This document shows positions 1 to 64,000 of a stretch of 64,000 bases of DNA, in pieces (positions within the stretch are counted from its first letter, which is position 1; the number at the start of each line of letters is the position of its first letter). Position numbers and translations under genes: made by a program. The notes below the pieces were generated by a model that saw nothing but the letters and a program-made list of their open reading frames with translations, ran no database searches and had not been told where the DNA came from. Location of the stretch: the sequence record MF498773.1; one strand, given 5' to 3'.

Positions 1-299
1 GTTACTTTTACGCTTAGGCCCTTACGGGAATCTAAGCCTTTAGATTTAACGTCATAACGGACGCGCTTATGTGATGGCTTGAATCAGTGGTCATTCACAA
101 GCAGACTCCCTATGTAACCTTTTACCCGTCACGGACTAGAACCTTATTACAGGGAAGGAACCTACATCACCATTTGAATAATGGGAGAGGTCGGGGTTCG
201 GTTTTTATTTTCTAGCTTTCACTAGATTTTTACAAATACCGGTGGGCTACTTAAAGCGTCGATTCTCATAGACCGGACTATTGACAAGAATCCAAAATT
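1..299 (-). ncRNA. Candidate large structured ncRNA, probably truncated at the window edge
   Basis: No ORF. Minus strand shows GNRA-capped hairpins (CTAG-TGAAAG-CTAG, CCC-GTAA-GGG, GTCC-GTGA-CGGG), a GATTCT/AGAATC stem with possible CCGGT/ACCGG pseudoknot, and long-range GTGATG/CATCAC and CTCCC/GGGAG pairings. Directly downstream of tRNA-Thr. Confidence 0.6.
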
Positions 300-375
300 T
301 GGTGCCGAATGTCCGACTCGAACGGACCACCCCAGCGTTACAAAGGCTGTGCTCTACCAGATGAGCTAATTCGGC
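300..375 (-). tRNA. tRNA-Thr(UGU)
   Basis: Cloverleaf GCCGAAT...ATTCGGC-A-CCA, anticodon TGT, T-loop GTTCGAG. Confidence 0.97.
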
Positions 376-654
376 TGACGGAATATAATCAGGATCGTTA
401 GACTGTGATTATATCCTAATGTGGTTGACATGCTATCATATCGAGGAAGGACGTTCAACCGATTTTGTCCATCTGTTCGTTGTTTGGTAAAGGACAGTTA
501 CCTCAAGTTCAACCCTGCTTGTCAAGGGGTAGTTACCATATCGTCTTTGTACTACCAATCCCGCCTGAAACCTAAAGGCACGTTTCAGGATATCCAGATT
601 CTCTATGGCTGGCTTATTCCGGGGCATACGTCGTTACCCGTTCTTTGTGCTAAG
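376..654 (-). ncRNA. Candidate ~280-nt structured RNA spacer
   Basis: Stems CCTGAAAC/GTTTCAGG, GGTAGT/ACTACC, TGTCC/GGACA, GGTTGA/TCAACC, ATATAATCA/TGATTATAT and closing CGGAATA/TATTCCG, between two tRNAs. Confidence 0.5.
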
Positions 655-730
655 TGGTCGGTGATACAGGACTCGAACCTGTGACCCTCTGGTCCCAAAC
701 CAGACGCGCTACCAACTGCGCTAATCACCG
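655..730 (-). tRNA. tRNA-Pro(UGG)
   Basis: CGGTGAT...ATCACCG-A-CCA cloverleaf, anticodon TGG. Confidence 0.97.
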
Positions 731-884
731 AAAAGTTCCAAATCAACTGTATTTTACATACCAGATGACCACATCCCTATAATGGTTGATTTGGATTACC
801 CCGTGCTTATCCGTAACGATTTAAAACCGCAAGGGGGCATCGTCTCCGAGGATTTTATCAGAACGTCTTCTAACTTCTTCTATT
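731..884 (-). ncRNA. Candidate ~150-nt structured RNA spacer
   Basis: 11-bp perfect stem TCCAAATCAAC/GTTGATTTGGA plus CCCCTTGC/GCACGGGG stem. Confidence 0.4.
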
Positions 885-975
885 TGGTGGATGTTGTTGG
901 ATTCGAACCAACTTGTTTACCCAGAGGGAACGGATTTACAGTCCGCCGCTACACCGCCATCGTAGCCGAACATCC
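885..975 (-). tRNA. tRNA-Tyr(GUA)
   Basis: GGATGTT...AACATCC-A-CCA, anticodon loop CTGTAAA, long variable arm. Confidence 0.95.
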
Positions 976-981
976 AGAATT

Positions 982-1058
982 TGGCTGGCGAGGTGGGATT
1001 CGAACCCACGACATACGGATTAACAGTCCGCCACTCTAACCTACTGAGTTACACGCCA
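982..1058 (-). tRNA. tRNA-Asn(GUU)
   Basis: Anticodon loop CTGTTAA, GTTCGAAT T-loop, encoded CCA. Confidence 0.96.
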
Positions 1059-1059
1059 T

Positions 1060-1137
1060 TGGAAGCGGGGGGTGGATTTGAACCACCGATTTCCAGATAA
1101 TGAGTCTGGTGAGAACTCCTGACTTCTCCACCCCGCT
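1060..1137 (-). tRNA. tRNA-Met(CAU), atypical
   Basis: AGCGGGG...CCCCGCT-T-CCA; anticodon arm CCAGA-CTCATTA-TCTGG. Confidence 0.9.
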
Positions 1138-1302
1138 ATGAATATTTAGGGTGGTCTTTCACCCTTCATGAATCTTGGTCATTATAACCCGGCTACATAC
1201 GCGCATCAACATCCCTTTTGATATTTTTAGAAGCGATGGGACTCTGTATCGCTTCATTATTATCGTAAGGTCAACGACCATTAAATTAGTGAGAGCTTAC
1301 GA

Positions 1303-1497
1303 CTATAGAATATATGCATTAACTATGGATTTTTCAATCTGTCTTACTGACGTAAGTTTATTCTTACCTTTAAACTTAAAGGCAGGTTCTCCATTTGGAG
1401 CAAACCCAAAGACTACTAAACTATGGCGTCCATTCTTCCAGTGGATTATACCATCACCAACTGACCAATTTTCAATTATGGATTTTATACCAGACAT
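1303..1497 (-). CDS. Small hypothetical protein (64 aa) in tRNA cluster
   Basis: ORF co-oriented with tRNAs, GAG RBS upstream. Confidence 0.6.
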   Translation of the reverse strand: MSGIKSIIENWSVGDGIIHWKNGRHSLVVFGFAPNGEPAFKFKGKNKLTSVRQIEKSIVNAYIL

Positions 1498-1519
1498 AAT
1501 ATAGCTCTCATCAAAAATT

Positions 1520-1596
1520 TGGTGGCCCCTACTGGACTCGAACCAGTGACCAACCGATTATGAGTCGGCTGCTCTAACCTACTGAGCTAAGGGGCC
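1520..1596 (-). tRNA. tRNA-Ile2(CAU, lysidine type)
   Basis: GGCCCCT...AGGGGCC-A-CCA with loop CTCATAA; near-identical in pattern to enterobacterial ileX. Confidence 0.92.
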
Positions 1597-1599
1597 AAA

Positions 1600-1669
1600 T
1601 GATATGTTCTTTAGTCGAGCCGACTTATCCGTATTCTTTCAACGGTGAGCTGATAGCTGTAACACATCA
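1600..1669 (-). ncRNA. tRNA-like cloverleaf element without CCA
   Basis: 9-bp closing stem TGATGTGTT/AACATATCA enclosing three hairpins (AGCT/AGCT, CCGT/ACGG, AGTCG/CGACT). Confidence 0.45.
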
Positions 1670-1680
1670 ATTTTAAATCT

Positions 1681-1756
1681 TGGAGCGGGTAGCCGGTAAC
1701 GATCCGGTCTACTCAAACTTGGAAGGCTTGCATGTATCCATAAACACCTTACCCGC
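1681..1756 (-). tRNA. tRNA-Gly(UCC)
   Basis: GCGGGTA...TACCCGC-T-CCA, anticodon TCC, non-canonical T-loop ATCGTTA. Confidence 0.93.
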
Positions 1757-1757
1757 T

Positions 1758-1841
1758 TGGTCGGGATGGACGGACTCGAACCGTCACGCCTATGGCGCTA
1801 GAACCTAAATCTAGTGTGTCTGCCAATTTCACCACATCCCG
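1758..1841 (-). tRNA. tRNA-Leu(UAG)
   Basis: CGGGATG...CATCCCG-A-CCA, loop TTTAGGT, long variable arm. Confidence 0.96.
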
Positions 1842-1918
1842 TGGTGCGCCGTACTGGATTCGAACCAGTGACCCACGCTTTAGAAGAACGTTGCTCTATC
1901 CAACTGAGCTAACAGCGC
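1842..1918 (-). tRNA. tRNA-Arg(UCU)
   Basis: GCGCTGT...ACGGCGC-A-CCA, loop CTTCTAA. Confidence 0.96.
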
Positions 1919-1919
1919 A

Positions 1920-1969
1920 ATTTATATAAACATCATATCACAGTTAGAAAGGATGTTTAACTTTTATTT
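1920..1969 (-). promoter_or_regulatory. Sigma70/early-type promoter cassette, copy 1 of an identical 50-bp direct repeat
   Basis: Minus strand TTAAAC-17nt-TATGAT with TGTG extended -10; identical to 3081-3130; directly upstream of tRNA-Arg. Confidence 0.75.
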
Positions 1970-2362
1970 GAAGTATTTTTCGAAGTAAGCGACTGGATGT
2001 CTAGCTTCTTCATCATACTCGTATTTAGGGGTGTCAGAAAACAATACCCTATAAGCAGTTTTCATCCCTGAACCATATGGTATCTCAATTTCATCGTTAA
2101 AGTCAAATGCTATATAACCTTTTTTACGGAGAGACCGACAACTAACACTCAACCAAGGTCCGCAACAGGATTTTAGTCTACCAATTGCGTAGATATCCTT
2201 TCCCTCGTTGTTAATATAGCAATAAATCTTGTCTACATCAACATCATGGATATTTTTCCATTCTTCACTGGTTTGTTTGAAGATCAAACTTGATTGAACC
2301 ACAGTAAGACCTTTCTTTATAAACTTACTAATACCAATGAGATGAATATCATGTTTATTCAT
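1964..2362 (-). CDS. Hypothetical protein (132 aa)
   Basis: ORF coupled to upstream ORF by ATGA overlap. Confidence 0.75.
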   Translation of the reverse strand: MNKHDIHLIGISKFIKKGLTVVQSSLIFKQTSEEWKNIHDVDVDKIYCYINNEGKDIYAIGRLKSCCGPWLSVSCRSLRKKGYIAFDFNDEIEIPYGSGMKTAYRVLFSDTPKYEYDEEARHPVAYFEKYFK

Positions 2363-2748
2363 GATAAACCTTCATATATTTCCATATCCCACGCAACGAT
2401 CTCGATAACTTTATAAGTATCACCGTCACCATTAGCCAGAGACCGAACACAAAAAGAAGGAAGGCATCCATGAACATCATACACTTTGTCATTGGTTATT
2501 TCTATATCACCAGTAACAATAATGATATTATCTTTCTTGTAAGTTTCTATGGAATTTAGAATACCAACCGGGTCTGGTGTATCTCTGACATTATCGATGT
2601 TAAAACATTTTTGACCAAAATTGATTAGAATAGGTAGTTTTTTAGAAAACTCATCTATAACTTGTTCATTCAAAATGAATTTTACACCATTCGTATTAAC
2701 CAATGAACTTTTTTCATTAAGGTTATAGGCCCCAAGCTTCACTTTCAT
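2359..2748 (-). CDS. Hypothetical protein (129 aa), weak resemblance to prohead-protease C-terminal fold
   Basis: ORF; LPSFCVRSLANG...YKVIEIVAWDM compared with gp21 IPGVSSRGLGS...YRLTVGVDVV. Confidence 0.7.
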   Translation of the reverse strand: MKVKLGAYNLNEKSSLVNTNGVKFILNEQVIDEFSKKLPILINFGQKCFNIDNVRDTPDPVGILNSIETYKKDNIIIVTGDIEITNDKVYDVHGCLPSFCVRSLANGDGDTYKVIEIVAWDMEIYEGLS

Positions 2749-2749
2749 T

Positions 2750-2887
2750 TTAATATCTCGATTTTTGATAGAAAGGCTTCAAATGTTTACCACGCATAAT
2801 CTTTACAAATTTACCTTTACAGTGATCTTCGTTGAAGATACTACCCCAAAGGACTCCACACATGTAATTTCTGATATATACGTTCAT
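2750..2887 (-). CDS. Small hypothetical protein (45 aa, MNVYIRNYMCG...)
   Basis: Manually translated ORF ending 1 nt before the next start. Confidence 0.55.
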   Translation of the reverse strand: MNVYIRNYMCGVLWGSIFNEDHCKGKFVKIMRGKHLKPFYQKSRY

Positions 2888-2985
2888 ATTAAGCATCTCA
2901 TATTGAATTTGTGAGATGATAAACTCGTTTAACGTCCAAAAAGCTCATTCAACAAAAAGGAATTTGAGTTTATCATCTCGTATTT

Positions 2986-3078
2986 TGGTGCGTGAGGTGG
3001 GAATCGAACCCACGATGTGCCATTATGCAGTATCGGATTTTAAGTCCGATGCGTTTCAACCAACTTCGCCACTCACGC
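2986..3078 (-). tRNA. tRNA-Leu(UAA)
   Basis: GCGTGAG...CTCACGC-A-CCA, loop CTTAAAA, long variable arm. Confidence 0.96.
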
Positions 3079-3080
3079 TC

Positions 3081-3130
3081 ATTTATATAAACATCATATC
3101 ACAGTTAGAAAGGATGTTTAACTTTTATTT
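3081..3130 (-). promoter_or_regulatory. Promoter cassette, copy 2 of the 50-bp direct repeat
   Basis: Identical to 1920-1969; directly upstream of tRNA-Leu(UAA). Confidence 0.75.
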
Positions 3131-3372
3131 TCTTTTATACCAAGTCGATATGCTTCTACACAGTATGCGTCGATCCTTGATACCGGGACCATAAAAGCTT
3201 TAGAAAGCCGAATCTTAATACGTTCGTTCTCTTTAGCCCGCTCATATAGTTTTCGAAATGGCTCTGGGTCTATAGGCTGAACAGAACATATTTGGTTTGC
3301 GATATCTAGCGGGTATATTCTTCCCGCACAATTTACTTTTTCTGTTTCTAAAAACATAATATCATTTCTCAC
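3118..3372 (-). CDS. Hypothetical protein (84 aa) with gp21-like N-terminal motif
   Basis: FLETEKVNCAGRIYP compared with this phage's gp21 FLQAEVPNGNGRIYP. Confidence 0.7.
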   Translation of the reverse strand: MRNDIMFLETEKVNCAGRIYPLDIANQICSVQPIDPEPFRKLYERAKENERIKIRLSKAFMVPVSRIDAYCVEAYRLGIKENKS

Positions 3373-4351
3373 TCAGATAAACATCATCGTGCTTATACTC
3401 TTTGAACTCATTGTATTTAGAGTCCGTAATTTCAAGACAGTCACCAACTCGAATCAAATCAACTTCATTTGACCAATTTGGTTTAGTTGATTCCACAACC
3501 ATAGAGTAAGGAATCTTAACATCCCATTCAACCGGAGTCAACTGAATTTTTTCTGTTTGGTTAAACCCAACAATCTGGATTTTTGTCATCATACGAACCT
3601 TTTCAAACTGCTTGCATGTCTGACGACCATATTCCTGTGATGTTAGCACAATATCCAAGTTATTACAACCAGCATAAAAATTTTCTAATTTTGCAAATTC
3701 TTCAATATTTTTGAAGATTGCATAAGTTGTATCGTCGTGATGAGCATAATCATTAATCTGATCTTGAGTTTTAATCAATCTGCTAAGTTCATAATGTTTT
3801 GCATTACCAATATGAACATTATCAATCATGATCTTAACATGATTCACAAGGATATCATCTTCTGGGTCTTCACTATCTTCGACCAACTCTTTCAGTCTTT
3901 CTTGGAGAGTTTTAAGATGTCTAGCGACTCGTTCCGGTGTTACCGGTAGCCAGTCATCTGCATCAGAAACGTCGTATACAGGTTTCTCCCACCAACAAGT
4001 AATACCAAACTCCGAAACGAGATCGTATACATCAGACTTTACTACAATAAAAGAAGTCTCGTATTTTGTTTTGCTCCATAGGTCTGGGATTGTCCAACGA
4101 TTTTCATCGTATGGATAAAATCCATGGGCTAAGTTCTCTTTAGAGACACCATCGTTAAACATGGATACGTTTTTCATTAAGCATTCTAACGCAAGATTAT
4201 CATCAATGTCAAACTCACCATAATCGTCATACACCGCAGTAAGTGGGAAAGCACTAATACAGTGTTTACCAGCAACTGGGATCAAGCGAACTTTATCACC
4301 ACCTTGAACGATTTGACGACTAACAGAACAAACAGTATTAAAACTACCCAT
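3362..4351 (-). CDS. Hypothetical protein (~329 aa, likely start MGSFNTVCSVSR)
   Basis: Long ORF; ATG follows the stop of a 45-aa upstream ORF. Confidence 0.85.
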   Translation of the reverse strand: MGSFNTVCSVSRQIVQGGDKVRLIPVAGKHCISAFPLTAVYDDYGEFDIDDNLALECLMKNVSMFNDGVSKENLAHGFYPYDENRWTIPDLWSKTKYETSFIVVKSDVYDLVSEFGITCWWEKPVYDVSDADDWLPVTPERVARHLKTLQERLKELVEDSEDPEDDILVNHVKIMIDNVHIGNAKHYELSRLIKTQDQINDYAHHDDTTYAIFKNIEEFAKLENFYAGCNNLDIVLTSQEYGRQTCKQFEKVRMMTKIQIVGFNQTEKIQLTPVEWDVKIPYSMVVESTKPNWSNEVDLIRVGDCLEITDSKYNEFKEYKHDDVYLSEK

Positions 4352-4352
4352 A

Positions 4353-4490
4353 TCACCACCAAACCACGGTTTTGATTTCTTTGTTATCAATCCAAAATGC
4401 AGCACGTTCAGTAACAACAAGGTGATCGTATTTTGATTTTACTACATCTTTCGCTTCGATTTCTTGACCATTTTTAAGAACTACTTTCAT
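4353..4490 (-). CDS. Small hypothetical protein (45 aa, MKVVLKNGQEIE...)
   Basis: AGGA RBS, ATG, stop abutting the next start. Confidence 0.65.
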   Translation of the reverse strand: MKVVLKNGQEIEAKDVVKSKYDHLVVTERAAFWIDNKEIKTVVWW

Positions 4491-4504
4491 AAACCATCCT
4501 ATCA

Positions 4505-4537
4505 AAAATAAACCCCTAACGAAAATCGCTAGGGGTG
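4505..4537 (-). terminator. Rho-independent terminator
   Basis: ACCCCTAGCG-ATTT-TCGTTAGGGGT followed by a T-rich tract. Confidence 0.75.
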
Positions 4538-4547
4538 TTAATACGTT

Positions 4548-4772
4548 TTACTGGCTAAGTTTGATCCGTTCATCAAACTGCATATATGAGAAAATTGCTT
4601 CGAAATCCTGATGGACTGCAATCGTTTTTTGCTTATCGGTTCCACGAACATCAAAGGTGATATAAGAAACACCGTTCTTCTCAGAGAGACCTTTGATCAG
4701 TTTGGTGTCAATAACGGTACGAGACGCACCACCAAATTCAGACGGATCCACAATATCAGCAATAAAAATCAT
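4548..4772 (-). CDS. Hypothetical protein (74 aa)
   Basis: ORF with AGGA RBS. Confidence 0.7.
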   Translation of the reverse strand: MIFIADIVDPSEFGGASRTVIDTKLIKGLSEKNGVSYITFDVRGTDKQKTIAVHQDFEAIFSYMQFDERIKLSQ

Positions 4773-4833
4773 TTATCTTTCCTTTTGTTATTTTATAAGG
4801 AGATTATAACACTATAATCTCCGGTTTTTAATT

Positions 4834-5847
4834 TTAAACTTTGTTAGCTTTCAACATAAATTTCTTGACAAGAGCTTCCATCTGTGCTCCACCAGAAGAA
4901 CTATGGGATTTCATGGTCTGAACAAGTTCTTTCATCACATCCATATTTTCCGGGGTTTCTATCTCATAGAAAGGAGTAGTTACAGACCAACGTTCTTTAG
5001 AACCGGTTCGACCACTGATATTCCATATACCTTTTCGCATCCATGTCATACGAGAAAAGTAAATCACAGAACCGTTACCAATGTCAACCGCGAAATCATC
5101 ACCACCCAAATGTTTTCCTTCAAGTTCTTTTTTGACGAAAAGAACATAATCGGCTTTCTTGAGCGGCTTGACCTTTTTATCACCAGAAAAAGCTTTCTTT
5201 AGCTTGGTTTCTGGGAAAAGGATTTTCGGATCCTTCATAAACTTTTCAGTTTCGGATTGGTTGTAATTGCTTTGGGTCATTTTTACTTTTTTACGGTCAA
5301 TCAGAACCTCAGTGAAAACACCCATCTTATCCAACTCAGGTTTATCAATACCTGCACCCAGAGCTTTGGTGATAAACACATGAGCCATTGCATTCAGATC
5401 AAAGAAAACTGTACGGTCTTCCGACGTAAATTTATAATCGACAGAAGAAGTTCCCCAAGTACCAACGGTAATTTTACGTTCAAATGTGAACTTTTTACCG
5501 CTCATCTTTTGGAAGTAGTCGAGATAAGCCTGAGTATCAAAAAACTTATCAAACATATGGGTCACGAAGTTAGTTACAACGTGTTTCTCTTCTTCCTGCT
5601 TCTGTTTTCGCTGTGCCCATGTAGCTTCTTGGGTTGCAGGAGAACCAGATTTTTTCAGTTCTTCGTAAGCTTGGTTTACTGCCTGCATTTTTTCGGTGGA
5701 ACCACCACGGTCTGGGTGATTATCCTTTGCTGCCTTGCGATATGCAGCCTTTAGTTGGTCATCAGTAAACTTACCAGTCAAACCAAGAGCCTTCATCGCG
5801 ACTGCTTGAGTCATAGATTCAAACAGCTCATTAAACATCTTAGACAT
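4834..5847 (-). CDS. DnaJ/J-domain co-chaperone (337 aa)
   Basis: N-terminal LGL...LKAAYRKAAKDNHPDRGGSTEKMQAVNQAYEEL with HPD motif; late promoter at 5871-5877. Confidence 0.9.
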   Translation of the reverse strand: MSKMFNELFESMTQAVAMKALGLTGKFTDDQLKAAYRKAAKDNHPDRGGSTEKMQAVNQAYEELKKSGSPATQEATWAQRKQKQEEEKHVVTNFVTHMFDKFFDTQAYLDYFQKMSGKKFTFERKITVGTWGTSSVDYKFTSEDRTVFFDLNAMAHVFITKALGAGIDKPELDKMGVFTEVLIDRKKVKMTQSNYNQSETEKFMKDPKILFPETKLKKAFSGDKKVKPLKKADYVLFVKKELEGKHLGGDDFAVDIGNGSVIYFSRMTWMRKGIWNISGRTGSKERWSVTTPFYEIETPENMDVMKELVQTMKSHSSSGGAQMEALVKKFMLKANKV

Positions 5848-5891
5848 AAAATTATTCCTCTATAAAACAGTATTTAGGCAACAACTATAGG

Positions 5892-6032
5892 TTACATCTC
5901 TTTGTTTTCGTTGTCAACTGTTTTTAACCAATCCAACCACTCCCGCACGGTCATACCTTCTGGTTTATAGATTGTATCTCCTTCAACTGCGATTCGCATC
6001 CGTTCTAGATCAAAATCAAAGTAGTCATCCAT
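5892..6032 (-). CDS. Small hypothetical protein (46 aa, MDDYFDFDLERM...)
   Basis: ORF; the longer start in the ORF track falls inside a terminator. Confidence 0.65.
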   Translation of the reverse strand: MDDYFDFDLERMRIAVEGDTIYKPEGMTVREWLDWLKTVDNENKEM

Positions 6033-6053
6033 TTGAATATCTTCCATAAAATA

Positions 6054-6081
6054 AAAGGGGTTGCTTAATAGCAACCCCTTT
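6054..6081. terminator. Palindromic rho-independent terminator
   Basis: AAAGGGGTTGCT-TAAT-AGCAACCCCTTT. Confidence 0.85.
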
Positions 6082-6087
6082 ATAACA

Positions 6088-6333
6088 TTATTCTTTTACA
6101 ACTTCAACCTGATTTTGTTTCAGGTGATTGATTTTATTCAGATAGAACTGAATATCCGAAGATTCTTCTTTGTCTAGTTCGAGTGCTTCCGCAAGCATAC
6201 TAAAGATTTTAGCATTTTGTTGACTAATTGCTACTGATTCTTCACTCATATCAAAAATACGGGCTTTCAGTACGATGATGTCACTAGACAGTTTTTGAAT
6301 TTGTTCTTGCATTTTATTTTTCCTATTAAACAA
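6088..6333 (-). CDS. 57A: Tail fiber assembly chaperone gp57A
   Basis: QKLSSDIIVLKARIFD matches recalled T4 57A QKLSAEIVTLKSRILD; position downstream of gene 1. Confidence 0.85.
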   Translation of the reverse strand: MFNRKNKMQEQIQKLSSDIIVLKARIFDMSEESVAISQQNAKIFSMLAEALELDKEESSDIQFYLNKINHLKQNQVEVVKE

Positions 6334-7069
6334 TTGATTTGATATTTTTCTTAAGAGCTTCTAATGTACCATCATTAAAAACTATAATATCACTTGCTGA
6401 TGGTTCTAAACCACGCTCGGTGATATGTGAATCGGTTGATACGATTCCAGTCTTGCAAATAAAGATTACTTTGGCACCATTATCACGACAAAATTGCATT
6501 TCGTGAGCCTGCCTTACATCGGTTATAATGATGTCTTTCCCATCATCCGGGATACACTCTAACCAATAATCACGTCTTACATTGACAACTAGATCCGTAC
6601 CAAGAACTTGCATCAGTCTACGAATAGACCATTTATATTTATTTTCAATTTCTGCTGCTTTTTTCTTATTACCAAAGAATTCAGCAAAGCCAATACACAA
6701 CATATCTTTTATTGTCATTTTGTCACTAGATCTAAATTCAGAGACAGAATTGAAAAGTTTGTGCATTTCACCGAATGTGAAATTGTTGTGTCTATGGCAG
6801 AACATTATAGCATTATTAAGAAGACTCTTTAATTCTAAAGTAGTCAAACCCAAATCTTGCTCTCGGTCATATTCAGTTTCTCCATTAACATCAGCAAAGC
6901 TGATATCTTTTGTTTTCTGAATACGTTGTAATCCATTATGGATGGATTTTTTAATTGGGTGAGCTAAAGCATATGGAACAGCCCCAGTAAGTTCTTGAAT
7001 GAACTTCGAGGCTGTGTCTTTACCCGTCCGTTTCAAACCAGAAATAGCGTATATCATATAGTACCTCAT
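6326..7069 (-). CDS. 1: Deoxynucleoside monophosphate kinase gp1
   Basis: ISGLKRTGKDT P-loop, RRLMQVLGTD, ITDVRQAHE motifs. Confidence 0.93.
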   Translation of the reverse strand: MRYYMIYAISGLKRTGKDTASKFIQELTGAVPYALAHPIKKSIHNGLQRIQKTKDISFADVNGETEYDREQDLGLTTLELKSLLNNAIMFCHRHNNFTFGEMHKLFNSVSEFRSSDKMTIKDMLCIGFAEFFGNKKKAAEIENKYKWSIRRLMQVLGTDLVVNVRRDYWLECIPDDGKDIIITDVRQAHEMQFCRDNGAKVIFICKTGIVSTDSHITERGLEPSASDIIVFNDGTLEALKKNIKSIV

Positions 7070-7110
7070 CTTTTTGTTTATTATACCTCAAGACGAAGCA
7101 CCTTTAGATT

Positions 7111-7668
7111 TTACTTTTGGAATGGGTGCCCTGCACCGATACCGACCGGGGTTTGTTTTGGTAGGATTTCCAAATCGTTTACACCAACAACACTCATAGA
7201 TGAGTAACTAAACGTTACATTACCTATAAGGGCTGGGTTTCCGTCATCAACATAGGACAATTCTATATCGTCCAATGAACTCGGGAATGGGTCATGAAAC
7301 TTGAAAGTCAATACTATATTCTTTTTTGAGTTATCCAGAATATGAACCAAAATAGATCTAGGTCTAGCACCCGGTAGATGGGCGGTGGAATTGAAAGTTC
7401 TACTATCAGTAACAGAGATCATCCATTGATACAACTCTTTATAAGATTCGAAATTTTCATCAATCAAAAATCTAATCCTAAATGGTTCGTAAATGATCTT
7501 CGAACCCGGCATAAGCCCGGACGTCATCTGATTTATTGAAACCCTCGTTATATCCATTTCCATAGTTGGAAGAACAACGGATTGAGCTGATGTTACAAAG
7601 TTAGCGGTTGTGTTTGCGTCTGGGATTTCCAGACGCATGTTTGTTATGTGTGCTTGATTATGTATCAT
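7111..7668 (-). CDS. 3: Tail tube terminator/completion protein gp3
   Basis: HNQAHITN...AQSVVLP, FLIDENFESYKELYQWM, tube-like fold; synteny. Confidence 0.92.
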   Translation of the reverse strand: MIHNQAHITNMRLEIPDANTTANFVTSAQSVVLPTMEMDITRVSINQMTSGLMPGSKIIYEPFRIRFLIDENFESYKELYQWMISVTDSRTFNSTAHLPGARPRSILVHILDNSKKNIVLTFKFHDPFPSSLDDIELSYVDDGNPALIGNVTFSYSSMSVVGVNDLEILPKQTPVGIGAGHPFQK

Positions 7669-9527
7669 GTTGACGGTTGAACTCCATATGAATATTGCGG
7701 TTGATCTGGTCTAAATTCACCAAAGCCAGACGGTAGAACGGAATTCATACTGTTATATGTGGTATTATTTACAGCAGCCATTAAAGCACCTTCTTGACGT
7801 CGTGCGTCTCGTTCTTCCTTTTCACGTTGTTGTTTAGCTCGGAATTCTTCAACCTCTTGATTTCTTTTCTCAAGGGTTTTAAATACAGGCTCGGTTTCAC
7901 CAGCCTTAATTTCATTCCCTAATTTAGATTCCGGTTGAGCTTCACTAGCATTAGCTTTCCCAAATAATGATCCAGTAAGACTTTCCCAAGCACCCTTAGC
8001 AGCATCAACACCCTTATCTAACAGCTCTGGGTTCTCTTTGGCGAAGTTATACAACTCATAAGCCATCAAGCCAGCACCAACAAAAGGAATTGCTCTACCA
8101 GCGACACGTACCGCCATACCTGCACCAGTCAATGCGCTTTTTGGTATAAATTTAGAGGCTGATTTTGCTGCATCAGCAGCGACAGTCCAACCTTTTTTAC
8201 CAAGTTCCGCTGCCCTTGACAAAATACCAGCCTTACCTTTGGGGGTAGGAGTCTTTGTTTTAGGTGTCTCAATTTTTGCGGGTTGTCCCGGTCTTGGTTC
8301 TGGTGTGGGTGGCTTCTTTCCATCCGGTTGTGTAGTTTTCGGGGACTTCTTAGGATCCTTCGATACATCGTTTGGATTAACCCCACCAGACGATGGTGTC
8401 GGGGTCTTACTTCCCAATCCCGGTATCTTATCAAACATCCCAGAGAACTTAGCAATTAAACCACCAACAGCAGCAGATAGGGCACCCGCAATCATAGGGG
8501 CCAAACCAAGAACCGCACCAGATAGAACACTGATACCAGAAACAAGACCACTAAGAACAAATCCAACACCACCAATCAGTTTACCGATCAACATGGACAT
8601 CTGGATACCTTTAAGAACATCGATTAAGCTTTTATGACGCTTTTCGTTGTTCTCTCGTTCTCTTCCATTTTCTTGTCTTTCTTTCTTTTGCTCTTGGTTA
8701 TTTCTATCTGTTTTTACTTTGTCTTCTGGTTTGTTTTGTGGGATCTGTTGGAATCTAGAAGTAGCATCAGCCTTCTTCTCTTCATAAGCCGCATTCGCTT
8801 TTGCATCTAATTTCTTTTCCTTACGTGCGTTATGTGCATCAATAATAGACCCACCAACAAACTTCGTTGCATTAGCGGCCTGATTATAACCGGGAATAGT
8901 TGATAACAAATCGTTTATGGTTCCAGTAACCATACCGATACCAGCGGACATAGTATGACCAAGTATTTTCGCTGTTGCTGATGTTTCTGATTTCTTCATT
9001 CGATCAACTATATTAGCTTTTTTTGCTATCTCTCGAACAAATTTACCAGTTTTTTGATTTTCTTCTTTGAAATTTTCCACAAATTCACGACGATCACCAA
9101 CTTCGCGTTGTATAAATTCTTTCAAAGTCTCCCTAGTGTCTTCCTGCATAGGTTTGGCAGTTTCCCCCTGTTCCGGGTTCTGACTTTTTACACCTTGGCT
9201 ATAATCCACTAGGGGTTGTTTATTATTTAAAATGTCTTCCAGTTGCTTTCGTCTAGCTGAAACTAATTCGTTTTCAACCTTATTACTACGCTTATTATCC
9301 TTTCTGGCACCTTTTATCTGGTTCGCTAATTTTTCTTGTTCTTGTGCGACTTCCAGACTGGAATCAGAGGTAATATCATAAGACGCGGTAAGGTCTTTTG
9401 TTGAGTTGGACAACTTTTCTGTCTTGTCGTCCAACTTAAGCATCGAATCAGAAACAATATCCATAGCATCCGTGACATCTCGAACCGATTTATCAAGTTC
9501 GTTCTGTTTCTGCTTGTCAATCATCAC
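7665..9527 (-). CDS. 29: Baseplate hub / tape measure protein gp29 (620 aa)
   Basis: Coiled-coil N-terminus, hydrophobic GxxxG helices, Pro-rich linker; downstream of gp26/51-like gene. Confidence 0.75.
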   Translation of the reverse strand: MMIDKQKQNELDKSVRDVTDAMDIVSDSMLKLDDKTEKLSNSTKDLTASYDITSDSSLEVAQEQEKLANQIKGARKDNKRSNKVENELVSARRKQLEDILNNKQPLVDYSQGVKSQNPEQGETAKPMQEDTRETLKEFIQREVGDRREFVENFKEENQKTGKFVREIAKKANIVDRMKKSETSATAKILGHTMSAGIGMVTGTINDLLSTIPGYNQAANATKFVGGSIIDAHNARKEKKLDAKANAAYEEKKADATSRFQQIPQNKPEDKVKTDRNNQEQKKERQENGRERENNEKRHKSLIDVLKGIQMSMLIGKLIGGVGFVLSGLVSGISVLSGAVLGLAPMIAGALSAAVGGLIAKFSGMFDKIPGLGSKTPTPSSGGVNPNDVSKDPKKSPKTTQPDGKKPPTPEPRPGQPAKIETPKTKTPTPKGKAGILSRAAELGKKGWTVAADAAKSASKFIPKSALTGAGMAVRVAGRAIPFVGAGLMAYELYNFAKENPELLDKGVDAAKGAWESLTGSLFGKANASEAQPESKLGNEIKAGETEPVFKTLEKRNQEVEEFRAKQQREKEERDARRQEGALMAAVNNTTYNSMNSVLPSGFGEFRPDQPQYSYGVQPST

Positions 9528-9698
9528 TTAGTCCTTTTCTCTCGCCTGTTCTTTAAGATCGTTTAGGTAGAGGTGAACATAAACACCAAATTCAAAGGGG
9601 GTCATATCCTCAAGGTCCGAATGGCTCCATCCATCTTTTCTAAGCTTATATACCGTATTAAAATGATCGTATATGGTATGGTTAACAAGCGTTATGCG
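9528..9698 (-). CDS. -1 frame extension of the gp26-like gene (56 aa, gp51 C-terminal-like)
   Basis: Open -1 frame RITLVNHTIYDHFNTVYKLRKDGWSHSDLEDMTPFEFGVYVHLYLNDLKEQAREKD with no canonical start before codon 32; follows T TTT TTC. Confidence 0.8.
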   Translation of the reverse strand, partial: RITLVNHTIYDHFNTVYKLRKDGWSHSDLEDMTPFEFGVYVHLYLNDLKEQAREKD

Positions 9699-10477
9699 AA
9701 AAAACTTTCTACCCCTTTAAGTGTAACAATTTCTTGGTGTCCACATTTTTTACACTTTACAGGTATATTTAGAGTATGTTGGGGGAGGGATGTTACAAAT
9801 TTACCCATTTTGGTCAAAGCAACTGAATCGGCGTATTCCATAATTTCAGAAATATCCTCATACGGAATATCAACACCAACCTTAACAACCTGATCTCCCA
9901 TATGAACTTCGTCAATACAGCGATTGATTAAGTTAAACAAGTCGGACTCAACTTCTACGTTGAAATATTCAACCTCGCTGATATTAGGATATCTCATATA
10001 AACTGTCATGTTCTCATTAAGAACAATTTTGTTATCTGGTGCATCCGACAATTTAGCGTTATTCAAGTTTACGTTTACTTTGATATCAGAACCACAACGA
10101 ATAATTTCACCATATTGGTCATATTGAACATTACCATCTTCATCAAGAATTTCGTTGGCGCAAGTAAACATAACCGGGACAGTAGGACTTGCTTTTGATA
10201 ACTTATACAAAGCTAGATAAACTGCTTCCAAGTCAAACACAGGTAAAAGGTCTACATCAACATTATCAGTTAGGATACAGTTTTTTACGATTTGGATGAT
10301 TGCATCATCGATTCCAGTATTGGCTTCGTTAGCTAACATCAACAGTTTCATTTCTTTCATCAAGAAAGCACGAACCTTGATCTTTCTACCATCTGATAAA
10401 GTCACATTGGTCTGCTGTACGTTTTTCTGCATAGCAGCAAGAAGTACACTCTTGTCAATTGTGGTTTTGTTTGTCAT
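9692..10477 (-). CDS. 26: Baseplate hub assembly chaperone gp26/gp51 family (261 aa)
   Basis: KIKVRAFLMKE, MRYPNI, CKKCGHQEIVTLKGVESFF match recalled T4 gp26 (CPECGKTHAHVIRGLKEFF). Confidence 0.88.
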   Translation of the reverse strand: MTNKTTIDKSVLLAAMQKNVQQTNVTLSDGRKIKVRAFLMKEMKLLMLANEANTGIDDAIIQIVKNCILTDNVDVDLLPVFDLEAVYLALYKLSKASPTVPVMFTCANEILDEDGNVQYDQYGEIIRCGSDIKVNVNLNNAKLSDAPDNKIVLNENMTVYMRYPNISEVEYFNVEVESDLFNLINRCIDEVHMGDQVVKVGVDIPYEDISEIMEYADSVALTKMGKFVTSLPQHTLNIPVKCKKCGHQEIVTLKGVESFFA

Positions 10478-10553
10478 AGTTAAAAATCCCTTATAGATCT
10501 ATACTTATTTAGTACATTGTAACATGATGTTCTTCAAGACTTGATCTTAGATG

Positions 10554-10669
10554 GTTTCACTTGTAATCAAAGTATAAAATCTCTATAAGTATTTATATAG
10601 AAAATCTATAATTAGAAAGAGTGAGCGAAGCGAACAGGCGGCTACGCCGTCTCACTACGTTCGAGATCT
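10554..10669 (-). repeat. 116-bp hairpin-rich element, inverted copy at 53672-53789
   Basis: Near-identical reverse complement (2 substitutions, one 2-nt indel); contains GCGAAGC, GGCG-GCTA-CGCC, TCTC...GAGA hairpins and TATAAATA. Confidence 0.95.
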
Positions 10670-10678
10670 GTAGATATG

Positions 10679-10702
10679 AAAAAGCCACCCCGTAGGATGG
10701 CT
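10679..10702 (-). terminator. gp54 terminator, identical 24-bp copy at 54161-54184
   Basis: GCCATCC-TACG-GGGTGGC-TTTTT (UNCG loop). Confidence 0.88.
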
Positions 10703-10707
10703 TAGTA

Positions 10708-11649
10708 TTAACGAATGGCTTTCACAACGCCTGTAGTACGTCTTATGATACTCTCTATAGAGTCGATGGTGTTCTCTTCACCCTTAGTAGGAACATGCAC
10801 TGTAGTTGATACAGCGAATGTGACGGTAAAGGTTGCTACTTGAGAATTGTTCTCAAAATCTAGTTGAACTTCACCTACCTCTATGGGAAAGCACCCTGTA
10901 TTATGTACAGTGGATTGCTTAACTCCATGACGGTCTAACGTGATGACGTCAATATCCTTTGCATACGTATTATAAAATCCAAATTGTCCATTTCTTGGGT
11001 TGACAATTGTATTCTGCCATGTTAACATCAAAGAACGTTCCTCATAAGAAGGGGAACAGTAAAACGTCATACTCATGGTTCCGTAGTTTCTACCTCTTAC
11101 TTCGTGTCGAGGTAGTTTGTCTGTACGGTTGATTGTCGTTTCCAAAGTAGAACTAGGGAGTCCGACGCTTTTTACCATAAGTGCAAGATCGCGGTTTACA
11201 TCATAATCGGTTCCCAGAAATCCATCAAGGATCTCTCCTGCTCCCGGTATGATCCGGATCAAGGACGGATCCCAAGCACCAAAAATCTTCTTCATGCTAG
11301 GCGTGAGGATTTTGTGTGCTTGTCCCAATGCAATATCTGATATTCTATGCCATGCATAACTTGTACCCGAGAATAAGCTATCATTGACATCAACTCCGCT
11401 ACTTGAGTCCGGAAATATTGGCAAATCCCTGTCAAAAACACCATCACTGAATATGGTTGTTCTAAAATCCCCAAATCTTACGATAAACATGTTTGGTCTT
11501 GCTAAATCGGTGTTCTCGACTTTTCGCATAAACCTTGTTAGATCTGGTATCTCGCTCCCATCTACATTGTCATTTAATAAATCTTCTCCAAATCCGATAG
11601 TGCTATCTATCATACTATCAATAGTCGGGATTGGTGGTAATAAATTCAT
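10708..11649 (-). CDS. 54: Baseplate tail-tube initiator gp54 (start MNLLPP)
   Basis: DLARPNMFIVRF, MVKSVGLP, GCFPIEVGEVQLDFENNSQVATFTVTFA; GGAG RBS at this start. Confidence 0.92.
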   Translation of the reverse strand: MNLLPPIPTIDSMIDSTIGFGEDLLNDNVDGSEIPDLTRFMRKVENTDLARPNMFIVRFGDFRTTIFSDGVFDRDLPIFPDSSSGVDVNDSLFSGTSYAWHRISDIALGQAHKILTPSMKKIFGAWDPSLIRIIPGAGEILDGFLGTDYDVNRDLALMVKSVGLPSSTLETTINRTDKLPRHEVRGRNYGTMSMTFYCSPSYEERSLMLTWQNTIVNPRNGQFGFYNTYAKDIDVITLDRHGVKQSTVHNTGCFPIEVGEVQLDFENNSQVATFTVTFAVSTTVHVPTKGEENTIDSIESIIRRTTGVVKAIR

Positions 11650-11708
11650 TGAATATTCTCCTAAATACTTATATAATGTATTTACCCACAAAAATAATAG
11701 GATTTCTG

Positions 11709-12545
11709 ATGGAAATTGATATTAAAAAGATAATTGATTGTGTAAAAAATGATGGACATCATATTATAGAAGTATTAGACAAACCTAAGTTTGTGAAAAA
11801 GTCAAAAGACTTAGGTGAGATTTTTATTTTGGGAAAAATAAGGGGAACTAAACGTAAAACAATAGGATACAATACATCAAGATATATTATTGTGTGTACG
11901 AAATGTAATTCTGACATAGAAATGTACGATAAACCATTTTTTCCTCAATTGAATGATATTGATTCAGGACGGGTCAATTATCCATGTGGATGTTCCGAAA
12001 ACCACCAACATAATGAAAGACAATACGCATTAAAGATTAATAGAAAAAGAAAAGGGTCTATATCAGTTTCTGGATTTAAAGGTAAGTTTAGAGGTGGTGA
12101 ATCTAGGGCATTATGTAAATGTGAAGTTTGTTTACATGAATGGGACACACAAGCAAAAATTTTATTGAACGAAAATGGTAAAGGTTGCCCTATGTGTGCT
12201 AAATATGGGTTTAAGAAAGATAAACCTGCTTGGTTTTATGTATATAAATATGTCCTTTATTCCGGTGAAATAATTTATAAGTATGGTATAACAAATAGAA
12301 GCCCAAAATCAAGAAGCCAAAACACAGTTGTCGCTGGTGATGTTAGTAAAACGGAAGAAATGTTTAAAATTAACTTTGATGTCGGTATTGATGCCGAGAA
12401 TTTAGAATTGTTGGTTTCTAACATATTCAAAAATGGTCGTGGGTACTATAAGGGTTCATCTTTTATAAGTGGTCATACAGAAACTTTGTCTGAATCTGAC
12501 GGTATTCTTCTTTTAGAAAAAATTAAAAACGGAGAGATCAAATGA
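11709..12545 (+). mobile_element. Free-standing homing endonuclease (Zn ribbons plus C-terminal GIY-YIG-like domain)
   Basis: CxxC pairs, CPMCAKYGFKKDKPAWFYVY...YKYGITN; lower GC; antisense insertion between gp54 and gp2; late promoter CTAAATA at 11661-11667. Confidence 0.8.
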
Positions 12546-12558
12546 TCTCTCCGTTTTT
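12525..12558. terminator. Bidirectional terminator, 16-bp perfect stem
   Basis: AAAAACGGAGAGATCA-AA-TGATCTCTCCGTTTTT. Confidence 0.9.
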
Positions 12559-12559
12559 A

Positions 12560-13558
12560 TTAGTATGATCTCCAAACGGAATTCGTATTATAGGTCTTCG
12601 GAGGAACACCAGATACAAACCGTTGAGTCGGTAGATTAATAACAGAACTCCAATCCTGCGGTTTAATCTCCATTAATGGACCCTTAATATGACCCGGCAA
12701 ATACGCTTTGATCATATGGTCTGCACCTCTCATTCCCTTAACCTTACCCCAGTTGATATTTAGGGATGTACGGTTGGTAATCCTCTCTGTGGTTGCATGT
12801 TTCAGCAACTCTTCCATAAATTCTTTACGGGCTTTGATCGGGATATAGTGAAGGTTGAGACCCAACATCAAACCTTTGTGCTTTGCACTGAGACCAAGAT
12901 ATACGATCAGGGGGAATTTATCCCAGTATGGTAGTGTTGCCTTATGTTTTGCGTCATATGCGAAAGTATACAATCGACCAGCAATTGGTCTTGTTACTTG
13001 GTGCCCACGAACGTTTTTCTTTATGAAATTGTTAAACCATTCCGTCGACTTCTTCTGAGACTTTACAGGCTCTTTTTCGTGTTGTCTTACTTTATTTCTA
13101 AAGTCAGCCAACAACATCTGATATTTTTCGGCTTTAGATAGTTTTCTTCCGCTTATTTGCGCATCTTTTAACTTCTTAGCCAGTAGAATATCTTGCTTGA
13201 ATCTTCTGAATGCCCGTTCCGTGGTTTCTTTATTAAGTCCACGTCCTTCAATATAATTTTTTAGAGTAATGCTACTCTTTTCTTTTTGTGTCAAATAATC
13301 AACACCAAGCTCAATCCATTGTTGTTTATTCTTATTTGGGTTTATCAGAGAATAATAAGTCTTTATTTCTTCTCTGTGTCTGCGCATAGCTCTACTGAAT
13401 GTTTCATAATTCAACCCTTTTTCCTCTGCATATTTCTTTGCAGTAAGACTTGGGTTCTTTTTCTTGGCGTTCATATAATCAACACCAACATCAATCCATT
13501 GTTTTCTATTGCGTTTTTCTGTTGTGGACTCTGCACGTTCCGTTATTTCGAATATCAT
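12560..13558 (-). CDS. 2: DNA end protector gp2 with duplicated N-terminal module
   Basis: GRLYTFAYDAKHKATLPYWDKFPLIVYLG...GLNLHYIP. Confidence 0.96.
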   Translation of the reverse strand: MIFEITERAESTTEKRNRKQWIDVGVDYMNAKKKNPSLTAKKYAEEKGLNYETFSRAMRRHREEIKTYYSLINPNKNKQQWIELGVDYLTQKEKSSITLKNYIEGRGLNKETTERAFRRFKQDILLAKKLKDAQISGRKLSKAEKYQMLLADFRNKVRQHEKEPVKSQKKSTEWFNNFIKKNVRGHQVTRPIAGRLYTFAYDAKHKATLPYWDKFPLIVYLGLSAKHKGLMLGLNLHYIPIKARKEFMEELLKHATTERITNRTSLNINWGKVKGMRGADHMIKAYLPGHIKGPLMEIKPQDWSSVINLPTQRFVSGVPPKTYNTNSVWRSY

Positions 13559-14025
13559 TTAGTAAGTCCTTTGAAACCCATTGCTTTCAATGAGTCTTCA
13601 TTAATTATATTAAATCTCCACCCTTTTTTCTTGCATAATTCTGCGGTGGTTTTCCATTTGTCGTTATTGACTTGCCATGTATACACAGCTTGAATATAAG
13701 CATTTTTTGCTTTTAATGTATTTCTTTTTGGTGGTACTGGTGGAAAGCATTCTTTTTTAGGCTTAACTTCCCAGAGAGAAATAGAACCATCCGACCACTG
13801 TATCCACATATCCATAAAATAACGCCGTTTCTTTCCATCAGCATTAGAAAAATACGGGATAACCATACATTCACTATTCCAATATCTAACGTCTGGATTA
13901 TTATCCAGCATCTCCATTATATACTTTTCCCACGAACTACGGTAGGTAACCTTTTTTGGGTCCCCTTTATATTTTTCTCTATTCTTTACAAAGAATTGAC
14001 CTTTGTATGTGTTATTTCCGGCCAT
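13555..14025 (-). CDS. 4: Head completion nuclease gp4
   Basis: YKGDPKKVTYRSSWE, WNSE, IPYFSNADGKKRRYFMD, EVKP. Confidence 0.96.
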   Translation of the reverse strand: MAGNNTYKGQFFVKNREKYKGDPKKVTYRSSWEKYIMEMLDNNPDVRYWNSECMVIPYFSNADGKKRRYFMDMWIQWSDGSISLWEVKPKKECFPPVPPKRNTLKAKNAYIQAVYTWQVNNDKWKTTAELCKKKGWRFNIINEDSLKAMGFKGLTK

Positions 14026-14046
14026 AATAAATTCTCCTATTTGTTT

Positions 14047-14069
14047 TATTTAGGGTTTGCCCCTAAATA
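14047..14069. promoter_or_regulatory. Back-to-back late promoters for gp4 and gp48
   Basis: TATTTAGGG-TTTGC-CCCTAAATA perfect inverted repeat. Confidence 0.85.
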
Positions 14070-14094
14070 CAAGTAAACAACATGAGGTTTAAAA

Positions 14095-15153
14095 ATGAAA
14101 GTTAATATTCTCAATGGGGTTAACCGAGCTATTGGTGGTAGTTTCAACCCACTCACTGACACTAAGTCAGAGGGAACCGATCTTATTATAGAAAATAAAA
14201 ACTCTAAGAAACCCGGTATAAAGGCTTTGCAGTACCCATTAACCATGAAGGGTAGTGACAACAAACACTCTTCCTATTTAGTTTTCTATGCTGTGAAACC
14301 AACAAATGGGGGTCTTAAAAATAGTGATATCCACGAACGTTCTATGAGGTCTGTTAAGGGTAAATTCAACGAAGAAACCCTAGCCGTTATTCAGCTATAT
14401 ATGCCAAACATGAACGAAAACATTAGTCATAATTATGAAGATAACGATGGTGGATTCCTTCAAGATATAGTTATGAACTACCAAGCTAACGCATCAGAAA
14501 GAGATGGTACATTGGATAGTATTGCAAATGGTGGTAAAGCCGTTGTAAACGCGATGGCTCAAAAGGTTATCGTCTCCACTGGTGGTATTGCACAGCGATA
14601 TAATTCTCAGGTAACTGGTAATTTGCTTGGTGATCGAGCCGCCCAAATGTATCGTGGTACTGGTGTACGTTCCCAAACATTTATATTTCAATTCCGACCG
14701 AGGTCTATGGCAGAATTAAAAGAGGTTGGACAAATAATTAAAACTTTTATGGTTCTTAGTGCTGCCGAAAACAAAGGGGCTGTAGATCTTGCTTCTCTTG
14801 GAATTGGTACGGATTCAGAACTTGGTGCGGGTGAAGGGTATACTTATCTCGAAGTACCCCCTTTGTGGTTTATAGAAGAAAGGGTAAGTCAAAGTCAAGA
14901 ACAGAAGATTAGATTTACACCTAAATTCGCAATGGGTCCAGCCGGTATTAGTAATATCCGGATCAACAAAACCCCAGACCAAATATATGATACATTCGCG
15001 TCAACGGCTGCGGATTCCGTCGCAATAGATCTAGAAATAACTGTTACAGAACTTCGTCCGGTTTATCGCGATTACTGGGAAGCTCTTACATCAGATTTGG
15101 GTAATCCGGATTCTGGTGAATTCTTCTTCGGATCATATGGAGGTAAGAGATAA
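14095..15153 (+). CDS. 48: Baseplate tail-tube cap gp48
   Basis: LQYP, IQLYMPN, MYRGTGVRSQTFIFQFRPRS, PPLWFI. Confidence 0.9.
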   Translation: MKVNILNGVNRAIGGSFNPLTDTKSEGTDLIIENKNSKKPGIKALQYPLTMKGSDNKHSSYLVFYAVKPTNGGLKNSDIHERSMRSVKGKFNEETLAVIQLYMPNMNENISHNYEDNDGGFLQDIVMNYQANASERDGTLDSIANGGKAVVNAMAQKVIVSTGGIAQRYNSQVTGNLLGDRAAQMYRGTGVRSQTFIFQFRPRSMAELKEVGQIIKTFMVLSAAENKGAVDLASLGIGTDSELGAGEGYTYLEVPPLWFIEERVSQSQEQKIRFTPKFAMGPAGISNIRINKTPDQIYDTFASTAADSVAIDLEITVTELRPVYRDYWEALTSDLGNPDSGEFFFGSYGGKR

Positions 15154-15719
15154 TGTTGTTTAACTATTTTCCCCCTATAAAATATAATGGGGCTCCAACT
15201 GCTGATATATTTCGTCCACATGGTAACTATTTTGATGATATTTTGAGCAAATTTATTGTAAGAAAATATATCGTATCTGGTTCTCCTAGACCAGAAGTTG
15301 TTTCCTATGATTTATATGGGGATACGAAATATTATTGGATCCTACTATTTCTTAACCAAGTATACGATCCTTTTTATGATTGGATATGTGAGGAAGAAAT
15401 AGTTCATCAATATACAGCACAAAAATATAAAAACCTTCCAGCAAAAGAGGGAACTGTTTTATATCATATTGATGAAAATGGCGAGATGTATTTTCGTATG
15501 AAAGAATATCCGGTTGGTTCTGGTGTTTGGTATGATGAAGGGGATACCGCTCATCTATATAAACAGCATGTCGGGACTTTAGTCCCTGTTACTGCTATAG
15601 AACATGAATTAGCAACCAACGAATCCAAGAGAACCATAAACGTTTTAAATCCGTCTGATCTGGGTAGGTTTATGGATGAATATACAAGATTAATGGAGCG
15701 TATCCGTGGGAATAAGTAG
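15153..15719 (+). CDS. 53: Baseplate wedge gp53
   Basis: RPEVVSYDLYGDTKYYWILLFLNQVYDPFYDW (LysM-like). Confidence 0.95.
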   Translation: MLFNYFPPIKYNGAPTADIFRPHGNYFDDILSKFIVRKYIVSGSPRPEVVSYDLYGDTKYYWILLFLNQVYDPFYDWICEEEIVHQYTAQKYKNLPAKEGTVLYHIDENGEMYFRMKEYPVGSGVWYDEGDTAHLYKQHVGTLVPVTAIEHELATNESKRTINVLNPSDLGRFMDEYTRLMERIRGNK

Positions 15720-16944
15720 ACGCAGTACGGCGGCGTATGAAAACTTTACCATTGAGCGTATTGTTTTCTTCCAAAGCCTTGATAGTGAAGGATTTGATAT
15801 AACCGATATATTCAAATCCTTCTCCATATATGAAGGGATCAGTCAAGGGTTGCTGAAAGGCACCCTTGAATTTGTTGATTTCATGAATTTAATAAACTCA
15901 ATTAATCCAAGAGGTGATGAGAAGGTACAAATAAGTTTTAGGTCTGTCCATTTAAACGGAACTGATGCAAAAACATATTCTAAAATATTCAAGGTTACTC
16001 GTTACGAAGATATTACAAACCCAAATACACAAACCCAAAAGTTTGTAAGACTTCATCTTGTATCCGAACAAGACCATAAGAATGAATATAGTCGGATCAG
16101 TAAAAGCTATAAGGGAACATCCATTCATGCAATCGTTTCTGATATGCTCCGTGTGATTGGATTCACCGACGAAACTATATTTGTTGAACCAACACTGTAT
16201 AACCGTGATATTGTAATTCCAAATTTAACACCGATATCAGTTATTAATTTCTTGGCTTCTTCTGCACAATCATCAGATGTTAATTCAAAGGGTGATAGTA
16301 ATTTCTATTTTTATGAGGATGTAGATGGAGCCAAATTCAGAACTGGTACATCCATGATGGTTGGAGACCCAGTTGTTGATCTGATATTTGAAGCAACCCA
16401 CGACACAACAATGTATAACAAGATAATCAAGATGCAGCGTGTTAAGGGATACAACATACCAGAACAATATAGGAATGGTGGCCTTGGCGTTAACGTTCAT
16501 TCGATGTCTTTGGATAAAAAGCTTTATACAAATAGTTATCAGGATTATACGTCTGTAAAAGATGTATATCCAACATTAAACCCAGAACCGTGGTTTGGTG
16601 GTGATATAAAACCAGAAAGAAATGCTTGTGTTTATTTCACAACAGAAGACCAGATGTATAAGTATATCAATATGGGTTCTAATGGTAACTCTCTTGGTAT
16701 AAGAGCAACAAACCGAACATCACTAAACGCAAAAAGAATGCTTATTCAAGTTGCCGGTAATTCGGATCTGAGTTGTGGTCAAGTCGTAAATATTATTGCT
16801 GGTGATATGAATGGTGAAATGACATCAAAAGATGCAGGACGCTGGCTTATCAACTCAATAAATCATGTCTGTACACAGGGCTCTTATATCATGAACTTAG
16901 AATTGATATCTGATTCCGATACTAGAGGGAAGGATATACAATGA
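15706..16944 (+). CDS. 27: Baseplate hub subunit gp27
   Basis: Hub-type features (GTLEFVD, FYFYED, GNSDLSCGQVV, WLINSINH); precedes gp5. Confidence 0.82.
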   Translation: MGISRRSTAAYENFTIERIVFFQSLDSEGFDITDIFKSFSIYEGISQGLLKGTLEFVDFMNLINSINPRGDEKVQISFRSVHLNGTDAKTYSKIFKVTRYEDITNPNTQTQKFVRLHLVSEQDHKNEYSRISKSYKGTSIHAIVSDMLRVIGFTDETIFVEPTLYNRDIVIPNLTPISVINFLASSAQSSDVNSKGDSNFYFYEDVDGAKFRTGTSMMVGDPVVDLIFEATHDTTMYNKIIKMQRVKGYNIPEQYRNGGLGVNVHSMSLDKKLYTNSYQDYTSVKDVYPTLNPEPWFGGDIKPERNACVYFTTEDQMYKYINMGSNGNSLGIRATNRTSLNAKRMLIQVAGNSDLSCGQVVNIIAGDMNGEMTSKDAGRWLINSINHVCTQGSYIMNLELISDSDTRGKDIQ

Positions 16945-18779
16945 AATTTGAATTCTTTTTTGGAGTTGTAGAGGATCGGTTTGATCCTCTTAGTCAAGGG
17001 AGATATAGAGTTCGTGTGATGGGATATCATACTGATCAAAAATCAAAAGATGATTTAATCGGTATACCTACTGATGAACTTCTTTGGATGCGCTGTGCCA
17101 CGTCAACGGATTCAGCCTCTATATCTGGTGTGGGAAATAGCCCAACAAACCTAGTAGAGGGTGTGTGGGTAATGGGGGTTTTCAAGGATGAGTTTAAACA
17201 GGATGGTTTAATACTTTTTTCTATCCCCGGATCTTATGTCCAAAAACCAAATACTCTGCGGGGATTCTGTGACCCAACCGGTCAATATCCTCGTTATATT
17301 GGTAATGACGTTAATATATTAGCCGGTGGTGGACAAAAAGGGGCTAGTATCCATGGAACGGCACCAGTTTCTATTGATGGGAAGCCGTTATCGGTTTATA
17401 CTCAGGATGAAAATACTTCTGGTGCATTAGCCCCCGATGACAAATCATTTGACGATGCAATTGCAGATGATGACCCAGATTTCACAATTGAAAAAATGTT
17501 GAAGGGAGACGAAGGGGTTAGGAACAAATGGTATCTCGATTCTCTTGGATATCCAACCATAGGCATTGGTCATCTAATCATACATGAGAATACACGAAAC
17601 GTAGCCCGTATAGATGCGATTCTAACCCAACAGTTGGGTCATCCTGTACAAGGGGGTGTGATCTCCCCAGAAGACGTTACAAAGCTGTTTAACGAGGATA
17701 TCCAAAAGACTCGTGCTGATATGATGAGATTCGAAAATATACGTCGTGTCTACGTCAAAGAAAATAGAAGTCGTCAAATGGCTTTAGAAAATATGGCGTT
17801 TCAGATGGGAGCTGGCGGATTAGCGAAATTCAAAAATACACTAAACGCTATGTATGAAGAACGTTGGCGGGATGCATATAATGGTATGCTTGACTCTCTT
17901 TGGGCTAGACAAACTCCGGGTCGAGCGAACAGGGTTGCCAAGATTATTTTAACCGGAAACCTAGAGTCTTATGGAGTAAAACCAAAACCAGAGGAACCGC
18001 CTATTATCCCAATATCTGGGAGAATGAAGCGCTCTATTATGGCATTGTCCTCACCGGTTGTTTTTGCTGACGAAGTAGACCCAGATGATCCGTCCGTTCC
18101 ACCACCACCTCGTACTGATGGTCTTCTTTTCGAAGAACCACCCAGCGCATATGCTGCTGAATACCCATATAACCATGTATATGAATCGGAGAGTGGTCAT
18201 ATTCAGGAATTTGATGATACTCCGGGGAAAGAACGATATAACCTGAAACATACATCAGGGACGTATATTGAGATTTCTGGTGGTGGTCGTCAAGTAAACA
18301 AAGTTATGGGTGATGACTATGTTATCGATATGGCAAACCGGTTGATCAACGTAAAGGGTGATTATCAGGTAGTTGTTGAAGGTAACGCGACTGTATACGT
18401 TATGGGTAACTGTACCCAGCAAGTTGATGGAAACTTGACTCAGGTTGTCAAAGGAAACGTATCTGAATCGGTTTATGGTAACGTTGAACAGTCGGTGAAG
18501 GGGAACGTTAAGCAAACTGTTAACGGTGGCTTAGAATCGCGTATAGACGCTGATGTGACCCTATCTGTCGGTGGTAGTGTTGTTAGTGATATAGAAGGGA
18601 ATTTAACTGCAACAGTTCAAGGTAATTGCAACGAGAACGTAGAGGGTGATATGAACCTTAATGTTTTTGGTGATTATACAGTTACTGTATCTGGTGACTA
18701 TAAATCGCAAGCTGCTCAATCTCTTATTACCTCTCAAGGTACGACCGAGATTAGTGGTTCTACTGTTAGTATTAACTAA
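16941..18779 (+). CDS. 5: Baseplate hub needle / tail lysozyme gp5
   Basis: VEDRFDPLSQGRYRVRV OB domain, DEG...DSLGYPTIGIGHL lysozyme, VxGxxxxx beta-helix repeats. Confidence 0.98.
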   Translation: MKFEFFFGVVEDRFDPLSQGRYRVRVMGYHTDQKSKDDLIGIPTDELLWMRCATSTDSASISGVGNSPTNLVEGVWVMGVFKDEFKQDGLILFSIPGSYVQKPNTLRGFCDPTGQYPRYIGNDVNILAGGGQKGASIHGTAPVSIDGKPLSVYTQDENTSGALAPDDKSFDDAIADDDPDFTIEKMLKGDEGVRNKWYLDSLGYPTIGIGHLIIHENTRNVARIDAILTQQLGHPVQGGVISPEDVTKLFNEDIQKTRADMMRFENIRRVYVKENRSRQMALENMAFQMGAGGLAKFKNTLNAMYEERWRDAYNGMLDSLWARQTPGRANRVAKIILTGNLESYGVKPKPEEPPIIPISGRMKRSIMALSSPVVFADEVDPDDPSVPPPPRTDGLLFEEPPSAYAAEYPYNHVYESESGHIQEFDDTPGKERYNLKHTSGTYIEISGGGRQVNKVMGDDYVIDMANRLINVKGDYQVVVEGNATVYVMGNCTQQVDGNLTQVVKGNVSESVYGNVEQSVKGNVKQTVNGGLESRIDADVTLSVGGSVVSDIEGNLTATVQGNCNENVEGDMNLNVFGDYTVTVSGDYKSQAAQSLITSQGTTEISGSTVSIN

Positions 18780-18781
18780 CG

Positions 18782-18810
18782 AAAAGGGATCCCGATTTGG
18801 GATCCCTTTT
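18782..18810. terminator. Bidirectional terminator
   Basis: AAAAGGGATCCC-GATTT-GGGATCCCTTTT between convergent genes. Confidence 0.9.
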
Positions 18811-18813
18811 GTT

Positions 18814-19089
18814 TTAGATGTCGTCTGCACTTCGTTTGATATATTCTTGGAGTGCTTCTTTTTCAAGTCCCCACACAAAAGATAGAGTGCAGCCACCTAC
18901 ATCAATTTCAAATGGACAGAAATCCCAATAAATGGTTTCTTTCATCTTTACTTCCATCAGAAGTTCTTCGTCTTCCACTTTATCAAAGTTCTTTTCGATA
19001 AAGTTTTTTAGTTCTCGACGAACTCGAAAATTATGAACCTGATTTTCTTTAAAACCAGCAAAATTAGTTCCTACATAAATTAGTTTCAT
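18814..19089 (-). CDS. Hypothetical protein (91 aa)
   Basis: ORF with GGA RBS. Confidence 0.7.
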   Translation of the reverse strand: MKLIYVGTNFAGFKENQVHNFRVRRELKNFIEKNFDKVEDEELLMEVKMKETIYWDFCPFEIDVGGCTLSFVWGLEKEALQEYIKRSADDI

Positions 19090-19100
19090 ATTTATTTTCC

Positions 19101-19466
19101 TTAAAGAGATTCCAACATTTCATCAATTCGATGTACTTGCTTCATCAATTCTTTGCGCAACACCAATAAGTCATTTTTGGTTTTGTTTACCTTCGGAGGT
19201 TCATAAGATTCCTCATCATCTGGTTCTGCTATCATAAGGCATTCTTTCATCTCTTTCGAAGTAAAGATTGGGCTGAATTCATTTAGATTTTCATATCCTT
19301 CTATTTTATAGATTTCATCTTCCTGTTTTTCATCGACAAAAAAGATATCCATACCAAGTGTTTCCGCTATGATACGATTATTTTCATCGTTTCCATCTTT
19401 TTTTCCGAGCTGGATAAATTTTTCCATTGCTTCTTCGTTTTTGAATTTGAATTTATTGTACAGCAT
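19101..19466 (-). CDS. Hypothetical protein (121 aa)
   Basis: ORF with GAGG RBS. Confidence 0.75.
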   Translation of the reverse strand: MLYNKFKFKNEEAMEKFIQLGKKDGNDENNRIIAETLGMDIFFVDEKQEDEIYKIEGYENLNEFSPIFTSKEMKECLMIAEPDDEESYEPPKVNKTKNDLLVLRKELMKQVHRIDEMLESL

Positions 19467-19524
19467 ATTATACCCTCTATTTTATATGAACAACCCTAAA
19501 TACTCCATAATGGAGGATTTTTAT

Positions 19525-20037
19525 ATGGCACAAATTAACACACCTACCAACTGGAAGTCAACCATTTTTGATGGAGAAACTTCTGTGGATAGCTTGTTTA
19601 GCTACACACTAACCGCATCTGAACAACTGGTGAGTTTTACGGTGGTTCCATCAGAAGACCTATCACCGGATGGAATTTTTCTTGATGGTAACAGATTACA
19701 TGGGAAAGTCAATGACTATTTTGATGGGAAAGTAGATTTGGTTCTAAAGTATAGGGATAGGACATCTCTACAGATATCACAAACAAATTCGTTCGCTTCT
19801 TTACCAGAACCAACTACTTGTGACCTCATAGCATTTAATCCACCAAGCGAATTAAAAAAGGTTGTTACTTATACACAGACATTGGTTTATGACGATATTA
19901 CTGACCCCACACTACCAATTAGAAAAACAGTTAGTGATTCTATAAATATGACTATCATAGGTTCTTTTGATGGTTGGGTTGCAAAATTTAGAGCGTATGT
20001 ATCTTCGTCTGGACCTTTTCCAAAATTGGGGATATGA
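19525..20037 (+). CDS. 5.1: gp5.1-like protein (170 aa, start MAQINTP)
   Basis: GGAGG RBS, late promoter 19496-19502, position before the PAAR gene. Confidence 0.75.
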   Translation: MAQINTPTNWKSTIFDGETSVDSLFSYTLTASEQLVSFTVVPSEDLSPDGIFLDGNRLHGKVNDYFDGKVDLVLKYRDRTSLQISQTNSFASLPEPTTCDLIAFNPPSELKKVVTYTQTLVYDDITDPTLPIRKTVSDSINMTIIGSFDGWVAKFRAYVSSSGPFPKLGI

Positions 20038-20336
20038 AAATGGCAGGTTTAGTATTAAATGGTGCAAAAACTGTTGGACCGGGGCCTTGGTTACCAAGTC
20101 GGGTTATTGGAACCACAACTACGGTTTTTGCTAACGGAAAACAAATTCTAGTTAGAGAAGATGATAGGGTGATTACTCACATAAAGCCCGGTGATGACCC
20201 AAGTCCGAAGTCTGGACTTGTTATCGCCAGTAGCGCGAAAGTATTCATCGAAGGGAAACGGGTTGCGCAATTAGCAGATCTTTGTACAGAAGGGGAAGTT
20301 ATTGTGGAATGTTCATCTAATGTATTTGTTGTTTGA
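20034..20336 (+). CDS. 5.4: PAAR spike-tip protein gp5.4
   Basis: SAKVFIEGKRVAQLAD...SSNVFV PAAR-like pattern. Confidence 0.88.
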   Translation: MKMAGLVLNGAKTVGPGPWLPSRVIGTTTTVFANGKQILVREDDRVITHIKPGDDPSPKSGLVIASSAKVFIEGKRVAQLADLCTEGEVIVECSSNVFVV

Positions 20337-20344
20337 GGTTTATT

Positions 20345-20773
20345 ATGGCTGGATTTTTTGGAAACAGATTAAAAATTATCACAAACGAGAAAACTGTCTA
20401 TTATACAGATATAGACCCTAATTTTCGTCGTGATATAAAGACAAACGATGTTCTTATGACACAGAACATCGGTGCTGTGCAATTGTCAATGGCTGGTATT
20501 ATAGCAACTAGGAAGCGCGAAAAACCGTTTGATCCTGATTTCGGCTGTGATATTAGTGCAGAACTATTTGAATTAATGAATGATGCGTCAACTAGTGCGG
20601 TTGAACGAAGTATATATGATGCAATAAGAAACTATGAACCTCGTGTGAAATTGAGGCAGGTGCAAGTTGTTCCTTTATACGACAGAAACGAATATATAGT
20701 TTCTATTTATTATTCTCTTATCACAAATTTATCAACTGTTGTTGAACTAAAAATGGAACTATCAAATGGCTAA
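20345..20773 (+). CDS. 25: Baseplate wedge gp25
   Basis: REKPFDPDFGCDI, IRNYEPRV. Confidence 0.95.
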   Translation: MAGFFGNRLKIITNEKTVYYTDIDPNFRRDIKTNDVLMTQNIGAVQLSMAGIIATRKREKPFDPDFGCDISAELFELMNDASTSAVERSIYDAIRNYEPRVKLRQVQVVPLYDRNEYIVSIYYSLITNLSTVVELKMELSNG

Positions 20774-22721
20774 TATTAACTCAGTTGAAATCCCAAACGT
20801 ATTCAAAGAGAGTACCTTTGAAGGTTTCAAAACCAGATTACGGGATTTCTTTAAAAACCAATATGAATTTAAAGATTATGATTTTGAAGGGTCAAGATTG
20901 ACCGTCCTAATAGAATCGATGGCTTATGCAATGCTATACCATCAGCAATTTGCAAACGGGGCTTTATTTGAAGGCTACAACCAAACTGCCCGTCTTCGTT
21001 CTTCTGTGGTTCAACACGCACAAGATAACGGGTATATGCCTTGGGGTATGAGTGCTAGTACTAATATGATACAGATTCAAGCGTATTATAGCCCGATTGA
21101 TAGTAGTCCTCGTTCTATTACAATTCCGAAGGGTACTAAATTCACTGCTTCTATTGAAGAAGTTGAATTTTATGATTATGTCACTTGGGAAGACGTCGAG
21201 GTAATACGTGGTATAGACAAACGATATATTACAGATCTTAACTTGGTTCAGGGTAGAATTATCAGAAACCAAATGACGTTTGGTCAGGATGGAACTATTG
21301 TAATTCAGGATCCAAATATTGACCGTAGATATGTTAACGTTTATGTGAACGGGGCTAAATGGGAAGACTGGTCTAACAAACCGATTGTTCGTGTTGGTGG
21401 TACTTCGACTGTTTTTTATCAACGAGAAACAATTGATAGCTTCACTGAAATATATTTCGGGGAAGGCGACTCTACCGTTGATACTAACGGTATGCTCCGC
21501 AGTAACTACGTTGGTGGTTTAAAGCCTTCTGTAGGGGATACCATCGTTTTGGAATATATAAGCACCAAAGGAACCGCCGCTAACGGTTCTCGTGGTTTTG
21601 ATTATGTGGATACAATTCCTAACTTGGTGGTTGAAGAGATTAGAGAAAACCCAACTCATCCTGACGGAATTAACGATGTGAATTATGTTGGATCTATTGG
21701 TGGTGGTGAAGTTGAGGATATAGAACGTATTCGTTCACTAGGTCCGGTAATGAGAGAGACACAGCGCCGTTGTGTTACTGCTTCCGACTACGAAACTTTC
21801 ATATCTAGTCGATTTGGGAACATTGTTCAGGCTATCCAGTGTTATACCAACCCAGAAAAGCCGGGTTATGCATTCATTGCGATAAAGCCTCAAGATGGTT
21901 TATATCTGACTACTGTTCAGAAAGAAGACATCCAAAACTATCTGAGACCGTTTAACGTTAGTACGATTACGCCGGTTGTTCATAGTCCAAATTATATGTA
22001 TGTGAAAACCAATGCCAAGGTTACCTACGCAATAAACCAACTCCCACAAACAGAAGAATGGTTACAAGGTCAGATCTTGAATTCCATAGACCGTTATTAT
22101 ACGGAAGAGGTTGAAATCTTCAACGCTGGTTTCTATACATCCAAAATGAACAGTCGTATTGATAATACTGATGTGTCTATTCTTGGTACTGAAACAAAAA
22201 TTGGACTTGTTCGAGAAATAGACAACTATCTAGTTAGTCCGATGAATGGTATTCAGTACAATAACGACCTAGTTGAAGGCTCTATCTATAGCACCGAAAT
22301 AAAATATATCCATAACACAACAACAAGTTATGATGTTCATTATGTTGGTACTAAGAAGAACGATATTCCTGATCCGTCTGGGGTACACAGCGAAAATACT
22401 GGGTTGATGTTGGTTGGACCCTTTGCTGCTGGTCATATATCTGGTGTTCAAGAATATACCGGAAGCGACTTTGATAGGAAAGAAATTGATGGGCGCAGTA
22501 AATACTATGTAGTTGGATCTATAAATTATGAAATAGACCAAATCACATTCGACCTTGGCGTTCTCAATAAAGATCCAGATCAGTTTATTGCGGCATATAT
22601 TGAATTACATAGTGAACCAACTTCACTTAATATATTCCCGTCAGATGGTACATTGATCGTTTTTGAGAATAACCTACGTCCTCAATACACAACAATTGAA
22701 ATGAACTCGGTGGTAATTTAA
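20766..22721 (+). CDS. 6: Baseplate wedge gp6
   Basis: YDFEGSRL, TARLRSSVV, QRRCVTASDY. Confidence 0.97.
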   Translation: MANINSVEIPNVFKESTFEGFKTRLRDFFKNQYEFKDYDFEGSRLTVLIESMAYAMLYHQQFANGALFEGYNQTARLRSSVVQHAQDNGYMPWGMSASTNMIQIQAYYSPIDSSPRSITIPKGTKFTASIEEVEFYDYVTWEDVEVIRGIDKRYITDLNLVQGRIIRNQMTFGQDGTIVIQDPNIDRRYVNVYVNGAKWEDWSNKPIVRVGGTSTVFYQRETIDSFTEIYFGEGDSTVDTNGMLRSNYVGGLKPSVGDTIVLEYISTKGTAANGSRGFDYVDTIPNLVVEEIRENPTHPDGINDVNYVGSIGGGEVEDIERIRSLGPVMRETQRRCVTASDYETFISSRFGNIVQAIQCYTNPEKPGYAFIAIKPQDGLYLTTVQKEDIQNYLRPFNVSTITPVVHSPNYMYVKTNAKVTYAINQLPQTEEWLQGQILNSIDRYYTEEVEIFNAGFYTSKMNSRIDNTDVSILGTETKIGLVREIDNYLVSPMNGIQYNNDLVEGSIYSTEIKYIHNTTTSYDVHYVGTKKNDIPDPSGVHSENTGLMLVGPFAAGHISGVQEYTGSDFDRKEIDGRSKYYVVGSINYEIDQITFDLGVLNKDPDQFIAAYIELHSEPTSLNIFPSDGTLIVFENNLRPQYTTIEMNSVVI

Positions 22722-22723
22722 AA

Positions 22724-25700
22724 ATGATAAAAGCTCCAACAATAACAAGTCTTCGCGTCGCCATGCTCGGCGCGAACTTCGTTCACCTAAAATGGGATGA
22801 TGTAGGTTCGAACTATTTTTATATTGTCGAATACACCATCGTTTCAGGTACTGGGGTAGATAGTTGGACACAATTGGGGGTGGAATATTCCCCCGAATTT
22901 TTCAGTTCATCTCTCATTCCAGATACAAAATATAAATTTAGAATATCTACAACTCATCCCGGTTTGGAGCCGTCTGATTGGGTTGTTAGTGATGTAATAG
23001 AATCATTCACAACAAACGCATATCAAATAACTACCATGGAGAAATTCATTCCATCGTTTAAGTTTATTGATATGAAGTTACATAAAAACAAGATGGATTA
23101 TATCAACCTCAATAGTGATGTGATTCAGGCTAGTTTGATGAATGAAAACTTTATATACGATCCTAGTATCTCAAACGTCACGAATATAGAAAATTTTGTT
23201 ACTAGTGACGATGAATACCATGAGATTTTGGGTTCTGTATCAAAAATTTGTCGGGATATTAATAGCGTTTACCTTGGCGCAAACCGTCGTGTTGTATACG
23301 CATTTGAAAAATATCAAAACTACTGTAAGGTAACTAATGACGGTGGGCAGAACTGGTATTACTACCAAGCTATTTCTGATCGCGTTGGATATCCAACCGG
23401 TAATACCGTAATGAGCCAAAACAGGAATACATCTTTCCTTCTTGGTTATGATTTTGCTTTTTACGGACGAAATGTTGATGAAGTAAGATTTAGCTCAGAC
23501 CTTCATTTTTGGTCGGATGATCAGCTTACATTTGTTAAGATGGATACTGATTCGTCTATCCCATTTCCTACTATGTTCTTTGGGACTTTTGCCAAGTACC
23601 CAGACGATATCAGAAGAAAAGTAGAAGCTCAAACTTCCTCTAATATGTGGCTATATGCCGCTGCAAATGGTGTTACTAGACGTATACGAGTATCTGGTGG
23701 TCCAACCGATAATGAAGGTAATATCATATGGGATCCGGAAGTCTTTACGATCTGTGATAATCCAAACGTAGTAGTTAAGAAAATGGATGTACTTAACGAG
23801 GTTTGTTATGCGCTGGTATCCGGTGAAGTAGATGCAGGGAAAGATAAAAGAGATCCGAAAAACGTAAAGAAATCTGTATATTCTGGTGTATATCGCCTCA
23901 ACGAAAAATACAAGAAAGAAGATTTCATGTTGGGAAATATGAATTTCTCCGACCCAACAGAAGATATTAATTTTGTAAATGGTATTGACGTTGGTCGTGA
24001 GATGGTAACTTTCCTTCCTGACGGTACACACGTTGGTAAAGTTTCTACTAGATGGGAATCTAGAGTATTCCAAGGTAGAACCCATGGAATGCAAATGAAA
24101 GTCAACTTTGTACCAAGTGATAGCCATGACTCGTTTGAGTTTATTGCTGATATCTATTCCGATCCAGTACAAAAGATAGTAGACCCGGTGAAATATAGTC
24201 GGTTTGTTGATGATTTTGCATATCCTAATATTTTTGACCTTTACCAAGAAGATGGGCAGATAGTAAAGCCTTCTGTTCCGGATGGTGGGTCATGGGAAAG
24301 AGTGTTTGGAAATACTGAGGATGAACGGTATAATATCGAACACAAATATTCCGATATGAGTGTTGATGGTACTAAATTATTTGTATCCGGTGCAACTTAT
24401 AAATACACCAATACTATCGAAGATCTTGATACCGTTAATAAATACCCGGATGATGTGACCTATGCGGTAAAATACAGTTCCGATTTTGGATATCTTAGTG
24501 AAAAGAAAGTTTTCATGTATCAATGGGAAACCGAAGATGGTGATGTTTTCTCCTTAAGACCAGCTAGATATTATAACGAGGCTGGGTTTGATTATATGGC
24601 TATGACTGGGGAGAGGGTTTGGAAAAACCATGAAAACCGAATAGTTCTTATAACACCTTCCACCAAATACCAATATAACATAGACCCTACACGGGAATAT
24701 AACAAAGAAGTTTGGAATAAAGGTTCTGTAAAATTTTATCTGAACAGTATCAATTTCAAAAACTTTAGTAAGTATTGTAACGGTATTTTGATTCACACTG
24801 CCTACAATAGAGAGAATGGTCTTGGTGGGGAGATATTTGGATACTATGAGTTCCCTTATCGTGTTAGGGATGAAGCATCTGTATTTTGGAGACCAGAATA
24901 TATCGCGTTGCAAGCTTCTTTGATAAACCAAGAAAGAGAAGTTGTTGAAGAGAAGAAGGATGATACAGGTATAATTGATCCAAATATCGCACCTATGTTG
25001 AGAATTATGGGACCTGAACATTATTTCAACGACTCAAATTACTCTAAGTTTGCTGAATATTATCTTCAATTCCTATCAGAAGGTACTGATTCGATGTATG
25101 GTAAACTTCTCAATTTCATCAAACTAAAATACCCGAGAGAGAAAGATTCTTTTGTATTTTTGTGGTCTGAGATGAGACGACGGAATATATATCTAGACCA
25201 AAACAAGAGAGATGAGGTTGTTAAATTCTTCGAAGCCAACGCCAATAACTTTTATAGCTCAAAGGGAACTCTGGATAGTTATAAGTTCTTGTTCAAACTG
25301 CTATATGATGCCGATGTAGATATTGAAATCGAATCTCAAGTTGGGATAGATTATGATATACTGGTTAAGTCGTCTAATATCAGTACTGATCTTGTTGGAA
25401 GAACGATATTTACCAAAACTGGTCGAGCCAACGTTACCTATATTGAACGTCAGTTTGTTGATGGTCAATTAAGATGGAAAATAACGATTCATAACCTTAT
25501 TGGGAAGTTGGAAGTTGGGCAAGAAATAAAATCTGAATCTAGTTCTTTTGTTGGTGAAGTCACTCGGGGAGTTAAGGGTAAAGAGCTAGCATATTCCGAC
25601 ATAGATTATATAAACAGAAACAGATCTTACTATATGATGAGAATTCGTTCTGAATTGAACACATCTCGGTATAAGGATGATGTTATTCGGTTTGTTCATC

Positions 25701-26227
25701 CAGTTGGATTTGGATTTGTTGGTATTACTCTACTAACTGTTATGGTTAACGGGGGTATTTCTATGAAACACATAGAGACTATCGTCGATATAAATAAATC
25801 ATATCGGTGGGATTCTGGTTTACCTAGCCTAACCCCTAAATATAGAACAGTACCAGACCCCAATGGTTCGTTTATAGATCCAGTACCTCTATTCGACCCG
25901 ATAACTGGGGAATTAATGGAAGTGGAACAACCACAAACGCCATTTGATGTGTCTGAGTGGAATAACGCAATTGATACAAGTACCGGTAATGTATTTGAGG
26001 TCAGGAATTATGACCAAGATGAACAGAACTGGACTGTTGACGGTGTTGTTTATACCCCATCGGCACGTAGGCTTGATGGTAGTCCCCTGTTTAGCGATTT
26101 CAGTAGTAGGTATTCTGACCTTAAACGGTTGTCAGAAAAACGGCTTAAGGATGATATAGGCAATCCTCGTGATGTAAGTAAACTCCTTGTGCCAGTACCA
26201 CCTACCCAAGTTAAGGTAGAACAATAA
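22724..26227 (+). CDS. 7: Baseplate wedge initiator gp7 (1167 aa)
   Basis: MIKAPTITSLRV, NFYSSKGT, FVHPVGFGFVG. Confidence 0.96.
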   Translation: MIKAPTITSLRVAMLGANFVHLKWDDVGSNYFYIVEYTIVSGTGVDSWTQLGVEYSPEFFSSSLIPDTKYKFRISTTHPGLEPSDWVVSDVIESFTTNAYQITTMEKFIPSFKFIDMKLHKNKMDYINLNSDVIQASLMNENFIYDPSISNVTNIENFVTSDDEYHEILGSVSKICRDINSVYLGANRRVVYAFEKYQNYCKVTNDGGQNWYYYQAISDRVGYPTGNTVMSQNRNTSFLLGYDFAFYGRNVDEVRFSSDLHFWSDDQLTFVKMDTDSSIPFPTMFFGTFAKYPDDIRRKVEAQTSSNMWLYAAANGVTRRIRVSGGPTDNEGNIIWDPEVFTICDNPNVVVKKMDVLNEVCYALVSGEVDAGKDKRDPKNVKKSVYSGVYRLNEKYKKEDFMLGNMNFSDPTEDINFVNGIDVGREMVTFLPDGTHVGKVSTRWESRVFQGRTHGMQMKVNFVPSDSHDSFEFIADIYSDPVQKIVDPVKYSRFVDDFAYPNIFDLYQEDGQIVKPSVPDGGSWERVFGNTEDERYNIEHKYSDMSVDGTKLFVSGATYKYTNTIEDLDTVNKYPDDVTYAVKYSSDFGYLSEKKVFMYQWETEDGDVFSLRPARYYNEAGFDYMAMTGERVWKNHENRIVLITPSTKYQYNIDPTREYNKEVWNKGSVKFYLNSINFKNFSKYCNGILIHTAYNRENGLGGEIFGYYEFPYRVRDEASVFWRPEYIALQASLINQEREVVEEKKDDTGIIDPNIAPMLRIMGPEHYFNDSNYSKFAEYYLQFLSEGTDSMYGKLLNFIKLKYPREKDSFVFLWSEMRRRNIYLDQNKRDEVVKFFEANANNFYSSKGTLDSYKFLFKLLYDADVDIEIESQVGIDYDILVKSSNISTDLVGRTIFTKTGRANVTYIERQFVDGQLRWKITIHNLIGKLEVGQEIKSESSSFVGEVTRGVKGKELAYSDIDYINRNRSYYMMRIRSELNTSRYKDDVIRFVHPVGFGFVGITLLTVMVNGGISMKHIETIVDINKSYRWDSGLPSLTPKYRTVPDPNGSFIDPVPLFDPITGELMEVEQPQTPFDVSEWNNAIDTSTGNVFEVRNYDQDEQNWTVDGVVYTPSARRLDGSPLFSDFSSRYSDLKRLSEKRLKDDIGNPRDVSKLLVPVPPTQVKVEQ

Positions 26228-27210
26228 TGTCAGTGATTTATAGAGCAATGGTTACTAGCGACTTTCGGGTCGCTAACCTTTTAAACTTTTATTCTCTTAT
26301 CGGAGATGGTAATACACAAAATACCCTCTATGCATATTTCGGGAGAAGTGAAGCATGGGCTGATAATGAATCAGACCCAAAATTTGCACCACCATATCCC
26401 GATGATACGTCAGAGGGGTATTCTGATGTTTGGTCTAGAATGCTGGGAGCTGTTAAGATCCAAAAAGAGCTTATTCGTCCAGTAGTGCCCCGTAAGGATT
26501 GGGGGGACCAGAGATATGCAGACCCATACACTTTCCATATCGGTGACATTGTAGTTACCAACTCAGCCCCGTATAATACAACTGAAATTGGATCTGGGTG
26601 GATGGTATATCGTTGTGTTGATGTACCATCAGATGGTATGTGTTCAATTCAAACCATTAAAGACAAGGAAGAGTGTTTGAAAGTTGGTGGTAAATGGACT
26701 CCATCAATATTCAGCATACTCCCGATAGGACGTTCTGATGGCGTAAACATGCAAGATGGTTATATATGGGAATACCTATACACAATACCAACCGACGTTG
26801 CGATAAACGATTGTTCAAATGAATATATCGTAGTACCAACTCCAGATGAACTAAAAACATCTCCTGATGTATGGGGATACCAACACGTTATAACTTGGTA
26901 TCCAAATGATTATAACCTTATTGGTAGAATAAAATGTAATACACTTAGGTTTAGATCATATTTTGATAGTTATAATTTCCCCGCATCAAGTAAAATCGGT
27001 AACACTGGTTTTCGGCAGATGGGGATTATAAATAATCCACTTTTGGTTAAAAATACACCAGCAGATCCGGATGTAAAAGCAACTGCACTCAGTTATGATC
27101 CATCTCAGTTAGAAAGACATAGTGGGAATATTATCTATATGGATAATAGACAACCTGTAATTCGTTCTAGAGATCAAACGGAAGAATTTAACGTGGTGTT
27201 TAGTTTCTGA
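26227..27210 (+). CDS. 8: Baseplate wedge gp8
   Basis: PPYP, PRKDWGD, YIWEYLYTIP, DNRQPVIRS. Confidence 0.97.
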   Translation: MSVIYRAMVTSDFRVANLLNFYSLIGDGNTQNTLYAYFGRSEAWADNESDPKFAPPYPDDTSEGYSDVWSRMLGAVKIQKELIRPVVPRKDWGDQRYADPYTFHIGDIVVTNSAPYNTTEIGSGWMVYRCVDVPSDGMCSIQTIKDKEECLKVGGKWTPSIFSILPIGRSDGVNMQDGYIWEYLYTIPTDVAINDCSNEYIVVPTPDELKTSPDVWGYQHVITWYPNDYNLIGRIKCNTLRFRSYFDSYNFPASSKIGNTGFRQMGIINNPLLVKNTPADPDVKATALSYDPSQLERHSGNIIYMDNRQPVIRSRDQTEEFNVVFSF

Positions 27211-27240
27211 AAAAACCCGACCATTAGGTCGGGTTTTTTA
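27209..27240 (+). terminator. Terminator after gp8
   Basis: AAAAACCCGACC-ATTA-GGTCGGGTTTTT. Confidence 0.88.
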
Positions 27241-27290
27241 TTTTCTCCTAAATACAAGGGTGAACCCTATAAAATAAAGGATATAAAATA

Positions 27291-28217
27291 ATGTCTGTAC
27301 AAAAGCCTAAAGAGCTAGTTGATACTGGCGTCCGTGGTCAAGAAGGAACCGGTGATACCCTTCATGACGGCGGCTTAAAATTAAACCAAGATATAAACAG
27401 TATTTGGAACGTGTTCGGGGACTACAGAATTGGTAAGACTTCTGGTTTTGGTAATCGCGTTCAGACCCTCCATGGTACTGGATATTATCAAAAACACACT
27501 CGGGCATACTATGCAGGGGCAGAACAGCCGTCTGGCAACCCAGTAGAATTTGGTTCTATGCACGACCTATCTGTTATCAGAGACGGTACAGGAGACCTTA
27601 CTATAACTCTCCCTCAAGGTAGTGGTCATGGTGGGGAATGTATAGAATTCGTCAATACAGACGGTTCTGTGGGGTTTGGTGCTGGTAAAGAAGTGATTAT
27701 TCGGACTAGTGGTTCTGGTGATACCATCGGGGCTAGTGGGAATAGATTGGTTGTAAACCGTTCCAATTTCAAATTAACCCTATGGGTAGCAGAAGCAAGT
27801 CCAGCAGGTTCGAAATGGAATTATAAGCTTGAATCGATTTATGGTGACTCTGCAACTTCATATAGCGCCACTATTACTGGGATCGCGGTTGGTGCTGACC
27901 GAAACGTGGTTTTGTTTAGTAAGCCACAATTCAACGCGGTTAAACACATGATCTTTGTTACTCAACGTGGCGTTGGTGCCCTTCAAGAATCATGCGAAAC
28001 TTTACTGATGGTAAATAATACCAGTACCGCAGATACAAAAGTTTATTCTACTGAATACGCTAGACTGCGAACCAAAACACCAGATAAAGCGGAAGAAAAC
28101 CTTTTATTTGAAGCTTCTTATAGCATCACAGGTAATTCTGTTTTACTGACCATAAAAAACATTAGTCAGTCAACGATAGACGTATATATAAAATCTATCG
28201 ATGCAATTGGGGCATAA
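27291..28217 (+). CDS. 9: Long-tail-fiber connector gp9
   Basis: GTGDTLHDGGLKLN, HGTGYYQKH. Confidence 0.95.
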   Translation: MSVQKPKELVDTGVRGQEGTGDTLHDGGLKLNQDINSIWNVFGDYRIGKTSGFGNRVQTLHGTGYYQKHTRAYYAGAEQPSGNPVEFGSMHDLSVIRDGTGDLTITLPQGSGHGGECIEFVNTDGSVGFGAGKEVIIRTSGSGDTIGASGNRLVVNRSNFKLTLWVAEASPAGSKWNYKLESIYGDSATSYSATITGIAVGADRNVVLFSKPQFNAVKHMIFVTQRGVGALQESCETLLMVNNTSTADTKVYSTEYARLRTKTPDKAEENLLFEASYSITGNSVLLTIKNISQSTIDVYIKSIDAIGA

Positions 28218-28219
28218 AA

Positions 28220-30358
28220 ATGAAACAGCAAATTATTATTGGTAATCGTGTTGATGACGGAACCGGTGATTACCTTAGAAAAGGTGGTCAGAAGACAAAC
28301 GACAACTTTAATGAACTTTACTACAACTTGGGGGATGGTAACATTCCTCATGCTGCTGGTGCATGGAAACCATATAGCGACCACACAAAAACTCTATCGG
28401 CTATTATGGGTCAGGCGTGGGTAATTAATACAACAACCGGTCGTATTACTGTCAATCTTCCGAGTGGAACACCAGCCGATTATGGTAAGGTTATTCGTGT
28501 TCGTGATGTAATGGGAACTTGGGGTGGAAACCCAGTAATTCTTGTTCCCGGTGGATTTAATACCATCAAAGGGTCTTCTGGTACACACAGATTAGAAAAC
28601 AATTTCATGGACGTTGAGCTTGTATATTGCTCTCCCGGTAACTGGGATTATGTACCAAGTAAATATGTTGGTGAAATTAGATCCAACGACATAGCAACTG
28701 TTGCCAAAAAAGAATTTATTGCCACCGAAGGTCAAACCGATTTTCAAAATATATTCTCGTCTGGTTATAACAGAAACTCGATTAACGTATATAAGCGCGG
28801 TAACATTCTTTATTACGGTCAGGAATACGGTCCCGAATCAAACTATGGGTCTATTGTTCAAAAGACTGTTGCAGACCCAGCCAAGATTGATATTAACCCG
28901 GTACAAATCGATAGCGATAGGTGGGGTACTATTGTTGGTAAGGGAACTAGATTTGGAACAGTTGAAGGGAATACTATAGTATCCTTTTATTCCAAAGAGT
29001 CTGATAAAAAGACATACATAAAATTTGACCTTAATAAGAAACCACTTAACGAAGACCGTTTGGTTTGTGTTTATAACGATAAAACATACCTAATGAAATT
29101 CGATAAGCTGACCAGCGAATATGTTTCTGTGAATGAAACCCCTGACATTCTAGCTCAAATGAAAATAGCGTCAAAATTTTCATATTATGTTGGTGTTAGC
29201 AAAATAACAGACCTTGATGGATATACCATTAAGCTAGAAAAGCCCTGCGAAGCTGGTGATGTTGTTGTTATCGAAACTTTTTTAGACGGTTTGGCTACAT
29301 ATAGAAGTTCTTACGAAACTGCAACGATCCGGGTTTATTCCGACCAATATGTTCCTGTAGATTATGTTTCTGAAACAGGGCGTCGGTTTGTTGGGGATCT
29401 GTCTTCTAAATTTAGATTTAACCTTTCCGAATTTGGCTTCCAACCAAGTGAGACTTTTAACCCAAAAACTCTAGAGATGATTGTCAATGGTCGTCAATTG
29501 GTTAAATCTGGACAGGGTGATATACCGTTTTTTACTTGTGAGGGTGCGGATAGCTTAACTCAAGAATCTTGTATTTCTAATGGTGGTGTTTGGGTTCCTA
29601 CTGGTGTTGATTTTGGACCTATCGAAGATGAGAACGGTTATATGCGTGATATTGTGGTGAACGAACCGTTCAACCATGAAGACGTTATTACGATTCGTTG
29701 GTTTAACAATGATATTGGTTCGTTGCTTGAACTTGACGATATTATCAAAGAGACAGACAAAAAGTATATCAATACTGTTCCTGTTACTTTGACCGGGAAA
29801 ATTAGATATTCTGATCCTTTCAATCCAACCCCAAAGACAGTACAACCAGACCCTAACGATCTTGTCAACGTTCCAGCAAACTCTATTGCGATGTTGTTTG
29901 ATATGTTTTATCCGGTTGGTACTATCTATGAAAATGCACACAACCCAAACAACCCAGCAACCTATATGGGGATTGGTACTTGGGTTCGTTGGGCAGAGGG
30001 TAAGGTTGTTGCTGGGTGGAATAGTCAGAATCCAAACGACCCGATATACGGTCTGAATAACCAAGATTTGGATATTAACGGACAACCAAGACACAGTGCT
30101 GGTAGTATTTTTGGTGAAAACGACATAACCCTTTCTGTTGATAATACACCCGGAACAAAAAGTACTGAAAAGGCTCTTATTTCTGATCCGAATGGTGATG
30201 TTCTTGTTGGTGGATGTCAATACGATCCAGACGAAAGTGGACCGGGTTATAAGAAATATAGAGAGGATTATGTCTATACCAGACCAAACGAAACAGTAAA
30301 CCCGTTCTCTGTAATCCAACCTACAACCACCGCCCATAGATGGCTAAGGGTAGAATAA
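28220..30358 (+). CDS. 10: Baseplate wedge / tail pin gp10 (712 aa)
   Basis: MKQQIIIGNRVDDGTGDYLRKGG, YPVGTIYEN, RWLRVE. Confidence 0.97.
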   Translation: MKQQIIIGNRVDDGTGDYLRKGGQKTNDNFNELYYNLGDGNIPHAAGAWKPYSDHTKTLSAIMGQAWVINTTTGRITVNLPSGTPADYGKVIRVRDVMGTWGGNPVILVPGGFNTIKGSSGTHRLENNFMDVELVYCSPGNWDYVPSKYVGEIRSNDIATVAKKEFIATEGQTDFQNIFSSGYNRNSINVYKRGNILYYGQEYGPESNYGSIVQKTVADPAKIDINPVQIDSDRWGTIVGKGTRFGTVEGNTIVSFYSKESDKKTYIKFDLNKKPLNEDRLVCVYNDKTYLMKFDKLTSEYVSVNETPDILAQMKIASKFSYYVGVSKITDLDGYTIKLEKPCEAGDVVVIETFLDGLATYRSSYETATIRVYSDQYVPVDYVSETGRRFVGDLSSKFRFNLSEFGFQPSETFNPKTLEMIVNGRQLVKSGQGDIPFFTCEGADSLTQESCISNGGVWVPTGVDFGPIEDENGYMRDIVVNEPFNHEDVITIRWFNNDIGSLLELDDIIKETDKKYINTVPVTLTGKIRYSDPFNPTPKTVQPDPNDLVNVPANSIAMLFDMFYPVGTIYENAHNPNNPATYMGIGTWVRWAEGKVVAGWNSQNPNDPIYGLNNQDLDINGQPRHSAGSIFGENDITLSVDNTPGTKSTEKALISDPNGDVLVGGCQYDPDESGPGYKKYREDYVYTRPNETVNPFSVIQPTTTAHRWLRVE

Positions 30359-31329
30359 TGATAAGTATTTTTCAACAACCAAGAAGCCTAACATATTATG
30401 CTGGTAGTTCCTACCAGCTTTCTATCTTAGCAAGTACAAACAACGTAGATGCAGAACTTAGATATTCTTGGGAATCTTCCGTAGATAGCAATACTTGGAC
30501 CGCCGTTGTTGATGCGAGTGCGGCAACTGATAATCTAAGAGTTCTTCCATCAAACGCATCATATAATCATGGTTATTTCAGATGTCGTGTTAAAGAAGTT
30601 AATTCCACATCAGGTGCGGAACTAAGTTCTTTGGATTCGTCTGTTGTAACAGTGACTATGTTTGACGGTAGAACAAACACAGATATGACTAGAAGTCGAA
30701 TGGCTTCTATGATCAAGAGTAGAAAAGCATCAGACCATGAGTTTAATGGAGATTCGACATTAGAGACATTATCTGTTGTTGGTGGCATCGGTAACCTAAC
30801 AATCCAAGATGCAAGAAGTCATAACAAGTTCAAGACAGTTGAAAACGCAATTTCAGACGCTGCATATGTTGGAAGACTTAATAAAGGTTCTGTTATTATA
30901 AATATAGATAATACGGACCCTAGCGGAAAACCACAAATCGATACATTAACCTTTTCTGGTGCTATTTCCTCTCCAATTTCCGGTATGCCTGTTGTTCTTG
31001 ATGTATTTGGTACTCGAATTGAAGTTGCAGATGGTGTAAGTCCAACATTTGTTAGAGATAAAGTATTTGACTTACTTAAACAATTTGAAGTAGATGGTTT
31101 ATATGTGAGGGATGTTACTAAACTTTCTAGTGATTCTATAAACTTCACATACCGTGACCTTAGAGACCACACACCAGAACCATGGTCGGAATATGGGATG
31201 ACCGTTGATTGGGTTGTTGGTTCTCCTGCATCTTATGGTTACGGATATTGGGAAATGTTCTTTAAAGAAGATAAAGTCGCAATTGATACTACAGTAACAA
31301 CACTTTATTACTGGAAAAGGATTGGTTAA
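30358..31329 (+). CDS. 11: gp11 short-tail-fiber connector with N-terminal Ig-like domain
   Basis: C-terminal YGYGYW...LYYWKRIG; N-terminal QQPRSLT...YSWE...GYFRCRV. Confidence 0.9.
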   Translation: MISIFQQPRSLTYYAGSSYQLSILASTNNVDAELRYSWESSVDSNTWTAVVDASAATDNLRVLPSNASYNHGYFRCRVKEVNSTSGAELSSLDSSVVTVTMFDGRTNTDMTRSRMASMIKSRKASDHEFNGDSTLETLSVVGGIGNLTIQDARSHNKFKTVENAISDAAYVGRLNKGSVIINIDNTDPSGKPQIDTLTFSGAISSPISGMPVVLDVFGTRIEVADGVSPTFVRDKVFDLLKQFEVDGLYVRDVTKLSSDSINFTYRDLRDHTPEPWSEYGMTVDWVVGSPASYGYGYWEMFFKEDKVAIDTTVTTLYYWKRIG

Positions 31330-31331
31330 AA

Positions 31332-32684
31332 ATGATTAATAATACAGAACAACATATTAGTTCTAAAGCTGTTGATGTGGTGCTAGATCCTAGCACCACT
31401 AATTTCCCAGCAACAACTAATGATGTACAAAAAATGGCTGAACTCATACAACCCCATGCAATTGGAAGGTATGAGGATATGAAAGCAACCGAGACCAAAA
31501 TGGGTATTCTTCGGATCGCAACAGAATCGGAAGTGTTGGCGGGAACAGTATCTGATGCAATCGTTACTCCAAAGACTCTACAAGCCAAGTGGGTGCGCCC
31601 AGATGCGTCGGAGACAGTTAAGGGTCTAGTTAGGTACGCCACTAACGCAGAACGTCTAGAATCGGCTGCCAGCGCCTCTATAGGGATCAATACTATCGGT
31701 CTGTGGGATATGTTTAGAACTAAAGCTATTGGTTCTACCACAAAAGCCGGTACGTTGAAGTTATCCACTATTACTATTGGGCAGCAGGGTACTGATTCAA
31801 CTACGGCAACAAGCCCAGACGTAGTTAAAGCAATGATAGATAAGTTTGCAGTCACTGCAAACTCTGGTGCTACGGAATTGACATCTGGAATAGTTAAAAT
31901 TTCCCCATCCCCAGTAATTAATTCGGCTCTACATAACGGTGTGGCTGTTAGTCCAAAAGGATTTATTGAAACTCGTGCAACTCAATCAAGAGTAGGTACA
32001 GTGAAAATGGCAACACAGGCGGAGTCTAATGCTCGCACGGCAACTGACGTAGCTATTAGTCCGGCAACTTTACCGATTGGTTCATCTACTCAATGGGGTA
32101 TAGTTGCTTTAACTGATACTCCTGTATCCGGTGCAACAAATAAGGCTCTTAGTTCCCATGGTGCAACCAGTTTAGTTAGTAAGAGTGGTGGAACTATGAC
32201 AGGGGCTCTGATTACACCAAATCTGTATCTAACAAACCCCCAAGATGGTTCTCCAAATGCGGCGGTTAGATTTGATTGGGTTTCAAACTCATTACAGGAC
32301 AAACAAAACCAAATAGATAATAAAACTACAAAAGGAAGTGATGTAGTTTTCCGTAGATCTGACAAACAGCTTATATTTAACGCAAGTCCTTATGGTGGAC
32401 TAAAAAGCGGCGATTTTAATATGACACAGCCGTGGTGGAATTTCGATGGGATAATCGTTATTTCTTCTGGTGACGATGGTAGACATATGAAATCTTCTTA
32501 TTTTTCTAAGACTGAGTTGTCAATCCTTCAAAATAATTTCTCGAATGGTTGGTGGATTACCGACACCGATTCTACTTGGTGGGTTGGTAGGTTCAATGCT
32601 AATGGTACATATTTCCATACCGCCGGGGAAAACTGTGTTATATGGCATGTTTGGGGAGTTAATGATGTGTACGCAACTACCTAA
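31332..32684 (+). CDS. 12: Short tail fiber gp12
   Basis: NNTEQHISSKA, repeated AT..G...AT..E fiber motifs. Confidence 0.95.
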   Translation: MINNTEQHISSKAVDVVLDPSTTNFPATTNDVQKMAELIQPHAIGRYEDMKATETKMGILRIATESEVLAGTVSDAIVTPKTLQAKWVRPDASETVKGLVRYATNAERLESAASASIGINTIGLWDMFRTKAIGSTTKAGTLKLSTITIGQQGTDSTTATSPDVVKAMIDKFAVTANSGATELTSGIVKISPSPVINSALHNGVAVSPKGFIETRATQSRVGTVKMATQAESNARTATDVAISPATLPIGSSTQWGIVALTDTPVSGATNKALSSHGATSLVSKSGGTMTGALITPNLYLTNPQDGSPNAAVRFDWVSNSLQDKQNQIDNKTTKGSDVVFRRSDKQLIFNASPYGGLKSGDFNMTQPWWNFDGIIVISSGDDGRHMKSSYFSKTELSILQNNFSNGWWITDTDSTWWVGRFNANGTYFHTAGENCVIWHVWGVNDVYATT

Positions 32685-32718
32685 ATACTAATATATAAAA
32701 CAAATGGGGTAAAAACTA

Positions 32719-35700
32719 ATGGAAATTATTAAACCTGTATTGGATGACCTGAAATATACTTCTGATATGCCTGTTGCTGGTTCTGGTCAAAAACAGGTTG
32801 AATGGATTAAAAATGGTGAGCAACTGCAAGGTGCAGATCCGACTATTGTTGGTGATAAAGGGGGCGTTTTAAACCGCCCCTCTACTCAAATTTCTGCTAA
32901 CGTAGAGACATTGGATAAAAACCAAGAAACAATCCTTTCTAAGATGTCGGAAGTTATCGACAAGGTTAATATTCATGATGATATAATTAATGCTGGTGAC
33001 GGACGAGATTTATATCAACGAGTTGGTGATTTGGAAACAGAAATGGATGTCCATAGTGGGATCCTTGAAGATATCAAAGAAACCGACGTAATCCTCGACG
33101 CAAAAATCCAGTCAATTTCCGATAATATCGGAGTTGGCGATCCATCTCTTAGATTCCGAACTCTCCGAGCAGATGACCTTCATATCAAAAAAATGTTGGG
33201 TAATTATAAGGATTTTGATATCGATGGTGTTCCATCACCCGGTTCACTTTCTTCTGGGGTGAAAGGTCAGATCGAACGTAACTATAACACTGGTGTCAAC
33301 CTTGACGTTCGTGTTACTTCTCTTGAAAAATGGTGGGAAGACTCAACTCCAGCATCTTTAAGGGAAGAAGTTAACCAGATTAGAACCGAACTTGGACAAG
33401 ACCCGGATCCGACTAGGAACATTTATTCTCGTATCGGCGATTTAGAAATGGCCGACGAAACAAATTCACCTTTGGTTCAAGAACTTGTAGAACACACTGG
33501 ATACGGTGAATTCCCTCTCCAATATCTTGATGTACAAACCGATTCTTATCAAACCGTAGGTAATCTATACGATTATTCTTTACATGTCAAGAAAGACGTA
33601 GATTATATTAGTGGTATCGCCAAACAAACCGAGGGTCTGTCTGATGACTTGGCTCGCTCTCTTGGTTCGGCTAGTGATTCCACACTGGATACCACCGCTT
33701 GGGGTAGAATTAATGATCTACGTGTCCGTATGGAGAATAACGAAGGTATTCTGGGGTCTAGTCCTCTGGATGGATTGCAGGGAAAAGTTAAAGAAGTAGA
33801 CCAGAGAGAGAAAGAACATTTCGAAGATCTTGATGGTCGTGTTTCGAGTATATCAACTACTGTTAACGTCGAATATAGAACTTCTATTGAGGATCTACAA
33901 AATACCGTAGGTAATCCAAACACAGGTTTGGTTATCAAGGTAGAAGGGACAAAAAACGTCGCTGACGACGATTACCGTAGAATTGGTTCATATCAAGCAT
34001 CGAAAGATATGTATGAACAGATGTACCGTGATTATAAGAATGGTGCTGGATATATCCCTAACCCAACAGAAACTCGGCTTGGTGCTGTATGGTCGCGAGA
34101 ATATGATGGTGCTAACTGGGTATGGCGAGATTTGTTTACCACTAACTTTGTGGTTGGTGATAACAATAAGATTACCGCCATCGACGGAACCACACTTGTT
34201 TCTTATTCTACTGGTTCTGATGGGAAATATATCCCGACCTTTGGTCATAACGGAACAACCAAACTCCGTATAGTCGGCGACATTATCGGAAATATTTCTC
34301 TTGATACAACCTCTGATATCAGAAAATATGGGAAAACTATTCTTGGCTCTACCGATCAAACTATAAAAGTTGGTCAGAGTGATAAGAATATAGTTATGGT
34401 TGGTAAGGATATCGATTCTTTCAAGTATAACACACCAACCGGTGAATTTGATGTTCTGCATATTGGGAACTACAAAAAATATATCACCGACGTTAACCCA
34501 GAGAATGGATTTACCCTAAACCAGAATGCGGTAATTGGTTATGCAGGCGCAGATGTTATTAAATTAGATAACACTACAATAAATATTGGTTCTGCTAATA
34601 CAAACCTCGCATTTAAGGGAAATGTCAGCGAATTGATTATGGACCAAGACAAAGCGTTTAAGATGAATGTTGGTATGGGTAAACATCTAAACGTGGTCAA
34701 TAACTTTGGTGGAATATTGACATACGGTGATATTGAAACTACTAACGTATTTGCAACGGACCTTTATATTCAAGGTACTGGGGTTGATCGGTTTAAGGTT
34801 TGGCACCAAGGTATGGATGCACCCGCAGATGGTAGTTTTTACGCTCGTAAAAACAACCAATGGATGGTCGTTGAACAGGGTGATTCTGGTACTGGTATTA
34901 TTGGTGATGCACCACAGTCCGGATTGGCATACGCTCGGGTAAATGACGATGGTGTTGGTTTCTGGCAAGCCGTAGGCGAAAGAAATATAACCCTAGCAGA
35001 AAACGTATCTATAATGGCAAAAACCAATAGTGGTACGATTACTGCATTTACCGTTGATTCTGCAACCGTAACAACTCGAATTGGTGGAACTACAGGGAAA
35101 ATAAACCTTCGTGGTACTGTATCCGATTTCAAATTAGAAAGTAAAATTTCTACATCTTATGGTTCTCTTTTAGAAAGTACCCAAACCAAAATAGTGATCG
35201 GCGACACAACCACACCAGTGAATGTATATTCTACTGGGAATCTGTTTGTTGGTGTTGGTTCTGATGCTAAGAAAGTTTGGACCGACGCACATGACGCACC
35301 AAACAACGCGAATTTCTACGCTCGTAAGGGTGGGCAATGGACTCTAATCCATGACGGTATAGACCCGTCTAAGGATGTTTCTGTTGGTGAAACCAGCGAT
35401 TTCATCATTGGTGGATATAACGTAGCCAAGGTGGATACAGTTGGTGTCGATAAGCTAATGGTTATTGGTGATAGTAGAACGTTCATGAAGTTTGACGGTA
35501 AGGTAACTAACCTCAAGCTTGCAGAAGTAGGTGCCAATAATAGTTTCGGTATTACCACACAGGTAAATAATGTCGATAAGAACATAATTAGTATATCGCA
35601 ACCTTCTACAGAAAAGTTTATCGCAATTGGTGACACCGATCTACCGGTTCGTATTACCGCATCTGAGGTAACAATCAATAACGATAAAGTCCTCACAAAG

Positions 35701-35844
35701 GATAGTTTCGAAGCACCAGCAGACGGAAACAAGTACGTAAGACAAGATGGTCAGTGGACAAGAGCGTATTACTACGGTGATTTTGCTACAGACGCACCGA
35801 CCAGTCCTAAAGAAGGTGATGTGTTCTTCGAATTCATCAACTAA
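32719..35844 (+). CDS. wac: Fibritin/Wac, greatly extended (1041 aa) with several foldon motifs
   Basis: GQKQVEWIKNGE, GVLNRP N-terminus, coiled coil, repeated DAP.DG..YARK..QW. Confidence 0.92.
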   Translation: MEIIKPVLDDLKYTSDMPVAGSGQKQVEWIKNGEQLQGADPTIVGDKGGVLNRPSTQISANVETLDKNQETILSKMSEVIDKVNIHDDIINAGDGRDLYQRVGDLETEMDVHSGILEDIKETDVILDAKIQSISDNIGVGDPSLRFRTLRADDLHIKKMLGNYKDFDIDGVPSPGSLSSGVKGQIERNYNTGVNLDVRVTSLEKWWEDSTPASLREEVNQIRTELGQDPDPTRNIYSRIGDLEMADETNSPLVQELVEHTGYGEFPLQYLDVQTDSYQTVGNLYDYSLHVKKDVDYISGIAKQTEGLSDDLARSLGSASDSTLDTTAWGRINDLRVRMENNEGILGSSPLDGLQGKVKEVDQREKEHFEDLDGRVSSISTTVNVEYRTSIEDLQNTVGNPNTGLVIKVEGTKNVADDDYRRIGSYQASKDMYEQMYRDYKNGAGYIPNPTETRLGAVWSREYDGANWVWRDLFTTNFVVGDNNKITAIDGTTLVSYSTGSDGKYIPTFGHNGTTKLRIVGDIIGNISLDTTSDIRKYGKTILGSTDQTIKVGQSDKNIVMVGKDIDSFKYNTPTGEFDVLHIGNYKKYITDVNPENGFTLNQNAVIGYAGADVIKLDNTTINIGSANTNLAFKGNVSELIMDQDKAFKMNVGMGKHLNVVNNFGGILTYGDIETTNVFATDLYIQGTGVDRFKVWHQGMDAPADGSFYARKNNQWMVVEQGDSGTGIIGDAPQSGLAYARVNDDGVGFWQAVGERNITLAENVSIMAKTNSGTITAFTVDSATVTTRIGGTTGKINLRGTVSDFKLESKISTSYGSLLESTQTKIVIGDTTTPVNVYSTGNLFVGVGSDAKKVWTDAHDAPNNANFYARKGGQWTLIHDGIDPSKDVSVGETSDFIIGGYNVAKVDTVGVDKLMVIGDSRTFMKFDGKVTNLKLAEVGANNSFGITTQVNNVDKNIISISQPSTEKFIAIGDTDLPVRITASEVTINNDKVLTKDSFEAPADGNKYVRQDGQWTRAYYYGDFATDAPTSPKEGDVFFEFIN

Positions 35845-35855
35845 AAGGGTTTACG

Positions 35856-37352
35856 ATGGCTAACAAAGTGTATAAAAATGGGGTGGTGCATGACACCATC
35901 CCATCCATTTATAAAAATAACTGGCATAGGTCCGTACCGTGGGTTTTTTCTAATGGGGCATGGCATAGAGCTTATGACCTTGGCGACGAAAACCTATTAG
36001 CAAATAGTCGAATGTTGAATGGTACTGATATTTTTTGTTATTCTGACGGGGTTGTTATTGGAAACGTTCCACCATGCTATACCGTTTATAATAACTCGAC
36101 AAATACGGGAAATAACGCTTTTGCTATAAGCTTCAACCAAGATAATGAAAATACGAAAGGATATACATTCAGAACTATTGATAGTCGAATGTTCTTCCAA
36201 ACCCGTATTTCGTTAAAGGCTGGAAAAACTTATACCGCAAGCGTTATGGTTAAAAACAACGATCTTACGTTGGTTCATAGTGGTGTACTTGCTGATATAT
36301 ACATGGACAATGGTGACCCCATTGATAATTATCTAACATTTAAAACTAAATTTGATAATAATCCATTAATTGGTGATGAGAGAACCCGTATATACTCTAC
36401 TTTCACCGCAAAGAAAGACTGTCTAATACAATTTAACTTTGGTGTTGGAGTTAGATATAACACAAATGGTGATTTCTCTTTTGATTCACCTATGGTTACA
36501 AATACAAATATCCTGATCGATTATCAACCAACCCCCCACGTTTTAACCAACGAAGCAATTATTTTAAATAGAGACGCTGGATTCTCTACCACTGGTTCTT
36601 TGATGGTTGCGAACAAGACACATAAAGTTTCTGGTGGCCTTGTTATTGGTGATATCGCTACAGAACTAGTGATAGCTTCAAAAAACGTTGGTGGTATTTC
36701 TACTGGTATGGGCATAAATCTAGAAACTAACACATTCTGGGTTAAAACTCCCGATGGTGCATATCATACCAAACCGTTGAAAAGACCATTACCAAGAAAT
36801 AACAGTATTGGTGTATCTGTTTGGTTTGATGTATCTAACGGATTTGCTCAAAATATAAGGTTGTATGTAAACGGTGAAGTCTACGCAAGAATAACAGATC
36901 CATATCTTAGTCTTGATACAGGGCTCAATACTGTATTCGGGTTAAATAGTAATAACATCACCATTGAACAATTTGAAATTTACATGGATGGAAACAGTCA
37001 TCTATTTAATATTTCAAATCAGGGTAATGGAAAATTGGTATCTACTGATGGAAAACTGGTTCTTGATATCGTCGGTGATACAATTTGGTGGAGTACGGTT
37101 GCGCCTAAAATAACGAAACAACCACAAGTTATATATAACGCGCAAGTTGGTGATACGGTCGTGATAGAATCGGATTGTGATAGATTTTCCACAGTTCAAT
37201 GGAAAACCTCAAGGGGTGTTGAAGTAGGTAATTCTAAAAATCTAGAGATAGAAGTTACCCCAACTCTAGACACATCAATTTTCTACTACGCCATTTATAA
37301 GAACAGTTATGGTCAAGTAACCACTCGCTCAACTAGGATCCAAATATCTTAA
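35856..37352 (+). CDS. Putative whisker-tip adhesin (carbohydrate-binding-like, LamG-like and Ig-like domains; 498 aa)
   Basis: KVYKNG..WHR..W..GAWH N-terminal motif, beta-rich core, C-terminal PKITKQP...QWK...YYAIYKN. Confidence 0.6.
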   Translation: MANKVYKNGVVHDTIPSIYKNNWHRSVPWVFSNGAWHRAYDLGDENLLANSRMLNGTDIFCYSDGVVIGNVPPCYTVYNNSTNTGNNAFAISFNQDNENTKGYTFRTIDSRMFFQTRISLKAGKTYTASVMVKNNDLTLVHSGVLADIYMDNGDPIDNYLTFKTKFDNNPLIGDERTRIYSTFTAKKDCLIQFNFGVGVRYNTNGDFSFDSPMVTNTNILIDYQPTPHVLTNEAIILNRDAGFSTTGSLMVANKTHKVSGGLVIGDIATELVIASKNVGGISTGMGINLETNTFWVKTPDGAYHTKPLKRPLPRNNSIGVSVWFDVSNGFAQNIRLYVNGEVYARITDPYLSLDTGLNTVFGLNSNNITIEQFEIYMDGNSHLFNISNQGNGKLVSTDGKLVLDIVGDTIWWSTVAPKITKQPQVIYNAQVGDTVVIESDCDRFSTVQWKTSRGVEVGNSKNLEIEVTPTLDTSIFYYAIYKNSYGQVTTRSTRIQIS

Positions 37353-37363
37353 GGGGCATTAAA

Positions 37364-37507
37364 ATGCAAACCGCTGTACTTTTATTCTTTAGGACAATCG
37401 GTCTCGAAATTCTAACTCAGTTGCTTAAGGTGGCGGCGGAAGCAATCACCAAAAAACAGAAGCAGAATGAAGAAGATAAAGAGGCTAACAAAAATAAAGA
37501 ACAATAA
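37364..37507 (+). CDS. Small protein (47 aa): amphipathic N-terminus, charged tail
   Basis: GGGG RBS, manual translation MQTAVLLFFRTIGLEILTQLLKVAAEAITKKQKQNEEDKEANKNKEQ. Confidence 0.65.
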   Translation: MQTAVLLFFRTIGLEILTQLLKVAAEAITKKQKQNEEDKEANKNKEQ

Positions 37508-37510
37508 TTA

Positions 37511-37543
37511 AAAGCCCCGTTCGTTTATTCGTTCGGGGCTTTT
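37511..37543 (+). terminator. Terminator
   Basis: AAAGCCCCG...CGGGGCTTT. Confidence 0.8.
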
Positions 37544-37580
37544 CTCTAAATACCATTGTAAACTATTAAAGGAAGATAAA

Positions 37581-38501
37581 ATGTATAATACCTGTAATAA
37601 CCCTAAAGAACTAAAAGATAATATTCTTCGTCGGTTAGGTGCACCAATTATAAATATTGAGGTTACAGAAACTCAGATCTATGACAGTATCGGTCGGGCT
37701 CTTGAACTTTATAAAGATTACCACCACGATGCACTAAACCGGGCCTTTATAACCTGTATTCTAACCGAAGAACAAGCCATGACCGGGTATATCGATTTGA
37801 GTGAATACCCAGTATTCGCAGTAACTAGAATTCTGCGTAGTATGGTCGGTAATATGACTCTGTTGGGTGGTGGTGTTCCTCTAAACTGGTTTGCTAGTTT
37901 CATTACTGGGTTAGCAACGAGTGGCGTTGGTTCTTGCTACCATGGACCTTTTGGGACAATCGGTTCCGTTGGATATTTTGCTGCATTTAGTTCCTATCAG
38001 AAACTCCTACAAGACCAATTAAATCCACTACCGGATTATGATTTTGATACCAAATCTGGGATTCTACAGATCACACACAACAACCTCAAAAAAGGTGATG
38101 TGATGGTTATTGAAGCATATGTTCAAAACTTCGTAGACCTTGACGAATATGCATTTAACGATATAGGTAGTGCTTTACCAATAGGTCACGGTGTACCTGC
38201 ATCAGATTTAGAAAATAAATGGTCTAACCCATACAAGAAACTCCCCCAAAGCGTCATAGGAAGCGCAAGGAACGATTTCCCAGACCAGAAGGTATATAAC
38301 AACAGGTGGGTTAAAGATATGTCCACAGCGCTCGTTAAAGAGGTTTGGGGGAATATAATGGCTAAACACCAAGGGATGCAACTCCCCGGTGGAGTAACTG
38401 TTGACGGAACTAGACTAATCCAAGAAGCCAAACAAGAAATTGAGACCCTTCGAGAGGAATTGCTTCTGTTGGCTGGTCCAGATCCAATTATTATGGGGTA
38501 A
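37581..38501 (+). CDS. 13: Neck protein gp13
   Basis: ILRRLGAPIINIEVT, WGNIMAKHQGMQLPGGVTVDG. Confidence 0.97.
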   Translation: MYNTCNNPKELKDNILRRLGAPIINIEVTETQIYDSIGRALELYKDYHHDALNRAFITCILTEEQAMTGYIDLSEYPVFAVTRILRSMVGNMTLLGGGVPLNWFASFITGLATSGVGSCYHGPFGTIGSVGYFAAFSSYQKLLQDQLNPLPDYDFDTKSGILQITHNNLKKGDVMVIEAYVQNFVDLDEYAFNDIGSALPIGHGVPASDLENKWSNPYKKLPQSVIGSARNDFPDQKVYNNRWVKDMSTALVKEVWGNIMAKHQGMQLPGGVTVDGTRLIQEAKQEIETLREELLLLAGPDPIIMG

Positions 38502-38504
38502 TAT

Positions 38505-39296
38505 ATGTACGATTCTAATCTATTTGCCAGACTAGAAGATGGTTCCGGATATGAGGATTCAACTAATAAGAAAGAAGTATTGAATCCTCATGTTAATAAT
38601 TATGGTCATGGCTATACACAAGCATTTGCTAGACATTTAATGTCAGAAGCAATCCAAATGAAAGGAATTGAGGTTTTCTATATTCGAAGGGAACTGGTGA
38701 AACTTGACCTTTTGTACGGGGAAGATATGCAATCCAAATTCAACAACGCTTTCCGGGTTGCTATGTATTTGGAAAACTTTGAAGGGTATCAGGGACGTCA
38801 GGAATTTTTCTCAAAATTTGGTATGAGTGTAAATGATGAGGCTGAATTCTCTGTATCCCCAGAACTGTTTAATAGACAAGGGGATGGAGAGAAGGCAAGG
38901 GAGGGAGACCTAATATATTTCCCTATGAATAATGCCCTTTTCGAAGTAACTTGGGTCGAACCAAATAACCCATTCTATCAAAATGGACAAGAAACACTGT
39001 ATAAAATTACAGCACAGAAATTCATATATTCTGGCGAAGAGATTCAACCAGAGTTTAGTCCGTCGGATTATATTATGAATCCTGCACTAGACCCAGTTCG
39101 TAAACTCGATAAACGAGTTGATACATCGATTCTTGAATATGAAGAAGATGATTTTGTTTCTGACGAAGCAGATGATTTCGTAGAAGAATTTGATGTGTTA
39201 ATTGGTACTGGTGCCCCGGTTGCAGAAGCTCCATATCAACCATTTGTTAATGGTCAAACTAATAAAGACCCATTCAGCGATCTTGACTTTAGATAA
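38505..39296 (+). CDS. 14: Neck protein gp14
   Basis: FSKFGMSVNDE, EGDLIYFPMNNALFEVTWVE. Confidence 0.97.
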   Translation: MYDSNLFARLEDGSGYEDSTNKKEVLNPHVNNYGHGYTQAFARHLMSEAIQMKGIEVFYIRRELVKLDLLYGEDMQSKFNNAFRVAMYLENFEGYQGRQEFFSKFGMSVNDEAEFSVSPELFNRQGDGEKAREGDLIYFPMNNALFEVTWVEPNNPFYQNGQETLYKITAQKFIYSGEEIQPEFSPSDYIMNPALDPVRKLDKRVDTSILEYEEDDFVSDEADDFVEEFDVLIGTGAPVAEAPYQPFVNGQTNKDPFSDLDFR

Positions 39297-39358
39297 AATA
39301 TAAAGGCGGGGGAAACCCCGCTTCCCTAAATACAATAAATACATATGGAGTGTAAATT

Positions 39359-40171
39359 ATGTTTGGATATTTCTATAATAGCTCAATGCGTAGATATACG
39401 GTTTTGCTAATGGACCTCCTTAGCGGTGTACAAGTAGAACGTACACGAGGAGACCAAAAGTTTTATAATAAAGTACCAATTACAAACGCATCAAAAGAGC
39501 GATTTATCATAAAGCTTAACAATGCGTTTAGCAACAATTATGATGGTGAAATGGCTCGTGGCGAAACCATTCTCCCTAGAATAAATATCCATATGGTGGA
39601 TATGATGTATAACTCTCAGTATAAAACAGGTATGCAGGGAAGACAAGCATCTGACCAAAACAATAAGTCATATAATATTTTCAACCCAGTACCTTGGAAA
39701 TTTACTTTTGAGGTTTCTATTCATACCAGATATGAAACTGATATGCATACCATCGTAGAGCAAATTCTACCATATTTCCAACCTAACTTCCCATGCAAAA
39801 TTGTTGAACTTCATGACGGTAAAACCCCCGTCAATAGAGATATTCAGATAACAATTCAATCTGTTTCTATGTCAGAAGAATTAGAAGGAGACCGGGGAGA
39901 ACGTCGCCGTCTAGAATGGACCTTATTCTTTGAACTAGATGGATGGATGTATGCAAACTTTGCAGACCTTAAGGGTGAGATCAAAACAACATATCTTGAT
40001 TTCTTTGGGAATATGAAAAGACTCCCGGTTGAAGCTTATGAATCCGTTGACGCGCAAGTGGTTCCTTTTGATTCCACACCAAATACATGGAATGGGGATT
40101 ATATAGAAACTTGCTCTGCTGGAGTACCAATCCCCGTAGATCCAGAACCATCAAAACCAAGAGAGAATTAA
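39359..40171 (+). CDS. 15: Tail sheath stabilizer gp15
   Basis: MFGYFYNSSMRRY, EQILPYFQP. Confidence 0.97.
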   Translation: MFGYFYNSSMRRYTVLLMDLLSGVQVERTRGDQKFYNKVPITNASKERFIIKLNNAFSNNYDGEMARGETILPRINIHMVDMMYNSQYKTGMQGRQASDQNNKSYNIFNPVPWKFTFEVSIHTRYETDMHTIVEQILPYFQPNFPCKIVELHDGKTPVNRDIQITIQSVSMSEELEGDRGERRRLEWTLFFELDGWMYANFADLKGEIKTTYLDFFGNMKRLPVEAYESVDAQVVPFDSTPNTWNGDYIETCSAGVPIPVDPEPSKPREN

Positions 40172-40172
40172 A

Positions 40173-40685
40173 ATGAGTGAATTAGATATGAAAAGTCTAC
40201 TTGATGTGTCTGGGTTGCCCGGATTTGATGGTGGCGAAGTTGTTGTGTATGAACCAACTGTATTACTTCCGGTGGAATCCAACCCGTTAGATAGAGCAAA
40301 AGACCTATCAGACGATTATAGTTTGGCTAGACAAGCATTAAACCAACAACAACAAATGATTATGGCTATGGCGGCAATTGCATTGGAGAATGCAAAGAAT
40401 TCAGAGAGTCCAAACCAAGTTAATGCGTTCACTCAGTTAATGGGAACGTGGACTGCTAATACAAAGGAAATTCTTAAGCTCCATAAAGAAATGGACGCAA
40501 TTACAGCCGAGAAAACAAAAACTGGTGGAAATAAACCAGAAACTCCTAGCCCGAGTATGAATATTGAAAACGCTACTGTTTTTATGGGAACCCCTGCTGA
40601 ACTAATGCTAAGAGAAGGAACCCAAACACAGGCTCAATCTCTTGTTATTGATGGTGAATCAGAAGAGGTTAAAAATGCAAATTAA
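40173..40685 (+). CDS. 16: Terminase small subunit gp16
   Basis: DLSDDYSLARQ, NAKNSESP, VFMGTPAEL. Confidence 0.95.
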   Translation: MSELDMKSLLDVSGLPGFDGGEVVVYEPTVLLPVESNPLDRAKDLSDDYSLARQALNQQQQMIMAMAAIALENAKNSESPNQVNAFTQLMGTWTANTKEILKLHKEMDAITAEKTKTGGNKPETPSPSMNIENATVFMGTPAELMLREGTQTQAQSLVIDGESEEVKNAN

Positions 40686-40980
40686 TTGGCGAGATCATAT
40701 AAAAACAGAAGAACATCTAAGGGCTTATATTGACCTAGATAGAACGGAATTTAATGACTATCTAATTAGTACATCGTGGGATATTCTAACACACAGAAAT
40801 GGTGTTAGAGTTCAAGTTGTTAATTATCCACTGGTTAGAGAATTATACACCTATATATTTTCTAAATTAGGATATGATGTTTCTGGTGACAAATATATCA
40901 TCGGAAACTCGGTTATCAAATTTACTAATGTGTTAGATATCCCCAGAGGTTCATTCTATAGGTATGTTTTTGAGGGATAA
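40675..40980 (+). CDS. Hypothetical protein between the terminase genes (101 aa)
   Basis: GAGG RBS, overlaps the gp16 stop, ends 3 nt before gp17. Confidence 0.75.
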   Translation: MQINWRDHIKTEEHLRAYIDLDRTEFNDYLISTSWDILTHRNGVRVQVVNYPLVRELYTYIFSKLGYDVSGDKYIIGNSVIKFTNVLDIPRGSFYRYVFEG

Positions 40981-42903
<1,923 letters not shown>

Positions 42904-42916
42904 AAGGAAAATAAAA

Positions 42917-44953
42917 ATGGCATTACTTTCTCCGGGTGTAGAAGCTAAAGAGAATAATATGCAAACTACTATTGCCCGTTCATCTACTGGACGGGCGGCT
43001 CTAGCTGGTAAATTCCAGTGGGGTCCTGCATATCAAATTTCTCAACTAGTTTCCGAGACCGATCTTATCGACCGTTTCGGTCGTCCTGATAATCAAACTG
43101 CTGATAGCGTTCTCAGTGCGATCAACTTCCTGAAATATGGTAACGATCTTCGTACCGTCCGTATTCTTGATGAAGATACAGCACGTAACTCTAGTCCGTT
43201 TTTTGAAACAATTGATTATACTATTACATCTCCGGGTGTTGATTATCGTATTGGTGACGATGTTAAAATTCTCCAAAATGGTGCAACTATCACCACTGGT
43301 AAAGTGTCCGCACTTAACTCCGTTGGTGGTATTACCTTCGTTAGATTCTCTACTGCCGAAGTAGTCAAAAAGGCAAAAGAACTTAACGATTACCCAGCCC
43401 TTCAAAATGGATGGCAGATCCAATTTACCTCTGGTGGTCCCGGTAGTGGTCAATCTGCAACGGCTGTACTGAATGGTATTCGTCAAGATAGTAAGATTTA
43501 TATCCGTAATGATGAATATTCCCGTGAATCCCTGCTTCGTAGAGACGAAACGACCGAAACATACATTGATATGTGTGAATCCTATGGTATTCCGGTTGTT
43601 GCTTCTCGTTATGCCGGTCTGACCGGTGATAATATCCAAGTCGCATTTATTGCGTACAAAGATTATTACAAGTTTGGTGTTGATGGTAAGATTTCTTCTG
43701 TTAATACAGTAAACCTGAAAACTTTCCCAAGTGGTTTGAGTTTTGGTAATATCACCCCAAGCTCTTATTTGGAATATGGTCCACAAACAAAAGACCAGTT
43801 CGCAATGATTGTTTTTGTTGGTGGTTCTGCTGTTGAATCTCGTGTTCTGTCAGTAAAAGAGAATGACCGCGATATATACGGTTCCAGTATCTATGTTGAT
43901 GAATTCTTCATTAATGGATATTCCACCTTTATTCAAGGTGTTGCTGAGTCGTGGCCTACTGAATATTCCGGAATCCTTACATTCGGTGGCGGTAATAGTG
44001 GTAACTCGACTGCTTCTGCCGGTGATTGGATCGAAGGTTGGGATATGTTCTCCGACCGTGAGCACGTAGATGTAAACCTGTTTATTGCCGGTTCTTGTGC
44101 TGGTGAAGGTGTAGAAATTGCATCAACTGTACAGAAATCCGTTGCCGCCATCTGTGATGAGCGTCAGGATTGTCTTGGTTGGATCAGCCCACCCCGCGAA
44201 TACATGGTAAACCTACCTGTAGCAACTTCGGTTAAGAAGATGGTTGAATGGCGTCGTGGTGTTACCGATTCGGGTGTTGTGGTTGATGATAACATGAACA
44301 TAGGAACCACCTACAGTTCTACATCTGCAAACTACAAGCTGCAATATGACAAATACAACGACACCAACCGTTGGATCCCGCTGTCTGCTGATATGGCTGG
44401 TTTGTGTGCTCGTACAGACACAGTAGCCCAACCATGGATGTCTCCGGCTGGTTTTAACCGTGGTCAGATCCTAGACGTTCGTAAGCTGGCTATCGAGACT
44501 CGTCAAGCACATCGTGATGAGCTATATCAAAACAGTATGAACCCAGTAGTTGGATTCCCCGGTCAAGGTTTCATTCTGTATGGTGATAAGACTATGAGTC
44601 TTCAACCAACCCCATTCGATCGGATCAACGTCCGTCGTTTGTTCAACCTGTTGAAGAAGTCTATCTCTGAAAGTGCGAAATATAAGCTGTTTGAGAATAA
44701 CGATGCGTTCACTCGTAACTCTTTCCGCAGTGAGGTCAATTCCTACCTAGATTCTATCAAGTCTCTTGGTGGTATCTATGATTTCCGTGTCGTGTGTGAT
44801 GAGACAAACAACACCCCAGCGGTTATTGACCGTAACGAGTTTGTTGCAACTATTCTAATCAAACCAGCACGGTCTATCAACTATGTTAGCCTGAACTTCT
44901 CCGCTGTGGGAACTTCCGCTAACTTCGATGAGTTGGTTGGTCCACAAAACTAA
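42917..44953 (+). CDS. 18: Tail sheath gp18
   Basis: LLSPGVE, GKFQWGP, FDRINVRRLF. Confidence 0.98.
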   Translation: MALLSPGVEAKENNMQTTIARSSTGRAALAGKFQWGPAYQISQLVSETDLIDRFGRPDNQTADSVLSAINFLKYGNDLRTVRILDEDTARNSSPFFETIDYTITSPGVDYRIGDDVKILQNGATITTGKVSALNSVGGITFVRFSTAEVVKKAKELNDYPALQNGWQIQFTSGGPGSGQSATAVLNGIRQDSKIYIRNDEYSRESLLRRDETTETYIDMCESYGIPVVASRYAGLTGDNIQVAFIAYKDYYKFGVDGKISSVNTVNLKTFPSGLSFGNITPSSYLEYGPQTKDQFAMIVFVGGSAVESRVLSVKENDRDIYGSSIYVDEFFINGYSTFIQGVAESWPTEYSGILTFGGGNSGNSTASAGDWIEGWDMFSDREHVDVNLFIAGSCAGEGVEIASTVQKSVAAICDERQDCLGWISPPREYMVNLPVATSVKKMVEWRRGVTDSGVVVDDNMNIGTTYSSTSANYKLQYDKYNDTNRWIPLSADMAGLCARTDTVAQPWMSPAGFNRGQILDVRKLAIETRQAHRDELYQNSMNPVVGFPGQGFILYGDKTMSLQPTPFDRINVRRLFNLLKKSISESAKYKLFENNDAFTRNSFRSEVNSYLDSIKSLGGIYDFRVVCDETNNTPAVIDRNEFVATILIKPARSINYVSLNFSAVGTSANFDELVGPQN

Positions 44954-45021
44954 TAGAGTGGGGGATAAATATCCCCCATTTTAACCACCCTAAATAATTA
45001 AAGAATACAAAGAGGTTTAAA

Positions 45022-45510
45022 ATGGATCTTACTGATGTAAGCCGTGCGTTTTCTAACGGTGATCTGGCTCGCCCTAACCTGTTTGAGATTGAAATTCCTT
45101 TCATGGGGCAAGACTTTTCATTTAAATGTAAAGCTGCTTCTATGCCGGGTGCAACTGTAGAACCCGTAATTCTGGGTTATCAGAATAAAAAGCTCAAACT
45201 GGCTGGTGACCGTACATTCGATGACTGGACACTCACAGTCTATAATGACACCGAACACAACACACGTCAACAATTTATTGAGTGGCAAAATATAGCTCAA
45301 TCCCTTGGTCGTAATATCAATGGTGAAGTTCCAACCGTGTATAAGAAGGAAGCAACCGTACATCAACTCGACCGTACTGGTAAGCGCACTCGTTCTTATA
45401 CAGTTTATGGTACTTGGCCTACCCAAATTTCCGAACTTGCTTTGGACTGGGATACTGGGTCTGAGGTTGAAATGTTTGAAGTTATTATGGCTTTGGACTG
45501 GTGGGAATAA
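45022..45510 (+). CDS. 19: Tail tube gp19
   Basis: GDLARPNLFE, KLAGDRTFDDW. Confidence 0.98.
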   Translation: MDLTDVSRAFSNGDLARPNLFEIEIPFMGQDFSFKCKAASMPGATVEPVILGYQNKKLKLAGDRTFDDWTLTVYNDTEHNTRQQFIEWQNIAQSLGRNINGEVPTVYKKEATVHQLDRTGKRTRSYTVYGTWPTQISELALDWDTGSEVEMFEVIMALDWWE

Positions 45511-45591
45511 AATGATTGGGGTAGAAATACCCCATATCCTTTTAATTTTATTGCCCTAAATAAATATAGATAAAATAAAAGGATTACTCAT

Positions 45592-47169
45592 ATGTTCAAT
45601 GGTCGTTTTACTGTTCCAAGTTTTCTTCGTCCGTGGGCGAAAGATGACGATAAGGAACTAGATATAGAACTCAAATCGGGTATTGATAGTTTCTCCGCAC
45701 CAGACAATCCCGATGGTGCAAATTCTATTGATAGAACCGATACATCAGCACCCAGTCGTGCATATCAAGCTTATGCATATGGTACTGAACAAAAAATTAA
45801 TTCAACTCGTCAACTTATAGATCAATATCGCGCTCTAACAAATTATCACGAAGTTGATAATGCGATTGATGAAATCGTAAACGATGCAATTGTTCAAGAA
45901 GACGAAAAGAATACTGTTTCATTGGATCTGGATGCAACTAAATGGAATAAATCCATTAAAGACCGGGTTCAGGAAGAATTTGAAGAAATATTGTCTCTTT
46001 TGAACTTCGAAAAAGAAGGTAAGAGATTATATCGCCGTTGGTATGTTGATAGTCGGATCTATTTCCATAAAATGATCGATCCGAAACGCCAAAAAGAAGG
46101 TATTAAAGAACTTCGGTTGTTAGACCCACGAGCCGTATATTATCACAGAGAAAACTTTAAAGAGGTTGAAGGTGGTAATAGCATTTATAAAGGTCATCGT
46201 GAATATTTTACTTATTCTGGTACTGAATGTTCGACTTATAATATAAACCAAGCCAATACAAACCATATCGTTATTCCCCGCGATGCGATGGTTTATGCTC
46301 ATAGTGGCAAAGTATCTTGTGATGGTAGATCCATTATAGGGCATTTACATGCTGCAATAAAGCCAGCTAACATTTTGAAGATGTTAGAGGATGCATTGGT
46401 TATATATCGCGTATCACGCGCACCAGAACGTCGTATTTTTTATATTGACGTTGGTAATATGCAACCGAAAAAAGCAACCGAACACGTAAACAAAGTCATG
46501 CAAGGTTTTAAAAACCGGGTTATCTATGACAGTTCAACTGGTAAGGTTAAAACAGCAGCCAATAACCTAAGTATGACAGAAGATTTCTGGTTGATGCGTC
46601 GTGATGGTAAGGCTTCTACTGAGATTTCTACTCTTCCGGGTGCTCAGTCTATTGGTGAAATGGACGACGTTCGTTGGTTCAACCGTAAAGTGTATGAAGC
46701 AATGAAATTGCCTCTTAGTCGTCTTCCAATGGAATCTGGTGGTGTTACATTCTCAAATGGTGGGGAAATATCTCGTGATGAGCTGTTGTTTTCTAAATTG
46801 GTTCGTGGTATGCAACGCCAATTTGACCCAATTTTCTATGACCCACTTGTTACAAACCTTATTCTAAAAGGTATTATGAGTCAGGAAGAATGGGATGAAG
46901 AAAAGAATAACATCAAGATTGTATATGCCAAAGATTCTTATTATGAAGAACTTAAAGATATTGAGATTCTTCAACGTAGAGTAGATGTGGTTAGTAGTCT
47001 CATTCAAAATAACATTGTCGGAAAATATATGTCTCATAATACAATTATGAAAGACATAATGAAAATGACAGATAAACAAATTGAAGAAGAGGCGAAGAAG
47101 ATTGAGGAAGAAATGAAATCCGAAATTCTCAATCCACCAAATCCAGAAGATGGTCTCGCTGATTTTTAA
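45592..47169 (+). CDS. 20: Portal protein gp20
   Basis: YHEVDNAIDEIVN, YRVSRAPERRIFYIDVGN. Confidence 0.98.
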   Translation: MFNGRFTVPSFLRPWAKDDDKELDIELKSGIDSFSAPDNPDGANSIDRTDTSAPSRAYQAYAYGTEQKINSTRQLIDQYRALTNYHEVDNAIDEIVNDAIVQEDEKNTVSLDLDATKWNKSIKDRVQEEFEEILSLLNFEKEGKRLYRRWYVDSRIYFHKMIDPKRQKEGIKELRLLDPRAVYYHRENFKEVEGGNSIYKGHREYFTYSGTECSTYNINQANTNHIVIPRDAMVYAHSGKVSCDGRSIIGHLHAAIKPANILKMLEDALVIYRVSRAPERRIFYIDVGNMQPKKATEHVNKVMQGFKNRVIYDSSTGKVKTAANNLSMTEDFWLMRRDGKASTEISTLPGAQSIGEMDDVRWFNRKVYEAMKLPLSRLPMESGGVTFSNGGEISRDELLFSKLVRGMQRQFDPIFYDPLVTNLILKGIMSQEEWDEEKNNIKIVYAKDSYYEELKDIEILQRRVDVVSSLIQNNIVGKYMSHNTIMKDIMKMTDKQIEEEAKKIEEEMKSEILNPPNPEDGLADF

Positions 47170-47194
47170 CAACACTAAATAAAGGTATAGAGTG

Positions 47195-47350
47195 ATGGAA
47201 GAATTTATTAATGCAGCACGAGCTGGTGATCTTATTGCCGCTAAAGGTGCATTCGAAACTGAAATGTTTTCACGTATTGCCGCTAAAACTCATGATATGC
47301 GGGTTCAGATGGGAGCATCCTTAGCCCCCTTCGAAGACGAACAAGAATAA
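47195..47350 (+). CDS. 67: Prohead core protein gp67 (51 aa)
   Basis: MEEFINAARAGDLIAAKGAFE; between gp20 and gp68. Confidence 0.8.
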   Translation: MEEFINAARAGDLIAAKGAFETEMFSRIAAKTHDMRVQMGASLAPFEDEQE

Positions 47351-47378
47351 TTTTTAACAACCCCATAAGGAAAATAAA

Positions 47379-47855
47379 ATGGAAAAACAAGAAGTAATTT
47401 CCAAATGGGGAGTAAAAGGTTCTCGCATTCTTGAAACCGATTTGGAGTACGACGTACTCCTTTCGTTAATCGCTGAATGCGTTGAATCAACTGCTCCCGA
47501 AAAAGCACAACACCTTAAATCTGTATTTGGTGAAGATGACTCTTTGACAATTGCAGAAAATATGATTTCTGAAAATGCGATTGAAGCATTGGCGATCCTA
47601 AGTATTTTGGAAGAGTCTGAGGAACTTGATGAAGTTCTTGTGAAGCGTGTAAATGCTGCCGGTACTGTTACACGTATCCATGACCGCGAAACCCGTAAAC
47701 GTAGAGCGTCACAAACCACTGGATTAAGTAAGTCACAGCGTCGTCAAATTGCTAGACATGCGGTTAAAACCAAAAGAGCTAACCCGTCTATTCAGATTCG
47801 AGCTAATAAGAAATATAAAAAGGCTATGCGTAAGCGCCATTCGATGGGGCTCTAA
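47379..47855 (+). CDS. 68: Prohead core protein gp68
   Basis: KRVNAAG...RKRRASQTTGLSKSQRRQIAR. Confidence 0.95.
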   Translation: MEKQEVISKWGVKGSRILETDLEYDVLLSLIAECVESTAPEKAQHLKSVFGEDDSLTIAENMISENAIEALAILSILEESEELDEVLVKRVNAAGTVTRIHDRETRKRRASQTTGLSKSQRRQIARHAVKTKRANPSIQIRANKKYKKAMRKRHSMGL

Positions 47856-47857
47856 TC

Positions 47858-48583
47858 ATGTATGAAAATATTCTAGTAGAAAACTGGGAAGGTAGAGACA
47901 ACGGTGAACCTTCAAAAAATATGCTTTTAATTGAGCATTGGAGCACCGAATATAGGACTGATACTAATCTAACCGAGAAAAATGAATCCGGGGTTCCCAA
48001 TAAAGAATGTTACCTTATTGAATCAGTGGATGACAAAGGTACTGGTAATCTTTATATCGAGGGTATTTTCCTCCAAGCGGAAGTTCCTAATGGTAATGGT
48101 CGTATTTATCCAAAACGGGTAATGGAAAAAGCCGTAGAAAGATACATTAAAGATCAGGTTGCGTCTAAACAATCTCTTGGTGAGCTAAATCACCCCGGTG
48201 ATCGTTCTTATCCAGATCCATCCAAGTCAGCTTTGGTCATTGAAAAGCTCTGGTGGAAAGGTAATGACGTTTATGGTCGTGCTCGTATTGTAGAAGGAGA
48301 CCATGCGGAAGGTGATAAGGTCGCTGCTCTTATTAGAGCTGGTTGGATTCCGGGTGTTAGTTCTCGTGGTCTTGGTTCTTTAAAGCGTAATTCTCGCGGT
48401 TTAAATGAAGTTCAAGAAGGTTATCGTTTAACTGTTGGGGTGGATGTTGTTTGGGGACCAAGCGCACCTAATGCGTATACAAACGCATACCGAGTTAACG
48501 AATCAAAAACCGATCAAAAACCTACCCTAAATAATACAGACGATGCAAAGATTCTAAAATTAATCGAAGCATTGAAAAGTTAA
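47858..48583 (+). CDS. 21: Prohead protease gp21
   Basis: NGRIYP, GELNHP, GVSSRGLGSL, DVVWGPSAP. Confidence 0.97.
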   Translation: MYENILVENWEGRDNGEPSKNMLLIEHWSTEYRTDTNLTEKNESGVPNKECYLIESVDDKGTGNLYIEGIFLQAEVPNGNGRIYPKRVMEKAVERYIKDQVASKQSLGELNHPGDRSYPDPSKSALVIEKLWWKGNDVYGRARIVEGDHAEGDKVAALIRAGWIPGVSSRGLGSLKRNSRGLNEVQEGYRLTVGVDVVWGPSAPNAYTNAYRVNESKTDQKPTLNNTDDAKILKLIEALKS

Positions 48584-48604
48584 CTTTCAAATAAGGAAAA
48601 ACCA

Positions 48605-49438
48605 ATGTCTATTAAAGACCAACTGCTCAGTGAATCTAAAAATATCACTGTACAAGCAGATGCCATTTCTGGCGCTCTGCAAGGGCTCAATTTGAGCGAG
48701 GGTGTAGTTGACGCACTGACCCAAGTATTTCAAACCAAACTGCGTGAAGAAGCCGTACAGCTCGCAGAATCGCACATCGAAGCCCTAGCCGCTAAATCCG
48801 ATGAACTGGTTCAAGAAGCTGCCGAAGCAAAGAATGCAGAACTGATTAAAACCATGGATAGTTATTTCGAACATCTAGCAGAAAGCTTTATGGAAGATAA
48901 CAAAGTAGCTATTGAAACTGGTATCCAAGCCCAACTTGCTGAAAGTCTGCTTGCTGGTATGAAAGAACTATTTGTGTCTCATCATGTTGTTGTTCCAGAG
49001 GATGCAGTTGACATCGTTGCTGAACAAGCTGCTGAACTGGAAGAAGCCCAAAGCATGATTAACGATCTGGTTAGTAAAAACTCTGCTCTGACCGAAAGTA
49101 TTCAAGCTAAAGAACGTGAAGCTGTTATCGCCGAGTCTATTAAAGATCTGACTATGGTTCAACAAGAACAAGTTAAAACTCTTTGTGAAGGAATTTCGTT
49201 TGGTTCTGCTGAACAATTCGGTACTCGTGTAAGTGCTCTGGTTGAAATGGTTTCTCAGAAGAAAGAACAAGAACCTAATCAGAAACCTCTAAACGAAAAT
49301 CTTAACTTCAATGATGACGAAGGTCAGAAAGACGACAAAGATGAAAAGGGTGAGAAAGGCGAAAAAGGTAAGAAAGATAAAAAGCCAGAACCCAAATCAA
49401 AAATCGATGAGTCTGTGCAAGAGTTCATGCACTGGTAA
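48605..49438 (+). CDS. 22: Major scaffold gp22
   Basis: MSIKDQLLSE, acidic coiled coil, synteny. Confidence 0.93.
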   Translation: MSIKDQLLSESKNITVQADAISGALQGLNLSEGVVDALTQVFQTKLREEAVQLAESHIEALAAKSDELVQEAAEAKNAELIKTMDSYFEHLAESFMEDNKVAIETGIQAQLAESLLAGMKELFVSHHVVVPEDAVDIVAEQAAELEEAQSMINDLVSKNSALTESIQAKEREAVIAESIKDLTMVQQEQVKTLCEGISFGSAEQFGTRVSALVEMVSQKKEQEPNQKPLNENLNFNDDEGQKDDKDEKGEKGEKGKKDKKPEPKSKIDESVQEFMHW

Positions 49439-49563
49439 TTTTCTGTTTAACGGGGAGTTATAAAAATAACTAGAAATAACTCCCCTAAATATATTTGTAA
49501 GGGAAAGAAGAAATGGTTCTTCTCCCAGAAAATTAAATTTCAAATCCAAAAAGGAAAACAAAA

Positions 49564-51246
49564 ATGTCTAAGACCGCTATTATCGCTAAGTGGAAACCGC
49601 TGCTTGAAAAAGAAGGTATGCCGGAAATTGCTACCATGAAGCGCAAGGATATCGTCGCTCGTCTGATGGAAAACCAATATGAAGACATCAAGAGTAACGA
49701 CGGTGCTGCATATACCGACCAAACCGTAATCGACTCCATGGTTGACGTTCAAGGTCGTAAAGCTCAACTGGCAGAAGCCAAAAAGATGCTGAACGAAGCT
49801 CAAGCCGCTGCTCTGGCAGAAGGTCGCGAACTGACCGGTGAAGAGATGGAAACCATGCTAACCGAAGCTAACATCGTCGGTGACCACGGTTATGATGCTG
49901 TTAAGATCGCCTCTGGTGAAGCTTCCGGTAACATCACCAACGTCGGTCCGGCTGTTATGGGTCTGGCTCGTCGTGCTATCAGCAACCTGATTGCCTTTGA
50001 TATCTGTGGTGTTCAGCCGATGACCTCTTCCGCTGGTCAGGTATTCACCCTTCGTGCCATCTATGGTACTGATGCGCTGGATGCTCAAGCTCGCGAAGCT
50101 TTTCACCCGCAATATGCACCTGATTCCAGCTTCTCTGGTCGTGGTGCCACTGCCCCGCTGATTCCTGCTTTTGATAAAGACGGAACCTATGCAATCGGTG
50201 ATCTGGCTCGCTTCCAACTGGATGAAGAAGTAGACGCTTATTCCAACTCCGGTACTAAGGTTGTTCAGTTTGTTACCGCTTATACTGCTGGTACTGCTGC
50301 TGACGTTAAAACCGCTGGTTACCTGAAACTAATCCACGACAAGATCGCGGTTGAAATCGGTGAAGGTATGGCTACCTCCATGGCGGAACTGCAAGAGAAC
50401 TTTAATGGTTCCAGCAATAACCCGTGGCCTGAAATGAGTTTCCGTATTGATAAGCAAGTAGTTGAAGCTAAGGCTCGTCAACTGAAAGCTCAGTACTCCA
50501 TCGAACTGGCTCAGGACCTGCGTAACGTTCATGGTCTGGATGCAGATAGCGAACTGTCCAGCATTCTGGCTAACGAAATCATGCTAGAAATCAACCGTGA
50601 AATGATCCTGTGGATCAACGCTACCGCTCAAATTGGTAAGACCGGTTGGACTAACCAACATGGTGGTCAAGCTGGTGTCTTCAACTTTGCCGACCCGAAC
50701 GACATTCGTGGTGCTCGTTGGCAAGGTGAGAGCGCCAAGGCTCTGGTTACCCAAATCGATAAGGAAGCTGCTGAAATCGGTCGTCAAACCGGTCGTGGTA
50801 ACGGTAACTTCGTAATCTGTTCCCGTAACGTTGCCGTAATGCTCGGTTCCACCGACCAACTGGTTTCTCCGGCTGCTGCTGGTACTACCAAGCTGAACAC
50901 TGATACCTCCGTATCTCAGTTCGCTGGTGTTCTGGCTGGTAAGTATCGTGTCTTCATCGACCAGTACGCTGTTGAAGATTACTTCACTGTAGGCTTCAAG
51001 GGTAGCTCCGAACTGGATGCAGGTCTGTACTACTGCCCATACGTCCCGTTGAGCCCGCTGCGTGGTGTGGATCCTAAGTCCTTCGCTACCATTCTTGGCT
51101 TCAAGACCCGTTACGGTGTTAAACTGCACCCGTTCGCTGACGGTTCCAAGAACAAAGGCTTCTCCAAGATCACTTCCGGTATGCCGGGTGCTGCAATCTT
51201 CGGTAAGAACTCCTTCTACCGTCGTGTACGTGTTCTGGGTGCCTAA
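49564..51246 (+). CDS. 23: Major capsid protein gp23
   Basis: KWKPLLE, LIAFDICGVQPM, KARQLKAQYSIELAQDL, GFKTRYG. Confidence 0.99.
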   Translation: MSKTAIIAKWKPLLEKEGMPEIATMKRKDIVARLMENQYEDIKSNDGAAYTDQTVIDSMVDVQGRKAQLAEAKKMLNEAQAAALAEGRELTGEEMETMLTEANIVGDHGYDAVKIASGEASGNITNVGPAVMGLARRAISNLIAFDICGVQPMTSSAGQVFTLRAIYGTDALDAQAREAFHPQYAPDSSFSGRGATAPLIPAFDKDGTYAIGDLARFQLDEEVDAYSNSGTKVVQFVTAYTAGTAADVKTAGYLKLIHDKIAVEIGEGMATSMAELQENFNGSSNNPWPEMSFRIDKQVVEAKARQLKAQYSIELAQDLRNVHGLDADSELSSILANEIMLEINREMILWINATAQIGKTGWTNQHGGQAGVFNFADPNDIRGARWQGESAKALVTQIDKEAAEIGRQTGRGNGNFVICSRNVAVMLGSTDQLVSPAAAGTTKLNTDTSVSQFAGVLAGKYRVFIDQYAVEDYFTVGFKGSSELDAGLYYCPYVPLSPLRGVDPKSFATILGFKTRYGVKLHPFADGSKNKGFSKITSGMPGAAIFGKNSFYRRVRVLGA

Positions 51247-51262
51247 TAGCAAATCCAAAAAT

Positions 51263-51286
51263 AAGGGAACCTTCGGGTTCCCTTTT
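51263..51286 (+). terminator. gp23 terminator with CUUCGG tetraloop
   Basis: AAGGGAAC-CTTCGG-GTTCCCTTTT. Confidence 0.93.
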
Positions 51287-51379
51287 CGTTTTTCTTACTG
51301 GTCTAAATAATACTAGATAGAGTTCATACAGTCAACCAATGAATGAGCCCTAAATAAAAGAAAAAGAGGAATCTTAAAA

Positions 51380-52609
51380 ATGGCTAAAGTAGTCTCCAAA
51401 AAAATACAAGACCTAATTAAAGAGTCTGGTATGTCCGGGCGGTTGGTTGAATCTAGTAGTGGTGATATCGTAACGGGTCGCCCTTCTTTAGTTTCACTAA
51501 CTCGCAAAACATTTAATAAAATTTATGATGAGCTTGCTGGTGTTCAACCAACTACAGACCCAGTAGCAAACGTATTTGGTGTACGTTACGAGTATATTAG
51601 CGAAGACAATCAAAGTCATCGGGATATTAACCTTGACAACCGTAATTATGGTGGTGAATTTGATATGGCCGCCGTTGCTGCATTACCAGCCGGTAGTGCT
51701 AGTATGGTATCAAAAACATATTTTGCCAGTGAAGGTTATGTGTTCCAAGTTATCAATGATGGTGATTACTCCGGTGATTTGAATTCTCTTTTTGAGAATG
51801 TCTTTACTGGTAACCTTCGTCTTGTTGTTGACGCAATTGTACCGAACACACAAGAAGATAAAGAAATCCAAAAAACCAGATATGTAATGAACAAATGGAA
51901 ATCCGTTGTTCGTAGTCGCAAACTAAAATCTAACATCACTCTAGAACTTCTTCAAGATATGGGTGGTATGAATATGGATGGTGATGCCGCAGTAGAAGAT
52001 CTATTGTCTGTCGCCATCGCAGAAGAAATTAACAGCGATATTATCATGAAGCTGGTAACCGTTGCATCTAAAGAAGTTAAAGCAACCCCGTACAATGTAG
52101 CAACCACTGAATATTTTGCTGGTCGTGATCTTGTTGCTCGTGCATGTCGTATGGCTGCACAAATTACTTTGGATACCACATTCAAACCGACTTATATTCT
52201 TGCTTCTGCTCATGTGGCCGCACTTATTCAAACGTCTGGATTAGTTGACGATCAACACCGAATTATCGGTACTAAAATGAAATTGATTGTTGATACAAAA
52301 ACACCAGTCCATTATATGCTGGTTGGTGTTAAAGCTAAATTTGATGATAGTGTTGATACAGTAAGTGCAGTTTATTACAGTCCGTATATAGAAGAAGACG
52401 AAGCAGGAACTTTTATGGTTGCTGCCGATCCGGACGCACTACAACCTGTAGTTGGTATTATCTCAAGATACGCTCTATCTACTAGCCCAGATTTCAGAAA
52501 AATTGAATCCAACCCGGCTAAGGTATATGATGGGGAAGATTGGGTAGGTGCCGCCAACAAGTCTCAATTGGCTCGTATGTGTATGGTCGAAATGAAAGAT
52601 TACGCATAA
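51380..52609 (+). CDS. 24: Capsid vertex protein gp24
   Basis: gp23 paralog; GRPSLVSLTR, AVYYSPY, ISRYALS. Confidence 0.95.
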   Translation: MAKVVSKKIQDLIKESGMSGRLVESSSGDIVTGRPSLVSLTRKTFNKIYDELAGVQPTTDPVANVFGVRYEYISEDNQSHRDINLDNRNYGGEFDMAAVAALPAGSASMVSKTYFASEGYVFQVINDGDYSGDLNSLFENVFTGNLRLVVDAIVPNTQEDKEIQKTRYVMNKWKSVVRSRKLKSNITLELLQDMGGMNMDGDAAVEDLLSVAIAEEINSDIIMKLVTVASKEVKATPYNVATTEYFAGRDLVARACRMAAQITLDTTFKPTYILASAHVAALIQTSGLVDDQHRIIGTKMKLIVDTKTPVHYMLVGVKAKFDDSVDTVSAVYYSPYIEEDEAGTFMVAADPDALQPVVGIISRYALSTSPDFRKIESNPAKVYDGEDWVGAANKSQLARMCMVEMKDYA

Positions 52610-52655
52610 TTAATTTTCCAGATAAAAAGACGTAGAAGCTTTATTCTGGATAAAA

Positions 52656-52690
52656 GAAAGCCCCAACCTTTTTAGGTCGGGGCTTTTTTA
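52656..52690. terminator. Bidirectional terminator
   Basis: AAAGCCCCAACC-TTTTTA-GGTCGGGGCTTT between convergent genes. Confidence 0.8.
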
Positions 52691-53038
52691 TTTTGATTGC
52701 TCAAGAACAGTTTCGATGAAAATATAATATTTCATCTTTTCTATTTCATGTAATTCATCGTAAGATGTCAAACATGGATGGGTTTTCTCGTCTCTAGATT
52801 TATCTTCACCAAATATCCAACCTTCTCCCTCTTTATAATTTCTCCAAAGCTCATGAACAGTTCGAGCATCAGAATCAGGGTGGTCGATTATATATGTTAC
52901 ATGTTTAGTCCAGACCCGTTTAACCTTTTCGGGTTCTTCTTTCCACAATGTATCGGTGTCGCCTAGTATTAAATTAAACCGTCGAATCGCATCATGCGCA
53001 GTTCTGGCGATCTTACGTGGTGAGCTTTTCATTTTCAA
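52688..53038 (-). CDS. RyR-domain protein (116 aa)
   Basis: HELWRNYKEGEGWIFGEDKSRDEKTHPCLTSYDEL matches the RyR repeat pattern. Confidence 0.82.
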   Translation of the reverse strand: MKMKSSPRKIARTAHDAIRRFNLILGDTDTLWKEEPEKVKRVWTKHVTYIIDHPDSDARTVHELWRNYKEGEGWIFGEDKSRDEKTHPCLTSYDELHEIEKMKYYIFIETVLEQSK

Positions 53039-53070
53039 CCTCGTTTATTGTTATTATTCCACAACAATAT

Positions 53071-53631
53071 TTAGAGATTGAAAATGTCAACCTTTTCTAA
53101 TACTGGTATATCATCAATACCCAACCATTTACAAAGTTTTGATCTTTGAACTGGGTTCATAATGTTTAGGGTAGGTATATTTAGGCTTCTTGCTATTTTA
53201 ACCGCAGTAGCAGTTCCACCAGATACAGTACCATGTATCGATTCTTCCGCACAAAATACAACTAAGTCAGAATAAGACTTGAGATTTAATCCCATAACTT
53301 GAGGAACGTTCCTAGCGTGTAATTCTTGGTGACCAATTGGCATAAATTCCCATCCAATACCAGACCCATGAACACGGGAAGCAAGCAATTCAAATTCATA
53401 ATAGTTTTCATGATTTTTGACATTAACACAACCGGGTCTATCATCAGGACGATATACAACGGTTAATGCTGGGTCATATTCGGTTAGGAAAAGCGTATCA
53501 GAACCAATGGCACCACCAGATCTAGCACCATAACCACGATCAGAAAAAGCTTTTCCAATTCTTATCATCAACTGTTTATACTCTTCGTTAGGATATCTGG
53601 TTCCTATAAGAGTTACAATTTTCCTTTTCAT
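53071..53631 (-). CDS. SLOG/DprA-like Rossmannoid protein (186 aa)
   Basis: TLIGTR, RSGGAIGSD, LHARN, SGGTATAVKIA. Confidence 0.82.
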   Translation of the reverse strand: MKRKIVTLIGTRYPNEEYKQLMIRIGKAFSDRGYGARSGGAIGSDTLFLTEYDPALTVVYRPDDRPGCVNVKNHENYYEFELLASRVHGSGIGWEFMPIGHQELHARNVPQVMGLNLKSYSDLVVFCAEESIHGTVSGGTATAVKIARSLNIPTLNIMNPVQRSKLCKWLGIDDIPVLEKVDIFNL

Positions 53632-53671
53632 GATGATATTTTAACACACCTAAATAGCATTATAAATAAAT

Positions 53672-53789
53672 AGATCTCGAACGTAGTGAGACGGCGTAGC
53701 CGCCTGTTCGCTTCGCTCACACTCTTTCTAATTATAGATCTTCTATATAAATACTTATAGAGATTTTATACTTTGATTGCAAGTGAAAC
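53672..53789 (+). repeat. Inverted copy of the 10554-10669 element
   Basis: Direct sequence comparison by eye. Confidence 0.95.
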
Positions 53790-53886
53790 TATTTTATTTT
53801 GTATATAAAATATACAAAAAGGTGATCTCTCGACCACCTAAGTATAAAAAGTTAAAAACATTCGTAATGTCTGATACAATACGAAA

Positions 53887-54108
53887 TCAAAAAACGTAAA
53901 ATTTATCTCCATCTAGTTTAACGAATAAATCTTCTTGTACATCATGTACAACCACAATATCTCCCCTCTCCAAATATTCCTTTATCTTCTCGATCATCAA
54001 ATGGTCATCTTCTTCAAGTCTTTTCCACCTTTCAATCAAATTATAAGAACCGAAATATCCAGTAAGAACAAAAGTATTTTCATTAACTTCGATGAAATTG
54101 TATTCCAT
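53887..54108 (-). CDS. Hypothetical protein (73 aa), late-promoter driven
   Basis: ORF; CTAAATA at 54147-54153 on the minus strand. Confidence 0.7.
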   Translation of the reverse strand: MEYNFIEVNENTFVLTGYFGSYNLIERWKRLEEDDHLMIEKIKEYLERGDIVVVHDVQEDLFVKLDGDKFYVF

Positions 54109-54189
54109 TTAACACCCTTATTATATTGACCAAAATGGTCAATTAGTATTTAGGGATACAAAAAAGCCACCCCGTAGGATGGCTAGATA

Positions 54190-54987
54190 TTAGTAAATGG
54201 TATGGAAACGAGAATTACGACTCTCGCGCAATGTCACACTACCATTAATCTGGATGTAATAAAGAACTGTTTTCAGAAGTGCTTTATCCGGTTCGCGTTC
54301 ATGAGTATCAATAATACTCTTCCAAGACGGTCCTTTCTCAAGGATCCAATCAAGAATCCAATACGGGCAATTGAGGTATTGGTTACCAACAGCCCCAATC
54401 AGATTTACTTTCGGCTTGAAACCATAAGTCAAATCCGGTTCTTGGGTATCTTTAGTAGTTTCCAAATTCATTTTTTCTTTAACGAACTTCTTTTCATCTT
54501 CAATTAATTCGTCAAGAGTTTTAAACCCAGAAGAATCAATATATTCTGGTTGTTTCGGTGGAGTGAATTCAATTTTAACATCGTTGGGAGTATTGATATT
54601 AACCACCCCATCATCAATTTTGATTGATTCAACCACACCAAGTTCAATAACCTCATCTACATTGTCGAATTCGTCATCGACTACAACTGGTTCGACAAAA
54701 GGGGTTTTTTCTTTCGGTTCCGGTGCAAGGTCCAGTTTTTCATTCTCTTTGGCGTCCGCCATTTCAAGGAGTTTAACGATCATATCGTCAACCGAAGTAT
54801 TAGACTTGCTAATTTTAAAACCACATTCCTTAGCATATGCTTGAATTTTCGCTTTCGCTTCTGGTGCGGTATTAGCATCAACAATTTCGTTGATTACCCC
54901 GAGGTCAAGTTCTTTTTGTTTTTTCGCAGTAGACTTTTTTGGTTTATTTTCTTTTTCTACTGGTTCTTCTACATAATTCAATGCCAT
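54190..54987 (-). CDS. inh: Inhibitor of prohead protease / minor capsid protein Inh
   Basis: YLNCPYWILDWI...LYYIQINGSVTLRESRNSRF C-terminus; late promoter 55014-55020. Confidence 0.9.
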   Translation of the reverse strand: MALNYVEEPVEKENKPKKSTAKKQKELDLGVINEIVDANTAPEAKAKIQAYAKECGFKISKSNTSVDDMIVKLLEMADAKENEKLDLAPEPKEKTPFVEPVVVDDEFDNVDEVIELGVVESIKIDDGVVNINTPNDVKIEFTPPKQPEYIDSSGFKTLDELIEDEKKFVKEKMNLETTKDTQEPDLTYGFKPKVNLIGAVGNQYLNCPYWILDWILEKGPSWKSIIDTHEREPDKALLKTVLYYIQINGSVTLRESRNSRFHTIY

Positions 54988-54999
54988 TTCGCATTCCTC

Positions 55000-55266
55000 T
55001 TAGTTTGTTAATGTATTTAGGGATTTGAGATATTTTACTGCCATCCCAATCTCGTTATACCCAAAGATCATACCATATTTGGTCTTTTTATAGCTATGGT
55101 CTTTCCTGATCTGAGTTCCTTTGAATTTGGAGTGACCCCCATGGTCTGAAACCCTCACCATATGCCCCTGTACGTCGATATAAGAGCTTGTGGATGAAGA
55201 TACCAACTTACACTCGATCCCGCTATTGAATAGCTCTATCATCAATTCACGAGCTTTTTGGTTCAT
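55000..55266 (-). CDS. Hypothetical protein (88 aa, SSTSSY...VRVSDH)
   Basis: ORF overlapping the upstream stop. Confidence 0.72.
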   Translation of the reverse strand: MNQKARELMIELFNSGIECKLVSSSTSSYIDVQGHMVRVSDHGGHSKFKGTQIRKDHSYKKTKYGMIFGYNEIGMAVKYLKSLNTLTN

Positions 55267-55985
55267 TAATACAATTCTCCGGAATCACACATGATTTTAA
55301 CAAGACCCAAATCACCTTTTACGGAATCCACCATATATTTGATCATCATGTTCGCAGCAACATTTTTAAAGCTCAATTCGTTCTGAATATAGATATCAAA
55401 TTGACCATATTTATTGGCGTCATTAATGAAATATTTTGTACCGTGTGCTTCTCCTACAACCATCCCACAATCTTTTAACCAACTAGGATAACCCTTTCCC
55501 ACTACTTTTGCAGAAAAGAATCCATCCTTATTAGTCATTCCACCAGTGCGTTGTACTTCATCGACATAATATTTAATGTCTTTCACTACGTTTTTATTTT
55601 CAACAACAGACACTTTCTTGATTTTTGGTTGTTCAGAACGGGTGAATACACTTTCATCATCTTGTTCGATGATTGGTTTAAGCATGGATTCAAGTTCTTG
55701 GATCCGTGTTTCATGGAGTTGGTCAAGTTCTTCGATTGAAGATGCTTTATTACGACGTTTGACCCAATCTCGCTGACCTTCGATGATCGCTGGGTTAATT
55801 TTTCGAACTTCTTTATAAACAGAATTCAGTTTCTCATCTGATTCACTCAGCCGTTCGTCTGCACAAATAGTTCGCTCTATTTTACTCGATGCTTTCTCAC
55901 AGTCAAAAGATGCCGCATTAACCTGTACCACACTAATAGCACACATAGCACCTAAGATAGCAAAACTAACAAACCGCTTTTTCAT
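55266..55985 (-). CDS. Secreted LprI-like (lysozyme inhibitor domain) protein
   Basis: Signal peptide ending VNA-ASFDC, then ASFDCEKASSKIERTICAD...QRDWVKRRN. Confidence 0.82.
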   Translation of the reverse strand: MKKRFVSFAILGAMCAISVVQVNAASFDCEKASSKIERTICADERLSESDEKLNSVYKEVRKINPAIIEGQRDWVKRRNKASSIEELDQLHETRIQELESMLKPIIEQDDESVFTRSEQPKIKKVSVVENKNVVKDIKYYVDEVQRTGGMTNKDGFFSAKVVGKGYPSWLKDCGMVVGEAHGTKYFINDANKYGQFDIYIQNELSFKNVAANMMIKYMVDSVKGDLGLVKIMCDSGELY

Positions 55986-56006
55986 TTTTCATTCCTCAAT
56001 TTAAAG

Positions 56007-56642
56007 TTATTTTGTTTCTTTTTTTGCTGCTTCTTCCATAGCAGCAATGATGACATTCAGGGGAGTCAGGTGTCCACAAACGTAGTAGAAGGCGCGAACA
56101 AACACAGTACCTTTGTGTCCACGAACAAGGTGAACGTTAGCGGTTACCATCATCCGACCAAACATCTCATCCAAACGAAGACACCGGTTGAACTGTTCAC
56201 CCCGAAGTTCCATGATCTCCATGATGTTTTTCTTGATAACGGCTTCCTTCTCGCTAACTTTCGGTTCTGGTTGGTTGATGGGAGCGTTTTTAACTGTTGC
56301 AATCATAGCAACAACCTGTTCACCCATAGAAACCAATTCTTCACACAGAGCTTTATCCATCCAAGGCATTGCTTTTTCTGCTTTTACCAGATATTTGGCG
56401 AAAGTCGCGGTGTTTGGTTGTGCATAATAAAGGTCTACCGCTGCTTCGTGTTCCGGAAGATTCATATTACGCTGTTCGATGTTGATGGAGTCCAGATAGA
56501 AAGAAGAGAATTCGGCCCGCACCAGTTCCATCATTTTTGCGCATTCGTTCAGGGCGCGTTTCTGACCGGCCTTAGAAACAAAACCGGCTTCAACCATACC
56601 AACTACGTTTTCCATAATTTCATTGAATTTTTCGTTGTTCAT
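56007..56642 (-). CDS. Hypothetical protein (211 aa), early-type promoter
   Basis: AGGA RBS; TTGCCA...TATCTT promoter-like site at about 56677-56710. Confidence 0.8.
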   Translation of the reverse strand: MNNEKFNEIMENVVGMVEAGFVSKAGQKRALNECAKMMELVRAEFSSFYLDSINIEQRNMNLPEHEAAVDLYYAQPNTATFAKYLVKAEKAMPWMDKALCEELVSMGEQVVAMIATVKNAPINQPEPKVSEKEAVIKKNIMEIMELRGEQFNRCLRLDEMFGRMMVTANVHLVRGHKGTVFVRAFYYVCGHLTPLNVIIAAMEEAAKKETK

Positions 56643-56726
56643 GGTTCGTTCCTTTTTGTCTCTTGTTTCGATATGGATAAGATATCAAAAAGGCTCACCC
56701 ATTGGCAAGCCTTTTTTCATTTATTT

Positions 56727-57728
56727 TTAGAAATTTCCATCAAGGATATTCATCCAGTGTTCCCGAACAAGTTCCCCTGCTAGGTTGTTCACTGCTTTAC
56801 CTACATCAGAAGGACGTTCTGCATCTCGTAGATTTTTGCTGGTATCCTTCGTGAAATCTTCAATTGCGTCTTTCGAGAGGTTACCAGAAACCTTACCAAA
56901 CTCTTTGGTGGTAGGGATCCCAATCTTACTGAGGACATTTTTAAGACGATTCACGTTGATATATTCAGCAATCTCATGAACCATAGCAAGATCTGATTCA
57001 CCCAGAGGCTCTTTTACCTTTACCGGTTTGTCAGATTTCCCTTTCTCTGTAAACTTGGAGTTTTTAGATTTGAAAATAGTCCGACCTTGACGGGTATAAT
57101 GTGGGTCTACTGTCTTCGCAACAAACCCCTCCGCAATGTTATCAGTTCCTTCAACAAGATCGAATTTTCCTGCTTTGTTGCTTGGGATAACAACTGATTG
57201 GAAGTCGTTCGGGAGTTTTGTTACACCATCGAAATCCCCACGGTAGATAACAGGGGCATGTTTGAAGATCCCATCGATTGCATCCATAACGAAATCGTGG
57301 GAGAGGTACATTCCAGTTTCACCAGAGAAAATGAAGATATCAAACACATAAAAGTCTTGATCTCCATACTCTACTTCTTTTTGAATCATTTTTCCAGTAG
57401 TAAGATTACCGGCATATTCCCCGAAGATTGTAACTTGATCAACTTCTGGGTGTTTTTGTTTAACAAAGTTGTATACTTTTCGGGCATTATCATGATATTT
57501 CTTTACAATCAGGTCTGCTTCATAAAACTGGTCAAAATCACCAAGAAGATCAGTTCGACGACCAGCCTGTACATGTTCATCATTTACAGCAAGTTGAAAA
57601 TTAGTACCATGAATCTTTTCCATTGCAACCCATTCAACACCCTTTGCAGTATATCCGGAAGTTGCAAAAGAGTCGATGACGTTTTGACGATAGTGGTTCT
57701 CAAGAGAGTTATATTTTACAAAAATCAT
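56727..57728 (-). CDS. rnlB: RNA ligase 2
   Basis: EKIHGTNF motif I, IFGE, FYVFDI, EGFV, FKSKNSKF. Confidence 0.95.
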   Translation of the reverse strand: MIFVKYNSLENHYRQNVIDSFATSGYTAKGVEWVAMEKIHGTNFQLAVNDEHVQAGRRTDLLGDFDQFYEADLIVKKYHDNARKVYNFVKQKHPEVDQVTIFGEYAGNLTTGKMIQKEVEYGDQDFYVFDIFIFSGETGMYLSHDFVMDAIDGIFKHAPVIYRGDFDGVTKLPNDFQSVVIPSNKAGKFDLVEGTDNIAEGFVAKTVDPHYTRQGRTIFKSKNSKFTEKGKSDKPVKVKEPLGESDLAMVHEIAEYINVNRLKNVLSKIGIPTTKEFGKVSGNLSKDAIEDFTKDTSKNLRDAERPSDVGKAVNNLAGELVREHWMNILDGNF

Positions 57729-57743
57729 ATTATTTCCTTTTAT

Positions 57744-58067
57744 TTAGTCGTAAAAACCGGGTTTTTTGCTTTCAGCAATAGATTTGCGAATTTGTGGCTC
57801 TTTGTCATAGCAGGTTTTGCAATATTTCCCAGCAAACACATTACCAACAAGTTGGTCTTCGTCTTGTGCAGTACCACAACAAGTACATACAAAATATCGA
57901 ACACCTACATTTACCAAACCACACTGTTCGTTAAGGAACTCAAGTGGTTTGTTTCGTGGGAGTGCTTCTGCATCTCGACCACCAACCCCTTTTCGCCAAT
58001 AAGACCCTGTGCAGTACTTCGAAAAATAAATGTTTGGGTATTTTACTTGCAATTCTTCGTTACACAT
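57744..58067 (-). CDS. Hypothetical Zn-binding protein (107 aa)
   Basis: CTCC...CKTC. Confidence 0.72.
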   Translation of the reverse strand: MCNEELQVKYPNIYFSKYCTGSYWRKGVGGRDAEALPRNKPLEFLNEQCGLVNVGVRYFVCTCCGTAQDEDQLVGNVFAGKYCKTCYDKEPQIRKSIAESKKPGFYD

Positions 58068-58378
58068 TTTTGTTTCCTTTCTTTATAAAGGTTGTTAATA
58101 AAGTTAACAATTACCGGGTGAGGGACACAAATTTCTTTCTCGGTATAACTTACCCTAGCTTTGTGTTTTCCACCATAAAATTTACCAAACACATTTTTGG
58201 CGATCATACCTTTTTGGTGGTGTTGGTTCCTCATTACTGAATCTTGATCTGCGTTAGATCGCATCAGTTTTGATGGGGTTTTCTCTTTCCAAGAAAATAT
58301 ACCAGTTCCTAAAAACTTGTCAAGACCATATGCCAGACCAAGACAAACAACACCAACAGACAAACTTTCTACCAACAT
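58043..58378 (-). CDS. Hypothetical protein with N-terminal hydrophobic anchor (111 aa)
   Basis: GAGG RBS; hydrophobic residues 6-27. Confidence 0.7.
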   Translation of the reverse strand: MLVESLSVGVVCLGLAYGLDKFLGTGIFSWKEKTPSKLMRSNADQDSVMRNQHHQKGMIAKNVFGKFYGGKHKARVSYTEKEICVPHPVIVNFINNLYKERKQKCVTKNCK

Positions 58379-58390
58379 AATTAATTCCTC

Positions 58391-58873
58391 TTAAAGGTCA
58401 GCGATATCAACAGCAACACCACCAGCAGCGATGAACGGGATGCGGCTCTTGGCACGGTCATCAACCAGACAAACGTTAGGACGAGCAAACGCGGCTTTGT
58501 CTTCACTACACAGGGTATAATGGAAGTTTTCTAACAGTACCGCAGCGACGTCAGCAGGATATACATAAGAGACCCAAGCTTTCTTCTGGCGAACTACGTT
58601 CTCTGGGTTTTGACGACCGACGCTGGTTAAGATACTTACCTTGCGACCACTACGAACCATCTCAATAACCAGAGAAACCCCTTTTTCCATCACCGGAAGA
58701 TGACGATAGAAATTACCATTTGCCAGTTCTTCTTTGATAAGATTCTTATCTTCTTTGTTCAGACTGTCAAACTGTTCTGCCGCACCCTCACCAAAACGAG
58801 CATCGAATGCACGACACCAGTCAGCCATCACCCCATCCATATCAAAAAACAACTCGTAAGGATCATTCAGCAT
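58391..58873 (-). CDS. HAD-family 5'(3')-deoxyribonucleotidase-like protein
   Basis: FFDMDGV, ILTS, LVDDR; GAGG RBS at this start. Confidence 0.9.
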   Translation of the reverse strand: MLNDPYELFFDMDGVMADWCRAFDARFGEGAAEQFDSLNKEDKNLIKEELANGNFYRHLPVMEKGVSLVIEMVRSGRKVSILTSVGRQNPENVVRQKKAWVSYVYPADVAAVLLENFHYTLCSEDKAAFARPNVCLVDDRAKSRIPFIAAGGVAVDIADL

Positions 58874-58994
58874 TGTAATTCCTCTTTTGTGTCTCAACGA
58901 GATAGATAATACTACACACAAGTTTCATGAGTCAACCCCTTTTTAAAAGAAAAAAGGCCATGAGCAAATTGCATCATGACCCACGTTAGACAAC

Positions 58995-59357
58995 TTAACC
59001 GTCCTCGCGTTTTGTTTGAGTTTTCTTCTCAACTCTGGCGTTTTCCATCTCACTGATCCGCTTCTCAAGTCTCTCCAATTCAACTCGGTTCCCCCTATTA
59101 ACCTCATCGATAAGATCCTTACTATAAAGCATTGCCCGCAGTTGAGCAGTTTCTACAGAATCCTTATTTGGGAGAGATTTAATCTCCGTTCTTAGGTTAT
59201 CTATAGATTTGTCCATGTGGGAAGTGATTTGCTCTTTAAAAGCTACTTGGCGGGAATCCGCTATAAATTCATTATATGAAAATATAGAGGCCCAGATCGC
59301 CACAATAACGGTTAGGACGGGTAGGGTGTCTTTAAACAGCTTACTATTTATAAGCAT
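58995..59357 (-). CDS. Late single-TM coiled-coil protein (120 aa)
   Basis: LPVLTVIVAIWASIFSY helix; GGGAG RBS; late promoter 59403-59409. Confidence 0.78.
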   Translation of the reverse strand: MLINSKLFKDTLPVLTVIVAIWASIFSYNEFIADSRQVAFKEQITSHMDKSIDNLRTEIKSLPNKDSVETAQLRAMLYSKDLIDEVNRGNRVELERLEKRISEMENARVEKKTQTKREDG

Positions 59358-59402
59358 TTTATTTTCTCCCTACGTCACGAGGAAATGGTATTCCCTCGCA
59401 TT

Positions 59403-59423
59403 TATTTAGTGTTGCCCTAAATA
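59403..59423. promoter_or_regulatory. Back-to-back late promoters (TM gene / uvsW)
   Basis: TATTTAG-TGTTGCC-CTAAATA. Confidence 0.8.
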
Positions 59424-59457
59424 ATTATATATGTGAAAAATTTAAAGAGAGAATGAG

Positions 59458-60963
59458 ATGAAAGTATCAGTTAAATTCAACGACTATAGTAATGCTATTA
59501 TTGAATGTGAACGTGACATATTCATGGAATTGAGAGAGTATTATTCATTTGAGACGGAAGGTGGTGCTAGATTTAATCCTAAGTTCAAATATAGCGGTTG
59601 GGATGGTCGGATCCGTCTCCTACAACCGGATGGAAAATTCCCTTATGGTCTGGTCAATAACCTTGAGAAATATTGCGCTAGAAACGAATACGAATTTGAA
59701 AAAGAAGAAGACTTTACTCCTATTAACCATTTCACATCTAGAGAAGAGTTTGATAAATGGTTGGCTGATATTGATATATATTCTGGGGGAAATAAGATTA
59801 CCGCGCACTGGTATCAGGCTGATGCGGTTTATTACGCAATTCAGAATAACCGGGGTATCTTAAACCTTCCTACGTCTGCCGGTAAATCCCTAATAGCAGC
59901 TCTTATTTGTTACTGGTATATGACTAATTATGATGGGAAAATATTGCTAATCGTTCCAACAACCTCCCTTGTTACTCAGATGATGGACGATTTCTCAGAT
60001 TATCAGTTTATGAGACGGGAATTTTCTCATGGTATTATGGCTGGTAAAACAAAAGATCACCCAGCACCAGTATTTGTTAGTACATGGCAAAGTGCATCGA
60101 AACAACCAGTTCATTGGTTCCGCCAATTTGGGGCTCTTTTGATTGATGAATGTCACAACGTAGGTAGTGAGATTAAGAATATCATCACAAACCTCTCTGA
60201 GTGCCCGTTTAAATGGGGTATGAGTGGTTCTTTGAAAGATGGTAAATGTAATATTATGTCGTATGTTGGTTTGTTTGGGGATGTATTCAAGCCGGTTAGT
60301 ACTAAACAACTTATGGAAGAGGGTCAAGTAACAGATCTTAAAATAAATAACCTGTTCTTGCGGTATCCTAAACAAGATTGTGTATTAACTAAAGGAATAG
60401 AATATCAACAAGAGATTAAATATATCGAGGAACATACAAAGAGAAATGCTTTTGTGTGTCGTTTGGCTTTAAAATTAGCCAAAGAGAAGAAAGAGAATAC
60501 CTTGATACTGTTTAGGCATAAGGAACATGGGAAGAAGCTTTATGAGGCCCTTAGAAAAAAACATGACAATGTATTCTTTGCTAATGGCGATACTAACGTA
60601 GAGGAACGGGATCAGCTTAAGAAAATTGCAGAGGGTAGCGACGGAATGATTATCGTTGCTTCTATTGGTATATTCTCGACAGGTATTTCTATCAAAAAGC
60701 TATTCCACGTTATTTTCGCTTCCCCATTTAAATCTAAGGTTACCACATTACAGAGTATTGGTCGGGTTCTTCGAAAACATGGAGAAAAGACTATCGCCAC
60801 TCTATGGGATATCGTAGATAACCTATGTATTGAGACCAAAAATTCGAAACCGGGCTCGGTTAAATATGCACATAAAAATTATGCTTACAAACATGCAATG
60901 CTTCGTATCGAAAGATATGCAAGTGAACAATTTGACTATCAAATTAAGGAAATAGAACTGTGA
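59458..60963 (+). CDS. uvsW: UvsW helicase
   Basis: LPTSAGKS, DECH, QSIGRVLRK. Confidence 0.97.
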   Translation: MKVSVKFNDYSNAIIECERDIFMELREYYSFETEGGARFNPKFKYSGWDGRIRLLQPDGKFPYGLVNNLEKYCARNEYEFEKEEDFTPINHFTSREEFDKWLADIDIYSGGNKITAHWYQADAVYYAIQNNRGILNLPTSAGKSLIAALICYWYMTNYDGKILLIVPTTSLVTQMMDDFSDYQFMRREFSHGIMAGKTKDHPAPVFVSTWQSASKQPVHWFRQFGALLIDECHNVGSEIKNIITNLSECPFKWGMSGSLKDGKCNIMSYVGLFGDVFKPVSTKQLMEEGQVTDLKINNLFLRYPKQDCVLTKGIEYQQEIKYIEEHTKRNAFVCRLALKLAKEKKENTLILFRHKEHGKKLYEALRKKHDNVFFANGDTNVEERDQLKKIAEGSDGMIIVASIGIFSTGISIKKLFHVIFASPFKSKVTTLQSIGRVLRKHGEKTIATLWDIVDNLCIETKNSKPGSVKYAHKNYAYKHAMLRIERYASEQFDYQIKEIEL

Positions 60964-61241
60964 TATACTTTGCTGATTATCTTCGCCTTCAAGAAGAGGT
61001 AGAAGAAAAAAACACCGATGGTGGTGATGACAAGCCTGCTGTAAGTATCGAAAAGTTTTTGGGTAAAATTATGTCAGCAATGACACCCAAAGGACTTGAC
61101 GAACTAGAGCGTTATTATAAAAGTCGAATAAAATCCGTTGCTATTTCGGATACTGATGATATTCAGATCCGTGATGCAATCGATGGTCGCCGCGAAGCCT
61201 TTAAACAAGAGGAAGGCGGTGAGGAAGTAGAAGACTTTTGA
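60960..61241 (+). CDS. uvsW.1: UvsW.1
   Basis: GLDELERYY...DDIQIRDAIDGRR; overlaps the uvsW stop. Confidence 0.9.
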   Translation: MIYFADYLRLQEEVEEKNTDGGDDKPAVSIEKFLGKIMSAMTPKGLDELERYYKSRIKSVAISDTDDIQIRDAIDGRREAFKQEEGGEEVEDF

Positions 61242-61280
61242 TTTTTAAAGCCCCTTCCTTTTCGGTTGGGGCTTTTCTGT

Positions 61281-61616
61281 TTAGAATGGGTTGTGGTTTT
61301 TACTTGGGTTTTTAAGGAACTTCTCGTAATTCTTCAACTCATCATAAACCGTTTGCGCTATGAAACCAACGCTACATTTTCCTTTTTGATAGATTGCTCC
61401 ACTAACCCGAGCATAACGTGACGCGGAAAACAGGGGGGCGAGATCTGGGTCTACATCATAAAGGAGAGCCAAGATGCAGTTTTGGCGGTTCTTTCCCCGT
61501 GTGTGTTCTAGAACAAGACAATTAAGTTCTTTTCGAACTTGGTTAGTCAGTTCACGGATCTCCATCACTTGACCAAATTCACCATTTTTCAAAACATCGT
61601 TATTGTGGTGATTCAT
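61281..61616 (-). CDS. Hypothetical protein (111 aa)
   Basis: ORF with GGAG RBS. Confidence 0.75.
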   Translation of the reverse strand: MNHHNNDVLKNGEFGQVMEIRELTNQVRKELNCLVLEHTRGKNRQNCILALLYDVDPDLAPLFSASRYARVSGAIYQKGKCSVGFIAQTVYDELKNYEKFLKNPSKNHNPF

Positions 61617-61627
61617 TTTATCTCTCC

Positions 61628-61855
61628 TTAGCGAACCATGGTTTTCATTTTCTTAACAACCACGGTAGTCTGGGTGGAAGGACCACGACGACCAGTACGG
61701 GTGAGGGTCATGGTCTCTTTTTTCTGGGAAGGGGTAACCTCAACAGAACGAGCCCAGCGATTAGCGGAATCTTTGCCGTTGTCGGTCATTTTACCGAAGG
61801 AAGCGACACGGGCGGCAGAACGAGTAGCGAAGAAAACTTGAGCGGTCATAGTCAT
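61628..61855 (-). CDS. Small basic early protein (75 aa)
   Basis: AGGA RBS, host-like codons, TTGCAC...TAATAT promoter upstream. Confidence 0.75.
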   Translation of the reverse strand: MTMTAQVFFATRSAARVASFGKMTDNGKDSANRWARSVEVTPSQKKETMTLTRTGRRGPSTQTTVVVKKMKTMVR

Positions 61856-61954
61856 GGTTCATTTCCTTTTTCAGAAGAGGGACAACCCGTCCCGACATGA
61901 GTAATATTACCAGAACTGGATTTTGGTGCAAGCGATTTTTGAAAAATAAATGCA

Positions 61955-61988
61955 AAAAATCCCAAGTGATTGATTCACTTGGGATTTT
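61955..61988 (-). terminator. uvsY terminator
   Basis: AAAATCCCAAGTGA-ATCAA-TCACTTGGGATTTT. Confidence 0.88.
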
Positions 61989-61991
61989 ACT

Positions 61992-62408
61992 TTACTTTAC
62001 ACCAACCATAAGGGCTTGGTGGTCAACAATCGCTCTAATACTAAATCCACGTTGTCGGATAGATTCGATTGCACCATCACAAAACTTAATCATCAGATCC
62101 AGATAATCCAGTTTTTTTGATGACAAAAGAACTTTATCGTCCGCTGGGATGATGGTTTTTAATTCAGTTGCACTGAAATCGAACTCGCATATATCATCAC
62201 CACGCCCAGTATTGTGCATTAGACTATCTTTCAGGATAACAACATGCGAAGAATGAATACCAATACGCTGACGACTTAGGTCTGCTTTGTACCGGATCCA
62301 TTTCCCATAGATTACTGGATTGTCCATAGCGGAATTTTGAATATTACCACGGTCGATAATAAGGTCTTTTTCCAATTCTGCTTGTAAGCTTTCCAATGAG
62401 TGATCCAT
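61992..62408 (-). CDS. uvsY: Recombination mediator UvsY
   Basis: IYGKWIRY, AIESIRQRGFSIR. Confidence 0.93.
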   Translation of the reverse strand: MDHSLESLQAELEKDLIIDRGNIQNSAMDNPVIYGKWIRYKADLSRQRIGIHSSHVVILKDSLMHNTGRGDDICEFDFSATELKTIIPADDKVLLSSKKLDYLDLMIKFCDGAIESIRQRGFSIRAIVDHQALMVGVK

Positions 62409-62587
62409 TACAGCAGTTGCACCTCTTCAATTTTAGAACTCAAATCCGATTCGTTTAGTTTAGAGTTTTCAAATTGATCTTTGTAGTATGCATAACACCC
62501 TTGATAATGGAGAGTACCATGGGGAGTATCTACAGTGGTTTGATGCGATTCAATTTTTTGTTTACAAATGATACATTTCATTTTCAT
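62408..62587 (-). CDS. uvsY.-2: UvsY.-2-like protein (59 aa)
   Basis: Manual translation MKMKCIICKQKI...DTPHGTLHYQGCY...VQLL; matches recalled T4 pattern. Confidence 0.85.
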   Translation of the reverse strand: MKMKCIICKQKIESHQTTVDTPHGTLHYQGCYAYYKDQFENSKLNESDLSSKIEEVQLL

Positions 62588-62623
62588 ATTCCTTTCAAGT
62601 AAGGGGGAATTCCCCCCTTTCCT

Positions 62624-63928
62624 TTATTTAGAGCCATCGAAGTACAAACAGAAATCTGTTGGGCGGGTCACGCCAACATAAACAAGCTGTTGCTGTAGGT
62701 CGGTATCAGCATAACTGATATCATGCAACCCAAGCCAGACACCCTTTACAGTAGATCCTTGGCTCTTATGAATGGTACATGCACCAAGAGATTTCGTTTC
62801 TGTAAATGTCTTTTTAGCATCCCAGAACGAAGCCCACGCCGCCTTAGTTTGTCCACGTTGCATTTGTTTGATAACTGCCGCTGCCTCACTGAGTTGGTAA
62901 TTAAACTCGGCTTTTGAGTCTTCGCCATATACAGACATAATGTCATGGGTCACACCAGAAAAATCTGATGTTACCTTAAGCTTGGCAACTGAAATAGAAA
63001 ATGCAGGGGAACCATCAATACGAATGTTCATATCAGACACTTCGATTTCATCAACAGTTACTACCTCACCATTAGTGAAGATTGTTTCTATCGTATCATC
63101 GTCGTATTCAACCATGACTGGTTCTTGTAAAACAAGCTTCTCACCTTCGATGAATGGTAGGTCTGTTTTGTATACGTGTTTACGGACAATCGAGTTGACT
63201 TTATCAACTACCTTGTTTGTAAATGCCAAGAACCTGTATTTGGTTAGGTCGTCCGGAGTTTTCACAACTCTGAGATATGAGTTGATCAAGTCTGTGATAC
63301 TTTTTACTTTGTACACACCAGACTTTTTCTCTTTGTTCCAGTTCTGATAGATCCAGCCACCTTCCCTGATAGTTGTTGCTACTTGAATAATCGGGTTATC
63401 CAGAGATTGACGCATAATATCAGTCATTCTGATTTGAGTAAACCTACTATCTGTGAAATACGGACTCAATTCACCCGGTGCATGATCTACTGGTTGAATC
63501 TGGTCTTTATCACCTATGGCAATAATACGACAAGTAGGAGGAATAGATTTCATCGTAATATTAAACAAGGTTTTTGAATGCATAGACGCTTCTTCGATAA
63601 TGAGATATCGAACCGTGCTAAGGTCTGGCATTTTACTTTGGTCGAAGATCTGAATATCTTCAAGTGTTTCTGGGTGGATTTTCATTAGGCTATGGATTGT
63701 GCAAGCCTCAATACCTGACATCTCAGTTAGAACGATTTTAGCTTGGTGTGTGGGGGCAGCAAGAACCGTACCCAATTCGTCACCAAGCATTTTGATAATA
63801 TATTTTACCAAGAATGTTTTACCACTACCGGGAGGACCGGATATCGTAATATGACCAGTCCCAGATCGAACCGCATCTACCGCCATTTGTTGACTATTTG
63901 TTAGTGTTATTTCGTTCTCGTTCCTCAT
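62624..63928 (-). CDS. dda: Dda DNA helicase
   Basis: GPPGSGKT, EEASM, GDKDQIQPV, TIHKSQGST, YVGVTR. Confidence 0.95.
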   Translation of the reverse strand: MRNENEITLTNSQQMAVDAVRSGTGHITISGPPGSGKTFLVKYIIKMLGDELGTVLAAPTHQAKIVLTEMSGIEACTIHSLMKIHPETLEDIQIFDQSKMPDLSTVRYLIIEEASMHSKTLFNITMKSIPPTCRIIAIGDKDQIQPVDHAPGELSPYFTDSRFTQIRMTDIMRQSLDNPIIQVATTIREGGWIYQNWNKEKKSGVYKVKSITDLINSYLRVVKTPDDLTKYRFLAFTNKVVDKVNSIVRKHVYKTDLPFIEGEKLVLQEPVMVEYDDDTIETIFTNGEVVTVDEIEVSDMNIRIDGSPAFSISVAKLKVTSDFSGVTHDIMSVYGEDSKAEFNYQLSEAAAVIKQMQRGQTKAAWASFWDAKKTFTETKSLGACTIHKSQGSTVKGVWLGLHDISYADTDLQQQLVYVGVTRPTDFCLYFDGSK

Positions 63929-63998
63929 TATTTTCCTTCTCTCTAACTTGTGCTATCAATTTTTCATGTAATTGTGTAGCTGCTTCTTTGACATTGTC
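63894..63998 (-). CDS. 3' end of a gene continuing beyond the window
   Basis: Open frame DNVKEAATQLHEKLIAQ... overlapping the dda start. Confidence 0.4.
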   Translation of the reverse strand, partial: DNVKEAATQLHEKLIAQVREKENNEERERNNTNK

Positions 63999-64000
63999 TG

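Follow-up and report, generated by a model that had tools for sequence, protein, structure and literature searches.

Stable RNAs of phage tRNA clusters and the AS-szw array

Stable RNAs encoded inside the tRNA clusters of phages T4 and T5 have been known for about fifty years, and to our knowledge none of them has been assigned a role. The T4 record annotates rnaC and rnaD within its tRNA cluster, and the T5 record lists eight “stable RNAs with unknown functions” within its own (RNAI, RNAIII, RNAIV, RNA1, RNA2, RNA2H, RNA3 and RNAX), of which RNAX is 719 nt long and adjoins tRNA-Arg. A review gives the roles of RNA C and RNA D as unknown (PMC3014915), and Northern blots have verified that both are late RNAs (PMC9697503). 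GOLLD and ROOL, which are likewise phage-borne and heavily structured, occur near phage tRNA islands, and the linker of GOLLD can itself carry tRNAs (PMC12286853).

The tRNA array compared here with these systems lies at the start of a 64,000-nt stretch of DNA (referred to as the window), whose bases 1 to 3,200 are a 100% match to positions 62001 to 65200 of Aeromonas phage AS-szw (MF498773.1), a T4-like phage (Straboviridae, Emmerichvirinae, Ceceduovirus). The part of the record that surrounds the first base of the window is referred to as locus L001, in which a position equals the window position plus 6000. All 10 tRNAs identified in the window by ARAGORN and every neighboring CDS are on the minus strand; therefore, the RNA at positions 1 to 299 was read as the reverse complement of the window. 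All features described below lie on that strand, and their motifs are written in the RNA sense. Read in this direction, the segment at 1 to 299 is directly downstream of tRNA-Thr(UGU) (300..375; ARAGORN, Rfam tRNA score of 55.7 bits), which forms the 5′ boundary of the spacer RNA and which, as do tRNA-Pro and tRNA-Tyr, has an encoded CCA. The gene order in AS-szw (tail completion protein, dNMP kinase, tail-fiber chaperone, tRNA array, small ORFs, lysozyme) matches that of T4 (gp3, gp1, 57A, tRNAs, stable RNAs, lysozyme), as does that of phage G2.

Like T4 RNA C and RNA D (rnaC and rnaD, the species 1 and 2 RNAs), the AS-szw modules are small, noncoding and carried on the tRNA strand, within the tRNA cluster or at its end, and they occupy the same position between the tRNAs and the lysozyme-side genes. 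The AS-szw spacers are longer and more numerous than their T4 counterparts. T4 RNA C terminates in a T-arm and acceptor strand resembling those of a tRNA, an end that is not seen in the AS-szw spacers. The likeness to T5 lies in the arrangement, with several RNAs interspersed among tRNA genes on the same strand and one large RNA beside a tRNA. No homology of the modules to T4 RNA C and RNA D or to the T5 stable RNAs is detectable: blastn of rnaC, rnaD and the eight T5 RNAs against the AS-szw spacer returned zero matches, and MAFFT produced no convincing alignment with rnaC or rnaD. By analogy of position and character, the AS-szw spacer RNAs are best read as new members of the stable RNAs of phage tRNA clusters.

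The first-pass annotation of this DNA had proposed that the segment at 1 to 299 was a large structured RNA of a known class, such as GOLLD or ROOL, or of a new one. Rfam searches at gathering score and at E ≤ 10, covering the window, bases 1 to 3200, positions 1 to 299 alone and the upstream flank, found no match to GOLLD (RF01998), ROOL (RF03087), tmRNA, or any ribozyme or riboswitch, and returned tRNAs and noise only. Membership of GOLLD or ROOL is therefore not supported, as no family matched even with the upstream flank included. ARAGORN likewise found no tmRNA in the window or the flank, and neither ARAGORN nor the Rfam tRNA model detected a tRNA or pseudo-tRNA in the spacers at 1 to 299, 376 to 654 or 731 to 884, which agrees with the original description of 1 to 299 as lacking the tRNA-like ends of tmRNA. 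Unlike GOLLD and ROOL, the AS-szw RNAs (heavily structured by prediction) are modular and short (∼95 to 405 nt) and vary module by module among close relatives.

Coding potential, composition and predicted folding of the first spacer

The segment at 1 to 299 proved to be noncoding and richer in GC than its surroundings, as initially described. Its longest ORF is 42 aa, with chance ORFs only, and no gene annotation covers its counterpart in any relative examined; GC content is 0.42 to 0.47 in the spacers versus 0.28 to 0.39 in the flanking CDS. The length of 299 nt had been given as a minimum, and the noncoding stretch indeed extends ∼255 nt past window position 1 into the upstream flank (L001 5745 to 6000), where it passes through a truncated tRNA-Trp relic outside the window (L001 5840 to 5890; Rfam score of 22.4 bits, gathering score of 29) and then reaches a mini-ORF and an unannotated 64-codon ORF. 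No terminator-like sites were found on the tRNA strand across the array.

The minimum free energy (MFE) of the minus strand of 1 to 299 was −79.3 kcal/mol (z = −2.87; 0 of 200 shuffles were as good), and the plus-strand fold gave z = −1.76. Of the structural features initially reported, GNRA loops are present, although “several” was generous for the two on the minus strand (GAAA at 220 to 217 and GUAA at 25 to 22). Nested long-range helices are predicted by both MFE and RNAalifold, with zero compensatory changes in them to back the claim. The H-type pseudoknot candidate, in which the hairpin loop UCCGGU (277 to 272) would pair with downstream ACCGG (243 to 239), exists as described. Its two strands show no variation wherever they occur; therefore, covariation is uninformative for the candidate pairing. 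The central CCGG is moreover self-complementary. In phages ZPAH1 and Aswh_1 the loop and its ACCGG partner are missing together, a joint loss that only weakly favors the candidate pseudoknot. Judged by comparison of sequences, the supported helices in 1 to 299 are the local ones only.

Modular organization of the spacer downstream of tRNA-Thr

The sense strand from tRNA-Thr onward was aligned for 10 phages (G2, AP1, P19, Assk, CC2, ZPAH1, Aswh_1, 65, avDM6 and AS-szw). Homologues from related phages, whose collection had been suggested as a check, showed both conservation and covariation, and the presence of structured noncoding RNA in the tRNA array was borne out by helices in 1 to 299 and 376 to 654 that are kept by compensatory changes. 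Across the 10-phage alignment, blocks are present, absent, replaced or duplicated independently of each other.

Module A (299 to 229) consists of a hairpin followed by a conserved linker. The hairpin (261..293) has an outer stem GAUUCU(U/C)/GAGAAUC and an inner stem AUAG/CUAU that closes the UCCGGU loop at 277 to 272; pair 287-266 shows a compensatory change (U-A in AS-szw, C-G in phages 65 and avDM6), while pair 286-267 is U.G in AS-szw and C-G in relatives. ZPAH1 and Aswh_1 carry an unrelated hairpin in its place and retain the linker. The linker region (238..260) comprises GACGCUUUAAGUAGCC followed by ACCGGU (243 to 238), the proposed pseudoknot partner, and GACGCUUUAAGUAGCC hardly varies across all Emmerichvirinae relatives, even where module B is missing. 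A small hairpin with a GNRA tetraloop, UCUAGU-GAAA-GCUAGA (211..226), is apparent from the sequence and in predicted folds.

Module B is a block of 172 nt (∼215 to 42) that phages 65 and avDM6 lack. Two hairpins seen in predicted folds (102 to 65 and 64 to 49) complete it in the Aeromonas T4-like phages; these hairpins (49..102) are kept in ZPAH1 and Aswh_1, and phages 65 and avDM6 are without them. Module C starts within the window (1..40) with a hairpin formed by GCUUAG (37 to 32) and CUAAGC (17 to 12) around an inner CCC-GUAA-GGG, and it reaches ∼105 nt past window position 1, up to the tRNA-Trp relic. The loop of this hairpin is GUAA, AUAA, GAAA or a 7-nt sequence on a constant stem, and further helices of module C in the flank show compensatory changes (pairs 560-591, 565-586 and 627-643 of A6). 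In CC2, a ∼100-nt insert is flanked by a duplicate copy of the module C hairpin.

The tRNAs between these blocks vary in number and identity among relatives. Phage 65 has tRNAs for Thr, Ile, Ser and Asp ahead of module A, and ZPAH1 has no tRNA between module D (the spacer at 376 to 654) and module B. The tRNA-Trp gene is intact in AP1, P19, CC2, ZPAH1 and Aswh_1; in AS-szw it is missing 21 internal nt, and G2 and phage 65 do not have it. Such wide variation in tRNA content, together with the tRNA-Trp relic just upstream and the homing endonuclease genes in the arrays of P19, ZPAH1, T4 and T5, would fit a view of the spacers as neutral debris, made of decayed tRNA genes and recombination scars and conserved merely through close kinship. 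We regard this explanation as quite unlikely, as none of the three spacers has a tRNA-like match by ARAGORN or the Rfam tRNA model, compensatory changes maintain helices in 1 to 299 and 376 to 654, and both the 95-nt element within module B and a domain of module D (see below) are conserved across phage families and host genera.

RNAalifold predicted 102 pairs for the stretch from module A to module C, of which 5 show compensatory changes. One of the predicted helices is long-range and joins the linker of module A to the 3′ strand of the hairpin of module C; it is invariant and competes with the local module C hairpin. Through this predicted pairing, modules A, B and C may fold as one unit.

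A 95-nt element shared with T5-like and other phages

The core of module B is a conserved RNA element of 95 nt (112..206), laid out as an A-rich 5′ end, a variable hairpin P2 (186 to 167), a 42-nt core and a GGUUACAU tail. A covariance model (R1) was derived from an alignment of 13 distinct sequences (A4) and a hand-derived structure; the window copy scored 113.4 bits (E = 2.5 × 10−23), a value that is not independent, as this copy was among the training sequences. A distant blastn search identified copies of ∼82% identity in the T5-like Aeromonas phages AhSzw-1, Akh-2 and AhP_Mru1 (Demerecviridae), in Aeromonas phage Ahp1_CNU and in Citrobacter phage Ci1. Cronobacter phages S13 and LPCS28 also carry the element, as does Serratia phage 4S in part (the Citrobacter, Cronobacter and Serratia carriers being T4-like phages), and pattern scans added viral and metagenomic contigs. 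Every phage copy is unannotated and lies within a tRNA array in the tRNA sense, both in Demerecviridae and in several Straboviridae lineages, and viral contigs likewise have the element in their tRNA arrays. The 95-nt element is thus a motif that belongs to no Rfam family and is common to unrelated phages.

In the T5-like phages the 95-nt core stands alone, without the rest of the AS-szw spacer. While T5-like Aeromonas phages have the same element as AS-szw, T5 itself has no copy, and R1 run with filters off on the T5 tRNA region gave a best E value of 0.52. The same search of the T4 tRNA region gave no match at rnaC/rnaD (2409 to 2672). A likeness to T4 rnaD noticed by eye (the short strings GAUGGUUCCCUG... 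and UUACAUCA) was discarded after R1 with filters off and blastn gave nothing. Among viral contigs, R1 recovered three independent full-length members (41 to 47 bits); in Serratia phage 4S (33 bits) and contigs L041 and L042 (22 to 24 bits) its match was confined to the 42-nt core. A looser pattern scan of viral contigs for further members yielded chance matches only.

In the 42-nt core (120..161), helix P1'' (161 to 158 paired with 127 to 124) encloses P3 and P4 and is followed by an AAAA tail. P3 is CCU-GUAAUA-AGG (153 to 142 in AS-szw), with the family loop RUAANA; P4 is GUC-CGU-GAC (136 to 128 in AS-szw), with the family form G-N-C/CGN/G-N'-C; and a UU-rich junction lies between them. Over 18 sequences, 91% of cells were paired and 11 of 22 pairs changed on both sides (3.2 in shuffles), values that many close relatives and the fitting of alignment A7 to the model both inflate; 0 of 500 shuffles reached the observed values, and slid controls were all far lower. 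The middle pair of P4 is the most varied example (UA in 11 sequences, GC in 4, CG in 2 and AU in 1). P1'' is C-G/U.G/U.G/G.U in the Aeromonas phages, gains a U-A pair in the Ci1 group and becomes four Watson-Crick pairs (ACCG/CGGU) in Serratia 4S, with two-sided changes in 4S, L041 and L042. The U.G pairs of P1'' would be A.C on the opposite strand; therefore, an RNA in the tRNA sense is favored. P2 is also compensated (CCCAUU/AAUGG in AS-szw versus CCCUUG/CAAGG in L033); in T5-like phages its stem has 3 bp under a GNRA cap, and in Ahp1_CNU the stem is long. The P3 stem CCU/AGG never varies and hence lies outside the covariation support, and the outer helix P0 (AUGUAG/UUACAU) is weakly maintained, one of its pairs being open in 8 of 16 cells. 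In AS-szw the comparative helices of the element amount to −3.3 kcal/mol versus −21.3 kcal/mol for the MFE structure, whose pairs are partly different. Given such weak comparative helices, the true fold would need tertiary contacts, a partner or extra helices. One pairing from the MFE fold, between an upstream ACCC and GGGU, fails in the Ci1, S13 and L043 lineages, where P1'' holds.

Several readings of the element, most of them likenesses noticed by eye, were set aside. A short reading frame AUG-GUG-AUG stops after 3 to 8 codons and is not found in Ci1. A hammerhead-like core (UGAUG...) has no Rfam ribozyme match. In a supposed mimic of the tRNA-Tyr anticodon loop (CUGUAAU), G34 is A in Serratia 4S. 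A supposed mimic of a type I-E CRISPR repeat is missing the long repeat stem, and covariation backs a different 3-bp hairpin. Mimicry of host RNA was also rejected, as blastn of the element, the A-to-C stretch and module D against 5,426 Escherichia coli genomes returned zero matches at E ≤ 10.

Conserved blocks between tRNA genes might also act at the DNA level, as promoters, as hot spots for cassette recombination or as homing-endonuclease targets. Hairpins stand at module boundaries, a duplicated hairpin borders the insert of CC2, and promoter-like hexamers are somewhat enriched (21 versus 12.6 expected); in T4, SegB drives preferred inheritance of the tRNA region (PMC2330249). However, no promoter consensus is kept across the family of the 95-nt element: sigma-70-like hexamers are not conserved, and the TTGACA of Ci1 is unshared. 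The array has no T4-type late promoter, and TATAAATA, sought there under the promoter reading, is absent. Promoter types common to T4-like and T5-like phages would be unexpected, and strand-specific G.U pairs with compensatory changes suit RNA. A DNA-level signal is therefore unlikely to explain these blocks.

A further alternative is a leader acting in cis on the small ORFs that follow the array, with ACCUCUC, for instance, masking a GAGAGG ribosome-binding site ∼440 nt further on. The ACCUCUC (window ∼191 to 185) does complement the GAGAGGU that precedes the mini-ORF in the flank, and no terminator intervenes between the array and these ORFs. Against this, in the T5-like phages and Ahp1_CNU the element is flanked by tRNAs and no ORF follows it, the CCUCU stretch is not retained in the L043-L045 lineage, and complements resembling Shine-Dalgarno sequences are frequent by chance. 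Of all the explanations weighed here, we consider this one the least probable.

The sequence distribution of the 95-nt element is best read as that of a horizontally exchanged RNA module. Its invariant parts are the P3 loop RUAANA, the UU junction and the A-rich tail. Because these invariant loops sit on short covarying helices, and because the element appears to have been exchanged between unrelated phages of different hosts, the pattern suggests that it binds a conserved host or phage factor through those loops, although any such function is speculative.

Spacers at 376 to 654 and 731 to 884

Module D (376..654) is a spacer RNA of 279 nt between tRNA-Pro and tRNA-Thr. RNAalifold across 6 phages predicted 69 pairs, 8 of them with compensatory changes, and conservation is 84 to 99% in Ceceduovirus and Ishigurovirus phages. 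A 63-aa ORF within the spacer was rejected as a gene, as its frame is broken by 1-nt indels among relatives. E. coli jumbo phages (Asteriusvirus) share the central domain of module D (∼130 nt), which lies there in a tRNA-containing region in the tRNA sense and most of whose helices have been rewritten there by compensatory changes. A scan for more carriers of this domain returned only phages that were already known. Inspection by eye also picked out interleaved helices in module D, CCU/GGG and CAAG/CUUG, each compensated in phage 65, whose arrangement suggests a pseudoknot.

Module E (731..884) is a spacer of 154 nt between tRNA-Tyr and tRNA-Pro that is predicted to be structured. RNAalifold gave 49 pairs with zero two-sided changes over 5 sequences that are almost identical, and phage avDM6 shares just ∼42 nt of the module.

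The first-pass annotation had raised the possibility that 1 to 299, 376 to 654 and 731 to 884 belong to a single large RNA with embedded tRNAs. In such a giant ornate RNA of the GOLLD/ROOL type, tRNA-Thr and tRNA-Pro would lie in linkers between the three spacers, possibly to be released. The occurrence of GOLLD and ROOL near phage tRNA islands and of tRNAs in GOLLD linkers offers a precedent (PMC12286853). The three spacers are all GC-rich and predicted to be highly structured, and RNAalifold proposes one long-range helix within 1 to 299 and its flank. The pieces nevertheless behave as independent modules: they are gained, lost and rearranged independently; the intervening tRNAs differ among relatives; T5-like phages have the 95-nt element by itself, and jumbo phages have the module D domain by itself. 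A single RNA of fixed, conserved architecture would not be expected to vary in this way. No covariation was found in long-range pairs that would link one piece to another, and the spacers match no Rfam family even at E ≤ 10. A single giant RNA is thus very improbable.

Proposed release of the spacer RNAs and possible roles

The explanation that we consider probable is that the spacers specify a string of distinct small structured RNAs on the tRNA strand, which would be cotranscribed, released by processing and act independently of one another. The spacers would be transcribed together with the tRNAs; in the course of tRNA processing by the host, a cut by RNase P at each tRNA 5′ end would then free the spacer RNAs, and RNase E and exonucleases would trim each encoded CCA end. 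Release by tRNA processing is proposed because the processing of tRNA operons in bacteria is established knowledge. The predicted products are an RNA of ∼405 nt running from tRNA-Thr to the position of tRNA-Trp (window 299 to ∼−105), a second of 279 nt (654 to 376) and a third of 154 nt (884 to 731). The damaged tRNA-Trp of AS-szw may have ceased to guide RNase P, in which case the first RNA may run toward the downstream ORFs. Once freed, the spacer RNAs would presumably be stable and act in trans; alternatively, some modules could serve merely as spacers for processing or stability and have no independent function.

A more specific proposal, which we put forward tentatively and regard as doubtful on present evidence, is that the 95-nt element, or its 42-nt three-way core, represents a new class of phage RNA. 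Such an RNA would act in trans, would spread by horizontal transfer among the tRNA arrays of large virulent phages (T4-like, T5-like and others) and would use its invariant loops to bind and neutralize a conserved host factor. It could do so as an RNA decoy against a tRNA- or translation-directed defense, or as a small aptamer or ribozyme. A T5 tRNA is known to neutralize the PARIS host defense (PMC11464382). Phage tRNAs can therefore counter host defenses, and for this reason counter-defense by the RNAs that neighbor them is worth testing. If the proposal is true, the spacer RNAs of phage tRNA arrays would form a reservoir of counter-defense RNAs alongside the tRNAs themselves. The 95-nt element is short, sharply delimited and carried by culturable phages, which makes it amenable to direct deletion and assay.

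The analysis adds two covariation-backed motifs, the 95-nt element and the central domain of the 279-nt spacer, that lie outside any family library. Each is common to phage families with different hosts, a distribution that is hard to explain unless the RNAs act in some way. Were they to be mere processing spacers, annotation would still gain, as several relatives have spurious “hypothetical protein” calls there.

A second RNA motif shared with jumbo phages
Module D, the 279-nt spacer RNA between tRNA-Pro and tRNA-Thr (376-654, minus strand), has a central domain that also occurs in jumbo phages of Escherichia coli with genomes of about 350-380 kb (vB_Ec-M-J, Turkey3 and one IMG/VR contig), where it likewise lies in a tRNA-containing region. 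When window positions 470-600 (minus strand) of Aeromonas phage AS-szw were compared with the counterpart in vB_Ec-M-J (an Asteriusvirus; locus L047, 1440-1600), most stems of the domain were found to be rewritten by compensatory changes in the jumbo phages. After the 95-nt element, this domain is the second RNA motif here that lacks an earlier description.

Module exchange and mosaic tRNA arrays
In phage CC2 (L011, 3299-3434), about 100 nt are inserted into module C, the segment that begins with a GCUUAG...CUAAGC hairpin, and a second copy of that hairpin, differing slightly from the first, flanks the insert; these hairpins may serve as recombination joints in module exchange. In ZPAH1, a partial second copy (L009, 2786-2811) of the 95-nt structured element (112-206, minus strand, in AS-szw) was located upstream of the complete one. 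Because this additional copy comprises the 5′ half only (ACCCUCUCCC, a hairpin, then GGUGAUG), the 95-nt element is itself built of separable sub-modules. Several relatives (P19: L037, 1-457; ZPAH1: L009, 1284-1643), but not AS-szw, have homing endonuclease genes, comparable to T4 segB and the T5 heg genes, within their tRNA arrays; these genes probably add to the mosaic structure of the arrays.

The upstream flank of AS-szw holds a broken tRNA-Trp(CCA) gene (L001, 5845-5920; about -155 to -80 in window coordinates, outside the window). It has lost 21 internal nucleotides between two AAATCC repeats, and with them part of the T arm as well as the 3′ anticodon stem. AP1, P19, CC2, ZPAH1 and Aswh_1 carry the gene intact; in Assk it lacks 6 nt through a deletion, and G2 and phage 65 do not have it. 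The AS-szw deletion could represent either genuine decay or an assembly error.

A 16S rRNA-like segment in Serratia phage 4S
Immediately upstream of the 42-nt core motif in Serratia phage 4S lies a segment (L039, 2427-2475; MW082584.1, about 148696-148744) resembling the helix 11/12 region of 16S rRNA (local Rfam SSU match: 32.6 bits, E = 8 × 10−6; 81% identity to E. coli 16S genes across 47 nt). It sits in a 460-nt GC-rich non-coding stretch ahead of tRNA-Gly, in which the core motif carries a large insertion. If the segment is a phage-borne mimic of an rRNA fragment, it would merit separate study.

Candidate promoter and small ORFs
The best sigma-70-like promoter match near window positions 1-299, a consensus match only (TTGATG, 17 nt, TATAAT), was found at 1181-1209 on the minus strand, directly upstream of tRNA-Met (1060-1137), and is a candidate start of a sub-array containing the spacer RNAs. 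In the upstream flank, a mini-ORF of 8 codons (L001, about 5718-5745, minus strand), whose GAGAGG ribosome-binding site is strong, precedes a 64-codon ORF (L001, 5421-5615, minus strand) that is unannotated in the AS-szw record and listed as a hypothetical protein in those of AP1, P19 and ZPAH1.

Follow-up and report, generated by a model that had tools for sequence, protein, structure and literature searches.

The gp26-like gene of Aeromonas phage AS-szw (MF498773.1; Straboviridae, Emmerichvirinae, Ceceduovirus) very probably gives rise to two proteins, of 261 and 316 amino acids, by a programmed −1 slip at its 3′ end; judging from sequence, we put the probability of this reading at roughly 80%. 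The gene lies within the 64,000-nt stretch of the record that we analyzed, hereafter the window, which is 100% identical to AS-szw across the 3.1 kb compared and in which the minus strand is the coding strand for all genes of interest. Read 5′ to 3′, these are a gp54-like gene, the gp26-like gene, an interval of 167 nt, a gene for a 620-amino-acid protein, a gp3-like tail completion gene and a dNMP kinase gene. The gp26-like open reading frame ends AGT TTT TTC GCA TAA and contains the slippery heptamer T_TTT_TTC (9698..9704, minus strand), which follows the zero-frame register X_XXY_YYZ, with a single codon between it and the stop. Direct reading confirmed this arrangement, as had been described in a first-pass annotation of the same DNA, and translation showed that the predicted product sizes of 261 and 316 amino acids are right. 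Heptamers of the H_HH.U_UU.Y / U_UU.U_UU.Y class are among the most efficient −1 sites measured in E. coli (PMC4066793).

Under this reading, most ribosomes on the late gp26-like mRNA would stop one codon after T_TTT_TTC and release the 261-amino-acid protein as a hub-assembly chaperone, and a minority would slip back by one base with the two Phe codons in the P and A sites. The slipped ribosomes would continue through 56 further codons of the −1 frame, giving a protein of about 316 amino acids that ends in a C-terminal module of the gp51 type. One chaperone body would be common to both products, and some fixed ratio of it would bear the extra module. That the slip is ribosomal, with what efficiency it occurs and which partners each domain has are parts of this scheme that we infer; the chaperone role of the gp26-like products is taken from T4 genetics and would hold by analogy.

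The zero-frame gp26-like gene (9692..10477, minus strand; 261 amino acids) is intact, as is the −1 frame that overlaps its end, and no broken gene is present at the locus. Its protein, the predicted short product, belongs to the Pfam family PF12322 (T4_baseplate): residues 25-261 match profile positions 6-219 of 219 with an E-value of 2.5e-54 and 184.7 bits against a cut-off of 24.5. The protein also matches phrog_150 ‘baseplate hub’ (E 7e-59) and is labeled ‘baseplate hub subunit’ in MF498773.1, and the 167 nt that follow the gene are left unannotated in the GenBank records of AS-szw and its close kin. Upstream lies the gp54-like tube-initiator gene (10711..11691, minus strand), annotated as ‘baseplate-tail tube initiator’ and matching phrog_45 ‘tail tube’ (E 7.5e-47). 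Between the two genes, a consensus scan picked out a terminator-like hairpin followed by a T-run (10682..10703, minus strand) after the gp54-like gene. A pattern search found an octamer resembling a T4-type late promoter (10590..10597, minus strand) approximately 113 nt 5′ of the gp26-like start; such octamers are not enriched across the window (11 matches compared to 6.9 expected).

Read in the −1 frame from position 9704, the minus strand encodes F-F, then 56 new codons (9531-9698) that constitute the gp51-like C-terminal module, then a TAA at 9530-9528, so that the feature as a whole spans 9528..9704. The frame does stay open for 56 codons and end right before the next gene, as first proposed: its stop lies 3 nt before the annotated ATG start of that gene at 9524, for which a GTG at 9527 is an alternative. 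On its 5′ side it is open for just four codons upstream of the heptamer, and the overlap between the zero and −1 frames is approximately seven codons. The absence of any start-type codon until codon 32 of the −1 frame was likewise borne out, the first ATG, GTG or TTG being found at codon index 33 when counted from the heptamer.

Divergence from phage 65 follows the codons of this frame. Over the whole module, the window and phage 65 differ at 6, 3 and 28 sites in the first, second and third −1 codon positions, respectively; over codons 5-32, which precede any start-type codon, the corresponding counts are 3, 1 and 14. The module frame contains no stops, compared to 2-9 in the other two frames. 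Divergence is biased to third codon positions even in the start-less part: the −1 frame is under purifying selection and is coding sequence, without a start of its own in AS-szw. Moreover, in five loci a −1 stop is located directly 5′ of the heptamer, and entry into the frame must therefore occur at the T-run.

A tblastn search with the −1 peptide of the window located the module in 38 phage records, and in all seven of the loci fetched the match begins 7 nt before the gp26 stop; with two different queries, the module turned up in no fewer than 548 and 514 phage records. A search for protein homologues with the −1 peptide found no relatives, and phmmer against 1.84 billion representatives returned four short true relatives (26-57 amino acids), the other hits being weak matches in long repetitive proteins. 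NCBIfam held no match for either the gp26-like protein or the module.

The −1 peptide resembles the C-terminus of T4 gp51, in agreement with the first-pass annotation. It matches phrog_634 ‘baseplate hub assembly catalyst’ with an E-value of 1.7e-11 over profile positions 58-112, and residues 147-246 of T4 gp51 match positions 2-103 of the same profile. Using hhalign, a profile built from fifteen −1 peptides aligned with residues 200-245 of the 249 residues of T4 gp51 (probability 87%, E 3.9e-6), and the module profile gave no alignment with T4 gp26. These matches show the module to be homologous to the gp51 C-terminus, approximately its last 48 residues. The zero-frame protein shares its Pfam family with both T4 proteins, PF12322 taking in T4 gp26 as well as residues 1-201 of T4 gp51, and in the family alignment gp51 extends beyond the very column at which the gp26-like proteins end. 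Because gp51 continues where gp26-like proteins stop, and because the module maps to the gp51 C-terminus, gp51 has the architecture expected of the long product, and gp26 the one expected of the short product; comparison of the sequences supports this colinearity.

We surveyed 98 loci for the slip site, namely the window, 15 GenBank phages (T4 included) and 82 IMG/VR contigs. An in-frame NNT TTT TTY located 0-1 codon before the stop is common to 97 of the 98, far above chance, with T4 as the sole exception; the loci were gathered with single proteins as queries and 80 are cyanophage-like contigs, such that the counts are not phylogenetically independent. A single profile recognizes the −1 peptides of all 97 loci, the worst with an E-value of 5.6e-7. 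We examined 11 further loci, bringing the total to 109, and found the site in six of them (Xanthomonas phage X1, C48C1, Methylophilales phage Melnitz, Caulobacter phage Cr30, Prochlorococcus phage P-SSM7 and a Photobacterium damselae chromosomal island) and not in the other five (the T4-type phages EcS1, CC31 and NP4, Vibrio phage D493 and an Aeromonas salmonicida island). Overall, the site and a homologous −1 module occur together in 103 of the 109 related loci; a TTTTTTC-type site at the 3′ end of gp26 homologues, the conservation of which the first-pass annotation had put forward as a check, is therefore widely kept, but not in T4-type phages. The carriers include at least five Aeromonas phage genera, KVP40-like vibriophages, cyanophages, and phages of Pseudomonas, Xanthomonas, Caulobacter, Ralstonia and Methylophilales, and the lineages sampled comprise Straboviridae, Kyanoviridae and several unclassified groups.

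Codon usage around the site indicates what is being conserved. The codon before the T-run is AGT, TCT, GAT, AAT or GCT and ends in T in all 97 loci, compared to T-ending shares elsewhere in the same genes of 59% (Ser), 82% (Asp), 72% (Asn) and 34% (Ala). For the first Phe, all 97 loci use TTT, a codon chosen 66% of the time elsewhere in the same genes, and the codon after the T-run takes 18 forms, with all three stop codons in use. Conservation of the site has to be read with the caveat that F-F is conserved as protein, which by itself fixes four of the seven heptamer bases. A natural control is provided by four T4-type (Tevenvirinae) gp26 genes, which lack the −1 module and are followed by gene 25: they keep F-F, spelled TTC TTT or TTC TTC. 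Because the T-run is invariant at synonymous positions while neighboring codons vary freely, the constraint acts on the nucleotides as well as on the protein.

The recurrence of this arrangement also bears on whether the −1 frame could be an artefact or a relic, that is, either an in-frame gene hidden by a homopolymer sequencing error or a decaying remnant without function. Homopolymer runs are error-prone in some sequencing chemistries, and the stretch is unannotated in the AS-szw records. However, the same relation between the frames is found in 103 independent isolates and metagenome contigs, the module is identical in 15 close relatives, and its frame is free of stops and diverges mostly at third positions. 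We rejected both sequencing error and relic on the basis of the recurrence in 103 loci and the third-position bias, and consider the chance that either holds to be negligible.

The same long protein could also be made by transcriptional slippage, in which the polymerase stutters on the T-run to leave an extra U in some mRNAs; polymerase slippage is treated alongside ribosomal frameshifting in a comprehensive review (PMC5009743). The site is indeed a homopolymer, with 7-8 T in a row in pf16, RSP15, Cr30, C48C1 and Melnitz. Longer T-runs favor slippage by polymerase, yet in 95 of the 97 loci the run is no longer than six T, with C next, and a six-T run is short for efficient polymerase slippage. 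The constraint observed further takes the form X_XXY_YYZ with C or T at position 7, as re-pairing of tRNAs requires, and in many relatives a hairpin follows at the distance usual for stimulators of ribosomal slips. We accordingly regard a transcriptional origin of the long product as improbable, and favor a slip made by the ribosome.

Stimulatory elements for such a slip are more evident in relatives than in AS-szw itself. The first-pass annotation had suggested a stimulatory stem starting 7 nt downstream of the heptamer, and a stem-loop candidate does appear there in the centroid fold (9644..9690, minus strand), but it is no better than shuffled sequence. Over 98 nt we obtained z = +0.61, with 147 of 200 shuffles folding as well, and for the 60 nt after the heptamer z = −1.5 in the window vs +1.1 in phage 65, from which the stem is absent. 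The stem-loop is thus neither significant nor conserved in its clade, and we found no fold that is both stable and conserved 5-9 nt beyond the heptamer in the window and its clade. In contrast, a downstream structure of this kind is found in the cyanophage, pf16 and Otagovirus relatives, and across the family the 60 nt downstream of the heptamer have a mean z of −2.15, with 96% of loci folding better than shuffles. In the cyanophage set, an 11-bp hairpin lies 5-6 nt downstream of the heptamer, and 80% of its cells are paired vs 28-48% in slid controls, a test that leans toward structure in that the hairpin was drawn by eye from the alignment and then counted; one of its pairs covaries (UA 35 / AU 13). 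RNAalifold yielded no consensus structure for 75 cyanophage junctions.

Upstream of the heptamer, at a distance of 7 nt, lies a purine-rich stretch resembling a Shine-Dalgarno (SD) sequence (9712..9718, minus strand). This is the strongest anti-SD complement in its gene when scored with the anti-SD tail of 16S rRNA, and for 88% of the 97 loci the same stretch is among the best 10% within the respective gene. This signal is confounded, since the stretch encodes conserved residues that T4 gp26 keeps without a frameshift. A role as upstream stimulator is possible on this ambiguous evidence.

The small −1 frame could instead be translated independently, through reinitiation or coupling once gp26 translation has terminated, to give a free protein of approximately 55 residues. 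An ATG is present at −1 codon 5 in 72 of the 97 loci, at or just after the gp26 stop, and overlaps that stop in KVP40-like phages, S-CRM01, RSP15 and Cr30. Database records annotate a separate ‘baseplate hub assembly catalyst’ or a short ‘gp51’, the module of Vibrio phage D493 comes with an ATG but without the heptamer, and cyanophage and vibriophage gp51 were treated as a short protein by Sullivan et al. (2010; PMC3037559). Against this, the window offers no ATG, GTG or TTG for 32 codons that are nonetheless conserved and diverge mostly at third positions, and an early start is likewise lacking in phage 65, Aeh1, phiAS5, P-SSM7 and the Photobacterium island. The annotated starts differ between records and cut off conserved residues, and independent translation would leave the invariant T-run at synonymous positions unexplained. 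As a replacement for the frameshift, free-standing translation is distinctly improbable, and for AS-szw we rejected it given the conserved first half without a start. In relatives with an ATG at the gp26 stop it is possible as an additional route, and in D493 it is probably the rule, in which case a free module may be functional.

These observations recast an earlier finding on gp51. Sullivan et al. (2010) reported that gp51 of cyanophages and vibriophages is approximately 20% of the length of T4 gp51, its first ~200 residues being gone, and that gp51 is missing in Aeh1; both were left unexplained and no frameshift was proposed (PMC3037559). The short ‘gp51’ open reading frames of cyanophages and KVP40-like phages are the same module in the same place, right after gp26, annotated as an independent protein, and in Aeh1 the module is present, in the −1 frame and with no early start.

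The gene that follows the −1 stop (7665..9527, minus strand, in the list of open reading frames; annotated start ATG 9524) encodes the 620-amino-acid protein, annotated as ‘hypothetical protein’, and is itself followed by the gp3-like tail completion gene (7111-7668, minus strand; identified by annotation and Pfam). The protein matches phrog_11300, a group of unknown function, and shows a weak coiled-coil-type match over residues 5-220, its N-terminal third, as well as visible Gly/Ala-rich hydrophobic stretches. Its BLASTP alignment with T4 gp29 is not significant (E 0.18), and profile searches of Pfam, PHROG, NCBIfam and PDB gave no significant match to any named family. By position, size, composition and its coiled-coil-like N-terminal third, we presume this gene to be the tape-measure (gp29) counterpart. 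The description of the frameshift site as lying upstream of the tape measure therefore stands as far as adjacency to this gene and its position, size and composition are concerned, but finds no significant gp29 similarity to back it. In Cr30, the annotated tape measure is two genes downstream of the pair, and in RSP15 and D493 the pair is not followed by a tape-measure-like long gene.

Structural comparison hints at a relationship of the shared body with known tail assembly chaperones. The AlphaFold2 model of the 261-amino-acid protein has a mean pLDDT of 90, and the whole model has no significant neighbor in the PDB. For its N-terminal 102 residues (pLDDT 81), the best two PDB matches are both chains of the HK97 tail assembly chaperone 2ob9, at a probability of 0.9, TM of 0.44-0.52 and E of 0.1-0.2; YqbN (3klu) ranks eighth, with E-values of 0.1-1 over the matches. 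The model is thus suggestive of an N-terminal domain with a fold like that of the HK97 chaperone. Sequence searches of the PDB with the gp26 and module profiles found no match.

The arrangement parallels the G/GT-type frameshift of phage lambda (Levin, Hendrix and Casjens, 1993; Xu, Hendrix and Duda, 2004; as summarized in PMC5009743). In both cases, two open reading frames overlap, of which the second is read in −1 and lacks a start, as found in the window; the heptamer precedes the first stop by a few codons, and the short and long products share a body. The pair likewise sits in a tail or baseplate block, directly before a long gene, and its T4 counterparts are assembly factors that are not in the particle: T4 gp26 and gp51 are both given as chaperones of hub assembly, with gp51 absent from the particle (PMC3004832). 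The differences from lambda lie in the proteins, which belong to PF12322 and match no chaperone family in Pfam, and in the AS-szw body, which is roughly double the size and includes a second domain bearing four conserved Cys residues. The likeness to G and GT that had been claimed from the outset therefore holds well for the arrangement, with its −1 frame and slip site, and weakly for the proteins (2ob9, E 0.1-0.2). The products may follow the same logic as the lambda chaperones, acting here on the hub and on the long protein encoded next door.

As a signal, the site can also be compared with that of dnaX. It shares with the dnaX type a high-efficiency heptamer, an SD-like stretch 7 nt upstream and, in many relatives, a hairpin 5-6 nt downstream. 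It differs in that the hairpin is not significant in the window, the SD-like stretch is confounded and the frameshift lengthens the protein.

T4 itself departs from AS-szw in the organization of these genes. Genes 26 and 51 of T4 are separate and on opposite strands, whereas AS-szw has one gene with two reading frames; the F-F codons of T4 gene 26 form no T-run, and the genes that come next are 25 in the case of gene 26 and 27-28-29 in the case of gene 51. In T4 and its close kin, which lack the slip site, the long form is encoded in frame by a separate full-length gene 51 and the short form by gene 26. We favor, with some reserve, a scenario in which the −1 frameshift in the gp26-family gene is ancestral to the T4 superfamily (Straboviridae, Kyanoviridae and outliers), gp26 and gp51 are the tail assembly chaperones of this superfamily and T4 genes 26 and 51 are frozen frameshift products. 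The direction of evolution within it, with the frameshift first and the two genes later, is suggested by the distribution of the site.

In the full-text literature searched, which lies mostly outside subscription journals, we found no paper proposing a frameshift in a gp26-family gene; an earlier description may exist elsewhere. The chaperone frameshift has been reviewed as conserved in long-tailed phages ‘except T4’ (PMC5009743), and T4 would look like the sole exception because it holds 26 and 51 as separate genes. Our findings suggest that the T4 lineage shares the chaperone frameshift and that T4 itself has replaced it with two genes; if the ancestral scenario is true, T4 is no exception to a near-universal feature of long-tailed phages. 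A frameshift would also explain the short gp51 of marine phages and the gp51 ‘missing’ from Aeh1 that were reported in 2010 (PMC3037559), and on the ancestral scenario both the ‘truncation’ and the absence would be annotation artefacts. Mis-annotation, in the form of a gap or of an arbitrarily started small open reading frame, is implied in several hundred phage genomes, and the site provides gene callers with a simple rule for gp26-family genes. Of added interest, the frameshift would assign a role to gp51 and remove the exceptional status of T4.

Genes of PF12322, the T4_baseplate family that includes gp26 and gp51, were also found on bacterial chromosomes. A chromosomal island of Photobacterium damselae (GCA_043106595.1, contig JBICMR010000011.1) carries one at L108:6001-6920 (coordinates local to this locus, as for all L-numbered loci here), complete with the same GAT TTT TTC slippery site and a 60-residue gp51-like module in the -1 frame (E 5e-20) that lacks an early start. 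The end of this module coincides with the start of a 516-aa gene. Genes for a large terminase, a VapE-like primase, and a resolvase neighbor the PF12322 gene, which gives the island the appearance of a prophage or a satellite equipped with T4-type tail genes. A second chromosomal gene of this family, in Aeromonas salmonicida (GCA_053365915.1; L107:6001-6732), adjoins a CapR-family gene and two resolvase genes; both the heptamer and the module were absent from the locus examined.

Upstream of the T_TTT_TTC heptamer in the window is a Shine-Dalgarno-like purine run (9712-9718, minus strand; 7 nt 5' of the heptamer) with the strongest anti-Shine-Dalgarno complementarity in its gene. The equivalent stretch falls within the top 10% of its own gene by this measure in 88% of 97 loci, though conserved [E/K/R]-G codons coincide with it and confound the signal. 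The BFVD matches structurally related to the gp26-like protein include proteins of 313-316 aa, among them one of Pseudomonas phage PaBG and one of an uncultured marine phage; these lengths are near that predicted for the long frameshift product, and the proteins may be natural in-frame versions of it.

The gp26-like protein itself (9692-10477, minus strand) contains four nearly invariant cysteines, C106, C128, C242, and C245, and its residues 239-247 weakly match a Pfam zinc-ribbon. These cysteines, the last two of which form a CxxC motif, suggest a putative zinc site in the second domain. Two candidate transcription signals precede the gene on the minus strand, i.e., a terminator-like hairpin after the gp54-like gene (10682-10703) and a T4-type late-promoter-like octamer approximately 113 nt before the gp26-like start (10590-10597); the gp26-like gene may therefore begin its own late transcription unit. 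Such octamers were not enriched within the 64,000-nt window.

Two records of relatives differed in annotation or gene order. By alignment, the annotated gp26 of Aeromonas phage 65 (L003:821-1507) starts about 35 residues later than those of its relatives, and this start was probably mis-called. In the record of Aeromonas phage AP1 (MT713136.1), about 60 kb separate the region of the 620-aa gene from the gp26-like gene and module, unlike in the other close relatives, where the two lie side by side; either a rearrangement or a difference in assembly could account for this.

Among the loci examined, Vibrio phage D493 (L104:2432-3388) is the sole phage in which the module is present and the heptamer is missing. 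Its gp26 stop is overlapped by an ATG, and a gp5-like gene comes next in place of a long tape-measure-like gene. The module may function as a free protein in the D493 lineage. The T4-type gp26 proteins (L010:3752-4378, L101:2465-3094, L102:2468-3097, and L106:2462-3091) have three residues, x-L-L, following their F-F pair, similar to the K-L-L that begins the gp51 module. Given this resemblance, T4 gene 26 may have arisen not from the short frame but by truncation of a copy of a long gene that was already in frame.

Follow-up and report, generated by a model that had tools for sequence, protein, structure and literature searches.

What is the role of a hairpin-containing element of about 120 bp in the gap between gp26 and gp54 of a T4-like phage, when nearly the same sequence lies in inverted orientation further along the genome? 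The window, i.e., the whole 64-kb stretch of DNA analysed here (64,000 nucleotides of record MF498773.1), belongs to Aeromonas phage AS-szw (229,957 bp; Straboviridae, Emmerichvirinae, Ceceduovirus), a T4-like myovirus with a circularly permuted genome of ~230 kb. It contains a tRNA array, baseplate, tail and head genes and some early genes; record coordinates are window coordinates plus 62000. An earlier note on this DNA regarded the element as one of a pair, which could be paired replication, priming or packaging sites, the scar left when a rearrangement relocated the hub genes, or a substrate for inversion of the virion module.

The data presented below support the element as a functional, conserved non-coding signal. 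It probably acts at the DNA level, independently of its orientation, and the best reading is that of a duplex-opening element for early, transcription-primed replication starts, to which a probability of about 0.4 could be assigned. The element is not described in the literature searched. The family seems to be new, with PeSL-type cassettes (promoter-early stem-loops of T4-type phages; Arbiol et al. 2010, PMC2839356; Comeau et al. 2014, PMC4122927) and T4-type origins as its nearest known classes.

Copies, loci and spacing

The inverted duplication reported in the earlier note (10554–10669 against the reverse complement of 53672–53789) was confirmed. Copies A and C, designated so below, are inverted with ~96% identity over 121 nt. 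Their arms 10551–10623 and 53720–53792 (73 nt) are 96% complementary, arms 10618–10669 and 53672–53723 (52 nt) are 98% complementary, and an indel of 1–2 nt is located between both arm pairs. Each copy consists of an AT-rich palindromic module beside a GC module of three mini-hairpins. The modules present in the window are listed below, with scores from R1, a sequence-only covariance model of the AT half built from 30 distinct modules.

10552–10618, plus strand: AT module of copy A (68 bp, 21% GC, partly dyad-symmetric; R1 67.6 bits)
10619–10669, plus strand: GC module of copy A (hp1 GCGAAGC, central hairpin CGGC-TAC-GCCG, hp3 ACTACGT, which reads ACGTAGT on the minus strand)
53672–53724, minus strand: GC module of copy C (inverted repeat, 98%)
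53725–53791, minus strand: AT module of copy C (inverted repeat; R1 71.4 bits)

A search for further copies in the genome and in relatives, proposed in the earlier note, extended the pair to a family. Six copies were found by BLAST in the whole AS-szw record:

Copy D, record start 29: before a 126-aa ORF
Copy F, record start 42192: before the ndd cluster
Copy A, record start 72551 (window 10551–10669): gap between gp26 and gp54
Copy C, record start 115672 (window 53672–53792): next to gp24/inh, between a 73-aa late ORF and a DprA-like 186-aa ORF
Copy B, record start 140264: after the long tail-fibre gene, before nrdA
Copy E, record start 181624: after alc

The same six copies are recovered by R1 with 64–72 bits each, and no further match above 9 bits was obtained in the record or in the window except for the reverse strands of the modules themselves. 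R1 also finds six copies each in CC2, P19 and ZPAH1, and seven AT modules at six sites in phage 65 and avDM6. The six sites are syntenic in all seven genomes examined, which represent two genera (Ceceduovirus and Ishigurovirus). An assembly artefact, which the earlier note named as a possible refutation, is excluded by the presence of the element in 20 independent phage records. A pattern scan of IMG/VR returned only the same isolates and no extra phages; the IMG/VR copies of AS-zj (G001) were excluded from the alignments because of N masks. A MITE-like or mobile-element reading is ruled out by the cross-genus synteny and the absence of extra copies.

The gaps between the six AS-szw sites are 42.2, 30.4, 43.1, 24.6, 41.4 and 48.4 kb. 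Compared with random placement on a circle, the probability of a coefficient of variation (CV) as low is 0.0014, and that of a minimum gap as large is 0.006. Spacing values in CC2, P19, ZPAH1 and phage 65 are similar, but due to shared synteny they are not independent, so the even spacing is a single evolutionary observation, noticed post hoc.

The position of the element relative to genes varies. In the AT-to-GC direction, copies C, D and F share the direction of the genes and stop shortly ahead of a start codon, copies A and E are antisense to the genes, and copy B occupies a convergent gap. At D, in four genomes, the GC module is followed within 8–20 nt by a Shine–Dalgarno sequence and an ATG; at C, the 186-aa ORF has its ATG (53631) ~40 nt beyond the GC module. 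Copies A, B and C are situated in structural-gene regions with fully collinear flanks free of mosaic breakpoints between close relatives. Indels between close relatives adjoin copies E and F. The gene order at the E locus is alc–E–orf78–SLT in AS-szw, alc–orf63–E–orf76–SLT in CC2 and alc–E–SLT in P19.

Several neighbouring features were noted in passing. The 300-aa gene convergent with copy B (record 140562–141464, minus strand) carries an N-terminal GIY-X10-YIG motif (GFVYMITFSNGKKYIGAK), i.e., it is a Seg-like homing endonuclease, found at the same place in avDM6 and ZPAH1. Directly after copy B (record ~140383–140565, plus strand) there are an early promoter GTTTACA-N17-TACTAT, a Shine–Dalgarno sequence and a 39-aa hydrophobic ORF, unannotated in AS-szw; a 40-aa ORF is annotated at this place in ZPAH1. 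Downstream of copy F (record ~42300–42370), an inverted repeat CTAGAATCAATTCCT...AGGAATTGATTCTAG with 15-bp arms is conserved in CC2 and P19. The 186-aa ORF beside copy C (53071–53631, minus strand) is DprA/Smf-like (Pfam DNA_processg_A, weak, 1e-3; RefSeq name DprA-like recombination mediator). Between gp54 and gp2, AS-szw carries a 278-aa ORF (11709–12545, plus strand) missing from CC2, P19 and phage 65. Its Pfam matches are a treble-clef zinc finger and a CapR homology domain (6e-11), and the ORF probably represents a mobile free-standing nuclease-type insertion.

Structure of the AT and GC modules

The AT module is conserved along its length, with 87% mean column identity and 33 invariant columns among 30 distinct modules (alignment A2), and its GC content falls within the lowest 0.17% of 68-bp windows. 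Positions 17–66 match their own reverse complement with 17–30 bits (17.7 bits for R1 on the reverse strand of copy A), and in phage 65 the module approaches a 56-bp palindrome. Two hexamers are invariant in all 30 modules: TATAAT, which faces the GC module, and TATANT at the opposite end, which is read on the other strand and faces outward. Measured from either hexamer, the dyad centre is ~28 bp upstream. In copy A, these are TATAAT at 10606–10611, facing right, and TATACT (minus strand) at 10570–10575, facing left. A dimeric protein probably binds the AT module, which should melt easily.

The search for a -35 hexamer in the AT module gave no good candidate, the best hexamer pairs matching 8–9 of 12 positions. 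One pair, TTGCAA-N17-TATAAG, lacks the final T, and the -35 position of the invariant TATAAT is occupied by TATAAG. No promoter was called inside the element by a simple promoter scan. AGATCT-like motifs and TATAAATA (10590–10597, minus strand; 53746–53753, plus strand), to which the earlier note drew attention, are present in AS-szw, but these and the GATC motifs are not conserved in the sister genus Ishigurovirus.

The GC module was studied in a MAFFT alignment of 19 distinct modules of ~50 bp (A1). The mini-hairpins with G-N-A loops named in the earlier note stood up to this comparison and are maintained by compensatory changes. The model of three hairpins gave a covariation score of 0.297 and was 97.4% paired, and 4 of its 8 pairs showed both-sided changes (C-G to U-A six times, G-C to C-G four times, C-G to G-C once, A-U to G-C twice); these compensatory changes amount to few independent events. 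Two other pairings were tried and rejected: a long nested hairpin (score 0.156; no both-sided change in the outer helix; pair 29–58 broken in 6 of 19 modules) and a pseudoknot (X:x, Y:y; score 0.107; no both-sided changes in its two helices). Both are ~95% paired, and neither has both-sided changes outside the central hairpin. Repeats of the arm pentamers give several pairing registers in the GC module.

The G-N-A loops occur on the top strand in hp1 (17 of 19 modules), on the bottom strand in hp3 (17 of 19) and on the bottom strand in the central hairpin (13 of 19); GCGAAGC is found on the plus strand, and GCGTAGC and ACGTAGT on the minus strand. Since the loops occupy opposite strands, each strand offers the same layout, and the GC module is a pseudo-dyad. 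GCGAAGC or GCGTAGC is present in 11 of the 19 modules, namely in all those of Ceceduovirus and in ZPAH1. In phage 65 and avDM6 (Ishigurovirus), hp1 reads GTGAAAC and is closed by a T-A pair; by analogy, the table in PMC13037366 predicts that this variant is not ultra-stable. GCGAAGC DNA mini-hairpins have a Tm of 76.5 °C and are known at sites in phage G4, RSF1010 ssiA and the N4 promoters (PMC13037366).

Folding of the GC module as DNA with generic nearest-neighbour parameters, which may lack a triloop bonus, was unremarkable (z from -0.3 to -0.9). As RNA, the forward strand folds better than the reverse one (-18.8/-20.7 against -14.8 kcal/mol), but with z of only -1.6 to -2.5. An Rfam search on the A locus gave only noise, and the terminator scan did not call the GC module, the T-tracts of which are weak and variable. 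Since the 2-bp stems show compensatory changes and nearly all pairs are Watson–Crick, DNA mini-hairpins fit better than RNA helices.

Terminators and a late-promoter-like sequence are located near both copies of the window:

10512–10520, minus strand: late-promoter-like CTAAATA of gp26, ~38 nt upstream of its ATG, outside the element
10679–10702, minus strand: 24-mer intrinsic terminator of gp54 (terminator scan; exact copy)
53820–53839, minus strand: separate terminator after the 73-aa ORF, directly upstream of the AT module of copy C
54161–54184, minus strand: second exact copy of the 24-mer, terminator after inh (terminator scan)

The 24-mer was reported in the earlier note as a shared terminator accompanying the duplication. 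The exact direct match holds; its assignment to the same duplication does not. A pattern search of the whole record found three exact copies (72679, plus; 116161, plus; 136396–136419, minus), so the 24-mer represents a separate small repeat family.

Ordinary early promoters of AS-szw consist of TTGACT or GTTTACA, N17 and TAnnAT and have good -35 hexamers. The late consensus CCCTAAATA is situated upstream of gp4, 48, 9, 13, 15, 19, 20, 23, 24 and uvsW. The AT module matches neither form. AsiA is present in AS-szw (74 bits; record 46020–46247, outside the window). No match to the MotA_activ and MotCF domains was obtained in AS-szw or phage 65 with a search silent in control genomes too, and no TGCTT MotA box occurs in the AT module. 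A search for a T7-like RNA polymerase gave no match, its positive control being silent as well. Since AsiA was detected and the MotA domains were not, the clade should use -35-independent promoters with another activator. The reading of TATAAATA in the element as a late promoter was rejected because the late consensus of the phage is CCCTAAATA, and the copy belonging to gp26 lies outside the element.

Two further observations concern late promoters. CCCTAAATA, used instead of the TATAAATA of T4, occurs for example at 14060–14075, 27260–27275, 49470–49480 and 51350–51360, often just after a terminator hairpin. On the plus strand at 53648–53660, opposite the DprA-like gene, a CTAAATA motif resembling a late promoter is directed into copy C, entering it from the GC side. 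This motif, conserved also in phage 65 and ZPAH1, would give late RNA antisense to early genes.

Exchange between copies and genome orientation

The two modules are rearranged relative to each other in several genomes. In ZPAH1, copy C shows an exact inversion of the 38-bp GC module with respect to the AT module; in copy B, the AT module is inverted, with the GC module on its other side. At the A locus of phage 65 and avDM6, two convergent AT modules surround the GC hairpins.

AT modules of AS-szw and phage 65 are 82.5% identical at the same locus and 83.1% identical at different loci, whereas within one genome the identity reaches 90–95%. These values indicate concerted evolution, i.e., the copies exchange sequence. 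Between phage 65 and avDM6, the orthology of the GC modules is preserved (92% against 70%), and within Ceceduovirus those of copies A, B and C are identical. Co-variation of AT modules within genomes, with GC modules keeping orthology, is consistent with a shared trans-acting binder. Phages AS-yj and AS-szw are 100% identical at the C locus and only 97.3% identical at the A locus, i.e., the phages are mosaics of each other.

Copies A and C, being inverted, could in principle recombine and invert the 43 kb of the virion module between them, as suggested in the earlier note. Their 96% identity and the gene conversion, which shows that copies do meet, favour this possibility. However, both the A locus and the C locus are contiguous and in a single orientation in 14 records each, gene order and the A–C distance are kept across genera, and the inversion is absent from every sequenced relative. 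No strand-switch joints were found in contigs of other isolates, which are a weak test; in Logan, the contigs are interrupted at the repeat, with loose ends that represent flanks of the other copies. Genes for resolvase-family or serine invertases had no match in AS-szw, and the positive control was detected in 12 of 14 genomes. The element thus differs from Gin/Hin-type invertible segments, and crossovers between A and C are possible as rare events at most, with none fixed. The related proposal of a scar left by the move of the hub genes fails for a different reason: the other copies are located at unrelated loci (five of the six), and the sister genus, too, has the gp54–gp26 junction with its element, which is older than the split of the two genera. 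A two-copy repeat that is both the scar of that move and a current substrate for inversion is therefore very improbable.

Candidate functions

The reading of the element as a PeSL-like regulatory cassette is the closest competitor. The AT module would be a bidirectional -35-independent promoter with the dyad as the site of an activator replacing MotA, the GC module a 5' leader or a bidirectional attenuator/terminator, and the copies homology patches for gene shuffling. PeSLs are likewise intergenic composites of ~100 bp with an AT-rich region, -10-type hexamers and a GC stem-loop at a variable position relative to the promoter, repeated within the genome as homology patches beside indels (PMC2839356, PMC4122927), as seen here at E and F. 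The invariant outward hexamers equidistant from the dyad centre, the presence of AsiA with MotA undetected, the better RNA fold of the forward strand and the GC modules just upstream of gene starts at D and C agree with such a cassette; the last observation is a point against the origin reading, because a promoter-plus-leader also explains it. However, PeSLs contain a sigma70-like early promoter (-35, ~17 bp, -10), while the hexamer pairs of the element do not exceed 9 of 12 and its -35 positions are poor, although ordinary early promoters of this phage have good ones. PeSLs number tens and are clustered in hyperplastic regions, with mini-circles formed between neighbouring copies; the element has just six evenly spaced copies, syntenic across genera and 25–48 kb apart, half of which (A, B and C) lie in structural regions with collinear flanks and no indel association. 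In place of a G-tract/C-tract terminator, its stem-loop comprises three G-N-A triloop mini-hairpins not called as a terminator, and its AT part is a 50-bp dyad conserved at full length. Its orientation relative to genes is incoherent, and its sub-modules flip without loss. Covariation favours 2-bp mini-hairpins of little meaning in RNA, and the long RNA hairpin is broken at pair 29–58. An exclusively regulatory cassette is, therefore, a tentative possibility, though a promoter/terminator role is nearly as likely as a role in replication starts.

Two other readings have less in their favour. A family of structured RNAs of ~50–90 nt could be transcribed from TATAAT, ending at A in the adjacent terminator, and serve as a put-like antiterminator, a protective 5' stem-loop or a protein decoy. 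The -10 directly upstream, the succession of promoter, structured region and terminator in copy A and the covarying helices are compatible with it, but the RNA would be changed by the inversion of the ZPAH1 C GC module and by the flipped AT module of ZPAH1 B, G-U pairs are almost lacking, 2-bp stems are not RNA-like, the z-scores of RNA folding are modest and Rfam gives no match; this makes the RNA family quite improbable. Somewhat less improbable, though still unlikely, is another genome-scale protein-bound site with no priming: a recombination or gene-conversion hotspot seeding recombination-dependent replication, a boundary of supercoil domains or membrane attachment, or a target of a topoisomerase or structure-specific nuclease. 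Even spacing, dyad symmetry of both modules, cruciform-capable hairpins beside an AT-rich flank, the exchange of sequence between copies (AT modules in every genome, GC modules of A, B and C within Ceceduovirus) and the indels at E and F would all fit it. No candidate binding protein was found, and the collinear flanks of A, B and C speak against a hotspot; the evidence does not separate this reading from that of an origin.

The replication-start reading is preferred because, among the readings considered, only a genome-scale role such as replication starts predicts the even spacing. Together with the copy number, the lack of a -35, the two dyads, the free orientation and the 2-bp mini-hairpins, this points to a duplex-opening start site and not to a plain PeSL. 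Replication or priming, put forward in the earlier note, thus is still the leading candidate in view of the even spacing and the occurrence of the element in either orientation; the pairing of two sites is replaced by six. GC skew follows the gene strand, without a shift at 10.6 kb, and is uninformative on origins. Among public RNA runs, none contained the phage, and two raw runs with zero reads say nothing on its transcription.

We infer protein binding, opening, priming and replication at the element to proceed as follows. Early in infection, the AT dyad could open, and RNA polymerase made -35-independent by AsiA may start at the opened dyad. Each strand of the GC module could extrude a G-N-A mini-hairpin together with a short GC hairpin. 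The neighbouring hairpins could keep the strands apart or mark single strands, after which the phage replisome would load. The six sites would then be early replication start points, comparable to oriF and oriG of T4.

T4 has at least five origins, two of which, oriF (uvsY) and oriG (34), are each defined by a promoter together with an unwinding element (Kreuzer and Brister 2010, PMC3016281). They resemble the element as units of ~100 bp combining a promoter-type -10 with an easily unwound AT-rich segment, present several times per genome (six in the Aeromonas clade). Copy B adjoins the gene-34-like tail-fibre gene, at the place where T4 has oriG. Both T4 origins work without a -35, on a -10 and an activator site, and the element also has a -10 without a -35. 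T4 uses a MotA box at -30, whereas the element has none and MotA is undetected. The unwinding element of T4 is downstream of the promoter; in the element the AT segment is upstream of or over the -10 hexamers, and the GC module is downstream of TATAAT. All sites of the element, recognised here from sequence, share one cassette followed by a hairpin module. Such a standardised origin cassette would be unprecedented in the T4 family, which is an argument against the origin reading.

The hairpins resemble ssi-type signals (complementary-strand origins of G4, St-1 and alpha3, RSF1010 ssiA/ssiB and promoters of the N4 virion RNAP; PMC13037366). Mini-hairpins of the GCGNAGC type have been documented where priming occurs in phages and plasmids. 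The element shares with them GCGAAGC, GCGTAGC and C-GNA-G triloops with 4-bp GC stems, which belong to the ultra-stable class. As in ssiA/ssiB, the hairpins are on opposite strands beside an AT-rich segment. In contrast to ssi signals, the element belongs to a double-stranded T4-like genome with its own gp41/gp61 primosome, and the GTGAAAC of Ishigurovirus is without the C-G closing pair.

A more specific and rather speculative version of the replication-start reading is that the clade replaced the heterogeneous origins of T4 by one standard cassette at six even sites. The AT dyad would be recognised by some phage protein, possibly the MotA substitute of AsiA-positive, MotA-negative phages, co-evolving with all six copies, and the opposite-strand G-N-A mini-hairpins would be marks for bidirectional priming or helicase loading.

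Irrespective of its function, the element provides a case of dispersed repeats 25–48 kb apart that are homogenised in a lytic phage with no large rearrangement fixed. The concerted evolution of the AT dyad points to a binding protein in a clade with AsiA and without detectable MotA. If the role is regulatory, the PeSL concept would be extended to a dyad-symmetric form, which would define the missing promoter class of these phages. T4 origins share no common motif, and only two of them are understood (PMC3016281). If the cassettes are origins, the element would be relevant to what defines an origin in T4-like phages, and its six near-identical copies per genome would provide a clean and easily mutated 120-bp system.

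Follow-up and report, generated by a model that had tools for sequence, protein, structure and literature searches.

The neck-whisker genes of the T4-like Aeromonas phage AS-szw (MF498773.1, 100% identical to the window, i.e. the whole 64,000-nucleotide stretch analyzed) form an AehI-type locus, in which the fibritin gene wac is followed by the gene of a 498-aa partner protein. Our tentatively preferred reading, to which we give slightly less than an even chance, is that this partner folds Wac and then remains on the whisker as a lectin-like tip. Together with a 47-aa open reading frame (ORF) and a terminator, both genes are best explained as a late-region unit encoding a two-protein accessory fiber (Table 1). 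The initial annotation had proposed a whisker repurposed for receptor binding and tipped by a separate lectin in the manner of gp37-gp38. This interpretation is partly supported. Both ORFs (1041 and 498 aa) are present, the anatomy stands, and a host-recognition role has independently been suggested for AehI-type fibritin by Letarov and Krisch (PMC3797505). The system is no newly repurposed oddity, however, being already published and found in 41 sequenced phages. A lectin- and Ig-like protein is indeed encoded downstream. It shows no homology to gp38, and its Aeh1 counterpart gp218 is reported as a folding chaperone, which weakens the proposal of a separate tip.

Table 1. Features of the whisker locus of phage AS-szw (positions refer to the window).
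Feature	Position	Strand	Evidence
wac, 1041-aa AehI-type fibritin (neck whisker)	32719..35844	+	ORF; phrog_9687 'fibritin neck whisker' full length, E 0; 100% identical to ATI17413.1
Wac aa 1-408, N-terminal neck-attachment domain and segmented coiled-coil shaft	32719..33942	+	T4 fibritin homology; phrog_1056 over aa 4-408
Wac aa 388-474, equivalent of T4 fibritin C-terminus, now internal	33880..34140	+	Pfam Fibritin_C, 35.2 bits, profile positions 6-92 of 93
Wac aa 443-474, degenerate foldon-like hairpin (central motif)	34045..34140	+	end of Fibritin_C-matched stretch; hhalign 53.7% vs T-even C-termini
Wac aa 475-594, beta-rich segment A1, without clear relative	34141..34500	+	resembles modules B and C only weakly by profile, 7-31%
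Wac aa 595-699, beta-module copy 1 (A2)	34501..34815	+	hhalign 92.7% (E 4e-7) to the module portion of B, 68% to C; BLASTP E 1e-4
Wac aa 700-718, foldon-like motif 1	34816..34872	+	regex; 97.1% vs T-even foldon region
Wac aa 730-751, foldon-like motif 2 with longer loop, forming a tandem with motif 1	34906..34971	+	regex; 94.8% vs T-even foldon region
Wac aa 752-858, beta-module copy 2 (B)	34972..35292	+	unit B (700-858) vs unit C (859-997)
Wac aa 859-877, foldon-like motif 3	35293..35349	+	regex; 97.1% vs T-even foldon region
Wac aa 878-997, beta-module copy 3 (C)	35350..35709	+	unit B vs unit C profile comparison
Wac aa 998-1016, foldon-like motif 4	35710..35766	+	regex; 97.2% vs T-even foldon region
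Wac aa 1017-1041, C-terminal tail	35767..35841	+	with motif 4, conservation maximum of Wac
498-aa gene, orthologue of Aeh1p218 (gp218)	35856..37352	+	tblastn to Aeh1: 37.5% identity, 98% coverage, E 2e-96; phrog_9363
Partner aa 1-58, Trp-rich N-terminal segment, candidate Wac-interacting part	35856..36029	+	modelled as two beta-hairpins, AF2 pLDDT 30-48 (low confidence)
Partner aa 59-414, two tandem ConA-like/LamG-type beta-sandwiches (about 59-228 and 229-414)	36030..37097	+	AF2 pLDDT mostly 75-90; Foldseek
Partner aa 415-498, Ig-like domain (Ig_3/I-set, Hoc-like type)	37098..37349	+	profile matches to multi-Ig proteins bearing Pfam Ig_3/I-set
47-aa ORF, final gene of unit	37364..37507	+	annotated ATI17415.1; phrog_20541, E 2e-33; kept in CC2 and ZPAH1
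Intrinsic-terminator-like hairpin closing the unit	37510..37543	+	RNA fold -19.6 kcal/mol, z -7.0

The 498-aa gene starts after a gap of 11 nt behind the wac stop codon, in the place that gp218 occupies in Aeh1, and its product is identified from its sequence as the gp218 orthologue. Each of the 41 phage records with one of the two genes also contains the other, in syntenic arrangement, and the pair is likewise linked in metagenomic contigs. None of 200 shuffles was as stable as the terminator-like hairpin, and in Vibrio phage VmeM-32 the corresponding flanks carry annotated terminators. Between phages isolated on different Aeromonas species, identity is 98.8% for wac and the 498-aa gene, whereas gp12 falls to 86.9%, and a comparison of close relatives from different host species revealed no excess divergence in either whisker gene. 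Judged by this conservation, the pair does not look like a host-range determinant.

With 1041 aa versus 487 aa in T4 (X12888.1), Wac is 2.1 times as long as its counterpart, in agreement with the initial estimate of about twice the T4 length. Its N-terminal part is readily aligned with T4 fibritin, both by phmmer (aa 7-408 to 4-396 of 2bsg/3j2o, E 1e-26) and by profile search (E 1.5e-32). Wac retains the T4 neck-attachment domain and coiled-coil shaft, while the T4 C-terminal region persists as an internal relic. This relic is partially deleted in the S13/Ci1 lineage and ends in the degenerate foldon-like motif that had been noticed near 34048.

Beyond the T4 region, Wac continues as a beta-structured, tail-fiber-like rod of ~570 aa. 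Profile comparisons resolve this rod into a module of 100-140 aa that occurs three times, with a hairpin homologous in sequence to the T4 foldon behind every copy. The repeated foldon-like motifs are real. A strict motif pattern recovered exactly the four starts noted initially (34816, 34906, 35293 and 35710) and gave no further occurrence in six frames of the window. In hhalign comparisons with the C-terminal 35 aa of six natural Wac proteins of the T-even type, these motifs reached probabilities of 94.8-97.2%, versus a maximum of 1.5% among 25 control slices. Matches at the motifs in a PDB profile search were limited to fibritin and foldon-tagged constructs, and HMMER aligns motif 4 to the T4 foldon with 11 identities in 17 residues. 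Invariant positions include D700, P702, D704, Y708, R710 and W715 of motif 1 (across 7 lineages) as well as W749 of motif 2, A860 and W874 of motif 3, and P1000, D1002, Y1006, R1008 and W1013 of motif 4 in the lineage alignment. The predicted repetition of beta-rich modules was likewise recovered, most clearly between units B and C (98.4%, E 4e-15, 110 columns). Segment A1 is poorly conserved (0.22-0.27), while motif 4 and the tail reach a mean pairwise identity of 0.55-0.57, compared to 0.42-0.47 for the N-terminal domain and 0.31 overall. The C-terminal half is homologous to that of Aeh1 Wac (29% identity over 567 aa, E 1e-68), and aa 855-1013 weakly match an Erythrobacter phage tail fiber (E 5e-3). 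A low-confidence AF2 monomer model of this half (pLDDT 37.8) displays only hairpin secondary structure at the five motif sites.

The long Wac could simply act as in T4, holding and helping to attach the long tail fibers with a longer reach, without either protein binding host or environment. The orthology of the N-terminal two-fifths to T4 fibritin and the vertical inheritance and slow change of the locus at close range (PMC3797505) would be in line with such a role. We nonetheless consider it improbable, as the equivalent of the T4 foldon, i.e. the expected contact to the tail-fiber knee, is internal, degenerate and partly deleted in one lineage, and the additional 570 aa resemble tail-fiber material.

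The partner begins with the Trp-rich segment highlighted in the initial annotation, which is its best-conserved part (0.62 for aa 31-60). Residues 20-48 moderately resemble motif 4 and the tail of Wac (64-66% over 14-16 columns; controls at most 1.2%). For aa 59-414, a Pfam sequence search gave no match and no lectin family was found by sequence. The AF2 model (pLDDT 74.7) comprises two ConA/LamG-like beta-sandwiches and an Ig domain, and Foldseek relates the sandwiches to laminin LG4-5, Gas6 LG, sialidase lectin wings, CBM proteins and galectins in the PDB (E 1e-7 to 1e-3), with low global TM-scores of 0.17-0.30. BFVD matches are named 'Concanavalin A-like lectin/glucanase'. As far as structure prediction can tell, the lectin-like fold is real, and model and profile searches agree with the predicted LamG-like middle and Ig-like C-terminus. 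Conservation within the partner is lowest in the distal Ig domain, which is missing in the VmeM-32 homologue; the closest solved relative of this domain is the Hoc-like capsid decoration protein gp20 of Sf14 (9C2D chain S, E 3.7e-17).

This kinship, along with the wac-gp13 interval being a hotspot where different lineages insert different genes, could indicate that the partner decorates capsid, collar or sheath like Hoc and merely resides in the wac locus without docking on the Wac tip. Such an independent role is rather unlikely. The family never occurs without an AehI-type Wac in the 41 phage genomes, nor do any of its about 6 full-length representatives in a library of 1.84 billion proteins. 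Moreover, the partner N-terminus resembles the Wac tail and peaks in conservation together with it, and a direct interaction is implied by the report that gp218 affects the folding of fibritin. Like Hoc-like proteins (T4 Hoc, Sf14 gp20) and RB43-type fibritin with Ig-like domains, the partner bears an Ig module of the same sequence family, and in those proteins Ig domains are presented at a distance from the particle. For Ig-bearing fibritins, Letarov and Krisch proposed an accessory-adhesion role (PMC3797505). Unlike them, it is a separate protein with a single Ig domain behind two lectin-like domains, and domain analysis identified no capsid-binding domain, in contrast to Hoc-like proteins.

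Alternatively, the partner may be a chaperone only, transiently trimerizing and folding the long Wac in the infected cell and absent from the finished virion, which leaves a whisker without separate tip. This is a real possibility, if not the favored one. The fiber chaperones gp38 and gp57A of T4, which are not retained, provide precedents, the gene pair is tightly spaced and strictly linked, and close relatives show no diversification. In addition, the sole reported experimental evidence on the downstream gene, unpublished data cited in PMC3797505, describes gp218 as a chaperone needed for fibritin folding: Aeh1 fibritin alone forms inclusion bodies, while co-expression with gp218 yields soluble, trypsin-resistant, SDS-stable oligomers. 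The testers concluded on a chaperone, and gp218 was not reported in the folded product (PMC3797505). However, no known fiber chaperone resembles the partner in its size of ~500 aa and its combination of a Hoc-type Ig domain with two lectin-like sandwiches, and sequence searches against the Tfa, gp38 and gp57 families gave no match. Ig modules of this type occur on virion-exposed proteins (Fraser et al., as cited in PMC3797505), and the combination of a conserved anchor and distal domains that vary or can be dispensed with better fits a retained structural protein. For members of the AehI type, a search of the available literature retrieved neither virion proteomics nor micrograph interpretations nor binding data.

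The foldon-like hairpins may fold as trimers and serve as local clamps for trimerization and registration, keeping the chains of every three-chain module in register as they fold. The conserved N-terminal hairpin segment of the partner could engage the conserved C-terminal foldon and tail of Wac, promote trimer folding from this end and stay bound, as T2-type gp38 and some Tfa proteins do on tail fibers. The whisker tip would thereby carry the two lectin-like sandwiches and the Hoc-type Ig domain of the partner, which might mediate a weak and broad adherence to glycans on surfaces instead of determining host range. A hint at the interface is the specific resemblance of partner aa 20-48 to motif 4 and the tail. 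A hint at exposure is given by the confident LamG/ConA-like and Ig folds, the kinship to a virion-bound Hoc-like protein, the variable distal domain and the addition of fiber-like genes behind the partner in other lineages. A docked lectin tip, putatively retained for sugar binding, is plausible given the conservation maxima of Wac tail and partner N-terminus and folds typical of exposed virion proteins.

In gp37-gp38 systems of the T2/T6/S16 type and with tip-retained Tfa proteins, the gene directly downstream is needed to fold the trimeric fiber C-terminus, and its product is kept as distal binding element. The analogy remains appealing, since gp38 of the T2 type combines the functions of assembly factor and retained adhesin. 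The AS-szw partner gene also lies directly behind a trimeric fiber gene, and a requirement for fiber folding is reported for Aeh1 gp218. In contrast, the partner is related to gp38 or Tfa neither in sequence nor in fold, its retention is hypothetical, and the fiber is a neck whisker instead of a tail fiber.

With T4 fibritin, AS-szw Wac shares the genomic position, a homologous N-terminal domain and coiled coil, and the foldon hairpin (matched at 95-97%). T4, however, has one terminal foldon, whereas AS-szw adds four foldon-like hairpins alternating with beta-modules absent in T4, and a conserved tail of 25 aa comes after the last hairpin. JS98-type fibritin (PMC3797505) is a precedent for more than one foldon-like motif per Wac, yet it carries two motifs with a coiled-coil spacer and folds by itself, as opposed to four or five motifs with beta-module spacers in AS-szw and the partner dependence reported for the AehI type. 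The closest described system is Aeh1 (Letarov et al. 2005; Letarov and Krisch 2013, PMC3797505), with the same gene order (gp12, wac, gp218-like, ..., gp13), a Wac likewise about twice the T4 length, a homologous C-terminal half and a partner homologous over its full length. Both phages differ in lineage (Ceceduovirus for AS-szw, Cinqassovirus for Aeh1), and AS-szw has no gp219-221 but just the 47-aa ORF, and its partner lacks the ~30-aa C-terminal extension of the Aeh1, S13 and Ci1 partners. In other lineages, the 498-aa orthologue is followed by extra fiber-like genes, all of which share a common N-terminal module.

Aeromonas phage AS-szw (MF498773.1; Straboviridae, Emmerichvirinae, Ceceduovirus) matches the region 32719-37352 at 100% identity, and 14 further records of CC2-like Aeromonas phages match it at 96.7-99.1%. 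According to Pfam, PHROG and the existing annotation, this region is part of a T4 late structural block with the order gp10, gp11, gp12, wac, the gene for a 498-aa protein, a 47-aa ORF, gp13, gp14, gp15 and the terminase genes, and wac thus occupies the place between gp12 and gp13 that is known for T4-type fibritin. The bounds and lengths of wac and of the gene that follows it agree with the initial annotation (table). Of the other structural genes, gp7 is a single ORF in AS-szw and is annotated as two CDSs (7a/7b) in CC2 and phage 65, and the Pfam GP11 and phrog_963 matches of gp11 begin at aa 116-149 only, after an N-terminal extension of about 115 aa that weakly matches a 'virion structural protein' PHROG.

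Features of the wac locus and related genes in other phages (nt, position in the respective sequence; aa, residues of the encoded protein)
Feature	Sequence	nt (strand)	aa	Remark
gp7	AS-szw	22724-26227 (+)		1167 aa
gp11	AS-szw	30340-31329 (+)		329 aa
gp12	AS-szw	31332-32684 (+)		short tail fibre
wac	AS-szw	32719-35844 (+)		1041 aa
Central motif	Wac	near 34048	443-474	degenerate
Segment A1	Wac		475-594
Module A2	Wac		595-699
Motif 1	Wac	from 34816	700-718
Motif 2	Wac	from 34906	730-751
Module B	Wac		752-858
Motif 3	Wac	from 35293	859-877
Module C	Wac		878-997
Motif 4	Wac	from 35710	998-1016
498-aa gene	AS-szw	35856-37352 (+)		partner protein
All-beta domains	498-aa protein		about 59-228, 229-414, 415-498	AF2 model
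47-aa ORF	AS-szw	37364-37507 (+)
Terminator hairpin	AS-szw	37510-37543
Octamer TCTAAATA	AS-szw	37545-37552 (+)		before gp13
Octamer TCTAAATA	AS-szw	51302-51309 (+)		before gp24
wac	Vibrio phage vB_VmeM-32 (L004)	2613-5984
gp219-N-domain gene(s)	Aeh1 (L002)	7594-8199
gp219-N-domain gene(s)	S13 (L003)	7550-8761
gp219-N-domain gene(s)	Ci1 (L007)	6012-6959
gp219-N-domain gene(s)	metagenomic relative (L017)	7876-12054

Wac is indeed about twice as long as its T4 counterpart, which was fetched for comparison and measures 487 aa (X12888.1). Its N-terminal neck-attachment domain is homologous to that of T4 gpwac (aa 7-72 against the fibritin fragments 2ibl/1ox3, E 1e-11), and a search with aa 1-100 matched 1161 phage records, nearly all annotated as fibritin. 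Aa 7-408 align to residues 4-396 of T4 fibritin (E 1e-26; by profile E 1.5e-32), and the segmented coiled-coil shaft is, judged by these alignments, homologous to that of the T4 protein. Pfam Fibritin_C, which models the C-terminal region of T4 fibritin with the foldon included, matches at aa 388-474 (35.2 bits). Hence, the end of the T4 protein has been kept internally in a degenerate form, which is partly deleted in the S13/Ci1 lineage, and about 570 more residues lie beyond it. Instead of ending in a single foldon, Wac carries four further foldon-like motifs after this region, the last one 25 aa from the C-terminus, and therefore represents a variant fibritin type rather than the T4 type. 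The T4-like neck domain and shaft would suit a whisker that acts solely as a sensor of the long tail fibres as in T4; set beside the distal extension, such an exclusive role appears improbable, and the question is a separate one that overlaps with that of the partner protein. In Aeromonas phage Ah1 (MG250483.1 / NC_055733.1), wac is annotated as two CDSs, wac_1 and wac_2, and is matched by tblastn in two pieces, which might reflect a break in the gene or an error of sequencing.

A strict pattern places the four motifs exactly where they had first been noticed and does not recur in any of the six frames across the 64-kb window. Their conservation was followed in an alignment of seven Wac lineages (AS-szw, 65, ZPAH1, Aeh1, Cronobacter S13, Citrobacter Ci1 and Vibrio VmeM-32), in which the other lineages are 26-71% identical to AS-szw overall; this alignment is shallow, since word-indexed homologue searches with the seven-lineage profile gave just 6-7 close relatives. 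Motifs 1-4 occupy identical columns throughout, with D700, P702, D704, Y708, R710 and W715 (motif 1), W749 (motif 2), A860 and W874 (motif 3) as well as P1000, D1002, Y1006, R1008 and W1013 (motif 4) being invariant. For comparison with genuine foldons, T-even-type wac genes were located with the N-terminal 100 residues of Wac, and a profile of the last 35 residues of six of their products (T4, RB27, ACG-C40, mar005P1, PNJ-6 and Moon) was compared by hhalign with column slices of the long-Wac alignment. Motifs 1, 3 and 4 reached 97.1-97.2% (E about 5e-11), motif 2 reached 94.8% and the central motif, which had been called degenerate from the start, 53.7%, against at most 1.5% for 25 control slices of equal length from the same half of Wac. 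A chance pattern is ruled out by these controls together with the invariant columns and the lack of further occurrences in the window.

Isolated motifs score 13.5-20 bits against Fibritin_C, under the gathering cut-off of 21, and beyond these sub-threshold matches isolated C-terminal pieces of Wac retrieved nothing from Pfam or NCBIfam. Motif 4 has 11 of 17 residues in common with the T4 foldon in the HMMER alignment. In a PDB profile search, the matches, at aa 998-1014 or 700-742, were to fibritin and to roughly one hundred engineered constructs; the similarity of these constructs lies in their T4 foldon tag and not in the fusion partners. An AF2 monomer of aa 409-1041, built from 7 sequences, is unusable as a three-dimensional model (mean pLDDT 37.8), and DSSP assigns to it a two-strand hairpin at all five sites, with pLDDT below 55 throughout. 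The description of Wac as a multi-foldon protein is well supported at the sequence level. In the literature searched, to which Letarov et al. 2005 (PMC545706) did not belong, no mention of four foldon-like repeats in this kind of Wac was found, and the architecture seems under-described.

The repeating beta-rich modules that the initial annotation saw between the motifs were borne out by profile comparison. A unit made up of a foldon-like motif and a beta-module is present in two copies (aa 700-858 against aa 859-997: 98.4%, E 4e-15, 110 columns), and a third copy of the module, A2, gives 92.7% against the module part of aa 700-858. The distal half thus reads A1, module, motif 1, motif 2, module, motif 3, module, motif 4 and a 25-aa tail. 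Across lineages, the motifs stand out as conservation peaks (0.43-0.46), exceeded by the last 50 residues with the highest values (0.55-0.57), compared with 0.42-0.47 in the N-terminal neck domain and a protein mean of 0.31. In the Wac of VmeM-32, about 130 aa are inserted between motifs 1 and 2.

A framework for this locus is provided by Letarov and Krisch (2013), who sorted fibritins into eight C-terminal types, among them a JS98 type with two foldon-like motifs and an AehI type characterized by a length about double that of T4 fibritin, weak homology to tail-fibre proteins and an additional downstream gene (PMC3797505). Self-folding by means of foldons is reported there for the T4 and JS98 fibritins only. 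In unpublished data included in the same article, Aeh1 fibritin formed inclusion bodies when expressed alone and became soluble, trypsin-resistant and SDS-stable upon co-expression with gp218, from which the authors concluded that gp218 is a specific chaperone; dependence of fibritin folding on a downstream protein is reported for Aeh1 only. They further argued that AehI-type fibritin may have a part in host recognition (PMC3797505). The 498-aa protein of AS-szw is 37.5% identical to gp218 over 98% of its length (E 2e-96) and is encoded at the same place after wac, which qualifies it as the gp218 orthologue, and the C-terminal half of Wac is homologous to that of Aeh1 (29.3% identity, 567 aa, E 1e-68). 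A gp218 homologue also directly follows wac in S13, Ci1, VmeM-32 and metagenomic contigs, the latter with the most divergent family members in the same synteny. All 41 phage records with either gene contain both (35 from Aeromonas phages, four from Cronobacter, one each from Citrobacter and Vibrio phages). On the basis of the orthology, the Wac homology and this strict pairing, the AS-szw locus is a typical member of the published AehI type; a recent mosaic acquisition is ruled out by synteny and vertical divergence.

The 498-aa protein itself had no match in Pfam (E<=0.01), NCBIfam or PDB sequence searches, which includes the lectin, LamG and CBM families of Pfam, and belongs to phrog_9363, a PHROG without assigned function. 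When 1.84 billion representative proteins were searched exhaustively with HMMER, about six full-length relatives were returned, together with many multi-repeat proteins that match the last ~80 residues only (profile E down to 8e-17). These multi-repeat relatives bear Pfam Ig_3/I-set domains, which the C-terminus of the 498-aa protein does not match as a single sequence. The closest solved relative of this C-terminal module is chain S of 9C2D (E 3.7e-17), i.e. gp20 of Shigella phage Sf14, a decoration protein of the Hoc-like kind that extends its Ig domains outwards from the capsid. In an AF2 model from 14 sequences (mean pLDDT 74.7), three all-beta domains are confident, and the first 58 residues are drawn as two hairpins at low confidence. 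Foldseek searches of the PDB with this model (E 1e-7 to 1e-3) retrieved tandem LamG pairs (laminin LG4-5, Gas6), lectin wings of bacterial sialidase, galectins and CBM-bearing enzymes, these at a probability of 1.00, and also Ig arrays and a Bacteroides carbohydrate-binding protein. The simultaneous alignment of several domains keeps the global TM-scores low (0.17-0.30). The best BFVD matches are members of the family itself; next are phage proteins with the names 'Concanavalin A-like lectin/glucanase' or 'LamG-like jellyroll'. The tandem beta-sandwiches are therefore predicted to have the ConA-like/LamG fold, and the proposed LamG-like or carbohydrate-binding region with a C-terminal Ig-like domain holds at fold level, for the Ig domain also by profile. 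The Ig domain is the least conserved part of the partner; the VmeM-32 protein is without it.

The pairing of this protein with Wac was initially compared with gp37-gp38. This is reasonable as a possible working mode. The partner gene directly follows the fibre gene after 11 nt in conserved synteny, as with gp38 and Tfa. Kinship with gp38 itself did not hold: no homology to gp38, Tfa or gp57A was found in Pfam, NCBIfam, PHROG or PDB sequences, and Foldseek against PDB and BFVD gave lectin and Ig folds only. A gp38 homologue is hence ruled out, and the likeness to gp38/Tfa is one of analogy, not of membership.

Several observations favour a direct interaction between the C-terminus of Wac and the N-terminus of the partner. 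Each of the two ends is the conservation maximum of its own protein, and partner aa 29-44 and Wac aa 1006-1021 have 8 of 16 residues in common. At profile level, the second hairpin of the partner gives 64-66% against motif 4 plus tail (controls at most 1.2%) and at most 3% against motifs 1 and 3 and the T-even foldon. The short gap between the genes and their common terminator point in the same direction. The Hoc-like relative of the Ig domain might alternatively suggest a decoration protein that is independent of Wac; with the putative Wac-directed N-terminus and the invariable pairing of the genes alongside, we regard this as unlikely. That the partner is a chaperone and nothing else is a more serious alternative. 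It would account for the Aeh1 co-expression data, and the designation of gp218 as a chaperone by the authors working on it (PMC3797505) counts against a retained tip, or is neutral. Retention on the virion is in turn favoured by the predicted lectin-like and Hoc-type Ig folds, which are typical of exposed phage proteins, and a conserved anchor with a variable distal part fits a retained structural protein; a role as chaperone only appears somewhat less likely than retention. Proteomic, structural or binding data on any family member were not found in the literature searched, nor were virion proteomics or whisker descriptions in the papers on AS-szw, P19, S13, VmeM-32 and 65.2. We lean, at close to an even chance, towards a protein that first assists assembly and then remains in place as a lectin/Ig tip.

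Conceivably, the gp218-like protein goes beyond a chaperone and makes up, together with Wac, a two-protein neck fibre in which it is permanently the distal subunit. An N-terminal hairpin that mimics a foldon would attach it to the tail and last foldon of the Wac trimer, and it would display its lectin-like domains in tandem along with the Hoc-type Ig domain. The internal foldon-like hairpins could serve as reusable trimer-registration clamps between beta-modules, a natural design for a multi-foldon fibre, and in sister lineages additional fibre-like proteins with the gp219 N-domain may lengthen the cassette. Taken with its docking, clamps and cassette, this scheme is put forward tentatively, as somewhat short of an even chance. 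What the non-T4 fibritin types do has been asked since 2005. Were the partner a retained lectin/Ig tip, widespread aquatic and enteric T4-like phages would bear an accessory neck-borne adhesion fibre, which would alter the understanding of their adsorption and environmental retention; as a two-protein neck fibre, it would equip T4-like phages with a second adhesion organelle, borne on the neck. The natural fourfold reuse of the foldon hairpin between beta-modules may be of interest in protein engineering, where a single T4 foldon is attached terminally as a trimerisation tag. Correct annotation of surface proteins in these Aeromonas phages also has practical value, as they are candidate agents of phage therapy in aquaculture.

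The additional genes are found after the gp218-like gene in Aeh1, S13, Ci1 and a metagenomic relative. They have the N-terminal ~75 aa of Aeh1p219 (phrog_23703) in common and differ in their distal parts, i.e. PTR tail-fibre repeats, a BclA_C-like knob, a weak Laminin_G_3 match or, within a 902-aa protein, a Wac-like segment. None of these genes is present in AS-szw. The arrangement resembles a fibre cassette that can be extended, and it speaks for retention of the gp218-like protein on the virion.

Divergence among relatives depends on the range considered. AS-szw and CC2 were isolated on A. salmonicida and A. hydrophila, respectively; the two phages are 98.8% identical in wac and likewise in the 498-aa gene, akin to core genes (97.8-100%), and this gene pair therefore does not resemble a host-range determinant at close range, which counts against a retained tip or is neutral. 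Compared with phage 65, wac and the 498-aa gene reach 59% and 68.5%, respectively, versus 70-86% for most neighbours, and thus are among the faster-evolving structural genes at longer range. The clear outlier between AS-szw and CC2 is gp12 (86.9%, as opposed to 97.8-100% for 24 neighbouring structural genes), which makes this short tail fibre a local candidate for host-related divergence.

The terminator shared by wac and the 498-aa gene (-19.6 kcal/mol, z -7) was picked out by eye and then confirmed by folding, a sigma-70/terminator scan having missed it because of its long loop. For a T4-type late promoter of the 498-aa gene, no exact consensus was found inside the unit, and one-mismatch matches were not above chance. 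Directly after the terminator and about 30 nt upstream of gp13 lies the octamer TCTAAATA, which recurs before gp24. In this group of phages it could represent a variant T4 late-promoter box; as one-mismatch matches are not enriched overall, this is a lead at most. The unit is closed by the 47-aa ORF, whose product has a hydrophobic N-terminal and a Lys/Glu-rich C-terminal half. The ORF, which falls into phrog_20541 (E 2e-33), has conserved counterparts in CC2 and ZPAH1, and VmeM-32 has a small ORF at the equivalent position.
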